Origin: an uncultured Blastocatellaceae bacterium
Lineage (GTDB): Bacteria; Acidobacteriota; Blastocatellia; Pyrinomonadales; Pyrinomonadaceae
Assembly (NCBI GenBank): GCA_964486055.1
Contig: CAZALE010000002.1
Span: 289,048 to 353,047, forward strand
Length of the DNA: 64,000 nucleotides
Direction: 5' to 3'
Shown one piece after another: positions 1 to 64,000 of this stretch. The position numbers and the translations under genes were made by a program. The stretch's first letter is position 1, and the number at the start of each line of letters is the position of its first letter. The notes below the pieces were generated by a model. It was given only the letters and a program-made list of their open reading frames with translations, was not told the DNA's origin and ran no database searches.

Positions 1-342
1 TTCAACCACCAGTAAACGTTCGCCATCTCTTACCGTAAATCCTCGCCTTAACTTCATGACCCCATTTTCTCTTTCAGTCCAGATGAAACGAGCATTCAAG
101 GCATCTGCAACCGCAAATCCTATTATCAACCCGCCAATTGCTGGCGAGACCACCGTTTCTATATCAGCATCTTTGTATTTTTCAGCAATCAAACCGCCAA
201 AAATCTTGGCATCGGATGGTTTCTGTAAGGCTAATGCGCATTGAAGGTAAATTGGACTATGAAGTCCACTGGACAATATGAAATGTCCTTCCAGCAAAGC
301 ATTGGTGTTGCGAAAATGCGATATTATCTCATCTGCATTCAT
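1..342 (-). CDS. pyrE: orotate phosphoribosyltransferase, N-terminal 114 codons (gene continues past left edge)
   Basis: Absent from the ORF track because no stop lies in the window. My hand translation of the minus strand from ATG at 342-340: MNADEIISHFRNTNALLEGHFILSSGLHSPIYLQCALALQKPSDAKIFGGLIAEKYKDADIETVVSPAIGGLIIGFAVADALNARFIWTERENGVMKLRRGFTVRDGERLLVVE. The GHF.L.SG.HS..Y..C start and the ...GERLLVVE(D) entry into the PRPP loop are typical of PyrE. Confidence 0.8.
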   Translation of the reverse strand, partial: MNADEIISHFRNTNALLEGHFILSSGLHSPIYLQCALALQKPSDAKIFGGLIAEKYKDADIETVVSPAIGGLIIGFAVADALNARFIWTERENGVMKLRRGFTVRDGERLLVVE

Positions 343-442
343 AAGTAATCACAAAATTTTAGCCGAATAATTGCATGAAATCCAAACGATAAAAATTCCC
401 TTAATTGACATTGAAAGCATGAAGGATTCACAATAACAAAAG

Positions 443-1273
443 ATGTATCCACGTCGTAATTTGATCTCTAAATCTGAAAAAGTAACCAACGCCATTAAAC
501 TCCTAAGGTCGTTTGGTGGCAAAACATCTTTGGTAAAGTTTGCGAAGAGATTTTGGGGGTGCGCTTTGCCATCGGCTTTTCCTTTGATTGAGGAACTAAG
601 CCACTCGGATCCTCGGATAAGAGTAAGCGATGGGTTTATCGAACTCATCCCACTTGAAAAGCAAAACCCAAAACTTTCTGAGACAAGCTTTGTCGTTTTA
701 GACATAGAGGCTACTGATCCAAAATTTCCGCCTGGTAGAATTCTGGAAATCGGGGCATACAAGGTCTGGAAGAAAAATATAATTGAAGAATTTCACACTC
801 TTATAAATCCGGGATTTCAGATTCCAGCTTTCATAAAGGGTCTAACTGGTATTTCGGACGAAATGGTAGAAAAAGCCCCTGAATTCGGCCAGATAGTACT
901 TCAGCTGTTAGATTTCATAGATGATGCTGTGCTTGTCGCCCATAACGCACGGTTCGATTTCAGATTTCTCAATTACGAAATTGGAAGAATTTACGAAGAC
1001 TATTATTTAGTTAATCCACAACTTTGTACCGTTCAGTTAGCTAGAAAGTTGCTTCCTCAACTTGAAAACCATCGGTTAACCACGCTAGCTCAACATTACT
1101 CGGTCAAAATTAAAAACTTACATAGAGCAGATCAGGACGCAAAAGCTACCGCAGAGATATTCATCTATCTGCTTGAAGAACTAGAGCGCCGAGGCATCGA
1201 AGATCTAGAGGGAATAAAGAAAATCAAGTCCTCACAGGATGCCGATGCAGTAACAGCGCAAAAAAATCAATAA
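443..1273 (+). CDS. DEDDh 3'-5' exonuclease, DNA polymerase III epsilon (DnaQ)-like, with ~70-aa N-terminal extension
   Basis: Exo motifs in the translation: FVVLDIEATD (ExoI), LVAHNARFDFRFL (ExoII), HRADQDA (ExoIII, DEDDh type). Confidence 0.8.
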   Translation: MYPRRNLISKSEKVTNAIKLLRSFGGKTSLVKFAKRFWGCALPSAFPLIEELSHSDPRIRVSDGFIELIPLEKQNPKLSETSFVVLDIEATDPKFPPGRILEIGAYKVWKKNIIEEFHTLINPGFQIPAFIKGLTGISDEMVEKAPEFGQIVLQLLDFIDDAVLVAHNARFDFRFLNYEIGRIYEDYYLVNPQLCTVQLARKLLPQLENHRLTTLAQHYSVKIKNLHRADQDAKATAEIFIYLLEELERRGIEDLEGIKKIKSSQDADAVTAQKNQ

Positions 1274-2635
1274 TTACTGCTCTAAAAAAACTTTTTTGCC
1301 TATGTTTTCATTGTTGGTTATCAAGACGAAGCTAATATTTTTCATGTACTTTTGTGCTACTCGCTTTATATCTTCTGGTTTTACTTGATTTATCTTTTCT
1401 AGAAAAAGAAGTGAATTTCTCCAGCCCCCGCCAATTATTTCATACCGGGCTAGTTCGCCGACCTGAGCAGCGTTTGTTTCCAAACGCAAGTAATATGTAG
1501 TGGAGAAAAACCCTGGTAAACCGACGAAGCTATCCTCGTCTGGCAGCTGCTCCCGCATCTTCTTGATTTCCTCGAGCATTATTTTCACCGTCTCTTCAAC
1601 GTCAACAGTTGAAGCATATATGCTTGCAGTGTTAGCCTCATTATCCTCCATAGAGGCATCTGGGGCATAGGAAAGCTGACGCTTAAGTCGTATCTCTTGA
1701 TGTAGCCGAGACTGGAGCAAAGATATTGCTACTTTCATTGGATAATAATCTGGATCTGAGATTGAGGGCGCAGCAAATATTCCACGCACATAGTTTGTCT
1801 GCAGCGCTTTCTGGCTTATATGAATCCTTGGTTGTTTAAATTCTAATTGTTGAAGCGGTCCTTTTTTATAATCGCCTTTGGGCAGATTGGAAAATGCATC
1901 AGATACCTTTTTTCGGATTTGCTCAACTTCAACATTCCCAACGATGACCAATAACAGCCTGGAGGTCTGCAATATGCTTTGGTAGTATTTCTTGACGTCA
2001 TCAAGAGTGAAACGATTGATGTTTTCCTCTGTCCCCAGTGGATCGATAGAGTAAGGATGATTGACAAATACATACTGTCGTTGTAAAACATCTAGATAAT
2101 CATCCGGACTGATGTTCTTATTTTTAAGTGTAGTGAGGATTTTTTCCTTTACTATCGGTAAATCTTTTTCATCGAAGGCAGGGTTCAGAATTACATCTGT
2201 GAAAAATTGCCAAGACTTATCAAAGTTCTTTTTCGTGCTTACGAGCGAGACTACGCTGTAGTCCTCTCCAGCTTCAACATTCAAGACGCTACCTGTTCGC
2301 GATAACTCTTTTCTCAGGACATCTTTAGGAAAACTCTTACTACCTTCGATTGCAAGCGAGAGTGAGAGATTTTCAATGCCAGCATTTTGTTTTGTCAAAC
2401 TCGACACTCCACCTTTTACAAAAAGCCCGACAGCGACCGTAGCAGCGCTAGGCCGACGCTTTACAATGACTTTTAATCCATTTACCTCAAAATCCGATAT
2501 TAGTTGTGCCTCAGAAAGTTGAGCACTGTTTGCAATTGCCTTCCTGTCCGCACTGACAGCAGTCTGAGCAAATAAATTACCGATAAAAACTAACCATATG
2601 AGTGCAAAAATAAAAACTTTTCTCATGTTGATCAC
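1274..2635 (-). CDS. M16 (pitrilysin/insulinase) family peptidase subunit, non-catalytic type, secreted
   Basis: Hydrophobic N-terminal signal sequence (FIFALIWLVFIGNLFAQ). M16-like length and layout but no HxxEH motif. Lies directly downstream of a catalytic-type M16 gene, the classic alpha/beta pair arrangement. Confidence 0.7.
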   Translation of the reverse strand: MINMRKVFIFALIWLVFIGNLFAQTAVSADRKAIANSAQLSEAQLISDFEVNGLKVIVKRRPSAATVAVGLFVKGGVSSLTKQNAGIENLSLSLAIEGSKSFPKDVLRKELSRTGSVLNVEAGEDYSVVSLVSTKKNFDKSWQFFTDVILNPAFDEKDLPIVKEKILTTLKNKNISPDDYLDVLQRQYVFVNHPYSIDPLGTEENINRFTLDDVKKYYQSILQTSRLLLVIVGNVEVEQIRKKVSDAFSNLPKGDYKKGPLQQLEFKQPRIHISQKALQTNYVRGIFAAPSISDPDYYPMKVAISLLQSRLHQEIRLKRQLSYAPDASMEDNEANTASIYASTVDVEETVKIMLEEIKKMREQLPDEDSFVGLPGFFSTTYYLRLETNAAQVGELARYEIIGGGWRNSLLFLEKINQVKPEDIKRVAQKYMKNISFVLITNNENIGKKVFLEQ

Positions 2636-2656
2636 CTCTGTTTATTTAAATCGGGA

Positions 2657-4150
2657 TTAGCGAGCTCCGAGTAAATCCTGATCGCTTAGCTTTACTTTTC
2701 TCTGATTTGCTTCAGAGATCATTGCTACTACGATATGTGGTTTATTCTGAATGTAGGTCGAGATATAGCGTTTTATATCCGCACGAGAGACCGCTCTCAA
2801 GTTTTTATAGTATTGCTTATAATACTCTGTTCCTGTCGAAGCCCACCAAAAACCTAATTCATGAGTATACTCACTTAATTTTTCGCGTCTGTAAAGGTTT
2901 TCCGCTTCTAGGAGCGATTTGGCATTTTCTAATTCCTCATCAGAAAAATAATCGTCATTTGCGAATTTACTTATTTCCTCCCGGAGTCTTTTCACGGCCT
3001 CTCTGGCTTTTTCTGGTGAGGTAAGCATTGTAATCCTTATTGGACCTACATTCCGCTGAGTATAGTAATGAACAGTAAGGCTCGTAGCCAAACCAGAATC
3101 TATCAATGCTCTCTGCAGGCGAGAGTTCGGCTGTTCCACGATAAATGAAAAGACATCTGCAGCATAAGTAGAAGCGTCATCTTTGCCAATGGAGGGTCCA
3201 TGCCACCCAAATTGAACAATCACACTATCAACATCTTGGGTCACTATGACTGCCTCACTTTGCTGTAAAGGCGGATGTTCTACGATTGGATATTTTAAAA
3301 ATGGGTCTTCCCCAGGTTTCCAATTGCTAAAAATCTCTTCCGCTAATTTAAAAACCTCATCAGGGTTAACATCACCTGTTACTATTAAAGCTGTGTTATT
3401 TGGAATATAGTATCGAGATTGAATCAAACGCATTTTCTCGACTGTTGCGCTGCTAACTGTTTCACGAGTGCCGCCTGGATCTTTCCGACTAGGGTACTTA
3501 TAAAATAATTTATTCATCATTGTTCTGTTTAGGTAATAAGTTGGCTCAGACATTTGCCGATCCAACTCCCCTAAAACAACCTGAATTTCTTTTTTCAACT
3601 CGTTTTCGTCAAATGAGGGGTATAGCAAAGCATCCCGCATTAGTTTCATCATTATCGGCAGGTTTTGACTTGTAGTGTGAAAATAATAATTCACATGCTC
3701 CTCGTGAGTAGAACCATTGCGTAAAAAACCTATCTCATCCACGGATCTGAGATAGCTAACATCCCCTAATTCCCTCTTGTATTTGGTCATTGCCCCACAG
3801 TTATAGTTCATGTAAAGATCTGTTCTTCCGATGGAGTTAAAAATCTCACATCTAAAAACTTCTATTGCCCGATTGGTATTGAAGAACATATGCTCATACA
3901 AGTGAGACAAGCCATTTAGTTCAGGAGGTTCAGTAAATGAGCCATTGCGAACAACCGCTTCCACAGTGAGCAATGGAACCGATTGATCGGCTAACACAAT
4001 GACTTCTAGGCCATTAGATAATTTCCTACTTACGAATGGAGCTTCTACGCTGCTGGTTTCACTCGAAGAAGCTTGCGATAAAACTTTAATTTGTGCAAAA
4101 CTGAAAAAGAAGAGTGCGAGAAGAATAATTGAATTAAATTTTTTCATCAT
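2657..4150 (-). CDS. M16 family zinc peptidase, catalytic type, secreted
   Basis: Inverted zinc motif HxxEH present as GLSHLYEHMFF. N-terminal signal sequence (IILLALFFFSFAQ). Confidence 0.8.
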   Translation of the reverse strand: MMKKFNSIILLALFFFSFAQIKVLSQASSSETSSVEAPFVSRKLSNGLEVIVLADQSVPLLTVEAVVRNGSFTEPPELNGLSHLYEHMFFNTNRAIEVFRCEIFNSIGRTDLYMNYNCGAMTKYKRELGDVSYLRSVDEIGFLRNGSTHEEHVNYYFHTTSQNLPIMMKLMRDALLYPSFDENELKKEIQVVLGELDRQMSEPTYYLNRTMMNKLFYKYPSRKDPGGTRETVSSATVEKMRLIQSRYYIPNNTALIVTGDVNPDEVFKLAEEIFSNWKPGEDPFLKYPIVEHPPLQQSEAVIVTQDVDSVIVQFGWHGPSIGKDDASTYAADVFSFIVEQPNSRLQRALIDSGLATSLTVHYYTQRNVGPIRITMLTSPEKAREAVKRLREEISKFANDDYFSDEELENAKSLLEAENLYRREKLSEYTHELGFWWASTGTEYYKQYYKNLRAVSRADIKRYISTYIQNKPHIVVAMISEANQRKVKLSDQDLLGAR

Positions 4151-4200
4151 TGACTCCCATTTGATGATAATTGTTTATTATCGGTAATCTTAACATAGGC

Positions 4201-4449
4201 ATGAGGAATAAAACAATGAATATAGATTCCATGACACATGCAGCTAGAAAAGCTATGAATCACAATCCAGAGATTCGCAACTGGATTGAAAATTACATTA
4301 AAAATAAGGTTAGAGCTGAAAAATCGGAGCTAAGCGATCAAGAATTTGAAAACTACTGGAAATATCATAAGCCGGAAATCATTCACGAGAGGTCGTTGGA
4401 GGGCTTTCTAGCTTACAAGGAGCATAAAAACAATAATAATCTGAAATGA
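4201..4449 (+). CDS. hypothetical small protein
   Basis: ORF-track ORF 4171..4449. The first ATGs are at 4201 and 4216 (AGGA lies 8 nt before 4216). Stop overlaps the next start (ATGA at 4446-4449), suggesting co-translation. No recognisable motif. Confidence 0.4.
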   Translation: MRNKTMNIDSMTHAARKAMNHNPEIRNWIENYIKNKVRAEKSELSDQEFENYWKYHKPEIIHERSLEGFLAYKEHKNNNNLK

Positions 4450-4835
4450 ATTGGCAAGAGAAAATAACTGGCCCAGGTGGAACCCCAGGAGGTTTTTTGG
4501 AATTCTTCCTCGGACTAGGCATGACCGTGATTGGAGGATATCTTTTAACCAGTCGAGTAACGGTAACAAGCAGTTTTTGGACTCTGTGGGGATACAATGC
4601 ATTTGGCATTTCTCTTATACCGCTCATTTTTGGCATCGGTATTTTGTTTTTTAACGGCAAGTCGACTTTTGGATGGATTTTATTGTTCGCCAGTGTGTTA
4701 ATAATTTTTGCAGGAATTTTGATGAACCTGACGATTTATTTTCAACCTACAAGCCTTTTTAATACTCTTATAATGCTCATATTACTCGCTGGTGGATTAG
4801 GTTTTTTAATTAAGAGCTTGTCTGAACACGATTAA
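4446..4835 (+). CDS. hypothetical integral membrane protein
   Basis: Four hydrophobic helix-length segments in 129 aa. ATGA overlap with the upstream small ORF. Confidence 0.55.
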   Translation: MNWQEKITGPGGTPGGFLEFFLGLGMTVIGGYLLTSRVTVTSSFWTLWGYNAFGISLIPLIFGIGILFFNGKSTFGWILLFASVLIIFAGILMNLTIYFQPTSLFNTLIMLILLAGGLGFLIKSLSEHD

Positions 4836-4845
4836 AAATGTGCAT

Positions 4846-6078
4846 ATGTTAGTAAGAAGACTTTGCCTGATTTTTATCTTGATTTTGAGCAGCTCTCTGT
4901 TCGCTCAAAAACCAGTAAAAGACCTAAAGCCTACGCTCATATTGATCTCTCTCGATGGATTCCGAGCGGATTATCTGGATAAATATAAACCAAAAACCCT
5001 TCTAGAGCTTGCAAGCAGTGGCGTTAGAGCTAAATGGCTAACACCAGTATTCCCCACTAAAACTTTCACCAACCATTACTCAATCGCCACAGGATTATAT
5101 CCAGAAAATCACGGAATAATCGAAAATAACATATATGACTTTGGCGTAGTTTTTAGTCTGAGTAACCGTGAGGAAGTGCAAAATAGCCGTTGGTGGTTAG
5201 GTGAACCGATATGGGTAACCGCAGAAAAACAAGGGGTTCGCACGGCTGCATTCTTCTTCCCTGGAACAGAGGCTGAAATCAAAGGTAAAAGACCAACATT
5301 CTGGAAACCCTATGATGCAAGCATCCCATATGAAGAAAGAGTACAAACAATTCTTAAATGGCTTGATTTACCAGCGCAAGAACGCCCTCAGCTATTAATT
5401 CTATACTTCGACGAACCAGATACCTCAGGACATAGATGTGGCCCAGAATCTGATTGTGTCGCAGATGCGATAAGAAGAGTTGATAAACAACTGGGAGATC
5501 TCATCGATGGTCTAAAAGAAAGAAAAATCTATAAGAAAGTTAATTTAATAATCGTCTCAGATCATGGGATGGCAGAAGTGCAACCAAAGAACCTGATTTT
5601 CCTAGACGAATATTTTGATCTCAAATTAGCTGAAAGGATTCTCTGGACTGGGGAGATCATCCAGATCTTTCCCAAAGATGGACAGAAAAAGACAATAATC
5701 GAAAAATTAAGCTCCATAAAGAATGCAAACTGTTGGGAGAAAGAATCCATACCTGATAGATTTCATTATCGTGCAAGTCATCGCATAGCACCGATAATCT
5801 GTCTTGCGGATGAAGGTTGGCATATGACTTCAAAGGCGAGATATGAGCAACAGAAAGATAGATTTAGCTCCGGTAAATCCTTTGGCGCGCATGGCTACGA
5901 CAATAGTCTTGCATCCATGCGGGCAATCTTTATAGCCAATGGCAAGGCATTCAAGACTAACAAAGTGGTAGAGCCATTTAATTCGATCGATATTTACAAT
6001 ATAATGACAAAAGTTTTAGGCATTACTCCTGCAAAAAATGACGGGAATCCGAAAATATTGAGAAAGGTTTTAAGATAA
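4846..6078 (+). CDS. ectonucleotide pyrophosphatase/phosphodiesterase (NPP, alkaline-phosphatase superfamily), secreted
   Basis: LISLDGFRADYL and PTKTFTNHYSIATGLYPENHGI (nucleophile Thr region), VSDHGM metal site, and a signal peptide. The ORF track starts at GTG 4840; ATG at 4846 is the more likely start. Confidence 0.8.
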   Translation: MLVRRLCLIFILILSSSLFAQKPVKDLKPTLILISLDGFRADYLDKYKPKTLLELASSGVRAKWLTPVFPTKTFTNHYSIATGLYPENHGIIENNIYDFGVVFSLSNREEVQNSRWWLGEPIWVTAEKQGVRTAAFFFPGTEAEIKGKRPTFWKPYDASIPYEERVQTILKWLDLPAQERPQLLILYFDEPDTSGHRCGPESDCVADAIRRVDKQLGDLIDGLKERKIYKKVNLIIVSDHGMAEVQPKNLIFLDEYFDLKLAERILWTGEIIQIFPKDGQKKTIIEKLSSIKNANCWEKESIPDRFHYRASHRIAPIICLADEGWHMTSKARYEQQKDRFSSGKSFGAHGYDNSLASMRAIFIANGKAFKTNKVVEPFNSIDIYNIMTKVLGITPAKNDGNPKILRKVLR

Positions 6079-6079
6079 G

Positions 6080-6616
6080 ATGGAAAGAATAGTAACGATC
6101 TTTGGTGGATCCAAGTGCTCCGAGAATGCGCAAGAATATATTCAAGCAAGAAAAATCGGCCAGATTTTAGCTGATGCCGGTGTGACCGTGTGCACTGGCG
6201 GTTATCTCGGAGTCATGGAAGCAGCATCCAGAGGAGCCCATGAAAGAGGAGGTAGAGTCTTAGGAATAGTCCTAAATCAATTCAGAACTGAACCAAACCG
6301 ATATCTTACCGATAAAGTCGCCACAAACCATTTTTATGAGAGACTACAAAATCTTATAACGCGCTCAGCTGGCTTCATAGCACTACGTGGCGGAATGGGA
6401 ACCATATCTGAAGTAGCCTTGGTTTGGAACAAGCTTCAAACAAAAGTCATAGAGCCACGCCCTCTAGTTTTGCTCGGAGATTGTTGGCGTAAGGTTATAA
6501 GCTGTTGGCGAGAGCATCTCGTGATAAGCGATGAGGATATTAGTCTGCTAAGCTTCGCTGATTCGGCTGAAGAAGCCTGTAAAATCGTTCTTTCAACCTT
6601 TGCAAAAACTCCTTAA
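6080..6616 (+). CDS. LOG / TIGR00725-type Rossmann-fold nucleotide-binding protein
   Basis: [14 protein letters not shown] and RGGMGTISE (PGGxGTxxE-like) motifs. Starts 1 nt after the NPP stop, so it is in the same operon. Confidence 0.75.
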
Positions 6617-7725
6617 TCAAAAAATTCCCGGAATTTTTTCATAAAAGACTCATCTTCAAAGTTTCTATTTTCGAGTTCAGCCAGCTTCTCAAAGAGTTTT
6701 CTTTCTTCTCTGGTAAGATTGGTCGGAGTGACCACAGTGACGGCAACGAAAAGATCACCGCGATGATTCTGTCCTAAGGTGGGCATGCCTTTACCCTTTA
6801 TCTTGAAGACTGTGCCTGTTTGCGTCCCTGCGGGAATCTTTATTATCTCTTCTTGTCCATCTAGAGTCTTAACTTTCACATTTGCTCCCAAAGCAGCTTG
6901 AGCAAAGGAAATAGGCACAGATGTGTACAGATTTTCCTCTTGTCTTTTGAACCTCTCGTGTTCTAAAACTTCTATCACGACGAACAAATCTCCCGCTGGT
7001 CCTCCATTCTTTCCCTCTTCACCTTCACCCCTGATAACCAATCTAGAACCTGTATCCACACCTGCTGGAACCTTCACTTCAATCACTTTATCTTGACGCA
7101 CTTCCCCTCGCCCGCTACACACCTTACATCGCTCTCTGATAAACAACCCAGTGCCTCGACAATTTCCACAAGTCCTCGTAACAGTGAAAAATCCCTGTTG
7201 ATAGATTAATTTGCCAGTCCCTCTACAGGTATGACAAGATTCAGGAACAGTCCCCTTTTGCGCACCTCTGCCATTACACTCCTTACAAACAACCAGTTTT
7301 GGTATGGTTATCTGCTTTTCAACGCCTGAGAAAGCTTCTTCTAAAGTTATCTGAAGATCATAGCGTAAATCCTGTCCGCGTCTAGCAGTTGATCTCTGAT
7401 GAGCAGAGCGACTGGAGCGACCAAAACCAAAAATATCATCATTGAATATGCTGAAGAAAAAGTCTTCGATATCTGTGAATGAATCCGAGGTAAATCTTTG
7501 GCCATTTATTCCTGCATATCCGAATCTATCGTACGCAGCTCTCTTCTCTGGATTGGACAATACCGAATAGGCCTCCTGGATCTCCTTGAACTTCTCCTCT
7601 GCTTGTGCATCCCCAGGATTCTTATCAGGATGGAATCTGACTGCAAGCTGACGATACGCCTTTTTTATTTCATCTGCCGTAGCATTTCGTGAGACACCTA
7701 AAACTTCATAGTAATCTTTTTTCAT
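6613..7725 (-). CDS. dnaJ: molecular chaperone DnaJ
   Basis: J domain with HPD ([10 protein letters not shown]), a G/F-rich region, and four CxxCxGxG zinc-finger repeats. Confidence 0.95.
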
Positions 7726-7845
7726 AGTCCAAATTTTTATTTTGCAACGGCAGTTTTAATTCTTCAAGATGAAAAAGAGTCGAGTGTCCCTTAGAGCGGC
7801 TGAGGTTGGAAATTGAAATATTAACCTGCGGATTCGATTATTTAT

Positions 7846-9654
7846 TCAAGAGCTGATGGTGATCAACAAGGACGTTAACTCAGCTGCTACACTTTCGACT
7901 CTGGATAATTTTTCGTTCAATATCTCCAAATCGTTTGTGTTAAGTTGATCCTCCGCATCGCTCAATATCGCGTTTATCTCTCTGATCTTCTCTGCTGGGA
8001 GACTTTTACCGAACTCACTTAACGTCCGACGCGAGTTTTTTATCAACGAGTCCAAACGATTTCTCTGTAGGATCAATTCCTTTTCCTGTCGATCTCTCTC
8101 CGCAGATGCTTCGGCCTCCATTATCAAACGTTCTATTTCATCAGGAGATAAGCCTGATGAAGGCGTTATTTGCATCGCTTGTTCCAGCCCTGTAAATTTA
8201 TCGCGTGCGGAAACATTTAAAATACCGTTCGCATCAACTTCGAAGGTCACCTCTATTTGAGGTACTCCACGTGGAGCAGGCGGAATGCCTACTAATTCAA
8301 ATTTTCCTAATGAACGGTTCTCACGAGCTATTTCTCTTTCGCCCTGCAGTATGTGAATTTCGACTGACTGCTGATTATCAACGACAGTCGTAAAAACCAT
8401 TGTGTTTTTTAATGGAATAGTGGAGTTTCTCTCGATGAGTTTAACGAATAAACCGCCTCTAGTTTCTAGTCCTAGTGACAGCGGCAAAACATCTAGTAAT
8501 ACGATATCTTTGACATCTCCGGCTAATATACCAGCTTGTATTGCAGCCCCCATCGCTACAACTTCATCAGGATTGATTTCAGCCGAAGGCTCTTTGCCGA
8601 ATATTTCCTTGACCGTTCTTGAAATAATTGGTGAACGCGTTTGCCCGCCTACTAAAATAACTTTATCAATATCCTCTGGCTTCAGCTTTGCATCCCAGAG
8701 CGCCTTTTGACATGGCTCAACAGACGATTCAACCAAATCTTTGACTAGCTCTTCGAATTTTTCCCTAGTTAAAACTTTGTTAATGTGTTTTGGGCCAGTA
8801 GCATCGGAAGCTATAAATGGCAAATTGATTGTGGTCTCGGTTACGCTGGAAAGCTCACATTTTGCTCTCTCAGCAGCTTCTTTTAGCCTTTGAAGAGCTA
8901 AACGATCTTGCCTGAGGTCTATTCCATGCTCAGTCTCAAAACCTTTGACTAACCAATCTATGATCCTCTGATCAAAATCTTCCCCCCCGAGAAAAGTATT
9001 GCCTGAAGTCGATAGAACCTCAAAAACCCCGTCATTAATCTCTAAGATTGTTATATCGAATGTACCACCACCTAGATCATAAACAGCGACTCTTTCGGTT
9101 TTACCTTTTCCAAAGCCATATGCCAAGGCAGCAGCCGTAGGCTCATTTATGATTCTCTCAACTTTTAAACCAGCGATTTTTCCAGCGTCTCGTGTGGCCT
9201 GGCGCTGTGCATCATCAAAATAAGCGGGAACAGTTATTATGGCTTCAGTGACTCTATCACCGAAAAACTCCTCAGCTACATTCTTTAGTTTTTGCAAGAC
9301 GATAGCAGAGATTTCGGGTGGGCTGTAGACCCGATCCATGACTCTTACGTGAGCGTCACCATTTTGAGATTCTACTATCTCGAATGGTACAGTATGCCTC
9401 ATCTTCTGTACTTCGGGAGAGTTAAACTTCCTGCCAATGAGCCTTTTAACAGCATAAAGTGTATTACGTGGATTTGTTACGGCCTGTCGTTTGGCTATTT
9501 GTCCTACAAGCTTTTCTCCCTTATCTGTAAAAGCTACGACCGAAGGCGTAGTCCTCGCTCCTTCTTTATTAGGTATTATCTGCACAGTACCGCCTTCCAT
9601 GAAGGCAACACAAGAATTTGTCGTTCCTAAATCGATTCCTATGATCCTACCCAT
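7846..9654 (-). CDS. dnaK: molecular chaperone DnaK (Hsp70)
   Basis: [22 protein letters not shown] and LVGGQTR signatures. Lies between grpE and dnaJ. Confidence 0.95.
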
Positions 9655-9672
9655 ATCTCGATACCCAAAGCC

Positions 9673-10365
9673 TCAGTGATTTTTATGAGAATCATCAACA
9701 GCTACTTTTACCAGAGAATGACGGATAATCTTATTACCTAGCCTATAACCTCTCAACAGCTCGGCAACTATGGTATTCTGAGGAACAGAACTATTTCTTT
9801 CTACCTCAACAGCCTCATGCAGAAATGGATCAAATGGCATTCCTAAAGCAGGAATTGGCTCGACGCCCATTTCGGCTAATATTTCATACAGCTGTTGACT
9901 CACCAATATTATCCCATCCAGAAAGCTTTTACACTCAACAGATCTTAAAAATGGATTTCTCTTACCAGATTCAATCGCTCGCTCGAGGTTATCTACCAAA
10001 GGCAATAATCTTCTTGCTAAATCTATCATTAAATTTCCCATGGTTTCAATGCGCTCCTGCTCTATTCTTCTTCGATGATTCTCGATATCCTTTTGCAAGC
10101 GATCCAGCTCTTGTCTCTCTTTTTCAAGTATCGCCCTTTGTAGACTAATCTCTAGCGATGGATCAGTGGTTTTCTCAATACTCTTCTGCGGTATTTTATA
10201 AGTATCTTTTTCAGACGGTGTCGTAAGCGATGGATCTATGTTGTCTTGAGGTCTATAGCTTTCTACTTCAATCTCAACCGAGTTAATCTCCGCAAGCGAC
10301 AGACTATTTTCCCTTTCTTCTAACTCACGAAAAAATTCATCGAGTGTTATATCCTTTTTTTCCAT
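9673..10365 (-). CDS. grpE: nucleotide exchange factor GrpE
   Basis: LLPLVDNLERA motif and C-terminal beta domain (GYRLGNKIIRHSLVKV). Operon position between hrcA and dnaK. Confidence 0.9.
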   Translation of the reverse strand: MEKKDITLDEFFRELEERENSLSLAEINSVEIEVESYRPQDNIDPSLTTPSEKDTYKIPQKSIEKTTDPSLEISLQRAILEKERQELDRLQKDIENHRRRIEQERIETMGNLMIDLARRLLPLVDNLERAIESGKRNPFLRSVECKSFLDGIILVSQQLYEILAEMGVEPIPALGMPFDPFLHEAVEVERNSSVPQNTIVAELLRGYRLGNKIIRHSLVKVAVDDSHKNH

Positions 10366-10413
10366 GATTCTACTCTCCCTAACTCTTCGGATTGATGAAT
10401 AAGTCCGTACTTA

Positions 10414-11496
10414 TTAATCTGTATTTCTCGACATCATTTTTTCGAGCAAATGGGCAACGTAGCTTACTACAGAAATGACTCGAGCGTATTCGATTCTAGT
10501 TGGACCTACGACTCCTAAAGCCCCCATTGCTTGACTTCCACCGACGCGGTAGGAAGCCGTGATAAGAGCACAATTTTGCATGGAAGGGACGAGATTTTCT
10601 TTGCCTATCACAATCCTCACATCTTTTTTATCCGAAACATCATTAGATAGGCATTCATTTAAAATCTTTACTAATCTGGTCTTCTCTTCGAAAGTTTTGA
10701 GAAGTTCTCGGAGTTCCTGAAAGTTAAAGTCAGGTTTAGACAGGATGTTTGCAGTTCCTTCCACGTACACTTGCCCTAAATCATCGCTTTCAATGCTTTG
10801 CGAGCAAAGAATGATTGCCGTCTGCAGCAATCTATCAAAAAGCGCACGTTCCTCATGCATTAGACGAAGAATCTCATTCCGAATGGTAGATAGGCTTTTC
10901 CCTTTAAATTCAGTGTTCAAATATCTGGCTGTCCGATTTAGCTCTTCCTGAGTAAAGTTTTCCTCGAGTCTTATTATCTTGTTGTGCACTATGTTGGGTG
11001 CAGAAATCATCATGACTAAAATCTTTTTGTCAGCCAAACTAAAGAATTCGATGTGCTCTAGAGTATCACTGGACATGCTTGGGGAAACAACTATGCCAAC
11101 ATTTTCAGATATTGAAGAGAGAACAGATGATGTACGCTCCATCAATCTTTCAGGATCATCGGTATTAAGCAATTTTTCATTTATTAGCTGCAAATCATCT
11201 TCGGTTAACCTCAAAACTCCCAGCAGGTTGTCAACATAAAATCTATAGCCTTTATCGGTAGGGATACGCCCAGCTGAGGTGTGCGGCTGTTCCAGGTAGC
11301 CTGCTTCTTCTAATTCACCCATGATGTTACGAATAGTTGCTGGGCTCCAACCGTGTGCTCTCGAAAATTTATCGGCAACAGTCTTCGATCCGACAGGCTC
11401 ACCAGTAACAAGATGCTCGTTGATTACGGCATGCAGTACAGCTTGACCACGAACATCGGGAATACCGACTTTTTGTCTTCTTTCACGACTAAGCAT
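10414..11496 (-). CDS. hrcA: heat-inducible transcription repressor HrcA
   Basis: N-terminal wHTH region GEPVGSKTVADKF...ATIRNIMGELEEAGYLEQPHTSAGRIPTDKGYRFYVD. The ORF track starts at 11544. I prefer the second Met (11496, MLSRERRQK...) because a -35/-10 pair lies between the two. Confidence 0.9.
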   Translation of the reverse strand: MLSRERRQKVGIPDVRGQAVLHAVINEHLVTGEPVGSKTVADKFSRAHGWSPATIRNIMGELEEAGYLEQPHTSAGRIPTDKGYRFYVDNLLGVLRLTEDDLQLINEKLLNTDDPERLMERTSSVLSSISENVGIVVSPSMSSDTLEHIEFFSLADKKILVMMISAPNIVHNKIIRLEENFTQEELNRTARYLNTEFKGKSLSTIRNEILRLMHEERALFDRLLQTAIILCSQSIESDDLGQVYVEGTANILSKPDFNFQELRELLKTFEEKTRLVKILNECLSNDVSDKKDVRIVIGKENLVPSMQNCALITASYRVGGSQAMGALGVVGPTRIEYARVISVVSYVAHLLEKMMSRNTD

Positions 11497-11534
11497 GTTT
11501 GTTAGTTCCCCAGAGCCTAGTCTATGCTTTTTTC

Positions 11535-11563
11535 TTGATAACATTTTATTAATTCAAAGTCAA
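11535..11563 (-). promoter_or_regulatory. sigma-70-like promoter candidate for hrcA operon
   Basis: Minus-strand TTGACT (11563-11558), a 17-nt spacer, then TATCAA (11540-11535), about 40 nt upstream of ATG 11496. Pattern match only. Confidence 0.35.
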
Positions 11564-11569
11564 CAAAAA

Positions 11570-12262
11570 ATGTTAAACCTAAACGACAGAATAAAAAGGT
11601 TTTACGAAAATGCGTTGAGCGATTTTGAGATCAAGTCACTGCATATCTCATTTTATCCATATAAAACTCTGAGACATACGATAAAAGTAAGCAACGCAGA
11701 GGTTAGAATCGTTTTATCAGATGTAATGATGGATGCACCGTTAGATGTTCACCATGCTCTGGCAGAGATACTAGTGGCTAAGTTAACTAAAAAGAAACCC
11801 TCGATGAAATATCGTAGAATCTACTCTGATTTTGTTAAATCTCATGACAAAATCCATGAAATTTTATCAAAACGTGTAAGAATCAACCCAGCAGGAAAGG
11901 TTTTCAACTTAGAGAGAATTTTTAATAGACTAAACGAATTATATTTCGATGGACAATTGGAAAAGCCACTTTTAAGCTGGTCTAACCGCAAGTCTTTCAG
12001 AAAATTGGGGCATTATGACCCTCATCGAAAAATTATAGTAATCAGCAAAACACTAGACGATGCATTCGTGCCTGAATACGTAATAGAATTCTTGGTCTAT
12101 CACGAGATGCTACACATCAAACATCCAAGCATCGATACCAACTCTAAAACAATATTCCACACGCCAGAATTTCGCAGTGACGAGAGAAAATTTCCCTATT
12201 TTGCTGAGGCTATGAATTGGCTGGAGAAACATCGAAACTGGCTAAGAGACAAATCCTTATGA
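11570..12262 (+). CDS. SprT-like / DUF45 (YgjP)-like HExxH zinc metalloprotease
   Basis: LSWSNRKSFRKLGHYDPHRKIIVISKTL...EFLVYHEMLHIKH (HExxH), followed by HTPEFRSDERKFPYF..WL. This is the layout of the SprT/DUF45 minimal metallopeptidase families. Start taken at Met26 (11570) of the track ORF. Confidence 0.6.
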   Translation: MLNLNDRIKRFYENALSDFEIKSLHISFYPYKTLRHTIKVSNAEVRIVLSDVMMDAPLDVHHALAEILVAKLTKKKPSMKYRRIYSDFVKSHDKIHEILSKRVRINPAGKVFNLERIFNRLNELYFDGQLEKPLLSWSNRKSFRKLGHYDPHRKIIVISKTLDDAFVPEYVIEFLVYHEMLHIKHPSIDTNSKTIFHTPEFRSDERKFPYFAEAMNWLEKHRNWLRDKSL

Positions 12263-12582
12263 AAAAGCGAGTGCAAAATGAATATTGTGAAAAAGTTTAT
12301 GAGATCGTAAGACAAATACCAATGGGTCGTGTAATGACCTACGGCCAAATAGCGACAATCTTAGGCGATGGGTATACGCCCCGCACTGTCGGTAACATTA
12401 TGAGGCAAGCAAATGCAAAAGATCTACCATGGCATAGAGTTATAAATTCAAAAGGCGGATGTTCTACCGGTAAATTAACTATCCCAATGGACCTGCAACG
12501 TAAGCTCTTAGAACAAGAGGGAATAAAGTTTAACGATCGAGGAATTTGCGATCTTGGAAAGTACATCTGGCATCCATCGTGA
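12259..12582 (+). CDS. alkyltransferase-like (ATL) protein, MGMT DNA-binding domain lacking the acceptor cysteine
   Basis: TYGQIA...PWHRVINSKG: the PCHRV active-site motif of Ogt/Ada carries Trp in place of Cys, as in the ATL family. ATG 12259 overlaps the upstream TGA (ATGA). Confidence 0.75.
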   Translation: MKKRVQNEYCEKVYEIVRQIPMGRVMTYGQIATILGDGYTPRTVGNIMRQANAKDLPWHRVINSKGGCSTGKLTIPMDLQRKLLEQEGIKFNDRGICDLGKYIWHPS

Positions 12583-12769
12583 TCCGAGAGTCTCCGAATA
12601 TTCGGGTCTTAACCTCAATATGGAGTCTTTAGTCTCATGCAATTAAAAATCAAGATTCCATTGATCGAATGCCAGAGGTTATTAAATCAAGGTTTAACTT
12701 AACGGCAGTTTGCTTATTTCTGCAATGAAACGCTATCATTATCTTTTCCAACTCCTATGGAGGGCGATA

Positions 12770-14086
12770 ATGATTGAAAAAGGCGCAGAAATAGCACCAG
12801 CTGAGGGTAAACTTGGGATTTTGCTAGTAGGACTCGGAGCGGTTAGTACAACTTTCGTGGCAGGCGTGGAAGCAATCCGCAAAGGCATGGCATTACCGAT
12901 AGGCTCTCTGACCCAAATGGGAACCATCAGACTCGGAAAGCGAACCGAAAACCGCACGCCTAAGATTAAAGAGTTTGTCCCTCTCGCTAAGCTCGAGGAT
13001 TTGGTTTTTGCTGCATGGGACATCTTCCCTGACTCAGCCTATGAGGCTGCTATCAAGGCTGGAGTTTTAGAAAGGCAACTAATCGAAAGTCTTAGGGAGC
13101 AATTAGAATCATTAAAACCAATGCCTGCAGTTTTCTCACAGGACTATGTGAAGAAACTAAAGGGAGACAACCTGAAAACCGGCAAAACTAAAATGGAACT
13201 TGCCGAAGCATTGATGGAGGACATTGCTAACTTTAAGCAGCAACATGGATGTGAGCGACTAGTAATGATATGGGCCGCCTCGACTGAGATATTTCTCGAA
13301 CCATCCGATGTTCATCAATCCATAGAAGCTTTCGAGAGAGGGCTTTACGACAATGATCCCCGCATCTCCCCTTCAATGATATACGCATATGCTTCGATAA
13401 AATCTGGAGTGCCCTTTGCTAATGGAGCACCAAATCTGACAGTCGACATACCAGCCCTTACACAACTGGCAGAAAGACACCGAGTGCCGATTTGTGGTAA
13501 AGACTTCAAAACAGGACAGACACTTATGAAAACTATAATTGCTCCCGGTCTGAAAGCTCGAATGTTAGGTCTTGAAGGATGGTATTCGACGAATATTCTA
13601 GGAAATCGCGATGGAGAAGTACTGGATGACCCTGAAAGTTTTAAAACCAAAGAAGAATCTAAATTGTCTGTTTTAAATACAATCCTACAACCAGATCTCT
13701 ACCCGGATCTTTACGGAAATTTCCATCATGTAGTTCGCATAAACTACTACCCACCTCGTGGAGATAATAAGGAAGGTTGGGACAACATAGATATATTTGG
13801 ATGGTTAGGCTACAAAATGCAGATCAAGATCGACTTTCTATGCCGTGACTCCATCCTAGCTGCTCCATTAGTGCTGGACTTAGCTCTGTTCCTTGATCTA
13901 GCCCAAAGAGCAGGAATGAAAGGAGTGCAAGAGTGGTTATCCTTTTATTTCAAATCCCCACAAACAGCACCAGGTCTTTATCCAGAACATGATTTGTTTA
14001 TCCAACTCAAAAAACTTAAAAATACATTGAGATATCTAAGAGGTGAGGAATTAATAACGCATTTAGGGCTTGAATACTACGAGTAA
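12770..14086 (+). CDS. ino1: myo-inositol-1-phosphate (inositol-3-phosphate) synthase
   Basis: GILLVGLGAVSTTFVAG Rossmann start, NGAPNLTVD and GKDFKTGQTLMKT motifs, and length typical of bacterial/archaeal MIPS. GGAGGG lies about 7 nt before ATG 12770; the track TTG at 12710 is less likely. Confidence 0.85.
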   Translation: MIEKGAEIAPAEGKLGILLVGLGAVSTTFVAGVEAIRKGMALPIGSLTQMGTIRLGKRTENRTPKIKEFVPLAKLEDLVFAAWDIFPDSAYEAAIKAGVLERQLIESLREQLESLKPMPAVFSQDYVKKLKGDNLKTGKTKMELAEALMEDIANFKQQHGCERLVMIWAASTEIFLEPSDVHQSIEAFERGLYDNDPRISPSMIYAYASIKSGVPFANGAPNLTVDIPALTQLAERHRVPICGKDFKTGQTLMKTIIAPGLKARMLGLEGWYSTNILGNRDGEVLDDPESFKTKEESKLSVLNTILQPDLYPDLYGNFHHVVRINYYPPRGDNKEGWDNIDIFGWLGYKMQIKIDFLCRDSILAAPLVLDLALFLDLAQRAGMKGVQEWLSFYFKSPQTAPGLYPEHDLFIQLKKLKNTLRYLRGEELITHLGLEYYE

Positions 14087-14148
14087 ATCTACGCTAAAAA
14101 CACTTAAAGAGATGCGTACAAGTCTAGCGCTGACATTAGTCAAAATTG

Positions 14149-14177
14149 TTGACACATCAAACTCATTGATGTAGCAT
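14149..14177 (+). promoter_or_regulatory. sigma-70-like promoter candidate upstream of the AAA+ gene
   Basis: TTGACA (14149-14154), a 17-nt spacer, then TAGCAT (14172-14177). This would give a ~230-nt leader. Pattern match only. Confidence 0.3.
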
Positions 14178-14415
14178 GATGATGGCAGGCAAATTTGAAA
14201 TAATGAAGGCGCAAATAAGTCAGCATTTATCAATGCTTGATGAAATCAAATCTCGAAAACTCCCTTAGATCTTCCCTGAAAACTTATACAGGAAACAAAA
14301 GCCAACTTGATGACATCAGAATTAGTGACATTGAACCTCTAGAAACATTGATTGAAAAGTTGTCTGTGCCATCGAACAAATTATAAGATCTTCTTTGGAG
14401 GCGTTTTAAGGATAT

Positions 14416-15636
14416 ATGAATACTGAAAGCAAAAAAATCAAAGCAAGCGGGAAAAAAATTCTTCTTGATCCTGATTTAAAAAGCCCTAGAGCGAGGGAAT
14501 TCGAGGAGAAACTATTTTCAAAAATAGTCGGCCAAGAACGTGCTGTGCGAAGATTAGCAGGCCTTTTTCAGATTTATCTCGCTGGTCTAAATAATCCTAC
14601 ACGTCCGATAGGGACTATGTTGTTTCTTGGTCCTACTGGTTCAGGAAAAACCCGCGTCGTAGAGGCTGCTGCAGAGGTGCTTTTTGGAGACCCGGGTGCA
14701 GTCGTAAAAATAGACTGTGCCGAATTTCAGCATTCTCATGAAATTGCAAAGTTAATAGGCTCACCCCCTGGATACCTTGGGCATCGAGAAACCTCTCCAA
14801 TGCTAACTCAAGAAAATCTGGATAAATGCCACAAAGATGACCTAAAACTTACTTTCGTATTGTTCGATGAAATAGAAAAAGCCTCCGACGCATTATGGCA
14901 ACTGCTATTGGGAATATTGGATAAAGCAACATTGACGCTGGGTGATAATCGGCGTGTTGATTTTTCTAAGACCATCGTCATAATGACCTCAAACTTGGGT
15001 GCTAGAGAAATGTCGGAGTTAATTTCAGGTGGGATTGGATTTGCACCCAGTAAAGCTGCCAAAAATCCAGAGGATACCGAAATTGATACCAAGATATATC
15101 GAACAGCTCTTGAGGCCGCCAAACGCAAATTCTCACCTGAATTCATGAATAGAATTGACAAAGTAGTCGTATTTCGTAGTCTAAAAGAACATCATTTGAG
15201 ACAGATCTTAGAAATAGAATTGCAGCAGGTTCAAAATCGTATCACAGAATCAGCAGGTACCAAATTTGTGTTTGAATGTACACCATCGGCAAAGGAGTTC
15301 CTGCTCAGAGAGGGAATAGACTTGAAGTACGGAGCGAGACATCTTAAACGAGCAATAGAAAGATTTTTGGTTTATCCTCTCTCAAACTTGGTTGCAACCG
15401 AGCAAGTAGAAACTGGTGACCTGGTCACAATCGACTTTGACGAAGAGCAAGGAAAACTAATCTTCATGAAACAAACTGGAAAGATGATAATAAGCGAGTC
15501 AGGGGACTATCCACCAGAAGAGGAGCTAATCTCCCGCTCAGACGCCATAGGGCTTCCAATTCCCCAAGCTCAAGCCGCTGCGAGCGGTAAAGGTAATAAG
15601 TCTAACGGTGAAAACCAGGAAGGATCACAATCATAA
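14416..15636 (+). CDS. stand-alone Clp/Hsp100 AAA+ ATPase consisting only of a ClpB/ClpA D2-type module
   Basis: IVGQERAV, Walker A GPTGSGKT, pore loop GSPPGYLGH, Walker B FVLFDEIEKA, sensor-1 MTSNLG, sensor-2 GARHLKRAI. There is no N-domain, D1 or M-domain, and the C-terminal tail is low-complexity. Confidence 0.8.
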   Translation: MNTESKKIKASGKKILLDPDLKSPRAREFEEKLFSKIVGQERAVRRLAGLFQIYLAGLNNPTRPIGTMLFLGPTGSGKTRVVEAAAEVLFGDPGAVVKIDCAEFQHSHEIAKLIGSPPGYLGHRETSPMLTQENLDKCHKDDLKLTFVLFDEIEKASDALWQLLLGILDKATLTLGDNRRVDFSKTIVIMTSNLGAREMSELISGGIGFAPSKAAKNPEDTEIDTKIYRTALEAAKRKFSPEFMNRIDKVVVFRSLKEHHLRQILEIELQQVQNRITESAGTKFVFECTPSAKEFLLREGIDLKYGARHLKRAIERFLVYPLSNLVATEQVETGDLVTIDFDEEQGKLIFMKQTGKMIISESGDYPPEEELISRSDAIGLPIPQAQAAASGKGNKSNGENQEGSQS

Positions 15637-15698
15637 TTGCGATCTTTCCTGATTCATTAAACTCTGAATAGCACTAAACTAGCAGCAATTGGATTTTG

Positions 15699-15727
15699 AA
15701 AAAGCAGGCTTCTTGCCTGCTTTTTTG
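15699..15727 (+). terminator. rho-independent terminator after the AAA+ gene
   Basis: AAAAGCAGGC-ttct-tGCCTGCTTTTTT: a GC-rich hairpin followed by a T-run. Confidence 0.7.
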
Positions 15728-15855
15728 TGAATTTTCCATCTACGTGGTTTCTTTAAAGGACTCAATTATTTAGCGATACCCACATGCTGTGTTCAGCAAA
15801 GTGCGCTTTTTCGATTGAATAAAACAAAAAATTGATGACAGGCTGGCTACATACT

Positions 15856-17022
15856 TTACGACGAAGTACTTTCGGCATTCAACTGTGTAATTTCCTTAAC
15901 GATCTTTATGCTTCTTCTTTCAAGTTGCTTAATGAATTCGTCTGGATTAATCAGAAGTTCCTGAGGAATTGCCCCTCTGGCTGAAACTTCGCCTCTGACC
16001 AGCATTTGAGCTACTATTGAAGCTGGAAAAGCCGTGGTCCTCATCATCGCACTCAACTGGCTTTGTTCATCGAATTTGTCAACAATTGAGTACCTTAATC
16101 TAAAGTAATTCTGATTCTTTTTGCCATAAAACTCTAATCTAACCAATACAAAATCAGGCTCATCAGCGGGAAGATTTTTCTTGAGTAACTCAGCAAGAAC
16201 TTTGCGAGGAATGATTTTTTGTCCATCAACATCCAGAGGATCATCAGAGCAAAGACCTAGATCAATCATTGTTTTGAATTTTTCGCAGTGTCCCGCATAT
16301 CGAATCGTTTTATAATCTAGATCCATTACTTTTCCAAGGAATGTAAGAGGAAGTGTTGACGTACCGCCCGAAGTCTGAAAAGCTTCGAGGTTCTGAAATC
16401 CCTCAAACTCTATCGATTCTATCTCCGTCATGGAGTCTACCTCAGTAATTTCACCATTGCGAATAATCCTGGCTGGCTCAACGTATTCATTAATCAACCC
16501 CTCGACACTAAAAACCAACTGATAGTCTAGAGGTGGTTTTGGATTTTGGGGCAATCCTCCTACCCTTATGTGCAAGCGATCCAGTTGATCGAAACGCCTA
16601 GCACCATCAGCAGCTAAAATAGAAACCATACCGGGTGCAAGACCGCAGTCCGGCACAATATTGATCCCTGCAGCACTGGCTTTCTCATGCAATCCTAGCT
16701 GCTTTTCAACAACGAAGATATTCCCGCCTAGATCACAAAAGTGGGTTTTTGCAATGATCGCAAGTTCGGACAATCGAAAGTTATGCCAATAATCAACGCA
16801 AGAAATAGCTACGTCATGTTGCATCATTAACTGGATTACCCTTTGTTCATCTGTTATGTCCATTGCAACAGGAGTAACACGTCCAAACTTACGAGCGATT
16901 TCCTCTGCTTTCTCAGACGCCAGGTCTACAACGGTTACAGACTCAATATCCGATGAGTTAAAGATAAGATCGTAAACTACACCATATCCCATTCTTCCTG
17001 CACCGAGAATTAATACTCTCAT
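15856..17022 (-). CDS. saccharopine dehydrogenase family NAD(P) oxidoreductase
   Basis: MRVLILGAGRMGYGV Rossmann start. Overall length and architecture fit the saccharopine / carboxynorspermidine dehydrogenase fold family. ATGA overlap with plsC. Confidence 0.65.
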   Translation of the reverse strand: MRVLILGAGRMGYGVVYDLIFNSSDIESVTVVDLASEKAEEIARKFGRVTPVAMDITDEQRVIQLMMQHDVAISCVDYWHNFRLSELAIIAKTHFCDLGGNIFVVEKQLGLHEKASAAGINIVPDCGLAPGMVSILAADGARRFDQLDRLHIRVGGLPQNPKPPLDYQLVFSVEGLINEYVEPARIIRNGEITEVDSMTEIESIEFEGFQNLEAFQTSGGTSTLPLTFLGKVMDLDYKTIRYAGHCEKFKTMIDLGLCSDDPLDVDGQKIIPRKVLAELLKKNLPADEPDFVLVRLEFYGKKNQNYFRLRYSIVDKFDEQSQLSAMMRTTAFPASIVAQMLVRGEVSARGAIPQELLINPDEFIKQLERRSIKIVKEITQLNAESTSS

Positions 17023-17813
17023 AATTCTGCAAGCTCCAAAGCTATACTCTCACGAACTTTCTTAACCAAAACAGGGATCTCCTCAACTTTCATATCGTAT
17101 GTCTCTACGGGCGGTAGTAGAATCATCTCAATTACTCCGGGAAAGGCAGTTCCTGATTTTTTTCCCATCATCCAATCAGTGTTTTTTATGGCTACTGGAA
17201 CGATTGGAGTTTTCGTTTGAATGGCTAAATAAAAGGCGCCTTTTTTGAACGGCAATAATTCTCCTGGCATCGCTCTAGTGCCCTCAGCAAAAAAACCAAC
17301 TGAATAACCCTGGTTCAATAGCTCTTTTGTCTTCTCTATAGATTCAAAAGCTTTTTCGGGATTCGATCTATCAATCGCAATGACATTTACAAATCCCATT
17401 CCTTGGCCAAAGATTGGAATTCTAAGCAGCTCCTTTTTAGCCACTATACTCATTCGCCTACCTGTATAAGCAAACAGAACTGCAGTGTCCAGATAGGAAC
17501 GATGATTGGAAACAAATATGTAGCTTTTTTGAGGATCTAAATTTTCTAATCCTCTAACCGATACTCTTGCACCACAAGCCCTAAGCCATATTTTGGCACC
17601 TACTCCAGCCAAAGGATAAAGCCAAGTGCGGCGATTTATCAGCCAGAGTATGATGAGGGTCGGGGCTCCAATAAATAAAATCATCATTGCAGCCACCAAC
17701 CAACACCACCAGTATCGCAATTTACCTATCAGCCGCGATTTGCTAGACTCTTTTACGGGAAATTGAATTTTCTCGTTCTTTTCAATTTTTTCCGCAAGGG
17801 AGATAGCTAGCAC
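17019..17813 (-). CDS. plsC: 1-acyl-sn-glycerol-3-phosphate acyltransferase
   Basis: HX4D motif (SNHRSYLD), FAEGTR and PIVPVAI blocks, and an N-terminal TM helix. GTG start at 17813. Confidence 0.8.
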   Translation of the reverse strand: MLAISLAEKIEKNEKIQFPVKESSKSRLIGKLRYWWCWLVAAMMILFIGAPTLIILWLINRRTWLYPLAGVGAKIWLRACGARVSVRGLENLDPQKSYIFVSNHRSYLDTAVLFAYTGRRMSIVAKKELLRIPIFGQGMGFVNVIAIDRSNPEKAFESIEKTKELLNQGYSVGFFAEGTRAMPGELLPFKKGAFYLAIQTKTPIVPVAIKNTDWMMGKKSGTAFPGVIEMILLPPVETYDMKVEEIPVLVKKVRESIALELAEL

Positions 17814-20210
17814 GTGATTAGTTTAAAACTAATGCTGAAAACTTCAAAATTTCCTTGTTTATTCTATTTAAGCATTCTATGCTTTTATGGTCTCGCACAG
17901 GAAATACCATCTCCGCAGAGGGTTCTGGGTTTTCAACCGACTACAGAGAGAACCGTAGCAGATTGGCAACAGATAACTAATTATTTTAGCGAATTAGACA
18001 GAGCATCAGACCGCATATCGGTTAAACAAATAGGTAAAACAACTCTTGGAAGAGAGATGATTGCCGTTTTCATCTCTGACGCCAAGAACCTGCGCGAGAT
18101 GGAGAAATATCGGCAAATTAACGTCAAGTTAGCCAATCCATCTGCTCTTAATGAAAAAGAGGCTGAGCTGTTAATAAAGGAAGGAAGAGCCATAGTAGCT
18201 ATTTCATGCTCCATTCATTCGACAGAGATTGTAGCCTCTCAAATGTCAATGAACTTGGCTTATGAATTAGCAAAAACAAAAGATCAAGAGTTGTTAGAGA
18301 CGCTTCGAAACGTGATTTTAATTTTGATCCCATCAGCGAACCCAGATGGTATCGACATAGTAGCTAATTGGTATAGAAAAACTCTTAACACGAAGGCCGA
18401 GGGTACGAATCCTCCAGAGCTATATCACTTTTATGCAGGGCATGATAACAACCGTGATTGGTTCATGATGAATCTAGAGGAAACTAGAAATATTACAAAG
18501 CTTTTCTGGCAGGAATGGTTTCCTCACATAGTCTATGATGTTCACCAAATGGGACAGAACGGCGTCAGATTTGTCGTACCACCATTTTACGATCCTCCGA
18601 ACCCACGAATACCTCCTTCTATATTGAGAGAAGTTGGACTGCTCGGTTATAAGATTGCGGCTGATTTACAGGCAAGGGGTATTGCCGGGGTTGCTACAAA
18701 TGTTATATTCGACACATGGTGGCACGGTGGTTTCCGCTCAGCGCCGTACTATCACAACTCTATCGGCATTCTCAGCGAGGCAGCAAGTGCAGATTTAATG
18801 ACTCCTATCATCGTAAGCAAAGAGCAGTTGGAAAAAGCGGGAAGCGTCAGAGGATTAAATTCGGTATTAGAAATTGCAACAAATCACCCTCAGCCATGGC
18901 AAGGTGGTTCTTGGGGACCAAAGCAAATAGCTGAAATGGAAATGATCGCCTCAATGTCGGTATTAGAGATGGCATCTAAATTTCGAGAAAGATATCTTCG
19001 CCTTTTTTATCAAAATAACAAAGCTAATACAGTTCACAACGAAGATGAACCGCTAGCTTTTGTTCTCCCGGCTGGGCAACCAAACGCTGAAGTCCTATCC
19101 CGCTTTCTCGAGATCTTAATGTGGCAAGGAATTGAAATTTTCGAAATGACTGAGGAGGGTTACTTTGCAACTGACAAATCTAATAAACAAGATTTTCATG
19201 AAATGCCACTGGGTTCGTTCATAATCCTTACCAATCAACCCCAAAAAAATAACATACTTTCACTATTAGAAACACAAGTTTATCCGAACAGAATAGGTCC
19301 AAAAGGCGAAGCAGAACCCCCATACGATGTAACTGGATGGACCCTGCCACTACAGATGGGAATAGAATGCCAACCTGTGTGGAATATTCGGAATTTTGAG
19401 CAATTTAGAGGGACTCTCAAAAAGTTGCAGAATATAAATCAAGCTCGCAGCGTTTTGAATCTAACACCTGTAAGCCGGGAATTTTCAAAATTACCTAATC
19501 CTTTGAGAACTAATCCAAGAATCGGCATATACAAAGGTTTTGTGCCATCAATGGATGAAGGTTGGACGAGATTTGTCCTTGATACTTTTCAAATTCCATT
19601 CCGCTCGATCTCAAATGCTGATTTTCAGAACAATCGTCTCGATGTGGATGCAATAATCCTTCCATCTGAAGACAAAAACGTAATACTAAAAGGTTTCCGA
19701 AATAATAGATATCCAAAGGAATACATGGGAGGTATTGAAGAAACAGGATTAGAAAATCTAAAAAGCTTCGTGATGAGCGGAGGAAAACTCATTTGCTTCG
19801 ATGCTGCGTGCGATCTAGTAATTGAGAGTTTCAAACTTCCGATAAGAGACGTTTTACAAAACTTAAAGAGAAATGAATTTTATAGTCCAGGCTCCATCGT
19901 AAAATTAGAAATTGATAAAACTTCACCAATTACGAGAGGGATCAGTAGCCAGCTACCTGCCTATTTTAATAATAGCGCCGCATACGAAGTAGACGACTTG
20001 CAGAAAGTTAAGATCATAGCAAGATACGCTGAAAAGGATACGTTGTTATCAGGTTGGATGCTCGGAGAGAAATATCTGAACGGTAAAGCTGCTTTACTAG
20101 AGGTCAATCATGGTAAAGGCAAGATAATATTATTCGCATTTAGACCTCAACATCGCGGACAGACATTCGCTACATTTCCGCTGCTATTTAATTCTCTGGA
20201 GAAAGAGTGA
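17814..20210 (+). CDS. M14 family metallocarboxypeptidase-like protein with large C-terminal extension, secreted
   Basis: SIHSTEIV (HxxE zinc ligands), PSANPDG and HDNNRDW blocks, and a signal sequence. The track start is GTG 17814; ATG 17832 is more likely. Confidence 0.7.
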   Translation: MISLKLMLKTSKFPCLFYLSILCFYGLAQEIPSPQRVLGFQPTTERTVADWQQITNYFSELDRASDRISVKQIGKTTLGREMIAVFISDAKNLREMEKYRQINVKLANPSALNEKEAELLIKEGRAIVAISCSIHSTEIVASQMSMNLAYELAKTKDQELLETLRNVILILIPSANPDGIDIVANWYRKTLNTKAEGTNPPELYHFYAGHDNNRDWFMMNLEETRNITKLFWQEWFPHIVYDVHQMGQNGVRFVVPPFYDPPNPRIPPSILREVGLLGYKIAADLQARGIAGVATNVIFDTWWHGGFRSAPYYHNSIGILSEAASADLMTPIIVSKEQLEKAGSVRGLNSVLEIATNHPQPWQGGSWGPKQIAEMEMIASMSVLEMASKFRERYLRLFYQNNKANTVHNEDEPLAFVLPAGQPNAEVLSRFLEILMWQGIEIFEMTEEGYFATDKSNKQDFHEMPLGSFIILTNQPQKNNILSLLETQVYPNRIGPKGEAEPPYDVTGWTLPLQMGIECQPVWNIRNFEQFRGTLKKLQNINQARSVLNLTPVSREFSKLPNPLRTNPRIGIYKGFVPSMDEGWTRFVLDTFQIPFRSISNADFQNNRLDVDAIILPSEDKNVILKGFRNNRYPKEYMGGIEETGLENLKSFVMSGGKLICFDAACDLVIESFKLPIRDVLQNLKRNEFYSPGSIVKLEIDKTSPITRGISSQLPAYFNNSAAYEVDDLQKVKIIARYAEKDTLLSGWMLGEKYLNGKAALLEVNHGKGKIILFAFRPQHRGQTFATFPLLFNSLEKE

Positions 20211-21187
20211 TGAAAGCCGTCTTTATCGAGAAATTTGGTGATATAAAAGGCTTGGGAATAAGGGAAGTAGAAATGCCACGAAAACCGATGAGCAGAGAAG
20301 CCCTAATCAGAGTGCATGCAGCTGGTCTTAATCGTGCTGATATACTTCAGCGAAAGGGTCTCTATCCTCCTCCGAAAGGTACGCCAGAGAGAATCCCGGG
20401 TCTGGAATTTGCCGGTGAAATAGTTGAGATAGGAAAGTCAGTAAAACGCTTTAAGCCAGGAGATAGAGTATTCGGGATCGCTTCGGGTGCTGCACAAGCC
20501 GAGTTCATAACTGTTCATGAGGGGCTATTGATGAAAATTCCAAGCATTCTAAATTTCGTCGAGGCTGCCGCCATAGCTGAGGTTTTCATTACCGCACATG
20601 ATGCTTTGTTTACGCTTGCCAGGATAAAAAAAGGCGAAAACATATTAATTCATGCGGTTGGGTCTGGTGTAGGAACTGCCGCTCTTCAATTAGCTAAATT
20701 AGTAGGAGCAAATACTTTTGGCACGTCCCGCTCAACCGAAAAACTAAAAAAATCTTTCGACATCGGCTTACAACATCCCATTTTAGCTGATCAAGAAACA
20801 GATTTTACAGAATACTTAAAGGCTTATGGTGGGGCCGATGTAGTCTTAGACCTGGTAGGGGCAGCATATTTTAATCAAAATTTAGAGGCACTTCGGCCTA
20901 AAGGACGACTCATTCTTGTTGGCTTAACGAGTGGATCCAAGGCAGAATTCAATTTAGGTATTGCCCTGTCAAAACGTCTAAGAATTATTGGAACTGTCTT
21001 GCGATCGAGGAGTGTTGCCGAGAAATCAGCAGCTGTTAAAAAATTCTGCTCATTTTTACGATTTTTCGAAACCGGCGAGCTGAAGCCCATAATCGACAGA
21101 GTATTTAAAATGCACGAAATTCGCCAAGCTCATGAGTACCTTGAGGCAAACAGGAACTTTGGAAAAGTAGTTTTAGAAATCTCCTAA
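20210..21187 (+). CDS. NAD(P)H:quinone oxidoreductase, medium-chain dehydrogenase (PIG3/Qor-like)
   Basis: RVHAAGLNRADILQRKGLYPPP and AVGSGVGTAALQLAK motifs. ATG 20210 shares one base with the upstream TGA. Confidence 0.8.
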   Translation: MKAVFIEKFGDIKGLGIREVEMPRKPMSREALIRVHAAGLNRADILQRKGLYPPPKGTPERIPGLEFAGEIVEIGKSVKRFKPGDRVFGIASGAAQAEFITVHEGLLMKIPSILNFVEAAAIAEVFITAHDALFTLARIKKGENILIHAVGSGVGTAALQLAKLVGANTFGTSRSTEKLKKSFDIGLQHPILADQETDFTEYLKAYGGADVVLDLVGAAYFNQNLEALRPKGRLILVGLTSGSKAEFNLGIALSKRLRIIGTVLRSRSVAEKSAAVKKFCSFLRFFETGELKPIIDRVFKMHEIRQAHEYLEANRNFGKVVLEIS

Positions 21188-21310
21188 GAAAATCGCGCAA
21201 GCCCTCAATTACCAGCAGCGGTACTCTAACTATCAAAGTCTACTTAACCCTATTCACTTCAAATTCCTCCATCTGCAAGCTTCCTCATGCTCGTTGCCAT
21301 TTTGAAGATT

Positions 21311-21538
21311 TTATTGGGTTTCCTTCGACTCTGCTGATTCCTTCATTCTACAGGCTGCTTCGTCAGTAACAATACAAACGCCGTTTTGCCTCTCCTGCTC
21401 AAGCTTTCTAGACAAGTTCATAGCCTCTTGATAAGTTAAATGCTGTGCGATTACGGAATCAAAGGTTATAACGGACCAACGTGGATCCTCAAGTTCCATT
21501 TCCTGCTGTGCTTGATTTCTCTGTTTTACATCCGTCAT
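21311..21538 (-). CDS. hypothetical small acidic protein
   Basis: Isolated 75-aa ORF in an otherwise non-coding gap. No motif and no obvious SD. Confidence 0.35.
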   Translation of the reverse strand: MTDVKQRNQAQQEMELEDPRWSVITFDSVIAQHLTYQEAMNLSRKLEQERQNGVCIVTDEAACRMKESAESKETQ

Positions 21539-21600
21539 TGCTTGAACAAAAATACCTAGAGCTAATTGAATAAGAGAGATTCTAGCTTATAATTGCCAGT

Positions 21601-22665
21601 ATGGCAAGAAAAATATTCCTAACTGGCTTTCCAGGATTCATAGCGGAGAGATTAGTAAGAGAGCTAGCTCAAGCTGACGTAACTTTTTTTCTGCTGGTGC
21701 AACCTCAATTTATCGAAAAGGCCTCGAATGCGATCACGAAAATATCCAAGCTAACGCAAGTAGATTCAACGAACTTTGAAGTTATACAGGGTGATATCAC
21801 ACTCAAAGATCTAGGTATTTCACCAACACAACTAGATCGCCTGATTTCTGAGGTTACGGAGGTTTTCCATCTAGCAGCCATCTACGATCTAGCTGTTCCT
21901 CGCAAACTAGGTTACAAAGTGAATGTTGAAGGCACTAAAAACGTGAACGAGTTCGTATGCAAACTGCGCAATTTGACTAGATATAACTATGTTTCCACTT
22001 GTTATGTGGCAGGAAAGCGGGAAGGGGTAATTCTCGAAACTGAATTACACCATGAGGCAGGATTTAGAAATTTTTACGAGGAGACCAAATATCTCGCAGA
22101 AGTCGAGGTTGATAAGCTAAAGCCTACAGTGCCATTGACCATATTTCGTCCATCTGTGGTCGTGGGCGATTCAAAAACAGGTGAAACAGCCAAGTATGAT
22201 GGTATCTATTATGTAATTCATTACTATAGAAAATTTCCCTCTCTGCTCAGATTCTTCAACGTAGGTAATCTAGACGTAAGGTTAAACATAGTTCCCGTTG
22301 ATTTTGTCGTCAAATCAATGGCAAAACTCTCAAAAGATGAATCTGCGATTGGAAAAACCTTGGCACTTGCTGATCCGTCACCATTAACAACTGAAGAAAT
22401 ATGCGAGGCCATAATCCAAGCAATATGTGATAAGGGCTCAATCTACACGCCTCCAGCTCCACTTATAAAATGGGTTCTGAATCTACCTTTTTCTCCTGCT
22501 CTAACGGGTCTACCTCATGTAGGTGTTCCTTACTTTTTCATTCAGCAAAGTTATGATACCTCCATAGCCAGTTCACTACTTACAAAACATGACATATCGT
22601 GCCCAAACTTTAAAACCTATGTTAAGAATCTCGTAGACTTCGTAGAAAAACATCCGAAGCTTTGA
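21601..22665 (+). CDS. SDR-type NAD-binding protein, thioester/fatty-acyl reductase-like (NAD_binding_4 type)
   Basis: FLTGFPGFIAERL glycine-rich start and a YEETKYLAE (YxxxK) catalytic pair. Confidence 0.7.
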   Translation: MARKIFLTGFPGFIAERLVRELAQADVTFFLLVQPQFIEKASNAITKISKLTQVDSTNFEVIQGDITLKDLGISPTQLDRLISEVTEVFHLAAIYDLAVPRKLGYKVNVEGTKNVNEFVCKLRNLTRYNYVSTCYVAGKREGVILETELHHEAGFRNFYEETKYLAEVEVDKLKPTVPLTIFRPSVVVGDSKTGETAKYDGIYYVIHYYRKFPSLLRFFNVGNLDVRLNIVPVDFVVKSMAKLSKDESAIGKTLALADPSPLTTEEICEAIIQAICDKGSIYTPPAPLIKWVLNLPFSPALTGLPHVGVPYFFIQQSYDTSIASSLLTKHDISCPNFKTYVKNLVDFVEKHPKL

Positions 22666-22728
22666 TTTTAATTTCATTTTTGCTTATATTTGCTTAGTCT
22701 AATATTCCATTATTTAGCGGCGACTTTT

Positions 22729-24414
22729 ATGTTGACTCTTTTATCGATAAGTTTTCTGCTGTGGCTATTTTTAGGTTATTTTGCCTATGGCAAATGGATA
22801 TCAAGGCAACTAAAACCCGATGATTCCCGAATCACTCCAGCACAAGAGATAAATGATGGAGAGGATTATGTTCCGACGAAGCCATTCTATTTGTTCGGTC
22901 AGCATTTCTCCGCAATAGCCGCTGCAGGGCCAATAGCAGGTCCAATTCTAGCCTGTCAGTATTTTGGATGGTTACCTTGTCTGCTCTGGATAGGACTTGG
23001 TGTCGTACTAATAGGCGCAGTTCATGATTTTACTGCTCTATTCTCCTCAGTAAGACACGGCGCCTGCTCAATAGCCGAGATAACGCGTGAGAAGATGGGC
23101 AAAAGAGCAGGACGCGCCATGATGGCTTTCATATGGATCGCCTTAGTATACGTAATAATTGCATTTACAGATATCACAGCAGGCACTTTCGTGGCCGGGG
23201 ATGAAGCCCTTCAAGGTGAGATCTCATTTAATCCTGGAGGAGCAGTCGCATTTGCAAGCATAACTTACCTGGCTCTAGCAGTGCTTTTAGGATTCATTCA
23301 ACGTTTTCTTAACCCTCCGCTGTGGCTTTCAACAGTGATTTTTGTCCCTTGTGTTTTCTTGCTCTCATATCTTGGCACGAAGTTCTCCACGATCTTTCTA
23401 TTAGACCATACAAGTTGGGCCGTCCTAATCCTGATTTATTGTGTTATTGCCTCTGTGGTTCCAGTTTGGGCTTTACTACAACCGAGAGGATATCTGGGAG
23501 GCTTTGTTCTTTATACGGCTCTAGCAATTGGTGTAATTGGGGTTTTCTTTGGAGGCTACGAGATTCAACAGCCATACTTCAAGACTTGGGACGCAGGAGG
23601 ATTGACAGGTTCGCTCTTTCCGTTCCTTTTTGTAACCATTGCATGTGGTGCTTGCTCTGGTTTTCATGGCTTAGTATGCTCCGGCACCACCTCAAAACAA
23701 ATCGAAAAGGAATCCCATACTCACCCAGTCGGCTACGGAGCTATGCTGGCTGAAGGGTTTGTTGCTTTCATCGCGCTTGTGACCGTCATGATAGTCTCAT
23801 CTGAAGCCGTCAAAGGTATTTCTCCTGGCAAGATTTACGGCAATGGAATAGGGGAGTTCTTAACCATTATAGTTGGAAAAGAAAATCTACCATTTGCAAT
23901 AACTTTCGGTGCAATGGCTTTTTCAACTTTTGTTTTCGATACCTTAGATGTCTCGCTAAGACTCGGACGTTATATAGTGCAAGAGTTAACCGGACTAAAA
24001 GGGCGTTTCGGAGCTTTAATTGGAACATTAGTTACTATCGCCATACCATTCATCAGCGTACTATTAGCTCCGAAAGGCAGTTGGAATGAATTTTGGACTC
24101 TTTTTGGTGCATCAAATCAGCTATTAGCAGCACTTACGTTACTTTCAATAACCGTTTGGTTATATCAATCAAAAAGGAGATACTTTTTCACCCTCATACC
24201 AATGTTGTTCGTGTTAGTGATTACTCTTTGGGCGCTCGGTGCTTTAGTGATAGGAAATCTTAAGCTTTCCCATGGTCTGGACGTAAAAATGATCAACGGT
24301 ATTGCATCTCTGATCTTAATAGGATTGGCAATCTTTCTGGTTTTAACGGCGCTGCTGAAGATAAAAAGAGAAAAGCATGAGACTGTAGACGATGCCGCAC
24401 CCGCAGAATCTTGA
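22729..24414 (+). CDS. cstA: carbon starvation protein A (peptide/pyruvate transporter family)
   Basis: FGQHFSAIAAAGPIAGPI signature and a polytopic membrane protein. Start moved to ATG 22729 (the track uses TTG 22690). Confidence 0.85.
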   Translation: MLTLLSISFLLWLFLGYFAYGKWISRQLKPDDSRITPAQEINDGEDYVPTKPFYLFGQHFSAIAAAGPIAGPILACQYFGWLPCLLWIGLGVVLIGAVHDFTALFSSVRHGACSIAEITREKMGKRAGRAMMAFIWIALVYVIIAFTDITAGTFVAGDEALQGEISFNPGGAVAFASITYLALAVLLGFIQRFLNPPLWLSTVIFVPCVFLLSYLGTKFSTIFLLDHTSWAVLILIYCVIASVVPVWALLQPRGYLGGFVLYTALAIGVIGVFFGGYEIQQPYFKTWDAGGLTGSLFPFLFVTIACGACSGFHGLVCSGTTSKQIEKESHTHPVGYGAMLAEGFVAFIALVTVMIVSSEAVKGISPGKIYGNGIGEFLTIIVGKENLPFAITFGAMAFSTFVFDTLDVSLRLGRYIVQELTGLKGRFGALIGTLVTIAIPFISVLLAPKGSWNEFWTLFGASNQLLAALTLLSITVWLYQSKRRYFFTLIPMLFVLVITLWALGALVIGNLKLSHGLDVKMINGIASLILIGLAIFLVLTALLKIKREKHETVDDAAPAES

Positions 24415-24540
24415 CTGATTCCTATCAGGATTTTTAAGTACATGGAGCAAGCATTCGTAACTTATTAGTAATTTCCGAGAAAATCTTAGCTACATCTACG
24501 GGATTGAGATTTAAATTATACAGAAATAGAATCTAAATTA

Positions 24541-26367
24541 ATGTCAGAGGATATCAAGAGACCTCACGAGGAAGAGGAAATAGCTAGGCACTACGACTTA
24601 AAGAACGCTCAAAGACTTCTGAAATATCTAAGACCTTATAAAAAAGAAGCTCTGCTGGCGTTATTAATGACACTTAGCCTTAATGTTTTAGCCAGTCTTC
24701 AACCTATATTCACAAAAATAGCGGTTGACGATTTCATAACGCCTCGCAAAATTGATGGTGTCTGGCTTTTTGCCCTTGCCTTTTTTTCTCTATTCCTCTT
24801 TCGCTTTCTACTTCAGTATCTACAGGAAATATTGCTTAATTCAATTGGTCAAAAAGTCATGCTTGACCTACGAAGCGAGATATTCGAAAAACTGCAAGTA
24901 CAAGAAATCTCGTTTTATGACAAAAATCCTGTCGGTAGGATAATCACGAGACTTACATCCGATGTCGACTCTCTGAATGAATTATTTACCTCAGGTGTAA
25001 TAGACGTCTTAGGTGACCTGGTAGTAATTTTCGCCATAATCGGTTGGCTTTTTTGGCTGGATTGGCAATTGGCAATAGTATCTTTGGTAATTGTGCCTCT
25101 ACTATTTGTTGCAACCAATTGGTTTCGAAAAAACGCAAGGCGAGGCTTCGATAAGGTCCGAACTCGAATGGCCCGATTGAATGCATTCCTACAAGAGCAC
25201 ATATCTGGAGCACAAGTGGTACAGTTATTTAACGCTGAAGATAAAGCCCAAAAGAAATTTCATCAAGTAAATGATGACTATCGCAATGCAAATATTGAAA
25301 CCATATATTACTACGCAGTATTTTATCCACTTGTGGACTTCATAGGATCTTTCGGGATCGCCTGCTTGATATTCTTCTACGGGTTTAATACTCTCACTCA
25401 ACTATCGACTAGCGGAAAAACACTTACAATTGGCACATTAGCCGCTTTTATTCAATATTCCGGCCTGCTATTCCAGCCGATCAGAGATCTCTCAGATAAA
25501 TTCAATATCTTCCAGGCAGCCGTGGTAGCATCTCACCGAATTTTCCTACTCCTTGATTTACCAGTAAAAATAACATCTCCTGCCAAGCCAAAGAAAACGG
25601 GCAAATCAGATGGAAAAATCGAGTTTCAAAACGTTTGGTTCGCCTACAATGACGAGGAGTGGGTTCTGAAAGACGTGTCCTTTTCAATAGAGCCAGGGGA
25701 ATCAATTGCATTGGTAGGGGCCACTGGTTCAGGTAAAACTACAGTAACGAATCTTCTAATGAGATTCTATGACGTCAAAAAGGGAAGGATTTTAATTGAC
25801 GATGTTGACATAAGGGATTGGGATCTCAAATCCCTAAGAAAAAATTTTGCCGTAGTTCTACAAGACGTTTTTCTTTTCTCTGGGACTATTAAAGATAACA
25901 TCAGACTTGGTAACCATGAAATAAGTGATGAACGCGTATTAACTGCAGCAAGAGAAGTAAGGGCTGACGAATTCATAAAAAAATTATCAAAGGGATACGA
26001 TACTGAACTAAGAGAGCGTGGGGCCGGCCTCTCAGTCGGTCAAAAGCAATTGATTTCCTTCGCCCGTGCTCTCGCTTTTGATCCAAGGATTTTAATACTT
26101 GACGAGGCGACTAGTTCGATCGATACGGAGACAGAACAGTTAATTCAAGAAGCGACTAAAAAATTATTAACAGGTAGAACATCTCTGATAATCGCGCACA
26201 GACTTTCAACAATTCAGCATTGCGATCGTATCCTAGTCTTTCATCACGGAGAATTAAAAGAAATTGGAAATCATGACGAACTAATAGCCAAAAAAGGTAT
26301 TTATTGGAAACTTTACCAATTGCAATATTCTAATCGCCCTGCCCTGATAGCAGATATAAATCGTTAG
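24541..26367 (+). CDS. ABC exporter half-transporter (TMD-NBD), consensus Walker B-Glu but non-canonical signature
   Basis: Six-helix TMD. Walker A GATGSGKT, signature LSVGQKQ (not LSGGQ), Walker [10 protein letters not shown] (catalytic E present), H-loop IIAHRLS. Confidence 0.9.
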
Positions 26368-26420
26368 TTGCTTATGTTTAAGATTTTTGATTATAATTTC
26401 TCAGAACTAGACAAGCTTCA

Positions 26421-27410
26421 ATGTTCATTGGCGATGCAATAACAGATTTAATCAATAAGTGCGAGACTCAGATCCGTGAGATATTTTCGTCTTGCCATCA
26501 AAAAAAACCTAATTACAGTGTCGATTATCAACAATTTAGGGAAAGGATAGAAAAAACCGTCAGAAAATACTTGCTCACAGAGGAGCAAGTTCCAACGTTA
26601 GAGGAAGTCAAGGATCTCATAAATCAGATACATGCCGACGACCTGTATTTAGCTCTTGCCTGTATAAATGGAGACGAAAGTGCATGGTGGGATTTTGTCA
26701 CAGAATACCAGCCCTACTTAGAGAAATTGGCAAGAAGTCTCACCAATACTCACATAGATGCTGAAGAGATAGTAGCTAATCTTTACACGGAGCTTTATGG
26801 TACATCAATTTATGAGGGCCGCAGGAACTCTAAATTTCTTACCTATAGTGGACGAGGCACTCTTCGTGGCTGGCTAAGAACTATAGTATGGCATTCAACC
26901 GTCGATCTTCATCGAGCAGGTGAGGGAATTGTCTCTTTAGAGGAAATAGTGCAGCAAGTTGGCGAAGGAGTTGCGCATACTATAATGAATAAAACTAAAG
27001 AAGATACAGAACAAGAGATGGCAGAAGCACTAAACCGTAAGCGCTATTTAAAAATAGCGCTACAAACAATAGAGAAAGTTTTTGCAAGCCTCGAAGATTA
27101 CGAGAAACTAATCTTGTATTACTACCATGTGGAAAATTTAAAATTACGCGAGATTGCAAAAATCGTTGAGTTACCATCCTCTCCCTTAAGAAATTTTTTT
27201 AAACGATCTTCCGAAAAATCTGCCAGAGTTCACGAATCAACCATAATGCGCTGGCTTGATAAAACGTATGGCAAAATACTTAAGCTATTCCGCGCTGAGT
27301 TAGCTAAGGCTCAAGAATTAAAACTAAAAGAGATAGAAATTTGCTTAGAGCTAATAGCTCAAGAATTACCTGAATTCTCATTGGAAGATAAGCTTTCTAA
27401 ATATACGTAG
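26421..27410 (+). CDS. sigma-70 family (ECF-like) RNA polymerase sigma factor with extended N-terminus and insertions
   Basis: Region-2-like DLYLALACINGDESAWWDFVTEYQPYLEKLA...AEEIVANLYTEL. Region-4-like YEKLILYYYHVENLKLREIAKIVE...STIMRWLDK. At 329 aa it is longer than typical ECF sigmas. Confidence 0.6.
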   Translation: MFIGDAITDLINKCETQIREIFSSCHQKKPNYSVDYQQFRERIEKTVRKYLLTEEQVPTLEEVKDLINQIHADDLYLALACINGDESAWWDFVTEYQPYLEKLARSLTNTHIDAEEIVANLYTELYGTSIYEGRRNSKFLTYSGRGTLRGWLRTIVWHSTVDLHRAGEGIVSLEEIVQQVGEGVAHTIMNKTKEDTEQEMAEALNRKRYLKIALQTIEKVFASLEDYEKLILYYYHVENLKLREIAKIVELPSSPLRNFFKRSSEKSARVHESTIMRWLDKTYGKILKLFRAELAKAQELKLKEIEICLELIAQELPEFSLEDKLSKYT

Positions 27411-27498
27411 ATAATCTACATGATTAAATTCATAAGTCTTTGAGAAAATAGCAAAATTTTTACTCAGAGTATGTCGTTTGTTTTGGAGAAAAGAGAAG

Positions 27499-27924
27499 AT
27501 GAATGAAGAAACGATTAAAAAACTTTTGGAGGTTTATCTCGTAAGCTCCTCAGCGATTCCTGAAAATGAAGATCACCTGGATGACGATGTATTAAGCGCT
27601 TTCATCGAAGGGACTTTAAGCAAACGCGAATTAAAACCTATAATATCGCATCTTGTAAAATGCTCATTCTGCCGGCATTTAGCTGCAGAGATTATCAAGT
27701 TCGATTCACTCATTTCTGAAGAATCGATATCACAATCAGCAAAACCCACAAAATTTTCAGAAACCATAAAAAAACTTCTCTCCGAACTCTTTCAAACTGC
27801 CCCAACTCCAATAGAAGCATTTGAGGAAAAAAAAATAAATGACCCGCAGCCTTTTACCATATTATTTGAGAAAAACATCGATAACGATGACGAAGTTATT
27901 GATAACGATAAAGAAGATAGATGA
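27499..27924 (+). CDS. putative anti-sigma factor (zf-HC2 type), no TM segment
   Basis: H-x3-C-x2-C motif (HLVKCSFCRH) about 60 aa from the N-terminus. Lies immediately downstream of the sigma gene. GGAGAA SD before ATG 27499. Acidic C-terminal tail. Confidence 0.55.
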   Translation: MNEETIKKLLEVYLVSSSAIPENEDHLDDDVLSAFIEGTLSKRELKPIISHLVKCSFCRHLAAEIIKFDSLISEESISQSAKPTKFSETIKKLLSELFQTAPTPIEAFEEKKINDPQPFTILFEKNIDNDDEVIDNDKEDR

Positions 27925-28225
27925 AACCTTCACTTTCCTTTAAAGAAACTCCTATACAGAGTCTCAAAAAACTATTAACAACGAAGTAAAAATTTAATTA
28001 GGCTCACTTTAGAATCAACTAACCTAAGACCTTCGTCGACGGTTAGATCCTCGGTCAAGAAGTTTTCATCTTACCTTTCAATGGTAGAAAAGTAGAAAAA
28101 TTAAAGTAATTAAAAATACAGGGCTTTAAGGAAATAATGCCGATCAACCAGAAAAGCATCAACGTGTAGAATCAATCAGCGAATTTTTTCTCTTGAGGTT
28201 ATCTGCTATAATTTCTAAATTTCGT

Positions 28226-29458
28226 ATGAGCCAAAAAACTTCGTACCCAAGAGAGAAAATAAAAATTTTGCTTTTAGAAAACATCGCTGATTCAGCTGTA
28301 GAAGAATTTAAAGCCCGGGGATACGTGAACGTAATTAAGCATAGCGCTGCCTTGAATGAGGAAGAGCTGATTAAGCGAATTAGAGACGTGCATATCTTAG
28401 GAATTCGATCAAAAACCCTCATTACTGAAAGAATCTTAGAGAATGCTTCTAAATTACTAGCTATTGGATGTTTTTGCATCGGCACGAACCAAGTTAATTT
28501 GAAAGCTGCAATGCGTAAGGGTGTAGCTGTATTCAACGCTCCTTATTCAAACACACGTTCTGTAGCTGAGCTGATCATAGGGTTATGTATAATGCTGATC
28601 CGCAGAATAATTGATAAACAAAATGCTGCACATCGTGGAATATGGCTAAAGGACTCCAAGGATAGCTATGAACTTAGAGGGAAAACTCTGGGTATAATTG
28701 GCTATGGTAACATCGGCTCACAAGTATCAGTGCTGGCTGAGGCCATGGGAATGAATGTGATTTACTACGACATTGCGACGCGCCTTCCTCATGGAAATGC
28801 AAAGCAAGTGCGCAGTTTAAAAGATTTGCTAGAGCAATCTAACATAATAACATTACACGTTCCCTCAGATCACACAACTCGTAACATGATAAATGAAGAA
28901 ACCCTAAAATACTGCAGAAAAGGTGCCATATTATTGAATTACTCTAGAGGAGATGTAGTTGATTTAAATGCCCTTAAAAAATACATCGATGATGGAATAA
29001 TATCTGGAGCTGCAATTGATGTTTTCCCAGAGGAACCAGAGAAATACGGTGATTCATTTAGCTGCATTCTGCAAAATTTACCTAATGTCATTCTCACACC
29101 TCATATCGGCGGTTCGACCGAGGAAGCACAGGCAAACATAGGTTTAGATGTGTCCAACAAACTGATAAAATACATAGAGTTGGGAGCTTCAGAAGGTTCA
29201 CATACAGTTCCATCAGTAAATTTACCTCCTCAAGCGGGCACCCATAGAATTCTTCATATTCATGAGAACGTCCCTGGAGTTCTCTCTCAAATTAATTCGG
29301 AACTATCTAGAAGAGGGATAAACATACTAGGACAGTATCTGAAAACAAATGAAGAAATTGGTTATGTGATCCTTGATGTAGATAAAAAAATATCGCATGA
29401 GGCATTTGAAATAATAAAAAAGGTGAAAGGAACGATAAAGGCTAGAATAGTCTATTAA
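28226..29458 (+). CDS. serA: D-3-phosphoglycerate dehydrogenase with C-terminal ACT domain (E. coli SerA type)
   Basis: Collinear with E. coli SerA as I recall it: KILLLENI, IGCFCIGTNQV, NAPYSNTRSVAELIIG, GIIGYGNIGSQ, TPHIGGSTEEAQ, HIHENVPGVLS. Start at Met12 of the track ORF. Confidence 0.9.
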   Translation: MSQKTSYPREKIKILLLENIADSAVEEFKARGYVNVIKHSAALNEEELIKRIRDVHILGIRSKTLITERILENASKLLAIGCFCIGTNQVNLKAAMRKGVAVFNAPYSNTRSVAELIIGLCIMLIRRIIDKQNAAHRGIWLKDSKDSYELRGKTLGIIGYGNIGSQVSVLAEAMGMNVIYYDIATRLPHGNAKQVRSLKDLLEQSNIITLHVPSDHTTRNMINEETLKYCRKGAILLNYSRGDVVDLNALKKYIDDGIISGAAIDVFPEEPEKYGDSFSCILQNLPNVILTPHIGGSTEEAQANIGLDVSNKLIKYIELGASEGSHTVPSVNLPPQAGTHRILHIHENVPGVLSQINSELSRRGINILGQYLKTNEEIGYVILDVDKKISHEAFEIIKKVKGTIKARIVY

Positions 29459-29693
29459 ATATCAGACTCTTCTGAAACAATACCGGGAGACTAGTGACCA
29501 AGTGATTTGTTAAATCTCTTACATTGAGCTGGCTATCTATTTACAGGACTTTTGACTGAAATAATCCGGCCTTCGACACCGGCGCAAGTAAGCGTCATTC
29601 CTAATCTCAATTTTTGCTGATTATATCGGTCTTCCGTTTAGAATTGGCTGAATCGAAGCTTAGTCTACGTTTTTAATGAACAAAATACTGGAC

Positions 29694-31463
29694 TCATTTT
29701 AATGTCAATTCAAATGGCATTAACATCATTGCATCACCATTACCAGCTCTTTCAAAAATAAGGGCATACCTAATGGCTTTTTGCATGTTTTCTGGCATGA
29801 TCTCGATTAGTTTTCTAGTTGCTGCAAAAGTTTCATCTTCTTTTCTACCTAAAAATCGCTCGAAAAATGGCTTTGGTTTTGGAAAAGTAATTCTCTGAAC
29901 GTCTTTATCGGCTGGCAATCCGGCCAATTCTTTTGCAATTTCAATGGCTTTCTCTAGGCCACCAATTTCATCTACTAAACCTCTTTCCTTAGCCTGTGCG
30001 CCAGTCCACACTCTGCCTTGACCTATCGAGTCTATCTCTTCGAGAGATCTACCTCTCCCCTGTGCTACCTTTGGCACAAATTCATCATAATAGATTCTGT
30101 TTGCCAGCTCCCTCATCTTAGCTTCCTCTTCCAGGGTCCAGCGTTCGGTCTCTCTAAACAAACCAGCATTTTTGCCCCTCATTACGTATTCATTATTCAA
30201 ACCCAACCAGTCATAAAAGCCCTTCAATACTGGCTTACCCAGGAAAACACCGATTGATCCTGTTATGGTAGAGCTTTCAGCCACGATTTTGTTAGCATTG
30301 CAAGATATGTAGTAGCCTCCTGAAGCTGCCACGTCAGACATTGATACAACCACCGGTTTTTTAGCTTTCGCTTTTTCAATGGCATGCCAGATAAGATCAG
30401 AGGCCAGAGCAGATCCACCTGGAGAATCAACCCGTATAACTATCGCCTTTATACTCTCATCAGAAGCTGCATCCGATATTGCTCTTACCATTGTATTAGA
30501 CCCTATAGTTTGTCCATAGAAAAACTCAGATTCACCAGAATTGATAGGACCAGCTGCAAATATGACCGCTATCTTTTCACCAGTATTCAACCCTAATGAA
30601 TCTGCAGAGACTCTTCTGTAAGACTCAGCACTAACTAGCCTAAGTTTCTCATCTTCCTTGTAACCTAAGCGGCTTTTTAGTTCGTCGTAGACTTCCTCTT
30701 TGTAAAGTGCTCCATCGATTAATCCTAGTTCATTCGCCATCTTAGCTGAATATGGCGCCTCATCTATAAGATTTCTTACTTCATCAGGAGTTTTCTTCCT
30801 AGCTTCTGCGATAGCTGCAATCAAACGGTTAAAGTAGTCATCTAAGACGGCGTTTATAACTTCTCGGTGCTCAGGTGACATTTGTTTTCTAGTATATTGA
30901 TCGGGAGCATTTTTGTACTTTCCGATTTGAATAACTTGAGGTTCAATTCCGAGTTTATCAAGCGCTCCTCGAAAAAACATAACCTCAGCCATCAAACCTG
31001 TGATGTACAAGTCACCACTTGGAGGGAGAAAAATTTTATCTGCTGCCGTCGCAATGTAATATTCCTTTATCGTTCCGACCTCCATATAAGCGTATACAGG
31101 CTTTCCCGCCTCTCGAACATCAAGGAGTGCCCTACGTAGTTCTTCTGCCTTAGCCCAACCTATAGCCGGAAAATCAATGTTAACCAGAACGGCGGCAATT
31201 TTTGAATCTGTCTTAGCCTTACGAAGCTGGGTTATTAAGGAGATAAATGACTTACCCTGTTCAATTTCAAGAGCTTCAGCTAGAGGATCCTCTGGAACAT
31301 AATCCGGAAGTTGTCCCGACAGATTAACCACTAAAACGCTATTAGACGACACCGCTGGTTTATTATAAAGCGAAAAAAATAAAAGCCCGGCTACGGCTAA
31401 AATTAACAATACTAGTAATAAAGCACCGAGAAAAACTAAAAAAATCTTCAAACCTCTGGACAT
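29694..31463 (-). CDS. sppA: signal peptide peptidase SppA, 67K (two S49 domains) type
   Basis: N-terminal TM anchor and duplicated S49 domains (SPGGSALASD...; MSDVAASGGYYI). Confidence 0.85.
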   Translation of the reverse strand: MSRGLKIFLVFLGALLLVLLILAVAGLLFFSLYNKPAVSSNSVLVVNLSGQLPDYVPEDPLAEALEIEQGKSFISLITQLRKAKTDSKIAAVLVNIDFPAIGWAKAEELRRALLDVREAGKPVYAYMEVGTIKEYYIATAADKIFLPPSGDLYITGLMAEVMFFRGALDKLGIEPQVIQIGKYKNAPDQYTRKQMSPEHREVINAVLDDYFNRLIAAIAEARKKTPDEVRNLIDEAPYSAKMANELGLIDGALYKEEVYDELKSRLGYKEDEKLRLVSAESYRRVSADSLGLNTGEKIAVIFAAGPINSGESEFFYGQTIGSNTMVRAISDAASDESIKAIVIRVDSPGGSALASDLIWHAIEKAKAKKPVVVSMSDVAASGGYYISCNANKIVAESSTITGSIGVFLGKPVLKGFYDWLGLNNEYVMRGKNAGLFRETERWTLEEEAKMRELANRIYYDEFVPKVAQGRGRSLEEIDSIGQGRVWTGAQAKERGLVDEIGGLEKAIEIAKELAGLPADKDVQRITFPKPKPFFERFLGRKEDETFAATRKLIEIMPENMQKAIRYALIFERAGNGDAMMLMPFELTLK

Positions 31464-31570
31464 TTTTCAAAACTCCTTTATCTTCGAGAATTCAACTCAT
31501 TTTACGCTCAATCTATAAATTAAGTTTCTATTTTTTCTCATGCAAGTAGCGAGGTTATCATTGTTCTGTT

Positions 31571-32290
31571 ATGAAAATACTTCTAGTTGAAGATGAGAAA
31601 CATCTGGCAGACGGATTGAAGTTTAATCTAGAGGCTGAGGGATTTGAGGTAGAGATTGCTGAGGATGGCGAATCTGCTTTGCGTAAATTAGATGAGAAAA
31701 ACTTCGATGCGATAGTGCTGGATGTCATGCTGCCAAAGGTCGATGGATTCACAGTTGCAATGCGACTTCGCCAGCGTGAAAACTTCACTCCTATTTTAAT
31801 GCTCACAGCTCTCGGAAAATCAGACGACGTTCTTCAAGGTTTCGCTGCGGGTGCTGACGATTATCTCCCCAAACCTTTCGATCTAGCCATTTTCATGGCA
31901 AGACTCAATGGTCTTCTGCGCCGACGCGAATGGCTTAAGCGCTCAACGGTTAAAAACGCCGACGAGGACAACAATGTTTTTGTCATAAATGGTCGTGTCA
32001 TAGACCTGGATAACCTCGAGATAAGATTCAATAACGAAGTAAAAAAATTGACATTAATGGAAGCAAAATTCTTGCGCTATTTGATTGAGAATCAAGGAAG
32101 AGCTATTTCAAGGAAAATGATCTTAGAGGAGGTTTGGGGCCTTCGTGACGATACTGATACTAGAGCGATCGATAATTTTATCGTGCGCCTTAGGAGATAC
32201 CTTGAAGACGAACCCAACAAACCAAGGTTATTACAAACCGTAAGAGGAGTTGGTTATCGTTTCGTAAAAGACACCCCGGAAAATACTTAA
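31571..32290 (+). CDS. OmpR/PhoB-family response regulator
   Basis: REC domain (KILLVEDE, DAIVLDVMLPKVDG, LTA, ADDYLPKPF) plus a C-terminal winged helix (LQTVRGVGYRF). No histidine kinase gene adjacent. Confidence 0.9.
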   Translation: MKILLVEDEKHLADGLKFNLEAEGFEVEIAEDGESALRKLDEKNFDAIVLDVMLPKVDGFTVAMRLRQRENFTPILMLTALGKSDDVLQGFAAGADDYLPKPFDLAIFMARLNGLLRRREWLKRSTVKNADEDNNVFVINGRVIDLDNLEIRFNNEVKKLTLMEAKFLRYLIENQGRAISRKMILEEVWGLRDDTDTRAIDNFIVRLRRYLEDEPNKPRLLQTVRGVGYRFVKDTPENT

Positions 32291-32303
32291 GCAAGATAGC
32301 CAA

Positions 32304-33674
32304 TCAAATCCTATATCTATTTACAACTTTTAATTCCTTACGCCATGCCCTATCCAATTCGATTACATAGATTTCGATATCTCCACGAATTGCCTCTGCC
32401 AAAAACCTTATTTCTTTATGAAAAGACAATTCAGGAGCGACCAAATAAATGTGAGCCGGTTTATTTGCAACAATAGCACTATTGAAAACACCTTTACGCC
32501 TTGCAAGTTCGATCTTAAGCCAATAACTGAGACTTTGAAATAATATTTCAGCCGTTGGCTTGATTTTCGTTTCGATTATTATAATCTCACCTCGACTGCT
32601 AAAGGCTAATAAGTCAAGGCGATTTTTTTCTACTCTGAATTGACTATAAACTGGTGAGACATAAAAATCTTCGTCCAGACGCTTTATCTGGGATTTAACA
32701 GTAAATTCAAGCCATGCCTCTGGTAGCATCGTGTAAAAAAGATGCTTTTTATTGGGGCTATCGAAACTTCTGTATTTTTTTAATTCTTCTACCAATAGCT
32801 CTAATTCGGTGAGGTTAGGGCTCATCAACCGTTTTCTTTTTTCTATACCGAAGAGAATTGATTCTTTATCGATAAAAGCAAATGGTAGACCCAAGAATCT
32901 CAGAATTGTCTTATTTCCCGCGGAAACAGCTTCAATCCTTTTTGAATCGAGAGAAATTATTCTGCGAATAAGCTCATTTGAAACGGGTTTTGTCGGGGCA
33001 CACCACTTAACCTCGCCGTCTAAATCTCCAGAGGGAATCTTTATGTCATGATTAGAATCAAGCTCATATATCTCAATTAGGTTCTTCCAGGAATCAGACA
33101 AAAGCTCATGTAGTCCTAGAGCATGTGCTGCCTGTTCTTTTCGCAAAACCAAGGAGATTTTGCCAATTTTCTCTCCTCTGTCAATCCAGCCCTTGATCAG
33201 CAGAATTGCTTTTGTAAACAGTTTCTCTGCTCCTAAATTTTCATCCACTATTACAGCTGATCTACCGCTTGCTGTATTCTCTAAACAAATATGATAGCCA
33301 GCAGCAGATTTGATTCCTTTAAATCCGGCCTGCAAACATGATGAGGTATTTCCAATGACATTCCTCACTAAAATGTCATTCTTTTTCAGAATGGAAGCTT
33401 TAAGTTTTTCGGTTCCAAATTTACGGGATAGTTTCAGAACTACTTTATGATAATCGCTCAGATCGTAATCCTCGACGTACCAAACATCACAGCATTCAAT
33501 CCCGAAAAAATAAATCAAAATCTTATTTCTAAAGCGCTCTAGCTTAATTTTCTCCGAAGCGAACACTCGTCCATTTGAAAACACAACTTGAAATGGACCA
33601 GAGGATATAAAATCTTCGAGGGCATCTACTCCTATCAGGTACATGTCTACCGTCACAACGTCATTTTCATCCAA
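32304..33674 (-). CDS. hypothetical protein with C-terminal NucS/DUF91-like PD-(D/E)xK nuclease-fold motif
   Basis: The C-terminal ~120 aa carry E (EAWLEF) ... RLDLLAF ... GEIIIIETKIK ... LFQSLSYW, i.e. an E / D / ExK / QxxxY arrangement. I recognise no motif in the N-terminal ~330 aa. Confidence 0.7.
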   Translation of the reverse strand: MDENDVVTVDMYLIGVDALEDFISSGPFQVVFSNGRVFASEKIKLERFRNKILIYFFGIECCDVWYVEDYDLSDYHKVVLKLSRKFGTEKLKASILKKNDILVRNVIGNTSSCLQAGFKGIKSAAGYHICLENTASGRSAVIVDENLGAEKLFTKAILLIKGWIDRGEKIGKISLVLRKEQAAHALGLHELLSDSWKNLIEIYELDSNHDIKIPSGDLDGEVKWCAPTKPVSNELIRRIISLDSKRIEAVSAGNKTILRFLGLPFAFIDKESILFGIEKRKRLMSPNLTELELLVEELKKYRSFDSPNKKHLFYTMLPEAWLEFTVKSQIKRLDEDFYVSPVYSQFRVEKNRLDLLAFSSRGEIIIIETKIKPTAEILFQSLSYWLKIELARRKGVFNSAIVANKPAHIYLVAPELSFHKEIRFLAEAIRGDIEIYVIELDRAWRKELKVVNRYRI

Positions 33675-33733
33675 TCAACCGTAAAATACAAGCAATCATT
33701 TGGGTTGTTATTAAAAATCATTCAGAGATAGTT

Positions 33734-34453
33734 ATGAAATTACTTCTGATTCAACGTGTTGTGGTAACATTTTCTCTTATGCCAATCAGATTTTGGCTTT
33801 TTTTAATTTCTCTAGTTCTATCTAGCTCTTTTTGTTTTGCTTGTCGCCAGGTAAGTAACTTAAATCAAAACATAGCCCCTACAAAAGAATCTGCAATAAA
33901 GATAGAAACCTTAGAGCCTGAGACTTTCCAAGCTGATATAATTTTCAGCGTCGAGGGAAGCAATCCTAAAAGGATATTCATTGCGAAAAATGCTGAAAAT
34001 CAATTGATAAAATTTGGTGATGAAACGGGACAGCTTCAAAAAGGAGAAAAAGTTTTTATACTAAACTATCGCAAAAAACTCTTTGCTGAAGCGAATACTA
34101 AAAGTAAGCTAACTGAGGAGAGATCAGATTTTCAGTTTCTGATTTCCCCACTCTTGAACAACAAGTATCAAGCAGATATTAATTACATTGGCACAGAAAA
34201 CGGTCTGGATCAATATCTCGTGAAGCTCGATAATTCATCAAAATCTGAGATCGTTTTTTTCTATGATCCGAATGAAAAGATCATAAAAAGGCGTGATTAT
34301 TATTCACTGACAGATTCAAAGAAACTCATATATAGCATCGAAATACAAAACTTTCGCCCTCAAATTGATCCATCAATTTTTGACTTACCTTCGGATTTTA
34401 AAAAAGTTACAATTGGCGAGTTTGACGAAATTATATGGAAGGGACGATTATGA
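33734..34453 (+). CDS. hypothetical exported protein / possible lipoprotein
   Basis: Hydrophobic N-terminus ending ...SSSFCFAC (a possible lipobox if the start is Met17, 33782). No catalytic motif. Confidence 0.55.
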   Translation: MKLLLIQRVVVTFSLMPIRFWLFLISLVLSSSFCFACRQVSNLNQNIAPTKESAIKIETLEPETFQADIIFSVEGSNPKRIFIAKNAENQLIKFGDETGQLQKGEKVFILNYRKKLFAEANTKSKLTEERSDFQFLISPLLNNKYQADINYIGTENGLDQYLVKLDNSSKSEIVFFYDPNEKIIKRRDYYSLTDSKKLIYSIEIQNFRPQIDPSIFDLPSDFKKVTIGEFDEIIWKGRL

Positions 34454-34851
34454 ACGAGCTTAAAGAAAAAGCACTCGAAATATTCCGTAGAGTTCCATAC
34501 ATAAATTTACTACAGATGGAACTAATCGAGGTTAAGCCCGGCGAAGCAACTCTGGAGCTGAAAATAAGAGACGAGCTCAGACAGCCTCAGGGATTACTTC
34601 ATGGAGGAGCAATTTCATCATTAATCGACACCGCTACGGCATTCGCTGCAGCTACAATGTTAGAAAATGGTGAGAACGCCTTTACCTCTAATCTAACCGT
34701 TCACTTCCTTCGCTCTGTAAAAGAAGGAAAAGTCATGTGCAAGGCCAAGGTCATCAAAAGCGGCAAACGACTTATCACCGTCTCAGCAGACGTTTTGAAT
34801 GAATCTGATGAGTTGGTAGCTACTTCATTAACTTCCTATTCAAGAAACTGA
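34450..34851 (+). CDS. PaaI/YbgC-like hotdog-fold thioesterase
   Basis: GLLHGGAISSLIDTA motif and ~135 aa length. ATG 34450 overlaps the upstream TGA (ATGA). Confidence 0.75.
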   Translation: MNELKEKALEIFRRVPYINLLQMELIEVKPGEATLELKIRDELRQPQGLLHGGAISSLIDTATAFAAATMLENGENAFTSNLTVHFLRSVKEGKVMCKAKVIKSGKRLITVSADVLNESDELVATSLTSYSRN

Positions 34852-34853
34852 AA

Positions 34854-36605
34854 ATGCAAGAAATAAAGATACTCTGGCAATACCTAAAGCCTTATAAACT
34901 ATCAATTCTACTGAGTATATTCTTCATTTTAACCTCAATGGCCGTAGGACTACTTATCCCTTACCTAGTTGGGATGGCGATAGATGACCTAGCCCAAGGC
35001 GTTACGTGGCGAAAGGCCCTCATGTATCCATTGGCAATTCTATCTGCAAGCTTCATAAGTGGAATTTTTTTATTTTGGCAAAGAAGGCTGCTGATCAATG
35101 CCTCTAGACACATAGAATACGATATGCGCAGAGATTTCTACGCCTCACTGGTCTATCAACCATTGGAATTTTTTCAGAAACATCGAGTCGGCGATCTGAT
35201 GGCTAGAGCAACTAACGATCTAGCCGCAGTCCGCCAAATCGTCGGCCCAATGATTCTCTACTCATTCCAAGCAATTTTCGCCCTACTGGTAGTCTTACCT
35301 ATCTTGCTCAGCATCTCGATCAAGTTAACTCTACTACTGTTAATGACAATGCCATTGGTTTCGATAACAGTTAAGATTCTCGGACAAATAATCCATACGC
35401 GCTTTGAAAAAGTACAAGAAAAATTCTCTGAGATAACAGCGATGGCCCAGGAAAATCTAGCTGGTGTCAGGGTTATAAGAGCATTTGCTCAAGAAGACTC
35501 AGAAATTCAGAGATTTGAAAAACTAAACAGAGAATATGCAGCTCAGAATCTAGCGCTCGTTAGGTATTCAGCGGCAATGCGCCCCTTGTTATTTTTCCTG
35601 ATTGGGATGGGATTTGTAATAATCATAGCCGTTGGAGTACCAATGGCGATTCACGGTGAAATATCAGCCGGCGATTTTACCGCTTTCATCCTTTATCTAC
35701 AAAGAATGATTTGGTATCTGATAGCTTTAGGATACGTTGTAAATTTGTATCAGCGCGGCATGGCCTCGCTGAAACGTATAAGACAGATTCAAGACATTCA
35801 ACCTTCGATACGTGACCTTCCAAACGCAATCGAGTCGCCCGAAATAAAGGGCACAATAGAATTTAAAAACTTGAGCTTCTCGTATGATGAAAAACCGGTC
35901 CTGAAGAATATCAATCTGAGGATCGAGGCTGGAAAAACCGTGGCCTTCGTAGGAAAAACTGGGAGCGGCAAATCTACACTTATCAGCTTAATTCCCAGGC
36001 TTATAGAAGCACCAGAAAATACTGTTTTCATTGATGGAATATCGGTTAGAAACTACAGATTGAAGGACTTAAGATCTGCCATTGGATTTGTACCACAAGA
36101 GACATTTCTTTTTAGCGATACTTTGGCTGCAAATATGGCATTCGGAGTGCAAGATGATGACACGACGAGGCTCAGAGAAGCAATCGAGGAAATTGTGCGA
36201 ATCGTTTGTCTAAGTGAAGACATTAAACAGTTTCCTAAAGGACTGGAGCAGATGGTTGGAGAAAGAGGCATTACTCTCTCTGGAGGACAGAAACAACGCG
36301 TTGCTATAGCTAGAGCATTGATTCGCAATCCAAAGATACTGATTCTCGACGACGCCTTATCCGCTGTTGATACAGCTACAGAGGAAAACATACTAAAAAA
36401 TCTCAGAGCCCTGAGAGATGGCAGAACTATCCTGATAGTATCTCATCGCATCTCGACCGTCTGCGACGCTGATTTAATTTGTGTTTTAAAGGATGGAGAA
36501 ATAGTTGAAAGAGGTACACATGACGAATTGCTCAATCTACAAGGAGAATACGCAGATTTATACCGCCGCCAGCTATTAGAGGAAGAGATAGAAGCTACAG
36601 CTTAA
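34854..36605 (+). CDS. ABC exporter half-transporter (TMD-NBD), canonical signature but Walker B-Asp (degenerate catalytic base)
   Basis: Walker A GKTGSGKST, signature LSGGQKQ, Walker B ILILDDALS (Asp where the catalytic Glu is expected), H-loop IVSHRIS. Confidence 0.9.
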   Translation: MQEIKILWQYLKPYKLSILLSIFFILTSMAVGLLIPYLVGMAIDDLAQGVTWRKALMYPLAILSASFISGIFLFWQRRLLINASRHIEYDMRRDFYASLVYQPLEFFQKHRVGDLMARATNDLAAVRQIVGPMILYSFQAIFALLVVLPILLSISIKLTLLLLMTMPLVSITVKILGQIIHTRFEKVQEKFSEITAMAQENLAGVRVIRAFAQEDSEIQRFEKLNREYAAQNLALVRYSAAMRPLLFFLIGMGFVIIIAVGVPMAIHGEISAGDFTAFILYLQRMIWYLIALGYVVNLYQRGMASLKRIRQIQDIQPSIRDLPNAIESPEIKGTIEFKNLSFSYDEKPVLKNINLRIEAGKTVAFVGKTGSGKSTLISLIPRLIEAPENTVFIDGISVRNYRLKDLRSAIGFVPQETFLFSDTLAANMAFGVQDDDTTRLREAIEEIVRIVCLSEDIKQFPKGLEQMVGERGITLSGGQKQRVAIARALIRNPKILILDDALSAVDTATEENILKNLRALRDGRTILIVSHRISTVCDADLICVLKDGEIVERGTHDELLNLQGEYADLYRRQLLEEEIEATA

Positions 36606-36611
36606 AAAATA

Positions 36612-39600
36612 TCAAGCCCGCTCCAGTAATTCATGAAAAAGCTTCACAGTCTTCGACGATGGTTGTACATTCAATTCTTTTTTAAGCAGGTTTTGAAGCT
36701 CATTGAAACATCTGACAACCTCTGCCCTCTTACCTTGTGCTGCATAAGTTTGCATTAACAATCTGTAAGCGTCCTCGCGAAAAGGATCTTTTTGCAAAAG
36801 CTTTTCGATGTAGTTTATGACGGACGCAAAATCTTTTTGGGAAAAACTTATCTTTGCTAGAGAACCCACAACCCTCAGGTATTGACTATCAAAATATCGT
36901 CTTTTCTCCTCAACCCAGTCATCGTATACTCCAGGCATAAATTCGCCTGCATAAAGCTCCGCAGCCCTCATGAGATTAAGTTTCATTTTCTCTATGTCTT
37001 CTGAGATTCTTGCCTTATGAGCCTCTGCTAGCGCAAGCTCAAACTCCTCAGTATCAATAAAACAAGATAGTTCTGGGTTTATCTGATAAGCTCCGTCGCT
37101 AAACCTGAGCACGTTTATTTTTACTGGCTGATGCCAATTTAAAGCTTTTCTGATATGAGAGATCGTTGGATGAAAATTCTTCTCAACTATAGACGGATCC
37201 TCATCCATCCAAAACGTTTCGATTATATTATCCTTAAGTACTCTTCTGTTTTTACTCGTTGCAATGAAAATAAAGATGTCTCTAGCCCTGCGCGTGATCC
37301 ATGCGCTTTGAGGGATAAGAGTGCTTGCGCGCCGAATCTCGATTTTTCCAAAAGTATGTAAAACTAAATCAAATACCTTCGCTTCTACATTTAAAGTCTT
37401 AATTGCGCTCTTGGTTATAACAGGCAAGGTGTCAGAGACAATTTGTAAATCAGGCAGCATTGCCTTTATGTCTGGGTCATTGAAGAAGTCTGGATTTATT
37501 TTTATCTCTGATGCAAGCCAATAATCGTAATCAAAACGCGCCGTCAAGTCCAGAGCTCTCTCCAGTGCCTCAAAGGCCGCTTGCCTCCTCCCTGTTGCAA
37601 GGTAGATCCTCGCAAGCAAGAGCGCAGCTTGTGCTTCGTCGTAATTCAATTCTTTTTCCCTGAAATAGTCTTTTAACTCACGTACCTCACCCTCTAAGCC
37701 TTTAAGCTCATGCATCGCCGCCCTTATGTAGGCCAGCAAAAATTGTGCTGTTTTTATGCTTACCTGACTACCACGCTTATTACGGAATTCTAGCAGTCTC
37801 TCTGCCAGCCCTTTAGCCTTCGAATCCCAACCTAACGAAAGATAAAGTTTTGCTCGCTCTTCCAAAAGGCTTTGTGTAGATAAATCAATCCCGAGTTCTA
37901 TATATATTTTCTCGGCCTGCGCATAAAAGTCTGTAGCTTTCTGATACTCTCCTTTTTCTCTATGTAGATTCCCAAATGCCTCGAGAACCTCAGCCATTAA
38001 GTCCTTAAGATTAAAAGCCTGACAAATTTCTATAGCTTGTTTGAGATGCTTCTCTGCGTCGTTTAGCTCTCCTCTGAATATATGTAGCCTCGCGACATTT
38101 AAATGACCTATAGCTTCCTGAGGTACGCTTTTAGAGCCGGTAAATATTTTGCCAAACCAACGCAACGCCTCAGTGAAATCTCCTCTGAATGCAGCAGGCA
38201 ATGCCATGTTATGTAAAGCTATTTTTATATATTTTTCATCCAGTAGCTCTTCTGCAAATTTCAGCGTCAGTTTGAAACATTCCTCAGCTTCGTCCCATTT
38301 TCCCTGTTTTATATAACATAACCCTCTTGTATTAGCCATTTTTAAGCGCACACTGGTGAAAACATCTGGTTCTCGCTCAGAATCAATCAAACACTCCAAC
38401 TCATTTAAAATCCCTAGTGCCGTCTCTATTCTTCCTTGCTTTCTAATAACACTGGCCATAAGATGCAGTGCTTCGGCTTTGCCTCTTACATCGCCTTTTT
38501 CATCGAAAATCCTAGATGCTTTTTGGAGTACGTTGAGTGCTTCATCCGTCTTTCCATGCAAGCGATTAATTTCTGCTCTATGTAAAAGTATCTGCGGATG
38601 ATCATTAAGCTTATCCTCAGGAATCTGAGAGATAAACTTCTCAAGCACACTGATTTTTCCTTTCTCCAGCCAGAAGCTTCCCTGTTTATCTAGTATTTGT
38701 GCAGCTTTATAGAAATTCTCTGCTTGAAGGAAATAGTCTACCGCCTGTTCAAAATCTCCCTGTGATTCGAAGAATTCTCCTATTTTATTCAGCTTTTGTC
38801 TGAAGGCATCAACACCTATATCCCTTCTTAGTTTATACTGCAGAAAGTCTCTGAATAGCGGATGAATTCTATACTCCTCTTTGTCATCATCAAGCAAGCT
38901 TATGAAGATATTTCTACCTCTTAAATCACTCAATAAATCCAAGCAACAGGTTTCAGGAAATATCTGTTGACAAAATCTCAGATAATCACCTTTCAGTAGG
39001 GAAAGATGCAGCAACAATTGCTGCATCTGCAGAGATTCTTTTGAGAACACCTCTTCAGCAAAGTATCTAAAGAGATCTCTTTTAGATTTTTGCAGCAGAC
39101 CCTCTAAATCAAATTTTAAGGTTCTCTCTTGTCGAGCTATTTGCAGAATGAGCTGGAGTGCGGTAACCCATCCTTCGGTTATCTGATGGCATTTGTGCGC
39201 ATCCTCATTGGATAAGTCGATTTGTAGATCACGTTTGAAAAGCGTTTGAATCTCTCGTTCATCAAACGCCAAATCCTCCATCGTCACTAAAAGCATAGAA
39301 GAGCTTAGATCACTGCGTATCGATTGCAGAGGCGGTAAATCTCTTGTAGTTATTAAAAACGACAGGAGCTCAGGGGCGTAACGTAAAATCCTGGAGAGAA
39401 TCTTGTGTAAAGAACTATTTTTTTCTAAATGATGGTAGTCATCCAGCACGACTAGCAGCGGTTTATCGATTAATTCAAAAGCCTCATTGAGAAACAAATC
39501 TGCAACTCTTTCGGGAAATTGAATGAGTTCTTCTGATTGTCTATGAATGTAATCAAACAGTCTGTGACCGAATCTCGGAATAGATTGATTAATACCATAA

Positions 39601-39875
39601 GTTAAATAGGTGAAGAATGTCGAAATGTCAGAATCTGTGTAATCTAACTGGTACCAAACAAAGTTACTGCCAGAATTCAAAACGAAATCTGCAGCAAGAG
39701 TTGTTTTACCATAACCTGCTTCGGCTACGATTACAGCAAGGTTAGACTTGTTATCCGATAGTTTTCTGAGCAGACGCTCCCGCCTTATGGATTGCTGAAT
39801 GCTACGTGGAGGTACAAGCTTTGCTCGAAGAAGGAAATTTAGCTCAGGAAAATTCTTTTCCGCACGTTTTTTCAT
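36612..39875 (-). CDS. STAND (MalT/AfsR-like) ATPase - TPR - OmpR-type wHTH - BTAD transcriptional regulator
   Basis: Walker A AEAGYGKTT, Walker B LLVVLDDYH, and a long TPR-like helical repeat region. C-terminal wHTH (FGKIEIRR...NFHPTISHIRKAL) followed by BTAD (DPFREDAYRLLMQTYAAQGKRAEVVRCFNELQNLLKKELNVQPS). Confidence 0.8.
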   Translation of the reverse strand: MKKRAEKNFPELNFLLRAKLVPPRSIQQSIRRERLLRKLSDNKSNLAVIVAEAGYGKTTLAADFVLNSGSNFVWYQLDYTDSDISTFFTYLTYGINQSIPRFGHRLFDYIHRQSEELIQFPERVADLFLNEAFELIDKPLLVVLDDYHHLEKNSSLHKILSRILRYAPELLSFLITTRDLPPLQSIRSDLSSSMLLVTMEDLAFDEREIQTLFKRDLQIDLSNEDAHKCHQITEGWVTALQLILQIARQERTLKFDLEGLLQKSKRDLFRYFAEEVFSKESLQMQQLLLHLSLLKGDYLRFCQQIFPETCCLDLLSDLRGRNIFISLLDDDKEEYRIHPLFRDFLQYKLRRDIGVDAFRQKLNKIGEFFESQGDFEQAVDYFLQAENFYKAAQILDKQGSFWLEKGKISVLEKFISQIPEDKLNDHPQILLHRAEINRLHGKTDEALNVLQKASRIFDEKGDVRGKAEALHLMASVIRKQGRIETALGILNELECLIDSEREPDVFTSVRLKMANTRGLCYIKQGKWDEAEECFKLTLKFAEELLDEKYIKIALHNMALPAAFRGDFTEALRWFGKIFTGSKSVPQEAIGHLNVARLHIFRGELNDAEKHLKQAIEICQAFNLKDLMAEVLEAFGNLHREKGEYQKATDFYAQAEKIYIELGIDLSTQSLLEERAKLYLSLGWDSKAKGLAERLLEFRNKRGSQVSIKTAQFLLAYIRAAMHELKGLEGEVRELKDYFREKELNYDEAQAALLLARIYLATGRRQAAFEALERALDLTARFDYDYWLASEIKINPDFFNDPDIKAMLPDLQIVSDTLPVITKSAIKTLNVEAKVFDLVLHTFGKIEIRRASTLIPQSAWITRRARDIFIFIATSKNRRVLKDNIIETFWMDEDPSIVEKNFHPTISHIRKALNWHQPVKINVLRFSDGAYQINPELSCFIDTEEFELALAEAHKARISEDIEKMKLNLMRAAELYAGEFMPGVYDDWVEEKRRYFDSQYLRVVGSLAKISFSQKDFASVINYIEKLLQKDPFREDAYRLLMQTYAAQGKRAEVVRCFNELQNLLKKELNVQPSSKTVKLFHELLERA

Positions 39876-39939
39876 CGCTTATTACATTATCACATAGATT
39901 GTTCGTGAGGAGGATACGAAAAGATTCTGAGTGGAAAAA

Positions 39940-40641
39940 TTATTCTTCAACCTCGAGTACAAAGGGATTAAAATTTGTATCACGATCAAAATAATCCTCT
40001 TGTTCGGCTCTTTTCAAAGCATTTACAATCTTATATGTCAAAGGAGTCGCAATTATTTCCCAACTGACTTTGATTAAATAGTTACCTATCATCACATCTA
40101 TCAATTGTTCGTTAGACCAAAACCCATAAAATGCAATAGGGTAAAAGATGAGCGTATCAGTCAGCTCTCCGGCAATTGTAGAGCCGATGGTGCGAGTCCA
40201 CAAATACTTTCCGTTAGTTAACACTTTCATTTTCGCTAATACGAATGAATTTACAAATTCCCCTGACCAGAATGCTGTTAACGAAGCGAAAACAATCCGG
40301 GGAGTTTGTCCGAAAATCATTTCGAGCGCCTTCTGGCTTTCAGCGGGATAAACACTAGCTGGGGGCAAACTTACCACCACAAAAGACATAAACGAAGCAA
40401 AAGCCATGGCTCCGAAACCAGCCCAAATAACCTTTCTAGAACGTGAATATCCATAAACCTCAGTTAGAATATCTCCAAAGAGATAGCTAATTGGAAAAAA
40501 CAAGACTCCTGCTCCATATACATACTCGCCATAGAAAGGAAGGCGAATATATGTAACCTTGTGTACTCCAATTAAATTGGAGCAAAGCAGAACAGTTACG
40601 AAAGCTGCCATTAATAAATCATAGTACTTATAGCGTTTCAT
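39940..40641 (-). CDS. yhhQ: queuosine-precursor (preQ0/preQ1) transporter, YhhQ/VUT family
   Basis: Six-TM protein with the FPISYLFGDILTEVYGY signature. ATGA overlap with the purD stop. Confidence 0.75.
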   Translation of the reverse strand: MKRYKYYDLLMAAFVTVLLCSNLIGVHKVTYIRLPFYGEYVYGAGVLFFPISYLFGDILTEVYGYSRSRKVIWAGFGAMAFASFMSFVVVSLPPASVYPAESQKALEMIFGQTPRIVFASLTAFWSGEFVNSFVLAKMKVLTNGKYLWTRTIGSTIAGELTDTLIFYPIAFYGFWSNEQLIDVMIGNYLIKVSWEIIATPLTYKIVNALKRAEQEDYFDRDTNFNPFVLEVEE

Positions 40642-41906
40642 GATATACCTATATCCCGCCTAAACTGCATTCCGTTAAAGTATACCTTGTTGACTGCTTG
40701 ATAAGCCCTTGCCAATGCATTCTGTAAATTATCAGCAATAGCTGTAATGCCTAAAACTCGACCTCCTGAAGTAACTAAGTCCCCTTCAGAATCTTTAGAA
40801 GTGCCGGCATGAAAAACCATTACATCAGACAAATTTGAAAGCTCGTGTAATCCCGATATTTTATATCCGGTCTTTGCCTTTTGCGGATAGCCCTCAGACG
40901 CCAAGATTACACAAGCTGCGCTAGCTTGTTTCCATCTGATCTCCGCCCTGTCTAACTCACCAGTTAAAATTGCCTCCGATATCTCTAATAAATCCGTCTC
41001 CAATAACGGCAAAATGACCTGCGTTTCAGGATCACCAAACCTTACGTTATATTCCAAAACCTTTGCGCCATCTTTCGTTAACATGAGGCCTAAGAACAAT
41101 ATCCCCTTGAGTTGAAAGCCGTCTTGTTGACATCCTAATAAAGTAGGCTTAATGATGCGCTCGATTATTTCATTTCTTTGAACATCGGAGAGTAAATTCC
41201 AGTCAGCTATTGTGCCCATGCCTCCTGTGTTAGGACCTCTGTCCCCATCTAATAATCTCTTATGATCTCTAACTGGGGGCATTAAAGCGAAATTTTGTCC
41301 ATCACTAAAGATTATCTGTGAAACTTCTTTCCCAAATAATCTCTCCTCGAGCACAATTCTTTTCGTAGCATCCTTGCCAGCAATCATCTCCAGATTTTCT
41401 AGTGCTTCAACTGCCTCATCCTTATTTTCAGCAACAATTACACCCTTACCGCCAGCTAACCCATCTGCTTTTATTACGACGCCGTCTTCCTGAAAAAATC
41501 TACTATCTAAAATCTTTCTCGCCTCCGAAATTGAGTCCGCAATTTTATATCTCGCAGTAGGAATCCCATGGCGAGTCATAAATTCCTTGGCGAAAGCCTT
41601 CGATGATTCAAGCCTCGAAGCCAACCTATCTACTCCTATTATCTTCAGATTTCTACTCTGAAACTCATCACTTATGCCGAGACAGAGAGGAAGTTCTCCA
41701 CCGACGAAAGTCAAATCAATTCCTTCAATCGTAGCAAATTCAGCGAGCTTTCCTATCTCATGTGGCTTTATATTTACGCACTTTGCTATATCTGCAATAC
41801 CTGCATTACCATCTGCGCAAAAAATTCTTCTTCCATTCCATCTATCGAAAGCCCAACAGATAGCATGTTCTCTACCTCCAGAACCTACGACCAGTATTTT
41901 CATCAC
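40638..41906 (-). CDS. purD: phosphoribosylamine-glycine ligase
   Basis: KILVVGSGGREHAI start and ATP-grasp blocks (VIKADGLAGGKGV, EYNVRFGDPE). Confidence 0.95.
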   Translation of the reverse strand: MMKILVVGSGGREHAICWAFDRWNGRRIFCADGNAGIADIAKCVNIKPHEIGKLAEFATIEGIDLTFVGGELPLCLGISDEFQSRNLKIIGVDRLASRLESSKAFAKEFMTRHGIPTARYKIADSISEARKILDSRFFQEDGVVIKADGLAGGKGVIVAENKDEAVEALENLEMIAGKDATKRIVLEERLFGKEVSQIIFSDGQNFALMPPVRDHKRLLDGDRGPNTGGMGTIADWNLLSDVQRNEIIERIIKPTLLGCQQDGFQLKGILFLGLMLTKDGAKVLEYNVRFGDPETQVILPLLETDLLEISEAILTGELDRAEIRWKQASAACVILASEGYPQKAKTGYKISGLHELSNLSDVMVFHAGTSKDSEGDLVTSGGRVLGITAIADNLQNALARAYQAVNKVYFNGMQFRRDIGIS

Positions 41907-42053
41907 TTGCCTTCCCAGATTTTATAGCATCAATTCTACAATGCGGCTAAAAAATACCAAAAATCACGTCTGAAGCTTGATTTCCAGTGATAAGAAAAGG
42001 TTAAAATGTGAATTAGGTCATCTTAAATTTTTGTTAATCATCAAGGAGGGATA

Positions 42054-42434
42054 ATGATGAGTCCAGCTACTCAAACCTCGAGCGAATCGGAATTTAATGA
42101 CGTAGAGATTGTCTGTGTAGATTGTGGAAAGAAATTTGTATGGACTAGCGGTGAACAGTTATTTTTTCGTGACAAAGGATTAAAAAATCCGCCGAAAAGA
42201 TGTAAGCCCTGCAAAAAAGCCAAAACGGAAAGGCTGGAGGCCATACTGGCAGCACAAGCTTTGGGCATTAAACAAAAAGTAGAAGTCGCTGTCAACTGTT
42301 CAAAGTGTGGCACTTATACAACCGTCCCATTTTATCCGTCGCAAGGTAGACCTGTCTACTGCCGGTCTTGTTATATCGCCATGAACCCAGATATTTTAAA
42401 GCCAGAATTGAGAGGTTCTCAACCACCAACGTGA
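42054..42434 (+). CDS. zinc-ribbon protein (two CxxC...CxxC modules)
   Basis: [25 protein letters not shown], then CSKCG-x17-CRSC (CxxC-x17-CxxC type). AAGGAGGG SD at 42042-42049. Confidence 0.6.
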
Positions 42435-44428
42435 ACGTTAGGACGCCTATCCGGATCTGGTTCAGCTTGACGTAAGATTTCCCTTGTAACTGGAGCTGTA
42501 TCCCCTTCACCAAAAAGCACAAAGCGTAATAAATAAACTATCGGATTTCCTTCGCTCCATCCAAAATATACATGCGGTATCTTGCCAGTTCTATCTCTCA
42601 AGTAAAGCAAAAGAGCTGCTATAGCATTTGGAACAGATGGGGCGATGGTTCGCAAAATCCTGTACCCGTCAACCTCAACCCCTCTTACCTTAATCTTACC
42701 GGTAAACTCAGATGCATCACCTACATCAACTTCATAGAACAGTATAGGATCGGTTGAAGGTATATGATTATCTACCCGCTTCTCATGCTCCTTATATCTA
42801 TATTCCGCTACATCTCCCGCCTCCCTGCGATTTGCAACTATACGTATTTCATTTTCAGCTAAATCTTGAATGAATTCCCATGCTTTTTCATCTAACTCTA
42901 CTTCTTCAATCCTCACTTCCAATGACCTTAATGCCCTTGATATGAAAGACGATAAGATTATCGAAAAGATGAATAAAGAAGCAATCTTTATCCCGTCCGG
43001 TCTTTCGATTATGTTAGCTATGGTTGTGTAAGCAAAGATTATCGTAATCACAAGGAATGCCCATCGCCATTGACTATTTTGACGCCACGATGAGATGGTT
43101 ACAGCAACTGCAGCTGATGAAATCAAAACTAAAACCCCTGTTGCATACGCACCACCTTGAGCATCGACGCTGGCCTCGAACCATATGGTGACAGCAAAAC
43201 AAATCAGCGTAAATACGATAGTTAATGGCCTGGTGGCTCTTGCCCACTCAGGTGCCATACCATATTTTGGTAAGTAACGCGGGACTATATTTAAAAGTCC
43301 TGCCATTGCTGAAGCTCCAGCAAACCATAGAATGAATATTGTGCTTATGTCATAAGCTGTACCAAATAGATCGCCCAAGTATTTATGGGCAATATAGGCT
43401 AGAGCGCGTCCGTTGGCTTGTCCAGCTTCTTTTATTTCACCTCTTTCAATTTCCTCGGGTGAGCATGCGCAGTAAGGCGGATGATTTTCCTGCACTACAC
43501 GTTTGCAATCTATCCGAGGGCAGAATTCTTTGGGCTCTATTAAAACTGCTGTTGAGAGGCTACTACAGATCAACATAAAACTCATTATCAAAGCAGCGGT
43601 TGCGAGCAGCTTCTGAGTGTTTCTGATCCTATCTGGTGATTTAATCAATGGCATTACGGCCACGCCAGTCTCAAATCCAGAGAGCCCTAAGGCAAGTTTC
43701 GGAAAATATATAAGCGCAATTCCTATTATCAAAAGCCAATTACCATCAGAGCCTCTGTAATGATATACGGCCTGCGCCCAATTCCTGAATAATTCGGGAT
43801 GAGTAAACACCTCATACAAAGCTACACTCACTACTATCAAATTCAGTGATAGATAAACAAACACCAAAATAACTGCGATTCCTATGGCTTCCCGAAACCC
43901 TTTGAGAAAAACCAAACCCAGAATCGTTATCAGGGCAATCGTGACCAGAACCGGATGCTCAAGAAACGGGAGGTAGCTTATAACAAATGGATTCTCTAAG
44001 ATGTGAGCAGTTGCGTCGGCTGCCGAAAGCGTAATTGTTATGACAAAATCTGTGGCAACAAAACCAAGCAAAATTAATATGACTAACTTAGCTTTCCAAC
44101 GGGAGAATAAAGTTTGTAGCATCGCAATTGAACCTTCTCCATGCGGAGATTCTTTCGCAACCCTACTGTAAACAGGAAGAGCTCCCAAGAGAGTCAACAA
44201 AACTAAAAATAAAGTTGCAATTGGAGATAAAACACCAGCAGCCAAAAATGCGATGCCAGGTTGATAGCCGAGGGTAGAGAAATAATCGACACCTGTGAGA
44301 CACATCACCTTCCACCAAGTATGTTGTTCGTGAGGGCTTTCTTTCCGGTGAGGTCCTACTTGCTTACGTGCGTCTTTCAAAAACCAATCTTTGATTTGCT
44401 CTCGTAATGATGGCCTAAAAGTCTTCAT
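42419..44428 (-). CDS. APC-superfamily permease-like membrane protein with cytoplasmic C-terminal domain
   Basis: About 12 predicted TM segments followed by a ~170-aa soluble tail. The call rests on general architecture only. Confidence 0.5.
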
Positions 44429-44438
44429 AAATTAATTT

Positions 44439-44467
44439 AACCTTACGAGCTAAAATCTCGTAAGGTT
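44439..44467 (-). terminator. 11-bp perfect hairpin between the LysR gene end and the permease start (terminator and/or 5'-UTR structure)
   Basis: AACCTTACGAG-ctaaaat-CTCGTAAGGTT. It ends 11 nt from the permease ATG (44428), and its proximal arm contains the only SD-like AAGG. Confidence 0.4.
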
Positions 44468-44571
44468 GACAACATCTTTGCAATTTCGACTTTGCATTCC
44501 TTGGTAAAAAAGTCACTAAAACTCAATCGTCAATTTTTATAACTTTTTACCAGATAGGTCAAGTTATAAGT

Positions 44572-45465
44572 TCAAGCTTTAGGTTTACACTCAAGCAATT
44601 GGATGAATTTTCTAGCAGCCAACGAAAGATTTCGATCGGTTCTATAAATTATTCCTACCGTGCGGACCCAATCTTTTTCGGCAAGATGTACAACTGCAAG
44701 CTGACCATTTTTTTCCTCGTCGATTACTGAGGGATGTGGAACAATAGCAAGGCCAAAGCCAACCTCAACAGCACGCTTTATGGTTTCTATGTTGTCAAAT
44801 TCCGCTGTTTTTTTAACTTTTACTCCATATGTCTTCAGTATTCTGTCGATCGCTTTTCTAGTCGGAATATCACGCTCGAACATTACAAAAGATCTCCCGC
44901 GTAAGTCCTTCACGCTGACCTCTTTTCTATTCGCAAATTCGTGATCCGGAGGGCAAATCAAAACCAATCTATCTGATGGCATTGGTACAATCGTCAATCC
45001 ACGTCGAGGCTCTGGAAACGCTACTACTCCAATTTCGACCTCACCGCTTAAAACATCTCTAACTATCCTAGTGGTCCTGGAATATTCGATATCAATCTTC
45101 ACAGCAGGAAATTTCGACATGAATTCACGAACCTTAGGCGGTAGTTCATGTAAGCCAACAGAGTAAACAGTTGCTACCTTCACGGTACCACTTATCCGCC
45201 CTGTGAGATTTCTCATGTTCTCCTGTAACTCTTCATAACTCGCTAAAACTTGTTTGGCAGAACGGTAAAAAACCTCTCCAGCTGGAGTCAATTTTATTTC
45301 TCGTTTTCCTCGCACGCGATCCAAAAGCCTTTTGTTAAATTTCTCCTCTAAAGCACATACCCTCTGACTTACAGCAGATTGTGTTATAAAATTTTTCTCG
45401 GCAGCTAAAGAAAAACTGCTCGTCTCGACCAAATCACAAAAAATCTTTAATGTTTCGATGTTCAT
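44572..45465 (-). CDS. LysR-family transcriptional regulator
   Basis: HTH FSLAAEKNFITQSAVSQRVCALEEKF near the N-terminus when started at Met57 (ATG 45465). The longer track ORF (to 45633) would overlap the sdhC start. Confidence 0.9.
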   Translation of the reverse strand: MNIETLKIFCDLVETSSFSLAAEKNFITQSAVSQRVCALEEKFNKRLLDRVRGKREIKLTPAGEVFYRSAKQVLASYEELQENMRNLTGRISGTVKVATVYSVGLHELPPKVREFMSKFPAVKIDIEYSRTTRIVRDVLSGEVEIGVVAFPEPRRGLTIVPMPSDRLVLICPPDHEFANRKEVSVKDLRGRSFVMFERDIPTRKAIDRILKTYGVKVKKTAEFDNIETIKRAVEVGFGLAIVPHPSVIDEEKNGQLAVVHLAEKDWVRTVGIIYRTDRNLSLAARKFIQLLECKPKA

Positions 45466-45626
45466 TTCTGATTTAAATAATAAGTTTTTCTGGACAGAGA
45501 TTGCAAGAGAATTAATCCAATCTAATTTATCGAAAAAGTCAAAATGATAATTGCTGGCTTTGCAACAACTCTTATCTTGACTTAAGCTCAGAATAAGGAA
45601 ATACCACTGAAGGAAGAGACAATAAG

Positions 45627-46385
45627 ATGGCAAATAGCATTAGCAAAACTTTTATCTCAAATAGCATTAGCAAAACCTTTATCTTACGAAAATTACACCA
45701 GCTCACAGGAATAGTCCCTTTAGGCATTTTCTTTTTCTTTCACATGTTCACCAATGCCAAAGCCATGTACGGTGAGAAAGTATTCAATGAAGCGGTAGCG
45801 GATATTCATCACTTGCCATTTCTACTTTTCATAGAAATCTTTGGGATCTTTATACCGCTTCTATTTCACTCGATATATGGTATCTTTATCTCAGCTGAAG
45901 CTAAGGTAAACGTTGGAAATTACACATATCTGAGAAACTGGTTATATGTATTTCAAAGGATAACGGGGATCTTCCTCTTCTTTTTCATTCTGTTTCACAT
46001 ACTGCATTTTCGTTTCGGTATGTTTGGAGATCTTGGATTGACATCGATTAAGGTCTCTGGAAATGCTGATAAAGCTTTTGCCATTGTTTCTGCTGACTTT
46101 CAATCACTTAGCATTCTTGTTCTATACATTTTAGGTGTGGGGGCAACAGCCTGGCATCTTGGATATGGCATATTTTTATTTGCCGTCGATTGGGGAATAC
46201 TCATCGGAGAAAAGGCGCAAAAAGCAGCACTTTATACTTGTGCTCTTATCGCGCTTACACTATTTGCTATAGGAACAAATGCAGCCTTTTCTTTCATTCG
46301 TCCATGTGGTCTGATACCACAGGCTATTTGTGGAGCTGAAAAACAAATAGAAGCAACGAATCCTATCGCTCCGAGAAGATTTTAA
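45627..46385 (+). CDS. sdhC: succinate dehydrogenase / fumarate reductase cytochrome b subunit, b558 (B. subtilis) type
   Basis: RKLHQLTGIVPLGIFFFFHMFTN start, five TM segments with conserved His, and position directly upstream of sdhA and sdhB. Confidence 0.75.
   Translation: MANSISKTFISNSISKTFILRKLHQLTGIVPLGIFFFFHMFTNAKAMYGEKVFNEAVADIHHLPFLLFIEIFGIFIPLLFHSIYGIFISAEAKVNVGNYTYLRNWLYVFQRITGIFLFFFILFHILHFRFGMFGDLGLTSIKVSGNADKAFAIVSADFQSLSILVLYILGVGATAWHLGYGIFLFAVDWGILIGEKAQKAALYTCALIALTLFAIGTNAAFSFIRPCGLIPQAICGAEKQIEATNPIAPRRF
45633..45686 (+). repeat. 27-bp in-frame tandem duplication at the 5' end of sdhC
   Basis: AATAGCATTAGCAAAACTTTTATCTCA (45633-45659) followed by AATAGCATTAGCAAAACCTTTATCTTA (45660-45686), 2 mismatches. 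Encodes NSISKTFIS / NSISKTFIL. Confidence 0.9.
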
Positions 46386-46405
46386 AGTTTAAAGAGGTTA
46401 TTCAT

Positions 46406-48196
46406 ATGGCAACACCAAAAAAGTTGAAGATCGTAGTTGTAGGTGGTGGATTAGCTGGCCTTTCTGCCACGATGAAAATAGCTGAGGCTGGTTACGACGT
46501 GGATTTGATCTCAGTTGTACCCGTTAAGCGTTCTCACTCAGTTTGTGCTCAGGGCGGTATCAATGGCGCCGTAAATACAAAAGGTGAAGGAGATTCTCCA
46601 TGGAAACACTTTGATGACACCGTCTATGGCGGAGATTTTTTAGCTGATCAACCACCAGTCAAAAGAATGTGCGAAATGGCTCCGCAGATAATTTACCTAT
46701 TCGATAGAATGGGCGTTCCTTTCTCTAGAACGCCAGAAGGATTAATAGATTTCCGTCGATTCGGCGGAACGCTTCATCATCGCACAGCTTATGCTGGGGC
46801 TTCGACAGGGCAACAACTCCTCTACGCCCTCGATGAACAAGTCAGAAAATATGAAGTCACAGGAAAAGTGACAAAATACGAAGGATGGGAGATGCTATCA
46901 CTCGTGCTCGACGATCACCAAGTCTGTCGCGGCGTCGTCGCAATGAATCTACAAACACTTGAACTGAAAGCCTTCTACGCGGATGCAGTGATAATAGCTA
47001 CTGGCGGCCCAGGATTGATCTTTGGAAAATCTACAAATTCCCAAACTTGCACGGGAAGTGCTGCTTCTGCATGCTATCAACAAGGAGCCAAATATGCTAA
47101 TGGTGAATTCATACAAGTCCATCCAACATCTATTCCTGGAGAAGACAAGCTACGGTTGATGAGCGAATCAGCACGCGGAGAAGGAGGAAGAATCTGGGTA
47201 CCACGCAAGAAAGGGGATAAAAGAGATCCAAGAGACATTCCAGAATCGGAACGCTGGTATTTTTTAGAGGAAAAATATCCCGCCTACGGAAATCTGGTTC
47301 CGCGTGATATCGCCACAAGAGAAATATTCCAAGTTTGTCTCGAAGGCTATGGTGTCAATGGCGAAAATCAGGTCTATCTAGATTTAACTCATATTCCAGC
47401 TGAAACTCTCAATAGAAAACTCGGTGCAATTTTAGAAATTTATGAAATGTTTGTCGGCGATGACCCCCGCCAAGTTCCAATGCGAATCTTCCCTGGAGTT
47501 CATTATTCAATGGGTGGACTCTGGGTCGATTACGAACAAAGAACGAACATACCAGGTTTACTAGCCGCAGGGGAATGTGATTTCTCAATTCATGGCGCCA
47601 ATCGTTTAGGTGCGAACTCATTAGTATCCTGTGTATATGGCGGATTCATTGCGGCAGCATCAGCCATCGAATATGCAAAAAACGTCGAACGAAAAGATAC
47701 TGAAACTAACGGTATACACGAAGCAGAAATAAAACGCCAACAAGAGATTAATGACCGCATAATCAAGAGCGAGGGACCTGAAAATCAATATAAAATTCAT
47801 GAAGAACTCGGCAAATGGATGACAGAAAACGTTACAGTCATCCGTTATAACGATAAATTGAAAGAGACAGACGCAAAAATCCTCGAATTGATGGATAGAT
47901 TCAAGCGCATATCGATAAATGATTCCAACTTATGGGCTACTCAAGCCTTGCCACATGCAAGGCAACTCTGGAACATGCTTGAGTTAGCACGCGTTATAAC
48001 GCTAGGAGCCTTGAATAGGAATGAATCCCGAGGCGCGCATTATAAACCTGAATTTCCCGAACGAAACGATGAAGAATGGTTAAAGACCACCATCGCTGAG
48101 TGGTCCGCTGAAGGTCCTGTTTTCAGCTATATTCCGGTTGATACTAGCTTGATTCCGCCTAGAAAACGAGACTACAGCAAACCGAAGGAGAAATAA
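46406..48196 (+). CDS. sdhA: succinate dehydrogenase flavoprotein subunit
   Basis: VVGGGLAGLSA FAD fold, RSHSVCAQGGI (His for covalent FAD), HPTS, GANRLGANSL and ESRGAHY motifs. Confidence 0.95.
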   Translation: MATPKKLKIVVVGGGLAGLSATMKIAEAGYDVDLISVVPVKRSHSVCAQGGINGAVNTKGEGDSPWKHFDDTVYGGDFLADQPPVKRMCEMAPQIIYLFDRMGVPFSRTPEGLIDFRRFGGTLHHRTAYAGASTGQQLLYALDEQVRKYEVTGKVTKYEGWEMLSLVLDDHQVCRGVVAMNLQTLELKAFYADAVIIATGGPGLIFGKSTNSQTCTGSAASACYQQGAKYANGEFIQVHPTSIPGEDKLRLMSESARGEGGRIWVPRKKGDKRDPRDIPESERWYFLEEKYPAYGNLVPRDIATREIFQVCLEGYGVNGENQVYLDLTHIPAETLNRKLGAILEIYEMFVGDDPRQVPMRIFPGVHYSMGGLWVDYEQRTNIPGLLAAGECDFSIHGANRLGANSLVSCVYGGFIAAASAIEYAKNVERKDTETNGIHEAEIKRQQEINDRIIKSEGPENQYKIHEELGKWMTENVTVIRYNDKLKETDAKILELMDRFKRISINDSNLWATQALPHARQLWNMLELARVITLGALNRNESRGAHYKPEFPERNDEEWLKTTIAEWSAEGPVFSYIPVDTSLIPPRKRDYSKPKEK

Positions 48197-48200
48197 GTTT

Positions 48201-49001
48201 ATGACCATGAGAAATGGACACAAAAAGAAAGTTTTAGAGAATCCACCTGAAAAGGTAGAAATAAGGATACAGAGACGTGATCGTCTCGATTCACCCGCGT
48301 ACTGGCAATCTTTTGAGATCAGTTATCGAAGGAACTTAAACGTAATCTCTGCTTTAATGGAAATTCGTAAAAATCCAGTCACCAAAGACGGAGAAAAAGT
48401 AAATCCGCCCGTCTGGGATATGAGCTGTCTCGAGCAAGTCTGTGGAATATGCACCATGGTAATCAACGGACGAGTCAGGCAAGCATGTTCTGCTTTAGTC
48501 GATGATCTAATCATAGTCTCACAAAGCAATATAATAACTCTACAACCTATGTCGAAATTCCCAAACATTCGGGACCTGAAAGTCGATAGATCCAGAATGT
48601 TCGAGCATTTAAAGAGAGTGCGCGCTTGGATAGAATTAGATGGAACACATGATTTAGGACCTGGCCCTAAAATATCAAATAAAGAAGCCCAAGAAAGATA
48701 TGTTTACTCTCGATGCATGACCTGTGGCTGTTGTCTGGAAGCATGTCCTCAATATCATGATGGTAATTACATAGGCCCCCAAGCAATAGCCCAAGTAAGG
48801 CTTTTTAACATGCACCCTACAGGAACAAATACCAAAGAAGAAAGATTACAAGCACTCATGGGAGAAGATGGGATTACGAATTGCGGGAATGCCCAGAACT
48901 GCGTAAAAGTTTGTCCAATGAATATCCCACTTACTAAGGCAATATACGAAACCAATAGAGAAATCACGGTCGACATGTTGTTCGGCTGGCTTAGAAAATA
49001 A
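48201..49001 (+). CDS. sdhB: succinate dehydrogenase iron-sulfur subunit
   Basis: Cys clusters CxxxxCGxC...C, CMTCGCCLEAC and CGNAQNCVKVCP. Confidence 0.9.
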   Translation: MTMRNGHKKKVLENPPEKVEIRIQRRDRLDSPAYWQSFEISYRRNLNVISALMEIRKNPVTKDGEKVNPPVWDMSCLEQVCGICTMVINGRVRQACSALVDDLIIVSQSNIITLQPMSKFPNIRDLKVDRSRMFEHLKRVRAWIELDGTHDLGPGPKISNKEAQERYVYSRCMTCGCCLEACPQYHDGNYIGPQAIAQVRLFNMHPTGTNTKEERLQALMGEDGITNCGNAQNCVKVCPMNIPLTKAIYETNREITVDMLFGWLRK

Positions 49002-49025
49002 CCACAGAAAAACTTAATGGAGCTT

Positions 49026-49063
49026 ATAAAGCTTAAAAGCCCTCCGGGGCTTTTAAGCTTTAT
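49026..49063 (+). terminator. 17-bp perfect hairpin just after sdhB
   Basis: ATAAAGCTTAAAAGCCC-tccg-GGGCTTTTAAGCTTTAT. The tail is A-rich with a short T stretch, so it is atypical. Confidence 0.55.
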
Positions 49064-49131
49064 AAAAAATTTGAGAAAGCTTCCAATTAATCTTCTTGGC
49101 TAACCAGAGACATAACTAACTCAAACACTAA

Positions 49132-49177
49132 AATGTATAACGTTCAACTAACGCTGAACGTTATACATTGCTTTTTT
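49132..49177 (+). terminator. second, canonical rho-independent terminator
   Basis: AATGTATAACGTTCA-actaacgc-TGAACGTTATACATT followed by GCTTTTTT. Confidence 0.7.
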
Positions 49178-49212
49178 CACTTTAAGATAAGGAGAAGAAA
49201 GACGAAAAAAAA

Positions 49213-49298
49213 TGGCTACCAGCTGTTATTGGGGATGATGAGGGAAAGGAGGAGAAACTGGATAGGGTTAGCGCAAACCGATTAACAGCTGATAGCCA
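49213..49298. other. 86-nt long-range hairpin in non-coding DNA (candidate structured RNA)
   Basis: TGGCTACCAGCTGTTA (49213-49228) pairs with TAACAGCTGATAGCCA (49283-49298): 16 bp with one C/A mismatch. It encloses a purine-rich segment and an inner GGTT-agcgca-AACC hairpin. Confidence 0.35.
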
Positions 49299-49645
49299 AT
49301 ATTAGACTCTACAGGCTTTTCTCTTTGCTATCCCTTTTGCCTCTCCTGGGGTTTCAAATAACTACCTAACTCGTCTTATTTTAGTGTCTCGGTCTTGTGT
49401 CCGCTCTTCGGAAATCCCTCGACCCGCTTCCCATTTTGTACACAAAGCAATAATCATGCCATTAGGCTATCCCGACTTTAAATATCGATTTAATCTCTAT
49501 TTGCGATAACATCACCTAAACCTCCATTATCAATCTTCTATCAATATGAACGGCTTTTGTTTCAAAATGATAGAAATTGAACGAATATCGCGCGAAGAAA
49601 TTTTCTTTTAGGAGTAAAAGAGCGGAAATGATAAACTAGATATCG

Positions 49646-50104
49646 ATGAATGTAGCCAGAAAAGTATCAAAGTCAGGATACGATATAACACCAATCGATG
49701 AACAAACAAGGCTGCGGTTAGCTTCCACACTTGATGAAGAATCTTACAGGGTCCTAATAAATCATGGTACAGAGCCCCCTTTCTGCGGTAATTTAACCTA
49801 TAACAAAGAGGAAGGAACTTACGCCTGTAAGCTTTGCGGACTGCCCTTATTTTCATCAGATTCTAAATTTGATTCTGGGACTGGTTGGGCCTCTTTCTAT
49901 GCCCCTTTCGATGAAGAGCACATAAAATATTATCGTGATCTCTCATTTGGGATGGTCAGAATAGAAATAAGATGCGCTAGATGTGACGGACATCAGGGAC
50001 ATGTTTTCAATGATGGGCCACCACCTACCGGTCTACGTTACTGCGTCAACTCTGCCTCCTTAGAATTTTTTCCAAAAGAAAGCCAGATTCCACAAAAAAT
50101 TTAA
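49646..50104 (+). CDS. msrB: peptide-methionine (R)-S-oxide reductase
   Basis: Two CxxC zinc pairs (CKLCG, CARCDGH), GTGWASF, and the RYCVNS catalytic Cys motif. Confidence 0.9.
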
Positions 50105-51450
50105 CTCTTTTCCACATTAATTCCCAAAGCCTTCATTCGACGATATAGATGACTTCTATCGATTCCCATTAGCTCCGCAGCCTTTGATATATTTCCACCA
50201 GCCTCTGCGATCTTTTGCTCTATGAATCTTCTCTGAAATTCATCAATGGCTTGTTTGAAAGATGGAAAACGCAAGCTCGAAGGTAGCGTAAAATCGGTTG
50301 GGAATGCTGGTAAATCCTTAGCTGCTATTTTATCCTTTGCAACCGTTATAACTATTCTCTCGATTGTATTCTTCAACTCTCTAACATTTCCGGGCCAACT
50401 ATATTCCTGCATTGCCTCTACAGCGTCCTTGAGAAATTCCTTGGGTCTTTTACCGTATGCAGCAGAAAATTTATGGTTAAAATGCTCGATTAGCAAAGGT
50501 ATGTCCTCGACTCTCTCGCGCAATGGTGGTATTTGAAATGGAATTACGTTCAAACGATAAAAAAGATCATGACGAAAATCCCCGGACTCGATCAATTCAT
50601 CGAGATCTTTGTTAGTTGCAGAAATAATTCGCACATCTACTTTCACTGGTGTATTACTTCCGAGTGGTTCAAACCTTCCCTCTTCGAGGACACGCAACAT
50701 TTTTGCCTGCATTCTCGGCGACATATCACCTATTTCATCCAAAAATAATGTACCTCCATCAGCAATTTCAAATTTACCCTTACGAGATTGCGTGGCTCCC
50801 GAAAAAGCTCCTTTAACATACCCAAAAAGCTCTGATTCGATGAGATCCTCCGGAATAGCTGCAGAATTAATCTCGACAAATGGAGCATGTTTTCTTTTGG
50901 ACTGATTATGAATCGCTCTTGCAACTAATTCCTTTCCCGTGCCAGATTCACCAAATATTAAGACTCTACCATCCGTATCAGCAACTATCGATATCTGCTT
51001 CCTTAAGGCTCTCATAGCTACTGACTCCCCTATCATCACATACTCTTGATTTAAGCTTTGCTCTAACTCGGCATTTTTTATCTCTAATTGATGTGTTCGA
51101 ATCGCGTTTCTGACTGTCAGTACAGTTTTTGCAAGCGAGAGAGGCTTTTCTATGAAATCATAAGCTCCGAGCTTGACTGCAGCGACAGCAGTTTCTATGT
51201 TTCCGTGTCCAGAGATAACCACAACAGCTGAGTCATTGCCTTGCTCACGTAAAAGCTTGAGGGTCTTCAGTCCATCGATGCCTGGCAACCATATATCAAG
51301 CAGAATGCATGCATAGTTCTTTACCTCAGCGAGTTTCAAGCATTCCTCACCAGATGAAACTGAGTCCACCTCATATCCCTCATCTTCAAGCACTGCGCGC
51401 AACGATTCTTGTATCTTTACTTCATCATCTACAATCAAAACTTTTTGCAT
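50101..51450 (-). CDS. sigma-54-dependent response regulator (NtrC family: REC-AAA+-Fis HTH)
   Basis: REC ([12 protein letters not shown]), Walker [15 protein letters not shown] (GAFTGA variant), ESELFGY, and a C-terminal HTH ([21 protein letters not shown]). Confidence 0.9.
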
Positions 51451-51560
51451 CTTTTACTCTCTTGATCTTCGTAAATTATACGAAAATTTCTTTTATTTAT
51501 ATTTTCTTTTCTATTGTCTCTCAAAAATAAAACCTGTAAAATACACTTAGTTCAAACTCG

Positions 51561-52040
51561 ATGCTGGGGCTAAAAATCATGACTAATGAAATCCCACAAC
51601 GAAGATATGTAAGATTTTCTCTTGATATTCCTGCAGTCCGTCGCGATGAGAAATGGCAGAAAATCAAGACCCTTATACATCAAATAAGCCTCGGTGGTTG
51701 TCTTATTAGCTGGAGTGACGATATCTTCCCAGGTGATGACTTTCGCCTGGAGATACCTCTCCCAAACGGTAACTACCTTCCACTACAAGCACGCGCTCTA
51801 TATAAATTTCCGGGTAAAGGAATCGGTGCTAAATTTTTAGACATAACTGAATTCGAACAAAAACTGCTAGCAGATATAATCATTGATCGTTTGGAAAAAG
51901 AAGGATTACCATTTGCCGTAGACCCCTTCACACGCCCGCCTGCATACATAAAAGACTCAGACAAAGCCAATCAAAATGATCCTAGAATGGTACAAGAGAA
52001 AACAGTAGAACAGATTCTATCATCCGAAACTTCTAGCTAG
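51561..52040 (+). CDS. PilZ-domain protein (candidate c-di-GMP receptor)
   Basis: RRYVR (RxxxR) followed about 30 aa later by QISLGGC (a [D/N]xSxxG variant). Alternative start at ATG 51579. Confidence 0.6.
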   Translation: MLGLKIMTNEIPQRRYVRFSLDIPAVRRDEKWQKIKTLIHQISLGGCLISWSDDIFPGDDFRLEIPLPNGNYLPLQARALYKFPGKGIGAKFLDITEFEQKLLADIIIDRLEKEGLPFAVDPFTRPPAYIKDSDKANQNDPRMVQEKTVEQILSSETSS

Positions 52041-52228
52041 TTCACATTAAACCTTTTAGCAAAAGTCTTACTAAGAATACTTTTGGTTAACCCACTAATA
52101 AATCATCTGAATACGATGAAAATTAGAGAAGATGCTTTTTGCTACACATAACTCATAAGAAGCTATACTTGAAGCAAGTTAGCATCTTCCCTGTATTTAA
52201 AGGAGACCTCTCAGATTCAAGCCTTGAA

Positions 52229-54772
52229 TCATTCAGGATCATCTTCCTGCAATATGGAGGCACTTGTTACTAAATCATCTTCGTCTGTTCTTATCAAAAC
52301 AACGCCCTGTGCTCCCCTTCCCGTTTCGCGTATCTTATCGACGCCGATTCTTATTAACTTACCTTGCTTCGTTATTATCATAACCTCAGAATTTTCATCA
52401 ACAGGAAAGGCAGCTGCCACCTTACCAGTTTTCTCCGTTGTTTTAATGTTTATGACACCATAAGCACCTCGTTTGGTCAGGCGATAACTGCCAACCTGTG
52501 TTTGCTTACCATAGCCTTTTTCCGAGATTGTCAGGATTTTTTCGTTCGCTTCTGGCGAAATAGCACAAGCGGAAACCACAAAATCCCCATCTCGCAGCGA
52601 AATGCCGCGCACGCCTCTAGCTGATCTACCCATTGGACGCACATCATCTTCATTAAACCTTACGGCCATTCCATCATGAGTCGCTATAAAGATCTGCTTA
52701 GTTCCATCTGTCTCTATAACTTCAATTAGCTCATCGTCTTCATCAATATTTATTGCATTTATTCCAGTAACGCGTATATTTTGATATTCAGAGAGAGGAG
52801 TTTTCTTAATCACGCCTTTTTTAGTGATAAAGGTTAGATACTTATCCTCGGTGAAATCCTTTACCGCTAAAACAGATACGATTTTCCTGTCCGATGGGAT
52901 AGCAATTAAATTGACTATTGCCTTGCCTCTGGCTGAAGGTTCAGCCTCTGGAATTTCATGAACTTTCAACTTGTAGACCTGTCCATCATCTGTAAAAACT
53001 AAAAGATAAGAATGAGTCGAAGCGATGAAAAGATGATCAACGAAATCATCGTTTTTAGCCTTTGCACCTAATCTCCCTCGTCCTCCTCTTCCCTGTCTCG
53101 AATAACTGGAAACAGGAGTCCTCTTAACATATCCCATCTTTGTTACGGTTATTACAACGTTTTCATCAGGAATTAAATCCTCGATTTTTATCTCAACTCC
53201 AGCATCAACTATCTTAGTTCTACGATTATCACCAAATTGCTTCTTCACTTCCTGTAGCTCTTTAATTATTACCTGCCTGAGCAGTTCCTCACTTGCCAGA
53301 ATTGCTTCTAGCTCAGATATAAGCTTCAAAAGTCCTTCTAATTCATCGATTATCTTTTGCCTTTCTAATTGAGAGAGACGTCTTAATTGTAAGTCTAAGA
53401 TAGCCTGAGCCTGAGCATCAGAGAATTTGAGTTCTGAGATGGTTTTTTGCAAGTCCTTTAAAAAGCCCGCTAAAGTTTTCGTTTCTGGAATACCTTTCCA
53501 ATTCTTTACTTCATTTATAGTAGTGAAATCACCGATCAGCCAATTTTTAGCTTCCTCTGTCGAGCGAGAGTTGCGAACTAATGGAATTATGTAATCGAGA
53601 AAGTCTATCGCTTTATTCAGACCTTCGAGTATATGAGCTCTGGCCTTGGCTTTTCTTAAATCATATTCAGTTCTTCGTTTTACGACCTCGCGCCTGAAGT
53701 TTACAAAAGCCTCTAGAAGTCCTTTTAAAGTTAGAACCTTCGGTTGCCCATTAACGAGCGCTAGATTGATGATACCGAAGCTAGACTGCATCGGAGTTAG
53801 TTTGTAAAGTTTATTCAATATAATCTGTGGAACAGCGCCTCTCTTAAGTTCTATTACTATTCTTATTCCTTCTCGATTAGATTCGTCTCGTATTTCTGCT
53901 ATGTCTTCCAGCTTTCGCTCTTGCACCAATTCAGCTATTTTCTCTATTAGCTTTGCTTTATTAACCTGGTAAGGAATTTCCGTTATCACAATTGCGTCGC
54001 GCTCGGTAGCTCCTCTGCCAATCCGGTCAATTGCAGCTTTGGCACGTATCTGAATTACTCCTCGCCCTTCCCTATAGGCTTTGTATATCTCATCTCGTCC
54101 ATAAATGAAACCACCCGTCGGGAAGTCAGGACCAGGAATGTATTTGATCAATTCATCGACGCTCATATCTGGATTTTTTATAAGTTCTATGGTCGCATCT
54201 ATTACTTCAGAGAGATTGTGAGGCGGAATTTTAGTAGCCATACCAACCGCAATCCCCTCCGATCCATTAACTAAAAGATTAGGAAAGCGGGCTGGCAGAA
54301 TCTTTGGCTCAGCAAGAGAATTATCGTAATTTGGTTGAAAATCCACAGTTTCTTTCTCGATATCCGCTAGTAATTCCTCAGCGATGCGAGACATTCTGAT
54401 TTCGGTGTATCGCTGTGCGGCTGCAGCATCACCGTCTATACTTCCGAAGTTTCCCTGCCCATCTATCAATGGATAGCGCATTGAAAAATCCTGAGCCATG
54501 CGCACGATAGTTTCATAAACTGCCATGTCCCCGTGAGGATGATATTTACCCAAACATTCACCGACAACGCGTGCCGATTTCTTATAAGGTTTATTGTGAG
54601 TATTGCCTAATTCATGCATAGCCCATAAGACACGACGATGAACTGGTTTAAGGCCATCACGCACGTCTGGTAAGGCGCGGCCAATGATTACGCTCATCGC
54701 ATAATCAAGGTATGAACGCCGCATTTCGTCTTCAATGCTTACTTGATTTTGAAAAAAATTACTTGCTTCCAT
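52229..54772 (-). CDS. gyrA: DNA gyrase subunit A
   Basis: [32 protein letters not shown] (catalytic Tyr), and C-terminal beta-pinwheel repeats. Confidence 0.97.
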
Positions 54773-55043
54773 ACTTACTAACCTAAAGGTAATGTTTGTT
54801 TAAGCTAAATTTTTCGTATAACTTAAATTTTACTAGCCATTGGCCTCATTGACAAAGCTTGCTCCTTTTTAAAATTCTATCGTCAAATCTCCCACAAATA
54901 CGCGCCAGCATACAAATCGATAAAACAATTTACTAAGCCATTACTATTTCGAGCCATTATTAATTTTCCTGAATCACTAAAAAAGTTATACTTTAATTTT
55001 GCTAATTTGAAGCCAAACACACGATAGGGGTATTCTAAAGAAG

Positions 55044-55940
55044 ATGGAAGACATAGCGATAGACGTCAGAAAGGATGATAGTATAGTTTTGCGTGAGAAA
55101 ATTAGATCTTACGTCGAACTCACCAAACCAAGAATTGCATTCATGCTAGTTCTAACAGCAGCTGCCGGATTTTACCTGGGATCTACAAATTTTGACTTGT
55201 TGCTTTTCTTGAGATCAATCTTAGGAATAACGCTTCTTGCTTTCGGAACTGCGGCACTTAACCAATATATCGAACGCAAGAGTGATGCCTTAATGGAAAG
55301 AACTGCTTCTCGGCCTCTACCTTCAGGAAAGCTAGCTGGAAAAGAAGCCTTGTTATTTGGAATTGTTCTCTGTCTCTTGGCTGAGGCAATACTTTTTATT
55401 TTAGTCAATACAATGACTGGCATCCTCGGGCTTTTAGTTATATTGGGATACGTATTTCTCTATACACCATTGAAGAGAGTGACTACGCTCTCTACAGTTG
55501 TAGGTGCCTTCCCTGGAGCTATGCCGCCTCTTATGGGTTGGACTTCAGCCGCAGATCAAATCTCAGTTCAAGCATGGATACTATTCGCCATTATATTTTT
55601 CTGGCAGTTTCCCCATTTTCTTTCGATAGCTTGGATATACAGAGATGAATACTCGAAGGCTGGCATCAAAATGCTACCGGTAGTCGATAAAGATGGAAAA
55701 TTGACGGTTAGACAAGTCATTATCTTTACTCTTTTACTGATAGCAACAAGTATCATGCCTTTCTTACTAGGGATGACGGGAATCATCTACCTAATGGCCG
55801 CCATTAGCTTTGGGGCTTACTTTTTATACTGTTCATTAGAGATGGCACGGAAGAAATCTGTCGCCGCTGCAAGAAAGGTTTTAATTGCTTCAGTCTTATA
55901 CTTGCCGTTAATTTTTGCATTGATGGTAATAAACCACTGA
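55044..55940 (+). CDS. ctaB: protoheme IX farnesyltransferase (heme O synthase)
   Basis: UbiA-family polytopic protein with the NQYIERKSDALMERTASRPLPSG motif. Confidence 0.9.
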   Translation: MEDIAIDVRKDDSIVLREKIRSYVELTKPRIAFMLVLTAAAGFYLGSTNFDLLLFLRSILGITLLAFGTAALNQYIERKSDALMERTASRPLPSGKLAGKEALLFGIVLCLLAEAILFILVNTMTGILGLLVILGYVFLYTPLKRVTTLSTVVGAFPGAMPPLMGWTSAADQISVQAWILFAIIFFWQFPHFLSIAWIYRDEYSKAGIKMLPVVDKDGKLTVRQVIIFTLLLIATSIMPFLLGMTGIIYLMAAISFGAYFLYCSLEMARKKSVAAARKVLIASVLYLPLIFALMVINH

Positions 55941-56014
55941 AACTGCTTTGATAAACTTCTGTAAAAATATTCACTGCCTGAATAAGAAAAGGTCATCGCA
56001 ACAAGGAGCTTGTT

Positions 56015-56746
56015 ATGGAGATTCAAACAGGACATGTAGACATCGAACGAGAGGAAAAAGTAAGAACACATAAGAGACGAAGCTCTGGTTTGACAGGTGG
56101 TGGAGGCGGAAACAATGGCAGAAAAAAAGGCGGTGGAGGCGGAGGAGATAACTTCGATGATAAAAACCCAATAAACGAAGCTGAACAATTCCGCCCTAAT
56201 AAACTACGCATTGGAATGTGGTTTTTACTCGTAGTCGTGCTAATGACCTTCGGAGGTCTTATCAGCGCTTATCTCGTAATAGCTACTAATAAAACTGCCG
56301 AATGGAAGCCATTTAATCTACCATTTCAAGTGTGGATAAGCACTTTCTTAATTCTAGCCAGCACGTTTACTATCGAGATGTCTAGACGTAAGCTGTTTTT
56401 AAATCAGCAAAAATCAGCGCGAGATTGGTTACTAGCAACTACTATCTTGGGGGCTATGTTTATCGCTTCTCAGCTTATGCTATGGTTCAGGCTATGGAAA
56501 ATGGGTGTTTATCTACAAGGTAATCCATATGCAGGCCTTTTCTACATACTAACAATTGCTCATGCTATACATGTCATCGGAGGCATAATAGGCCTCGGAT
56601 ATATAGTTTTACGAGCTTGGAATAAAACCGCGAATACTGAAGAAATATTGAGGCGTCAAACCTCTGCTACAGTTGTCAGTTGGTATTGGCACACAATGGA
56701 TGGACTATGGCTCATTTTACTCGGGCTCTTGGTGTTCTATAAATAA
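56015..56746 (+). CDS. ctaE: heme-copper (cytochrome c) oxidase subunit III with Gly-rich N-terminal extension
   Basis: AHAIHVIGGIIGL and WYWHTMDGLWLILLGLLVF blocks. The N-terminus has GLTGGGGGNNGRKKGGGGGGD. Confidence 0.8.
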   Translation: MEIQTGHVDIEREEKVRTHKRRSSGLTGGGGGNNGRKKGGGGGGDNFDDKNPINEAEQFRPNKLRIGMWFLLVVVLMTFGGLISAYLVIATNKTAEWKPFNLPFQVWISTFLILASTFTIEMSRRKLFLNQQKSARDWLLATTILGAMFIASQLMLWFRLWKMGVYLQGNPYAGLFYILTIAHAIHVIGGIIGLGYIVLRAWNKTANTEEILRRQTSATVVSWYWHTMDGLWLILLGLLVFYK

Positions 56747-56921
56747 TTTCGAACTCTGCAAACCTCCCTTAGAAAATGCTCTCTGAATCGAGATTGATTT
56801 TTGAGATCCTCAGTTGCGTTTAAATCAATGATGATTCATCGTTTTAAACCAATAGCCATATGATTTTCATTTAGAGATTTTCAGTGCTAAGAGATTACTC
56901 TTAAGTGAGGATAAGAAGTTT

Positions 56922-57473
56922 ATGAATCAATCACCAAGTTTATTTTCAGAGCGAAAATCTAATAGATGGATAGATATAGTTTCAGTAGTTGTTCTGATAG
57001 TTGTAATAGTTTTGCTTTCCATGCAAGATAAGTTTTATTTCGGAGAATGGACTAGATCAATTCCTCATGCTATCGGTATAATAAACACCTTGACTACCAT
57101 ATCCTTGATAGCTGGCTTGATTTTCATTAAGCAAGGTAAGATAAACTTGCATCGTAATGCAATGCTTTTCTCGTTCCTCCTAGGAAGTTTATTTTTAGTT
57201 CTATATGTCACGTACCATCTTTCCAATCGGCCGATGTATTTCTCTGGACAGGGATTTATACGTTATCTATATTTCTTCATACTCATTAGTCATGTGGCTC
57301 TATCAATTGTAGTATTACCCCTGGTCTTAAGAGCACTACTCTTCGCATTAATTGATGACTTCGTCAGGCACAAGAAAATCGTGAAATTTGCCTACCCGAT
57401 TTGGTTATACGTCTCCATCACGGGAGTGCTCGTTTACCTATTCAATAACATCCTCTATCAGTCGAATCGTTAA
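56922..57473 (+). CDS. DUF420 (CtaM/YozB-like) membrane protein associated with oxidase clusters
   Basis: Four-TM ~180-aa protein with His-containing helices (HRNAM, ISHVALS). Oxidase-cluster context. Confidence 0.6.
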   Translation: MNQSPSLFSERKSNRWIDIVSVVVLIVVIVLLSMQDKFYFGEWTRSIPHAIGIINTLTTISLIAGLIFIKQGKINLHRNAMLFSFLLGSLFLVLYVTYHLSNRPMYFSGQGFIRYLYFFILISHVALSIVVLPLVLRALLFALIDDFVRHKKIVKFAYPIWLYVSITGVLVYLFNNILYQSNR

Positions 57474-57502
57474 AAAGTTTCTTAAGTTTTTGAAAAAAGT
57501 TC

Positions 57503-57531
57503 TTGCATGAGTAAATATTTGGTGTTATATT
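57503..57531 (+). promoter_or_regulatory. sigma-70-like promoter candidate for the riboswitch transcript
   Basis: TTGCAT (57503-57508), a 17-nt spacer, then TATATT (57526-57531). Lies about 50 nt upstream of the first conserved aptamer block. Confidence 0.5.
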
Positions 57532-57579
57532 GAAACTAGATTTTTGAATCCGGTCTTTGCTGAGTAAAGACAAGGATAG

Positions 57580-57770
57580 AAAAAATCGCTGAAGTCGCCT
57601 AGGAAAACCAACGACTATTGAGATACTTGAAAGGCGACACGGGGGACCCAAAAGTTTTGCAACCGCTGATTGCAAAACACTGATGGGGCGCAGCGTTACC
57701 TTGTAACGCGGGAAACTTCTTCGTTCCTAGCCCGACAGCTAACCTCGTAAGCATCGAAGAAGGATACGAA
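57580..57770 (+). promoter_or_regulatory. c-di-AMP riboswitch aptamer (ydaO-yuaA class)
   Basis: The conserved blocks, as I recall them from B. subtilis ydaO, appear in the right order: AAUCGCUGAAGUC (57584-57596), CACGGGGGACCCA (57638-57650), GAUGGGGCG (57682-57690), CCCGACAGCUAACCUCGUAAGC (57731-57752). Supporting stems: 57594-57600/57632-57638 (GTCGCCT/AGGCGAC), 57653-57661/57670-57678 (GTTTTGCAA/TTGCAAAAC), 57693-57698/57703-57708 (CGTTAC/GTAACG). Confidence 0.8.
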
Positions 57771-57791
57771 CAAGTTTTCCGTTAAACAGGT

Positions 57792-57817
57792 GCGCGATTC
57801 TTCTTCGCGCCTTTTTT
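57792..57817 (+). terminator. riboswitch expression-platform terminator
   Basis: GCGCGA-ttcttct-TCGCGC followed by C+TTTTTT. CGAAGAAG (57755-57762, the 3' end of the aptamer) is complementary both to CTTCTTCG inside the aptamer (57716-57723) and to CTTCTTCG in the terminator loop/arm (57800-57807). This is a classic mutually exclusive switch. Confidence 0.6.
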
Positions 57818-57842
57818 ATCGGTAACTTATCTTCTCTAAAAG

Positions 57843-57880
57843 AAAAATTCCGCACTTTTTGTTGCGGAATTTTTCTTTTT
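57843..57880. terminator. bidirectional rho-independent terminator (ends the nuclease operon; would also stop plus-strand read-through)
   Basis: AAAAATTCCGCA-ctttttgt-TGCGGAATTTTT: a 12-bp stem with T-runs on both strands, 44 nt past the minus-strand stop at 57918. Confidence 0.75.
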
Positions 57881-57917
57881 CAACCCATAAACTCAAGTTC
57901 TAATATTGAGACTAGGC

Positions 57918-59783
57918 TCAATTTGTTTTTTTATTCAACGGATCTAACGACAAATAAACTACCGGTGGGTCATGATCTGAAATCCTCTCCGGTCGAGTTT
58001 CATCATTGGAATAAATCTTAGGAAAATCAGCGTTTAACCTAGCGTAACCGAACTTCAATGCTCTTTCCTGAGCTGGACCATTCAACAAAATATGATCCAA
58101 TACTTGCGCTGATCCCTCAAAAACATAGGAATACCGGTTTAACGGTTCAAGAAAATTCACTAAATCTATCAGTCCTGTCGGGAAGGATGTCTTCGATGGA
58201 GCCAAAACGTTTTGGCTTGGATTACCGATTAAAATACCTATTAAGTCGTTATATCCATCGCTAAACTGAAAACTGTTGAAATCGCCACCAACTACGATTA
58301 TCTCATTTGGATTAGACTTTTGACGTTCAACTAAATAATTAGCTAACCATTCTGCCTGTCGGCGCCGCTGCTGACGTACATATTCCCCATTTTCTGGATC
58401 ATCAATTCCAAGATACGATTTAAAATGATTAACAATAACAGTAAGTACCGTAGGATTCTTTTCATCCAGAATCTCAACCTTGACTAAAAGTGGCGGACGA
58501 TCATAAAGATAACCCGTCCTATTGCCAAAATTAATCTTCTCGTTTTTAGCTAATTGCTGAACCTCTAGTACTTTTACACGAGATGACTTTATTAAAAATC
58601 CCACGTCGATACCTCGACCGTCATTTCCTTCTTCCAAAATTGCCTCGTATTTCGGATCAGGTTGATTAGCTTTAATCGCGTCACTATTTATCTTCTCCGC
58701 TAGCTTCCTGAGTACTTTTATGTTTTCAACCTCTTCAACTCCTAAGATGTCTGGATAAGACAAGACTTCGCGAATCGCCAATGAGGCCTTGTTCAGCCTG
58801 ACTCGGAAGATCTCTTTAGGAAGTATCGTTTCATCCTGAATATTTTCTGAGTTTTTCTCATCATCAAAAAAATTTTCTAGGTTGAAAAAGCCAATGGTCG
58901 TTTCCCTAGAACCAGCAGGACTTACCTTTATGAACTTTCTTTGTCCCTCTAAAACTGGTGTTTGACTTTTAGTATCAAGCAAAAGAGTATAAGCTCGCCG
59001 CGAATAATCTATAACCCCAATTAAGCTTCTGACTGTCATACCAACTGCGACATCCAGAGGCTTAGATCCTTCTTGAACGTCACTGTCAACTCTCAAGATC
59101 TCTGGATTCATGTCAAAAATTGGGATGTTCTGTGGCAACTTATCAACTAACCAAGTTAAAACACTCACACCTGGCTCACGAAATGGTCTCGGAGTTTTAG
59201 GTAATATTCCATAAAACACCCCATCTGAAACTATCGCGCCACTTTTCTTATCCTCAAATCCACCAGTCGGGCCAATAACTATCAAGCTGTCTACCTTCAC
59301 TCTCATTCCCTCAAATCGCTCAAGTTGATCTATTTTCCCCTGAGGATTTAGGTCATTTAAGGTCAACGTTTGAGGGGTCGGTAGAGGATTATTTCGAGAT
59401 AACACTTTTATTCCCGGGTTTATTATTTCTGTTATCGTGAGAAAATAGCGTTCATTGCGAGGCCGATACTCAGTGACAGTGCCTGTAACCTCAATTAAAT
59501 TACCTACAGCAATCCCTGGAGGTATTACATCGTTAGTAAAAACGTAAATCCCCTCAGAGGTTTTAGGATTATCATCTACCTCATTGTCAGGAACTTGAAC
59601 GTAAAACCCCCTCTGCGATATGAAAGTAACGATTCCTCTGGTAGTAACAGTTCTTCCATCATACGGTGAAATGTTTCCTTCACCCTGGATCTGATGAATC
59701 GGAACTATGCCTCTCTGTGCTATACCCAGCAAATGAATAGTCAGTATGAAAAAACCACCAACAAAAAATCTTGAAATTCTCAT
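57918..59783 (-). CDS. secreted ExeM/NucH-like extracellular nuclease (N-terminal OB-like domain + endonuclease/exonuclease/phosphatase domain)
   Basis: Signal peptide. IHQIQGEGNISPYDGRTVTTRGIVTFISQRGFYVQ (the ExeM/NucH N-terminal signature). EEP blocks FNLENFFD, VVGGDFNS and ISDHDPPVV. Confidence 0.8.
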   Translation of the reverse strand: MRISRFFVGGFFILTIHLLGIAQRGIVPIHQIQGEGNISPYDGRTVTTRGIVTFISQRGFYVQVPDNEVDDNPKTSEGIYVFTNDVIPPGIAVGNLIEVTGTVTEYRPRNERYFLTITEIINPGIKVLSRNNPLPTPQTLTLNDLNPQGKIDQLERFEGMRVKVDSLIVIGPTGGFEDKKSGAIVSDGVFYGILPKTPRPFREPGVSVLTWLVDKLPQNIPIFDMNPEILRVDSDVQEGSKPLDVAVGMTVRSLIGVIDYSRRAYTLLLDTKSQTPVLEGQRKFIKVSPAGSRETTIGFFNLENFFDDEKNSENIQDETILPKEIFRVRLNKASLAIREVLSYPDILGVEEVENIKVLRKLAEKINSDAIKANQPDPKYEAILEEGNDGRGIDVGFLIKSSRVKVLEVQQLAKNEKINFGNRTGYLYDRPPLLVKVEILDEKNPTVLTVIVNHFKSYLGIDDPENGEYVRQQRRRQAEWLANYLVERQKSNPNEIIVVGGDFNSFQFSDGYNDLIGILIGNPSQNVLAPSKTSFPTGLIDLVNFLEPLNRYSYVFEGSAQVLDHILLNGPAQERALKFGYARLNADFPKIYSNDETRPERISDHDPPVVYLSLDPLNKKTN

Positions 59784-61555
59784 TGCGTGTCTTTCCTTCT
59801 TTTTATTATCTCACGGGTATTTTTTGGCACATTAGAGAAGAAGTCATATCCGGTAAGTGTCTCTATGTACTTGACGGTAACCCTGTATTGTCTCCATGGA
59901 GCGTTCTGATTTACCGGAGGCTGATTTGGAACTAGTATGGCAATTGTGCGTGTTCCTTTATTAATGCGCTGCAGATCATTATCACCATTTGGCAACACCA
60001 AGACAACCTTCCATGTGTATTGCGGCACGACGATGCGCCCCTGGGCTATAGTCCCAGCGTTTCCGTAACCACCAGCAAACATGTATAACTCGTAACCTTG
60101 AGTAGCCAATGATCTGCAATAGTTTTCAAAATCTTCCCATGGTCCCTGATTATTAGCTGGCAGTTGTGGAAGAAAATTCGTCATTAAAAACGTGGCTGAG
60201 TTATCCGCAATTGAGCGGGTTCTGTCGCCAGATGGGCACATGTGTCCACGATCATAGCCTGATCCGCTGTAATCTTCAGGCACAACCTGATACCATCCCG
60301 CCGGTAAATCTGGATCCGGACGAAAATCGTCTTGCCGTGGGGCGCTTCCTAGCCAACTCTGATCAAGTCTCCATGCAACCCAATTTGGAGTGGCGCGGCT
60401 TCGATTATAAGAGAGAGTGTATTGAGGTTTTACCATCAGGTAATTGTTTTCGTTTGACACGTCGGCGCTGGCATTGCTGGGATTTCCCAAAAGCAAAGGA
60501 TTGTCACTCGGAGATGCCGCCGATATATTTAGATTTATAGTAAGCGATACAGACCTTCCTTGTGCATCACTAACAGAAACCGGAATGAACCTTTGTCCAC
60601 TTGATGAATTATTGGGCAATGTGTATCTAAATGAAAAAACGTTATCGCCAGCAGTTGTGTCGCCATTTGTTCCATCGTCAAAAAACTGTTGATTCGACGT
60701 TCCGCCTACGGAAGTAAGATCACCAGAAACGTTAATTCCAGTGCTTGGCGGAGAAGTAGCCGGAACAACATTAACATAAAATGTAACCACTCCACCCGGC
60801 GTACTAGTGCTGGGGCTTACGGAACCTCCTGCCTGCAAAACTCCTCCTAAATTACAAGAGTTGAATGGACTTGATGTGTTCCTCGGATTTGGAGCAGCAA
60901 TCGTAAAGTCGGAGGCATTAACATCAGTATCGACACATCCACCTCCATTTCGCAATCCGGCCGTGGTTCCACTCAAATTGTTAGTTCTTTGTCCTTCAAA
61001 ACAGGAAGCAGAACTTCCGTACCCAACAAAATCAACAATAGATGGATCGTTTGGACAGGTAGAGGCAGGCAGCTGCACAGTCGAACTTACCAATGCTAAT
61101 TTGCCAGTTGTGGATGAAAGATTGGGGATAAAGGTGTTCGTGCCGACTGTGACCGGAGGAGCCGTCATATCAGGTGATGGTAAACTAACTCCACCGGCAC
61201 CATTACCCGCATATTGAATAAGATAATACTGTCCCGGCTGTAGAGTTACGTTACTTAATGGAGTGACTAGCCAATTACTTCCAGTAGCTGAAGCATATTG
61301 CACTGACCATCCATTCAAACTAATTGGCTGATTGCCTCTATTGAAAAGTTCAACGAAGTCATTGGCATACTGCGAACTTGATGAAACACCACCACCTCCG
61401 TAAAACTGGCTTATTACGACATTCTGAGATACCAAAACAGCCTTTCGCTCATCATCGACGGCTTTTTCTTGTCTATCTCCAGCAACGTGATAACGGTCCG
61501 TAATTACTAAAAAACTTAAAACACTCAAAAGTACAAAAAGAACAGGTTTTCTCAT
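59780..61555 (-). CDS. secreted DNA/RNA non-specific endonuclease (beta-beta-alpha-Me, DRGH type) with N-terminal lamin-tail domain
   Basis: Signal peptide. LTD-like VISQFYGGGG...NDFVELFNRGNQPISLNGWSVQY...LQPGQYYLIQ. Ser/Thr/Gly-rich Ig-like middle region. Catalytic YDRGHMCPSGDR and downstream NFLPQ..ANN. ATGA overlap with the next gene. Confidence 0.85.
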   Translation of the reverse strand: MRKPVLFVLLSVLSFLVITDRYHVAGDRQEKAVDDERKAVLVSQNVVISQFYGGGGVSSSSQYANDFVELFNRGNQPISLNGWSVQYASATGSNWLVTPLSNVTLQPGQYYLIQYAGNGAGGVSLPSPDMTAPPVTVGTNTFIPNLSSTTGKLALVSSTVQLPASTCPNDPSIVDFVGYGSSASCFEGQRTNNLSGTTAGLRNGGGCVDTDVNASDFTIAAPNPRNTSSPFNSCNLGGVLQAGGSVSPSTSTPGGVVTFYVNVVPATSPPSTGINVSGDLTSVGGTSNQQFFDDGTNGDTTAGDNVFSFRYTLPNNSSSGQRFIPVSVSDAQGRSVSLTINLNISAASPSDNPLLLGNPSNASADVSNENNYLMVKPQYTLSYNRSRATPNWVAWRLDQSWLGSAPRQDDFRPDPDLPAGWYQVVPEDYSGSGYDRGHMCPSGDRTRSIADNSATFLMTNFLPQLPANNQGPWEDFENYCRSLATQGYELYMFAGGYGNAGTIAQGRIVVPQYTWKVVLVLPNGDNDLQRINKGTRTIAILVPNQPPVNQNAPWRQYRVTVKYIETLTGYDFFSNVPKNTREIIKRRKDTQ

Positions 61556-61730
61556 TCGATTTCTTCTCCGATGGATAAAGAATTTTTACCACATTTCCTT
61601 TCAAAATACCAATTTATTTCTCGCGCTTAAGATAAATTTAGCCCACAGTTAACCATTCGGATTTTTAGTCGCAAACCGAGTGTGAAACTTTGTCAATACA
61701 TTAAAATCAAACTTTGGAGCATTTGGTTGT

Positions 61731-62474
61731 ATGAAGAATCTTCTAATTCTAAGTTTTTCGATATTATTGATCTACGTGACCGATGTTATAAGTCAAACGA
61801 AAAAGCCGAAGCCCAGAAATGCACCAGAGACGAGAGTCCGAGTGGACAGGCTTTTCGTGGTTATAGATGAAAGGCTTGCAGTGATTAGAGAAAAGCCAAG
61901 CCTGTACGCCACTCCGATACAAAGAATGAGAAGAGGCAGATTAATAACGTTATCAGGAGACATAAAACAAGATGAACATGGAGTAAGATTCTATAGAGTT
62001 CAACTTTCAAGGCTACAAGGTTGGGTACAAGTAGAGGCATTAGCAAGCATTCAATCGAAAGTTGATGAAAAGCGCCTTGCTAGATTAATTCAAGGATCCT
62101 CAGGCTTTGATAAAATAGAGCGAACTGCTATCTTTTTGAAGCATTATATAAATTCTGATCTGAGACCTGCTGTTTTGCTTTTGTTTGGTGATTTGGTCGA
62201 GGAGGTAGCCGCAAGCCTAAGTAAAGACGCAAATAGAAGACTTGACGAAAAGGAAATGCAAGCCTCCGATGCTCCAATAGAAAGCTTTTATCTAAGCTAC
62301 AGCGGATTAGACAGATATAGACGTCTCGGCATTACCTTTCTCTTTAATAAAAAAACAAAGACATATCATTACGATGGACAAAGCTGGAAAGAACTACTCC
62401 AAAGATTCCCGAATACTAACGAAGCAAAAGAGGCGAAGAAAAGACTAGAAAACCTCCAATCAAAAATGCAATAG
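61731..62474 (+). CDS. hypothetical exported protein
   Basis: Signal sequence (LLILSFSILLIYVTDVISQ). Basic, with a possible SH3b-like segment (GVRFYRVQLSRLQGWVQVEAL). No catalytic motif. Confidence 0.6.
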   Translation: MKNLLILSFSILLIYVTDVISQTKKPKPRNAPETRVRVDRLFVVIDERLAVIREKPSLYATPIQRMRRGRLITLSGDIKQDEHGVRFYRVQLSRLQGWVQVEALASIQSKVDEKRLARLIQGSSGFDKIERTAIFLKHYINSDLRPAVLLLFGDLVEEVAASLSKDANRRLDEKEMQASDAPIESFYLSYSGLDRYRRLGITFLFNKKTKTYHYDGQSWKELLQRFPNTNEAKEAKKRLENLQSKMQ

Positions 62475-62488
62475 ATAATGAGATAAAA

Positions 62489-62520
62489 ATCCATAGCCAC
62501 CAATATCAGTGGCTATGGAT
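62489..62520 (+). terminator. 12-bp hairpin after the exported-protein gene
   Basis: ATCCATAGCCAC-caatatca-GTGGCTATGGAT. Flanked by A-runs and only a weak T tail. Confidence 0.5.
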
Positions 62521-62557
62521 TAAAATCAAAGGCTTTTCTGCTTTTCAGTCTGCGGAT

Positions 62558-62806
62558 TTATTTCTTGCCTTCATACCATCTTTTAACAATCTCTGCTGCG
62601 GTCTCTCGACCACCTAAACCAAAGGCTAAACCAACAGCCAGAGCTAGTGCTCCAACGACTGCCGTGAACAAGGTGTTCACTATGGTCTGAGCTACTCCTA
62701 TCTGGTTAACCGCTATTACGATCGTAAAACCCTATACGGCAACTCGTGTAATAGGCGCAAGAAGCTCCCGATTACCCAGGTGAATAAAAATTTGCTCTCT
62801 TCGTTT
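62558..62806 (-). pseudogene. remnant of a 'conserved TM-helix repeat' (MscS-associated) membrane protein gene: no start codon, internal TAG
   Basis: Hand translation of the minus strand: KRREQIFIHLGNRELLAPITRVAV*GFTIVIAVNQIGVAQTIVNTLFTAVVGALALAVGLAFGLGGRETAAEIVKRWYEGKK*. The in-frame TAG is at 62734-62732, a TAA lies immediately upstream (62809-62807), and there is no Met. The ...LAFGLGGRE.AA... ending resembles the conserved TM-helix repeat family. Confidence 0.3.
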
Positions 62807-62889
62807 TTAAATAATGCTGTTTGATCTACAGGTTTGCTTCAGAGTAAATCAATCAAATTTATAAATGCTTTTGTGCTGATGCTTTAAAA

Positions 62890-64000
62890 CTAAGGATTTG
62901 CTAATATTTGCTCGATTATTAATGGTCGAATGGCTTTCCAGATTCTTGTTCCGGAAGAAGTTCTATCGCGTATCAGCAAAATTGCAGTGTAGTTGTAGTG
63001 TAGATCAACCCAAGGTGTACAACCAAATGCTCCTTGATCAGAGAGCTCCGGACCTGGAGTCTGGGGTTGAGGTTGGCTTTGCAGATATGCAAGCGAAGTA
63101 TGCCACCATCCAAAACTATAACCTGTCAAAGTATCCCCGCCAGGACTATTCACCACCGGAAGATCTCTTTTTTGATCATTTTGCATTTCATAATACATTT
63201 GCTTCGACAAAATACGAGTGCTACCATAAACCCCACCCGCAAGATATGCCTGTATTATCTTACTGTAATCCCCAACATCCGAATAAGCACCGCCAGCGAT
63301 TCTAGGATTCTGTGTGTTTGTATAAGTAAACCTCGTGAGCCCGAGCGGAATAGCGATCTTTCTATTGAAAAATTCATTCCAGGATTGCCCCGTAATCGCT
63401 TCTACTACTCCGCCGGCTACTTGGAAGCTAGCACCACCATACGAAAACCGAGAACCAGGAGTAAACTGTAATGGTGAATTTAATATTCTCTGAACGCACT
63501 CCCTCAAGGTTATACTAGTTTGATCATTCAAACAGTCATTCTGCTGTAATCCAGATGTGTGATTCAGTAACATTCTAACTGTGATAGAGGCTTTATCTGG
63601 GGGAACATTTACGTAACCATTCAAATACTGACTAATAGGGGCGTCGAGATTTAATCTCCCTTCATCCACGAGCGTCAATATGGCAAGCGCACTCGGCATC
63701 TTTGTGGAAGAAGCAATCGGTAAAACAGAATCTACTGTTTGATCACCGAATGCTCTTAGATAAATAGTCCTACCATTACGAGTTATCTGTAATGTTAAGC
63801 CAGATACGAGGCTTGGCACAAAAGACATCAATTTTGCATTTAAAGCAGACCAATCATAGCTCCCTACTGGTCCAGAAACGACGGTTAGATTTTTAATATT
63901 TGATCTGCCACTTCTCTGAATAACTTGTACCTGTAAAATCGAGGGATTTGATAAAAGATCTGAAGTAACAGTGGCCTTGATTCTATTCCAAGATAAAAAA
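62890..64000 (-). CDS. beta-lactamase-fold serine hydrolase (class C/PBP-like), 5' end beyond right edge
   Basis: SxxK motif (IASSTKMP), plus LLNHTSGL and a YSxxG-type block. The reading frame stays open upstream of the track start (TTG 63831) to the window edge (...FLSWNRIKATVTSDLLSNPSILQVQVIQRSGRSNIKNLTVVSGPVGSYDWSALNAKL-MSF...), so the true start is probably outside the window. Confidence 0.7.
   Translation of the reverse strand, partial: FLSWNRIKATVTSDLLSNPSILQVQVIQRSGRSNIKNLTVVSGPVGSYDWSALNAKLMSFVPSLVSGLTLQITRNGRTIYLRAFGDQTVDSVLPIASSTKMPSALAILTLVDEGRLNLDAPISQYLNGYVNVPPDKASITVRMLLNHTSGLQQNDCLNDQTSITLRECVQRILNSPLQFTPGSRFSYGGASFQVAGGVVEAITGQSWNEFFNRKIAIPLGLTRFTYTNTQNPRIAGGAYSDVGDYSKIIQAYLAGGVYGSTRILSKQMYYEMQNDQKRDLPVVNSPGGDTLTGYSFGWWHTSLAYLQSQPQPQTPGPELSDQGAFGCTPWVDLHYNYTAILLIRDRTSSGTRIWKAIRPLIIEQILANP

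Follow-up and report, generated by a model that had tools for sequence, protein, structure and literature searches.

A c-di-AMP riboswitch without a downstream gene as a candidate small-RNA gene in Pyrinomonadaceae-like bacteria

The region considered here lies between the last gene of an oxidase-assembly cluster and a convergent nuclease operon, within a window (the whole stretch of DNA that was analysed) of 64,000 nucleotides. Its features are as follows, with the evidence for each in brackets.

56922..57473, plus strand: DUF420 (CtaM-like) gene, last of the UbiA/CtaB - COX3 - DUF420 cluster (Pfam PF04238, E 5.7e-40)
57503..57531, plus strand: promoter-like site, with -35 TTGCAT at 57503-57508, a 17-nt spacer and extended -10 TGtTATATT at 57523-57531 (sequence)
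57539..57587, plus strand: stem-loop in the 5' leader, found in the window clade only (MFE fold)
57577..57768, plus strand: full-length c-di-AMP aptamer of the ydaO/yuaA class (RF00379 score; helices with compensatory changes among 63 aligned homologues)
57716..57723, plus strand: 5' strand of the pseudoknot, CUUCUUCG, in an aptamer hairpin loop (sequence and RF00379 match)
57755..57765, plus strand: switching strand CGAAGAAGGAU (pairs with 57716-57723 as the ligand-bound pseudoknot, or with 57797-57807 as the antiterminator)
57792..57817, plus strand: T1, the expression-platform terminator, GCGCGA-UUCUUCU-UCGCGC followed by a U-run (terminator scan; stem 57792-57810)
57818..57842, plus strand: non-coding tail with invariant UCUUCUC (57830-57836) and UAAAAG (alignments)
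57843..57874, both strands: strong bidirectional terminator T2, AAAAAUUCCGCA / UGCGGAAUUUUU, with a U-run on either strand (MFE fold)
57918..61555, minus strand: convergent two-gene nuclease operon, outside the conserved unit, made up of an EEP-family nuclease (57918-59783) and an Endonuclease_NS+LTD protein (59780-61555) (Pfam; downstream neighbours vary in other loci)

The DUF420 family corresponds to CtaM (PMC4958251), and a terminator scan of the window found no terminator between the stop codon of this gene and the promoter-like site of the RNA. The anchoring of the element to the upstream ctaB-cox3-DUF420 cluster had been overlooked in the sequence-only reading of this DNA that preceded our analysis. 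In the promoter-like site, the -10 hexamer TATATT occupies 57526-57531 and is preceded by TG at 57523-57524. The simple promoter scan of the window does not list this site, because TTGCAT agrees with TTGACA at just 3/6 positions; an equivalent TTGCnA-17-TGnTATATT is, however, kept in the alignments of relatives. Transcription would probably start near 57538. The leader stem-loop of the window clade is retained in two relatives, L023 and L065, with a G.U to G-C change, and its place is taken in the main clade by a near-invariant 5' end, UGUUGAAAAC.

On the downstream side, from 57768 up to the stop codon of the nuclease gene (57918), the ORF list of the window contains no plus-strand ORF of at least 20 aa, and the next plus-strand CDS begins at 61731. 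T1 and the nuclease stop codon are separated by 100 nt, in convergent orientation. Much of this layout had already been described from the letters alone, and it held up: the TTGCAT-17-TATATT element has the same -35/extended -10 layout in relatives, the intrinsic terminator at 57792-57817 is recovered by the terminator scan, the ORF list agrees that no plus-strand ORF is available for regulation before the CDS at 61731, and Pfam confirms the converging pair of nuclease genes. The strong bidirectional terminator proposed at 57843-57874 is likewise found in the MFE fold, and its helix is retained in relatives through compensatory changes at several pairs (RNAalifold).

The element in the window is an intact, full-length c-di-AMP aptamer by its covariance-model match, and ligand binding is predicted. 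When the 64 kb window was searched with covariance models, RF00379 matched 57577-57768 on the plus strand at 70.9 bits (E 1.9e-14; gathering score 38), and the alignment spans the entire model (positions 1-134 of 134). This cmsearch-type comparison thus places the score above the gathering cutoff and upholds the ydaO-class assignment made in the sequence-only reading. Beyond this aptamer the window gave zero Rfam matches, and a permissive Rfam scan of one main-clade element returned no credible match other than RF00379. Among the 63 homologues, 23 of the 47 pairs predicted by RNAalifold show changes on both sides, while the core blocks ACGGGGGA, GGGGCGAAGC and CCCGnCAGCUAACCUCG are invariant or near-invariant. 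The aptamers of 13 relatives that were checked score, together with the window copy (14 copies), between 64 and 82 bits.

The aptamer is followed by what is predicted to be a terminator/antiterminator architecture of the OFF type. The octamer CTTCTTCG occurs twice, at 57716-57723 and at 57800-57807, and CGAAGAAG lies at 57755-57762. The pairing of the first copy with CGAAGAAG is the known pseudoknot of the RF00379 family, and the loop strand CTTCTTC is invariant in the alignment, though it was outside the search pattern. The second pairing grows to an 11-bp antiterminator (57755-57765 with 57797-57807). The free RNA folds into the antiterminator at -19.0 kcal/mol, and blocking the pseudoknot strand by a constraint gives the terminator fold at -18.2 kcal/mol. 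The sequence and these two folds bear out the earlier proposal that one 8-mer has alternative partners, as expected of an OFF switch. The same logic recurs by folding in most of the representatives tested (L066, L019, L025, L003, L041, L002 and L078, in addition to the window); in two main-clade representatives, L039 and L018, T1 persists in the MFE fold whether or not the pseudoknot strand is blocked, and L048 folds identically with and without the constraint. The hairpin homologous to T1 in relatives has three pairs altered on both sides. In the main clade T1 is weak, with 7 bp, two of them G.U, around a 13-nt loop, and may for this reason terminate inefficiently.

The non-coding tail begins directly behind the switch. 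The strong conservation of this stretch between the two terminators was missed by the earlier reader. In the window clade it is a shortened version of a conserved tail of about 55 nt, the overall range being 25-55 nt, and the alignments show an invariant motif, UCUUCUC(A/U)AAG, between T1 and T2. With the searched motif excluded, pairwise identity in the tail is 0.90, which compares with 0.93 for the 5' leader, 0.80 for the whole aptamer, 0.62 for the variable hairpins of the aptamer and 0.34-0.37 for the T2 loop and the flank; the tail and the 5' leader are thus the best-conserved parts of the element. The alignments also contain one-base indels in the tail, which rule out coding. The main-clade tail contains UUUUCAAC, which pairs with the 5' end of the RNA in the MFE folds of 5/5 diverse representatives, with 96.5% of the cells in this pairing being pairable. 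Taken together, the helices of the tail and the helix that closes the 5' and 3' ends are 95% pairable, versus about 47% in shifted controls; this is a measure of pairability only, since sequence variation is too low for covariation of these helices to be judged. Behind the tail, T2 is predicted to end both the long isoform of the RNA and the convergent nuclease operon.

The distribution of the element was followed in two ways. Three Pyrinomonadaceae genomes were located through the neighbouring DUF420 protein (tblastn), independently of the RNA, and all three carry the element, with the same tail, after the DUF420/CtaM gene of a haem-copper oxidase cluster. A DNA pattern search found a further 65 metagenome loci; since the pattern required the UCUUCUC motif, this set is uninformative on relatives that lack it. 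Where a locus includes upstream DNA, tblastn nearly always places DUF420 immediately before the element in the same orientation, and the DUF420 proteins at loci with the element are 41-66% identical to that of the window. The riboswitch is absent from three Bacteroidota DUF420 loci (L004, L005 and L007), thus the association with DUF420 is lineage-specific. At three other loci the promoter, the aptamer and the tail are retained although DUF420 is not adjacent: in L022 and L076 it is 2.9 kb away from the RNA gene, with minus-strand genes in between, and in L066 the RNA gene lies elsewhere. This persistence despite separation argues for the autonomy of the element.

In nearly all of the 65 metagenome loci a convergent gene begins 50-170 nt past the motif. 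The usual neighbour is, by eye, an M1-aminopeptidase-like gene, and elsewhere a small membrane protein, a transposase or others; a nuclease occupies this position in one small clade alone, that of the window, L023 and L065. The few downstream plus-strand ORFs have their starts over 150 nt away from the motif, appear by eye to be mutually unrelated (ScpA/B-like, thioredoxin-like, HTH-like) and sit beyond T2, as T2 directly follows the motif. No conserved plus-strand cargo gene was found downstream in the 68 related loci, T2 always being in between, and neither there nor in the window does the transcription unit hold the same-strand gene that defines a classical cis-riboswitch. The synteny comparison gives a constant orphan status and an inconstant nuclease neighbour. 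We propose the element as a candidate separate small RNA gene, conserved in about 65 related Pyrinomonadaceae-like sequences.

On balance, we regard it as probable that this is an autonomous, riboswitch-gated non-coding RNA whose cargo is itself non-coding, the conserved tail being the likely effector. The comparative data favour in this respect the stand-alone, ligand-binding small RNA that the sequence-only reading had listed among its options. The gene would encode an RNA of about 280-345 nt with a c-di-AMP riboswitch core, transcribed from its own promoter near 57538, with read-through from the DUF420 gene also possible. With c-di-AMP bound, the pseudoknot 57716-57723/57755-57762 would sequester the switching strand, T1 would form and a short RNA would end near 57817. 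When the ligand is absent, the switching strand would pair instead with 57797-57807 within T1, and the polymerase would continue to T2, giving a long form that ends near 57880. Only this read-through form would carry the tail with UCUUCUC(A/U)AAG, which is proposed to act in trans, through base pairing or protein binding, so that low c-di-AMP would switch the effector on. Transcription, the ligand response, the two isoforms and any trans activity are what we infer from the genomic record. It is quite possible, without being the expected outcome, that the RNA is the first c-di-AMP-controlled trans-acting regulatory RNA, whose read-through tail binds mRNAs or an RNA-binding protein at low c-di-AMP.

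A search for targets of the tail was made on three levels. The DUF420 translation start gave -14.3 kcal/mol with the tail motif in the window (top 1% of controls) and was rejected as a target, the match being unconserved elsewhere: over 40 loci the median control fraction was 0.28, and good pairing is confined to the window clade. Among 247 candidate start regions in the window, the best value (-14.7 kcal/mol, z about -3.3) fell at a 148-aa ORF, 27478-27924, which has no Pfam family; its start may be considered a weak lead as a tail target, with a score within the expectation from multiple testing. In about 344 kb of flanks of main-clade loci, complementary 8-mers were not enriched (84 versus 73 expected) and had no conserved position. 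Thus no target of the tail was identified in the window, at the DUF420 starts or in the main-clade flanks.

The main rival explanation, which we consider rather unlikely, is that the RNA serves as a sponge or buffer for c-di-AMP, as proposed for merRNA, made in quantity in order to bind, damp or store the signal, with RNA stability and 3'-end formation as the only roles of the terminators, the tail and the pairing of the two RNA ends. An orphan cyclic-dinucleotide riboswitch without an ORF is indeed what merRNA represents (PMC3627812). The extended -10 promoter appears strong, the RNA would be stabilised by the pairing between its 5' end and the tail and, in the window clade, by the 5' hairpin, and the scans for a trans target ended without one. 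However, the aptamer alone would suffice for a sponge, which leaves the predicted ligand-responsive antiterminator/terminator platform unexplained. The same is true of the conserved single-stranded UCUUCUC(A/U)AAG between the terminators, in a tail with an identity of 0.90 as against 0.62 for the variable stems of the aptamer.

Less probable still is that the element belongs to the 3' UTR of the ctaB-cox3-DUF420 operon and is reached chiefly by read-through from these genes, where c-di-AMP would set the 3' end of the mRNA, and thereby its stability, and so link the messenger to respiration. In favour of this, nearly all loci have DUF420 next to the element on the same strand, and no terminator separates its stop codon from the element. 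Against it, a conserved promoter-like element lies directly upstream, and the RNA gene is intact when placed 2.9 kb from DUF420 (L022, L076) or elsewhere (L066). Moreover, as T1 and T2 both end the mRNA past the coding region, the switch would have to act on the upstream genes through mRNA stability alone, and we know of no riboswitch precedent for such a mode of action.

Control of the nuclease operon by antisense transcription or polymerase collision, which the sequence-only reading had considered, is very improbable and finds no support here. The window does have convergent geometry, with 100 nt from T1 to the nuclease stop, and antisense control by riboswitches has precedent according to work cited within PMC3627812; riboswitch-gated transcription into the operon would, however, have to pass the bidirectional T2, which is conserved between the switch and the convergent gene at every locus, and no loci other than the window, L023 and L065 have the nuclease next to the element. 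Both the varying neighbour and the intervening T2 speak against it. Equally far-fetched, despite the absence of a downstream ORF in the window, is the earlier idea of a decaying relic whose cargo gene was lost or inverted, since the aptamer scores 64-82 bits in 14/14 copies checked, the promoter, platform and tail are conserved across loci so divergent that their DUF420 proteins are just 41-66% identical to that of the window, and no locus retains a cargo gene; a tiny unannotated ORF in the tail as cargo was rejected because of the one-base indels and the lack of a start codon preceded by a Shine-Dalgarno sequence.

To our knowledge, all characterised c-di-AMP riboswitches are cis-acting, on genes for K+ or osmolyte transport or the cell wall. 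Our literature search, with most subscription journals outside its coverage, found neither an orphan or sponge c-di-AMP riboswitch nor a riboswitch precedent in Acidobacteria/Blastocatellia. The Acidobacteria are a dominant soil phylum and are poorly studied. If the autonomous RNA is real, c-di-AMP signalling in this phylum would gain an RNA output in trans, or a means of buffering the messenger through RNA, and c-di-AMP would become the third ligand class for riboswitch-gated non-coding RNAs, after AdoCbl in EutX/Rli55 and c-di-GMP in merRNA. Should the trans reading be true, Pyrinomonadaceae-type Acidobacteria would have a post-transcriptional c-di-AMP regulon encoded beside the cytochrome-oxidase assembly genes and possibly coordinated with them. 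The family offers about 65 natural sequence variants.

With the classical RF00379 riboswitches, such as the leaders of kimA (ydaO) and ktrAB (yuaA) in Bacillus subtilis, the window element shares the aptamer family, the pseudoknot strands and the predicted OFF-type platform. It differs in that it stands in the 5' UTR of no protein gene, has a non-coding segment of 25-55 nt and a second terminator behind the switch, resides in a Pyrinomonadaceae-like host of the Acidobacteriota, and adjoins oxidase-assembly genes instead of K+, osmolyte or cell-wall genes. In the Listeria SreA/SreB system terminated riboswitch transcripts act in trans, with the downstream gene still controlled in cis, and the terminated transcript of a Desulfovibrio SAM-I riboswitch/sRNA reportedly acts in trans as well. 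In both, the riboswitch RNA itself is the trans regulator, as proposed for the window RNA; there, however, cis control of a gene is kept and the trans activity is a second job, while the window RNA is without a cis cargo gene. merRNA of Bdellovibrio bacteriovorus, an orphan c-di-GMP-I riboswitch RNA without a conserved downstream ORF, is a proposed messenger sponge (PMC3627812) and is likewise a cyclic-dinucleotide riboswitch read as a stand-alone RNA. Its messenger and aptamer are different, it was defined by its massive expression, and it is conserved only within Bdellovibrio, whereas the window element recurs at about 65 distinct loci with a conserved additional tail. EutX/Rli55 of Enterococcus and Listeria is an AdoCbl-riboswitch non-coding RNA with its own promoter, in which the ligand stabilises a terminator at the aptamer end, so that a short form results; the ligand-free transcript is longer and bears an extra functional segment (PMC5821096). 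The logic that we propose for the window RNA would be alike, with the ligand giving a short form without the effector site. The two differ in ligand and aptamer class; moreover, the EutX tail is a known binding site for the ANTAR protein EutV, while the tail hairpins of the window RNA do not resemble ANTAR dual hexaloops.

The plus-strand stretch 57577-57768 matches the Rfam covariance model RF00379 over the full model (70.9 bits, E 1.9e-14; gathering score 38). RF00379 was the sole Rfam family detected within the 64 kb window, and by every computational membership test applied the aptamer belongs to it. The sequence-only reading, which had proposed this search, described a full c-di-AMP (ydaO-class) aptamer on this strand, a promoter-like element upstream, an intrinsic terminator downstream and a strong bidirectional one beyond it, and all of these parts were recovered. 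The upstream genes and the parts of the element (from the sequence, a terminator scan for T1 and fold prediction for T2) are as follows:

55044-55940, plus strand: UbiA-family prenyltransferase (CtaB-like), upstream of the RNA gene
56015-56746, plus strand: cytochrome oxidase subunit III protein, upstream of the RNA gene
56922-57473, plus strand: DUF420 protein, upstream of the RNA gene
57503-57508 and 57526-57531, plus strand: promoter-like -35 (TTGCAT) and -10 (TATATT) with a 17-nt spacer
57716-57723, plus strand: pseudoknot loop strand CUUCUUCG, in an aptamer hairpin loop
57755-57762, plus strand: switching strand CGAAGAAG, at the 3' end of the aptamer
57792-57810, plus strand: stem of predicted terminator T1, then a T-run
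57800-57807, plus strand: second copy of CUUCUUCG, within the terminator hairpin
57843-57874, both strands: predicted terminator T2, a long A/U-flanked hairpin that folds as a terminator either way

A TG two bases 5' of TATATT makes the -10 an extended one. Paired with the first copy of CUUCUUCG, CGAAGAAG gives the predicted pseudoknot of the c-di-AMP riboswitch class; in the Rfam alignment these two strands fall on the consensus for the loop and the 3' tail. With the second copy, the pairing grows to 11 bp (57755-57765 with 57797-57807). Free folding of the platform favoured this antiterminator (-19.0 kcal/mol), and when the switching strand was blocked, as a mimic of the ligand-bound pseudoknot, the terminator fold resulted (-18.2 kcal/mol). 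Thus, as modelled, the platform is a standard ligand-OFF transcriptional switch, in line with the two alternative partners earlier assigned to CGAAGAAG. The claim that there is no gene to regulate also held: no plus-strand ORF of at least 20 codons lies between the aptamer and the convergent gene's stop codon at 57918, and the next plus-strand CDS begins at 61731. The convergent genes downstream encode an EEP-family nuclease and an Endonuclease_NS+LTD protein. Upstream, the terminator scan of the window sequence found no terminator from the DUF420 stop to the riboswitch promoter. A PilZ-domain protein (51561-52040, plus strand; PilZ is a domain of the c-di-GMP-receptor type), some 5.5 kb away from the RNA gene, adjoins a sigma-54-dependent response regulator (50101-51450, minus strand). 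DUF420 is the CtaM family, needed for aa3-type oxidase function (PMC4958251). The COX3-family protein (56015-56746) carries a long glycine-rich, low-complexity N-terminal extension (e.g., GGGGGNNGRKKGGGGGGD), which is kept in the Pyrinomonadaceae relatives L001-L003.

The DUF420 protein was used as a query against one-genome-per-species GTDB contigs, and its best matches were in three Pyrinomonadaceae MAGs (54-57% identity), then in Bacteroidota, so that a Pyrinomonadaceae-like acidobacterium is the most likely source of the window. An RF00379 aptamer (66-82 bits) directly follows DUF420 on the same strand in all three Pyrinomonadaceae loci, with no plus-strand gene behind it in any of them; the Bacteroidota loci tested had no such aptamer. 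In two of the three the next gene is a convergent, M1 aminopeptidase-like ORF of ~565 aa, and in the third a transposase-like ORF precedes a convergent PilT-like gene. Alignment of these intergenic regions with that of the window shows conservation reaching well past the aptamer: the four share the -35/extended -10 promoter and the first hairpin with its U-run (T1), followed by a stretch ending in an invariant TCTTCTC(A/T)AAG, an A-run and the strong terminator T2.

A DNA pattern joining the aptamer 3' end, the switching strand and the tail motif (CAGCTAACCTCGTA-N4-12-GAAGAAG-N62-92-TCTTCTC) retrieved 65 metagenome loci, and since it says nothing of the flanks, the flanking genes are an unbiased readout. 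Ten further aptamers tested all scored 64-78 bits, and no second copy was found in ~140 kb of flanks. Where the upstream DNA sufficed, tblastn placed DUF420 immediately 5' of the element and in the same orientation in nearly all loci; where the downstream DNA sufficed, most loci have as their next long ORF a convergent one that starts 50-170 nt past the motif. A plus-strand ORF follows in few loci (L021, L059, L070 and L078). These ORFs, by eye mutually unrelated (ScpA/B-like, thioredoxin-like, HTH-like and unknown), begin >150 nt past the motif and therefore beyond T2, which directly follows it. Altogether, no cargo gene was found in any of 68 related loci. The nuclease neighbour is common only to the window and its close kin L023 and L065 (DUF420 95% identical).

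Three loci point to an autonomous RNA gene. DUF420 and the RNA gene are held apart in L022 and L076 by a 2.9-kb block of four minus-strand genes (by eye an ECF sigma factor, an anti-sigma-like protein, a small membrane protein and an alpha/beta hydrolase-like protein), and in L066 the element stands away from DUF420 altogether. The L022 block occupies oriented coordinates of about 1900-4500, and in both loci a leftover duplicate of the DUF420 3' end (...GVVVYFMFYQLFPAK*) lies right before the RNA promoter; judged from sequence, this arrangement suggests an insertion event with target duplication. The DNA just past T2 is a rearrangement hotspot across loci, with neighbours that include M1-aminopeptidase-like genes, a small membrane protein of 124-137 aa, the nuclease operon, a transposase, an FG-GAP-repeat-like protein, a deacetylase-like gene and ScpA/B-like genes. 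The pattern is reminiscent of small-RNA genes whose ends are used as sites of integration or recombination. In L003, a GC-rich stretch with several hairpins (10980-11110; gaacccgcgaagcgggt..., gcccgtgaaaacgggcgac...) separates T2 from an ISAs1-like transposase ORF (11235-12239); a structured RNA and a mobile-element end are both conceivable here, and the stretch had no Rfam match at the gathering threshold.

Among 63 distinct aligned elements, pairwise identity was calculated on 59 sequences of the main clade. It was 0.93 in the 5' leader (UGUUGAAAAC), 0.90 in the T1-T2 tail with the searched motif left out, 0.81 in the T1 stem-loop, 0.80 in the whole aptamer, 0.62 in its variable hairpins, 0.34 in the T2 loop and 0.37 in the DNA past T2. 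Thus, on these alignments, sequence constraint is stronger on the tail than on much of the aptamer. Coding constraint on the tail was ruled out by tolerated one-base indels (U-run length, ATCC(A)G loop) and by the lack, in the alignments, of a start codon with a Shine-Dalgarno sequence. RNAalifold recovered the aptamer helices and T2, with compensatory changes at 23 of the 47 predicted pairs; in T1, three pairs are altered on both sides. The main-clade tail consensus reads UUUGAUUUUUUUCAAC-AAAUCAAAC-GAGAC-AUCCA-GUCUUCUCAAAGAG-AAAAG-T2, and its block UUUUCAAC exactly complements the conserved RNA 5' end GUUGAAAA. This helix closes the molecule in the MFE folds of all five diverse members, and 96.5% of its cells are pairable; covariation cannot test it, because both strands are invariant. 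In the window clade (window, L023, L065 and partly L066) the tail is cut to 25 nt and retains only AUCUUCUCUAAA(A/G)G ahead of T2, and a local 5' stem-loop (57539-57587) stands in place of the 5' pairing strand. At 57866-57884 of the window, T2 is followed by UUUUUCAAC, which in the main clade comes after T1 and complements the RNA 5' end; as it is not kept in L023 or L065 (UUUUCCAGC), the occurrence is probably a coincidence.

The compared sequences hold an intact c-di-AMP-class sensor, predicted OFF-switch pairings and two successive predicted terminators with a conserved non-coding segment between them; the promoter-like site is conserved as well, and the unit persists as its neighbours change. 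We infer that the unit forms a small-RNA gene of its own. In such a gene, c-di-AMP would choose between a short T1-ended RNA (~280 nt in the window) and a long T2-ended RNA (~345 nt), and the conserved tail, carried by the long form only, would be the effector. A rival to this reading is an RNA that acts as a sponge or buffer for c-di-AMP, as proposed for merRNA; this rival agrees with the lack of a cargo gene and with end structures that stabilise the RNA, but does not account for the switchable terminator or for the conservation of a single-stranded motif. A role as the 3'-UTR of the oxidase operon would suit the synteny and the fact that no terminator follows DUF420, yet it is weakened by the conserved promoter-like site and by the copies unlinked from DUF420. 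Riboswitch-gated antisense or collision transcription into the nuclease operon, suggested earlier, conflicts with the conservation of T2 as a bidirectional terminator and with a convergent neighbour that varies between loci. A relic left by loss or inversion of a cargo gene is contradicted by conservation over a set whose DUF420 proteins are just 41-66% identical to that of the window.

For the small-RNA reading, a partner of the tail was sought. Pairing with the DUF420 start region was good in the window clade only, not across related loci, and 8-mers complementary to the tail were not enriched in 344 kb of flanks. Within the window, the best site predicted to pair with the tail motif, AAAGAGAAGAUG (27478-27510; 11 contiguous pairs, -14.7 kcal/mol), overlaps a candidate start codon (27499) inside a 148-aa ORF with no Pfam family (27478-27924), just after a sigma-70-region-2 protein (26421-27410); it does not exceed the multiple-testing expectation.

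A classical cis-regulatory riboswitch is defined by the gene downstream of it; this element lacks such a gene and so falls outside that class. In literature searches whose coverage left out most subscription journals, no c-di-AMP riboswitch was found described as orphan, sponge-like or of the sRNA type, nor any in Acidobacteria, and the element is relevant to both the riboswitch and second-messenger fields. As an orphan cyclic-dinucleotide sensor it resembles merRNA, an orphan c-di-GMP riboswitch RNA proposed as a messenger sponge (PMC3627812). Closest in working logic is the AdoCbl riboswitch RNA EutX/Rli55, in which the ligand yields a short form without the site that sequesters the regulator EutV (PMC5821096); the short and long forms proposed here would match that logic.
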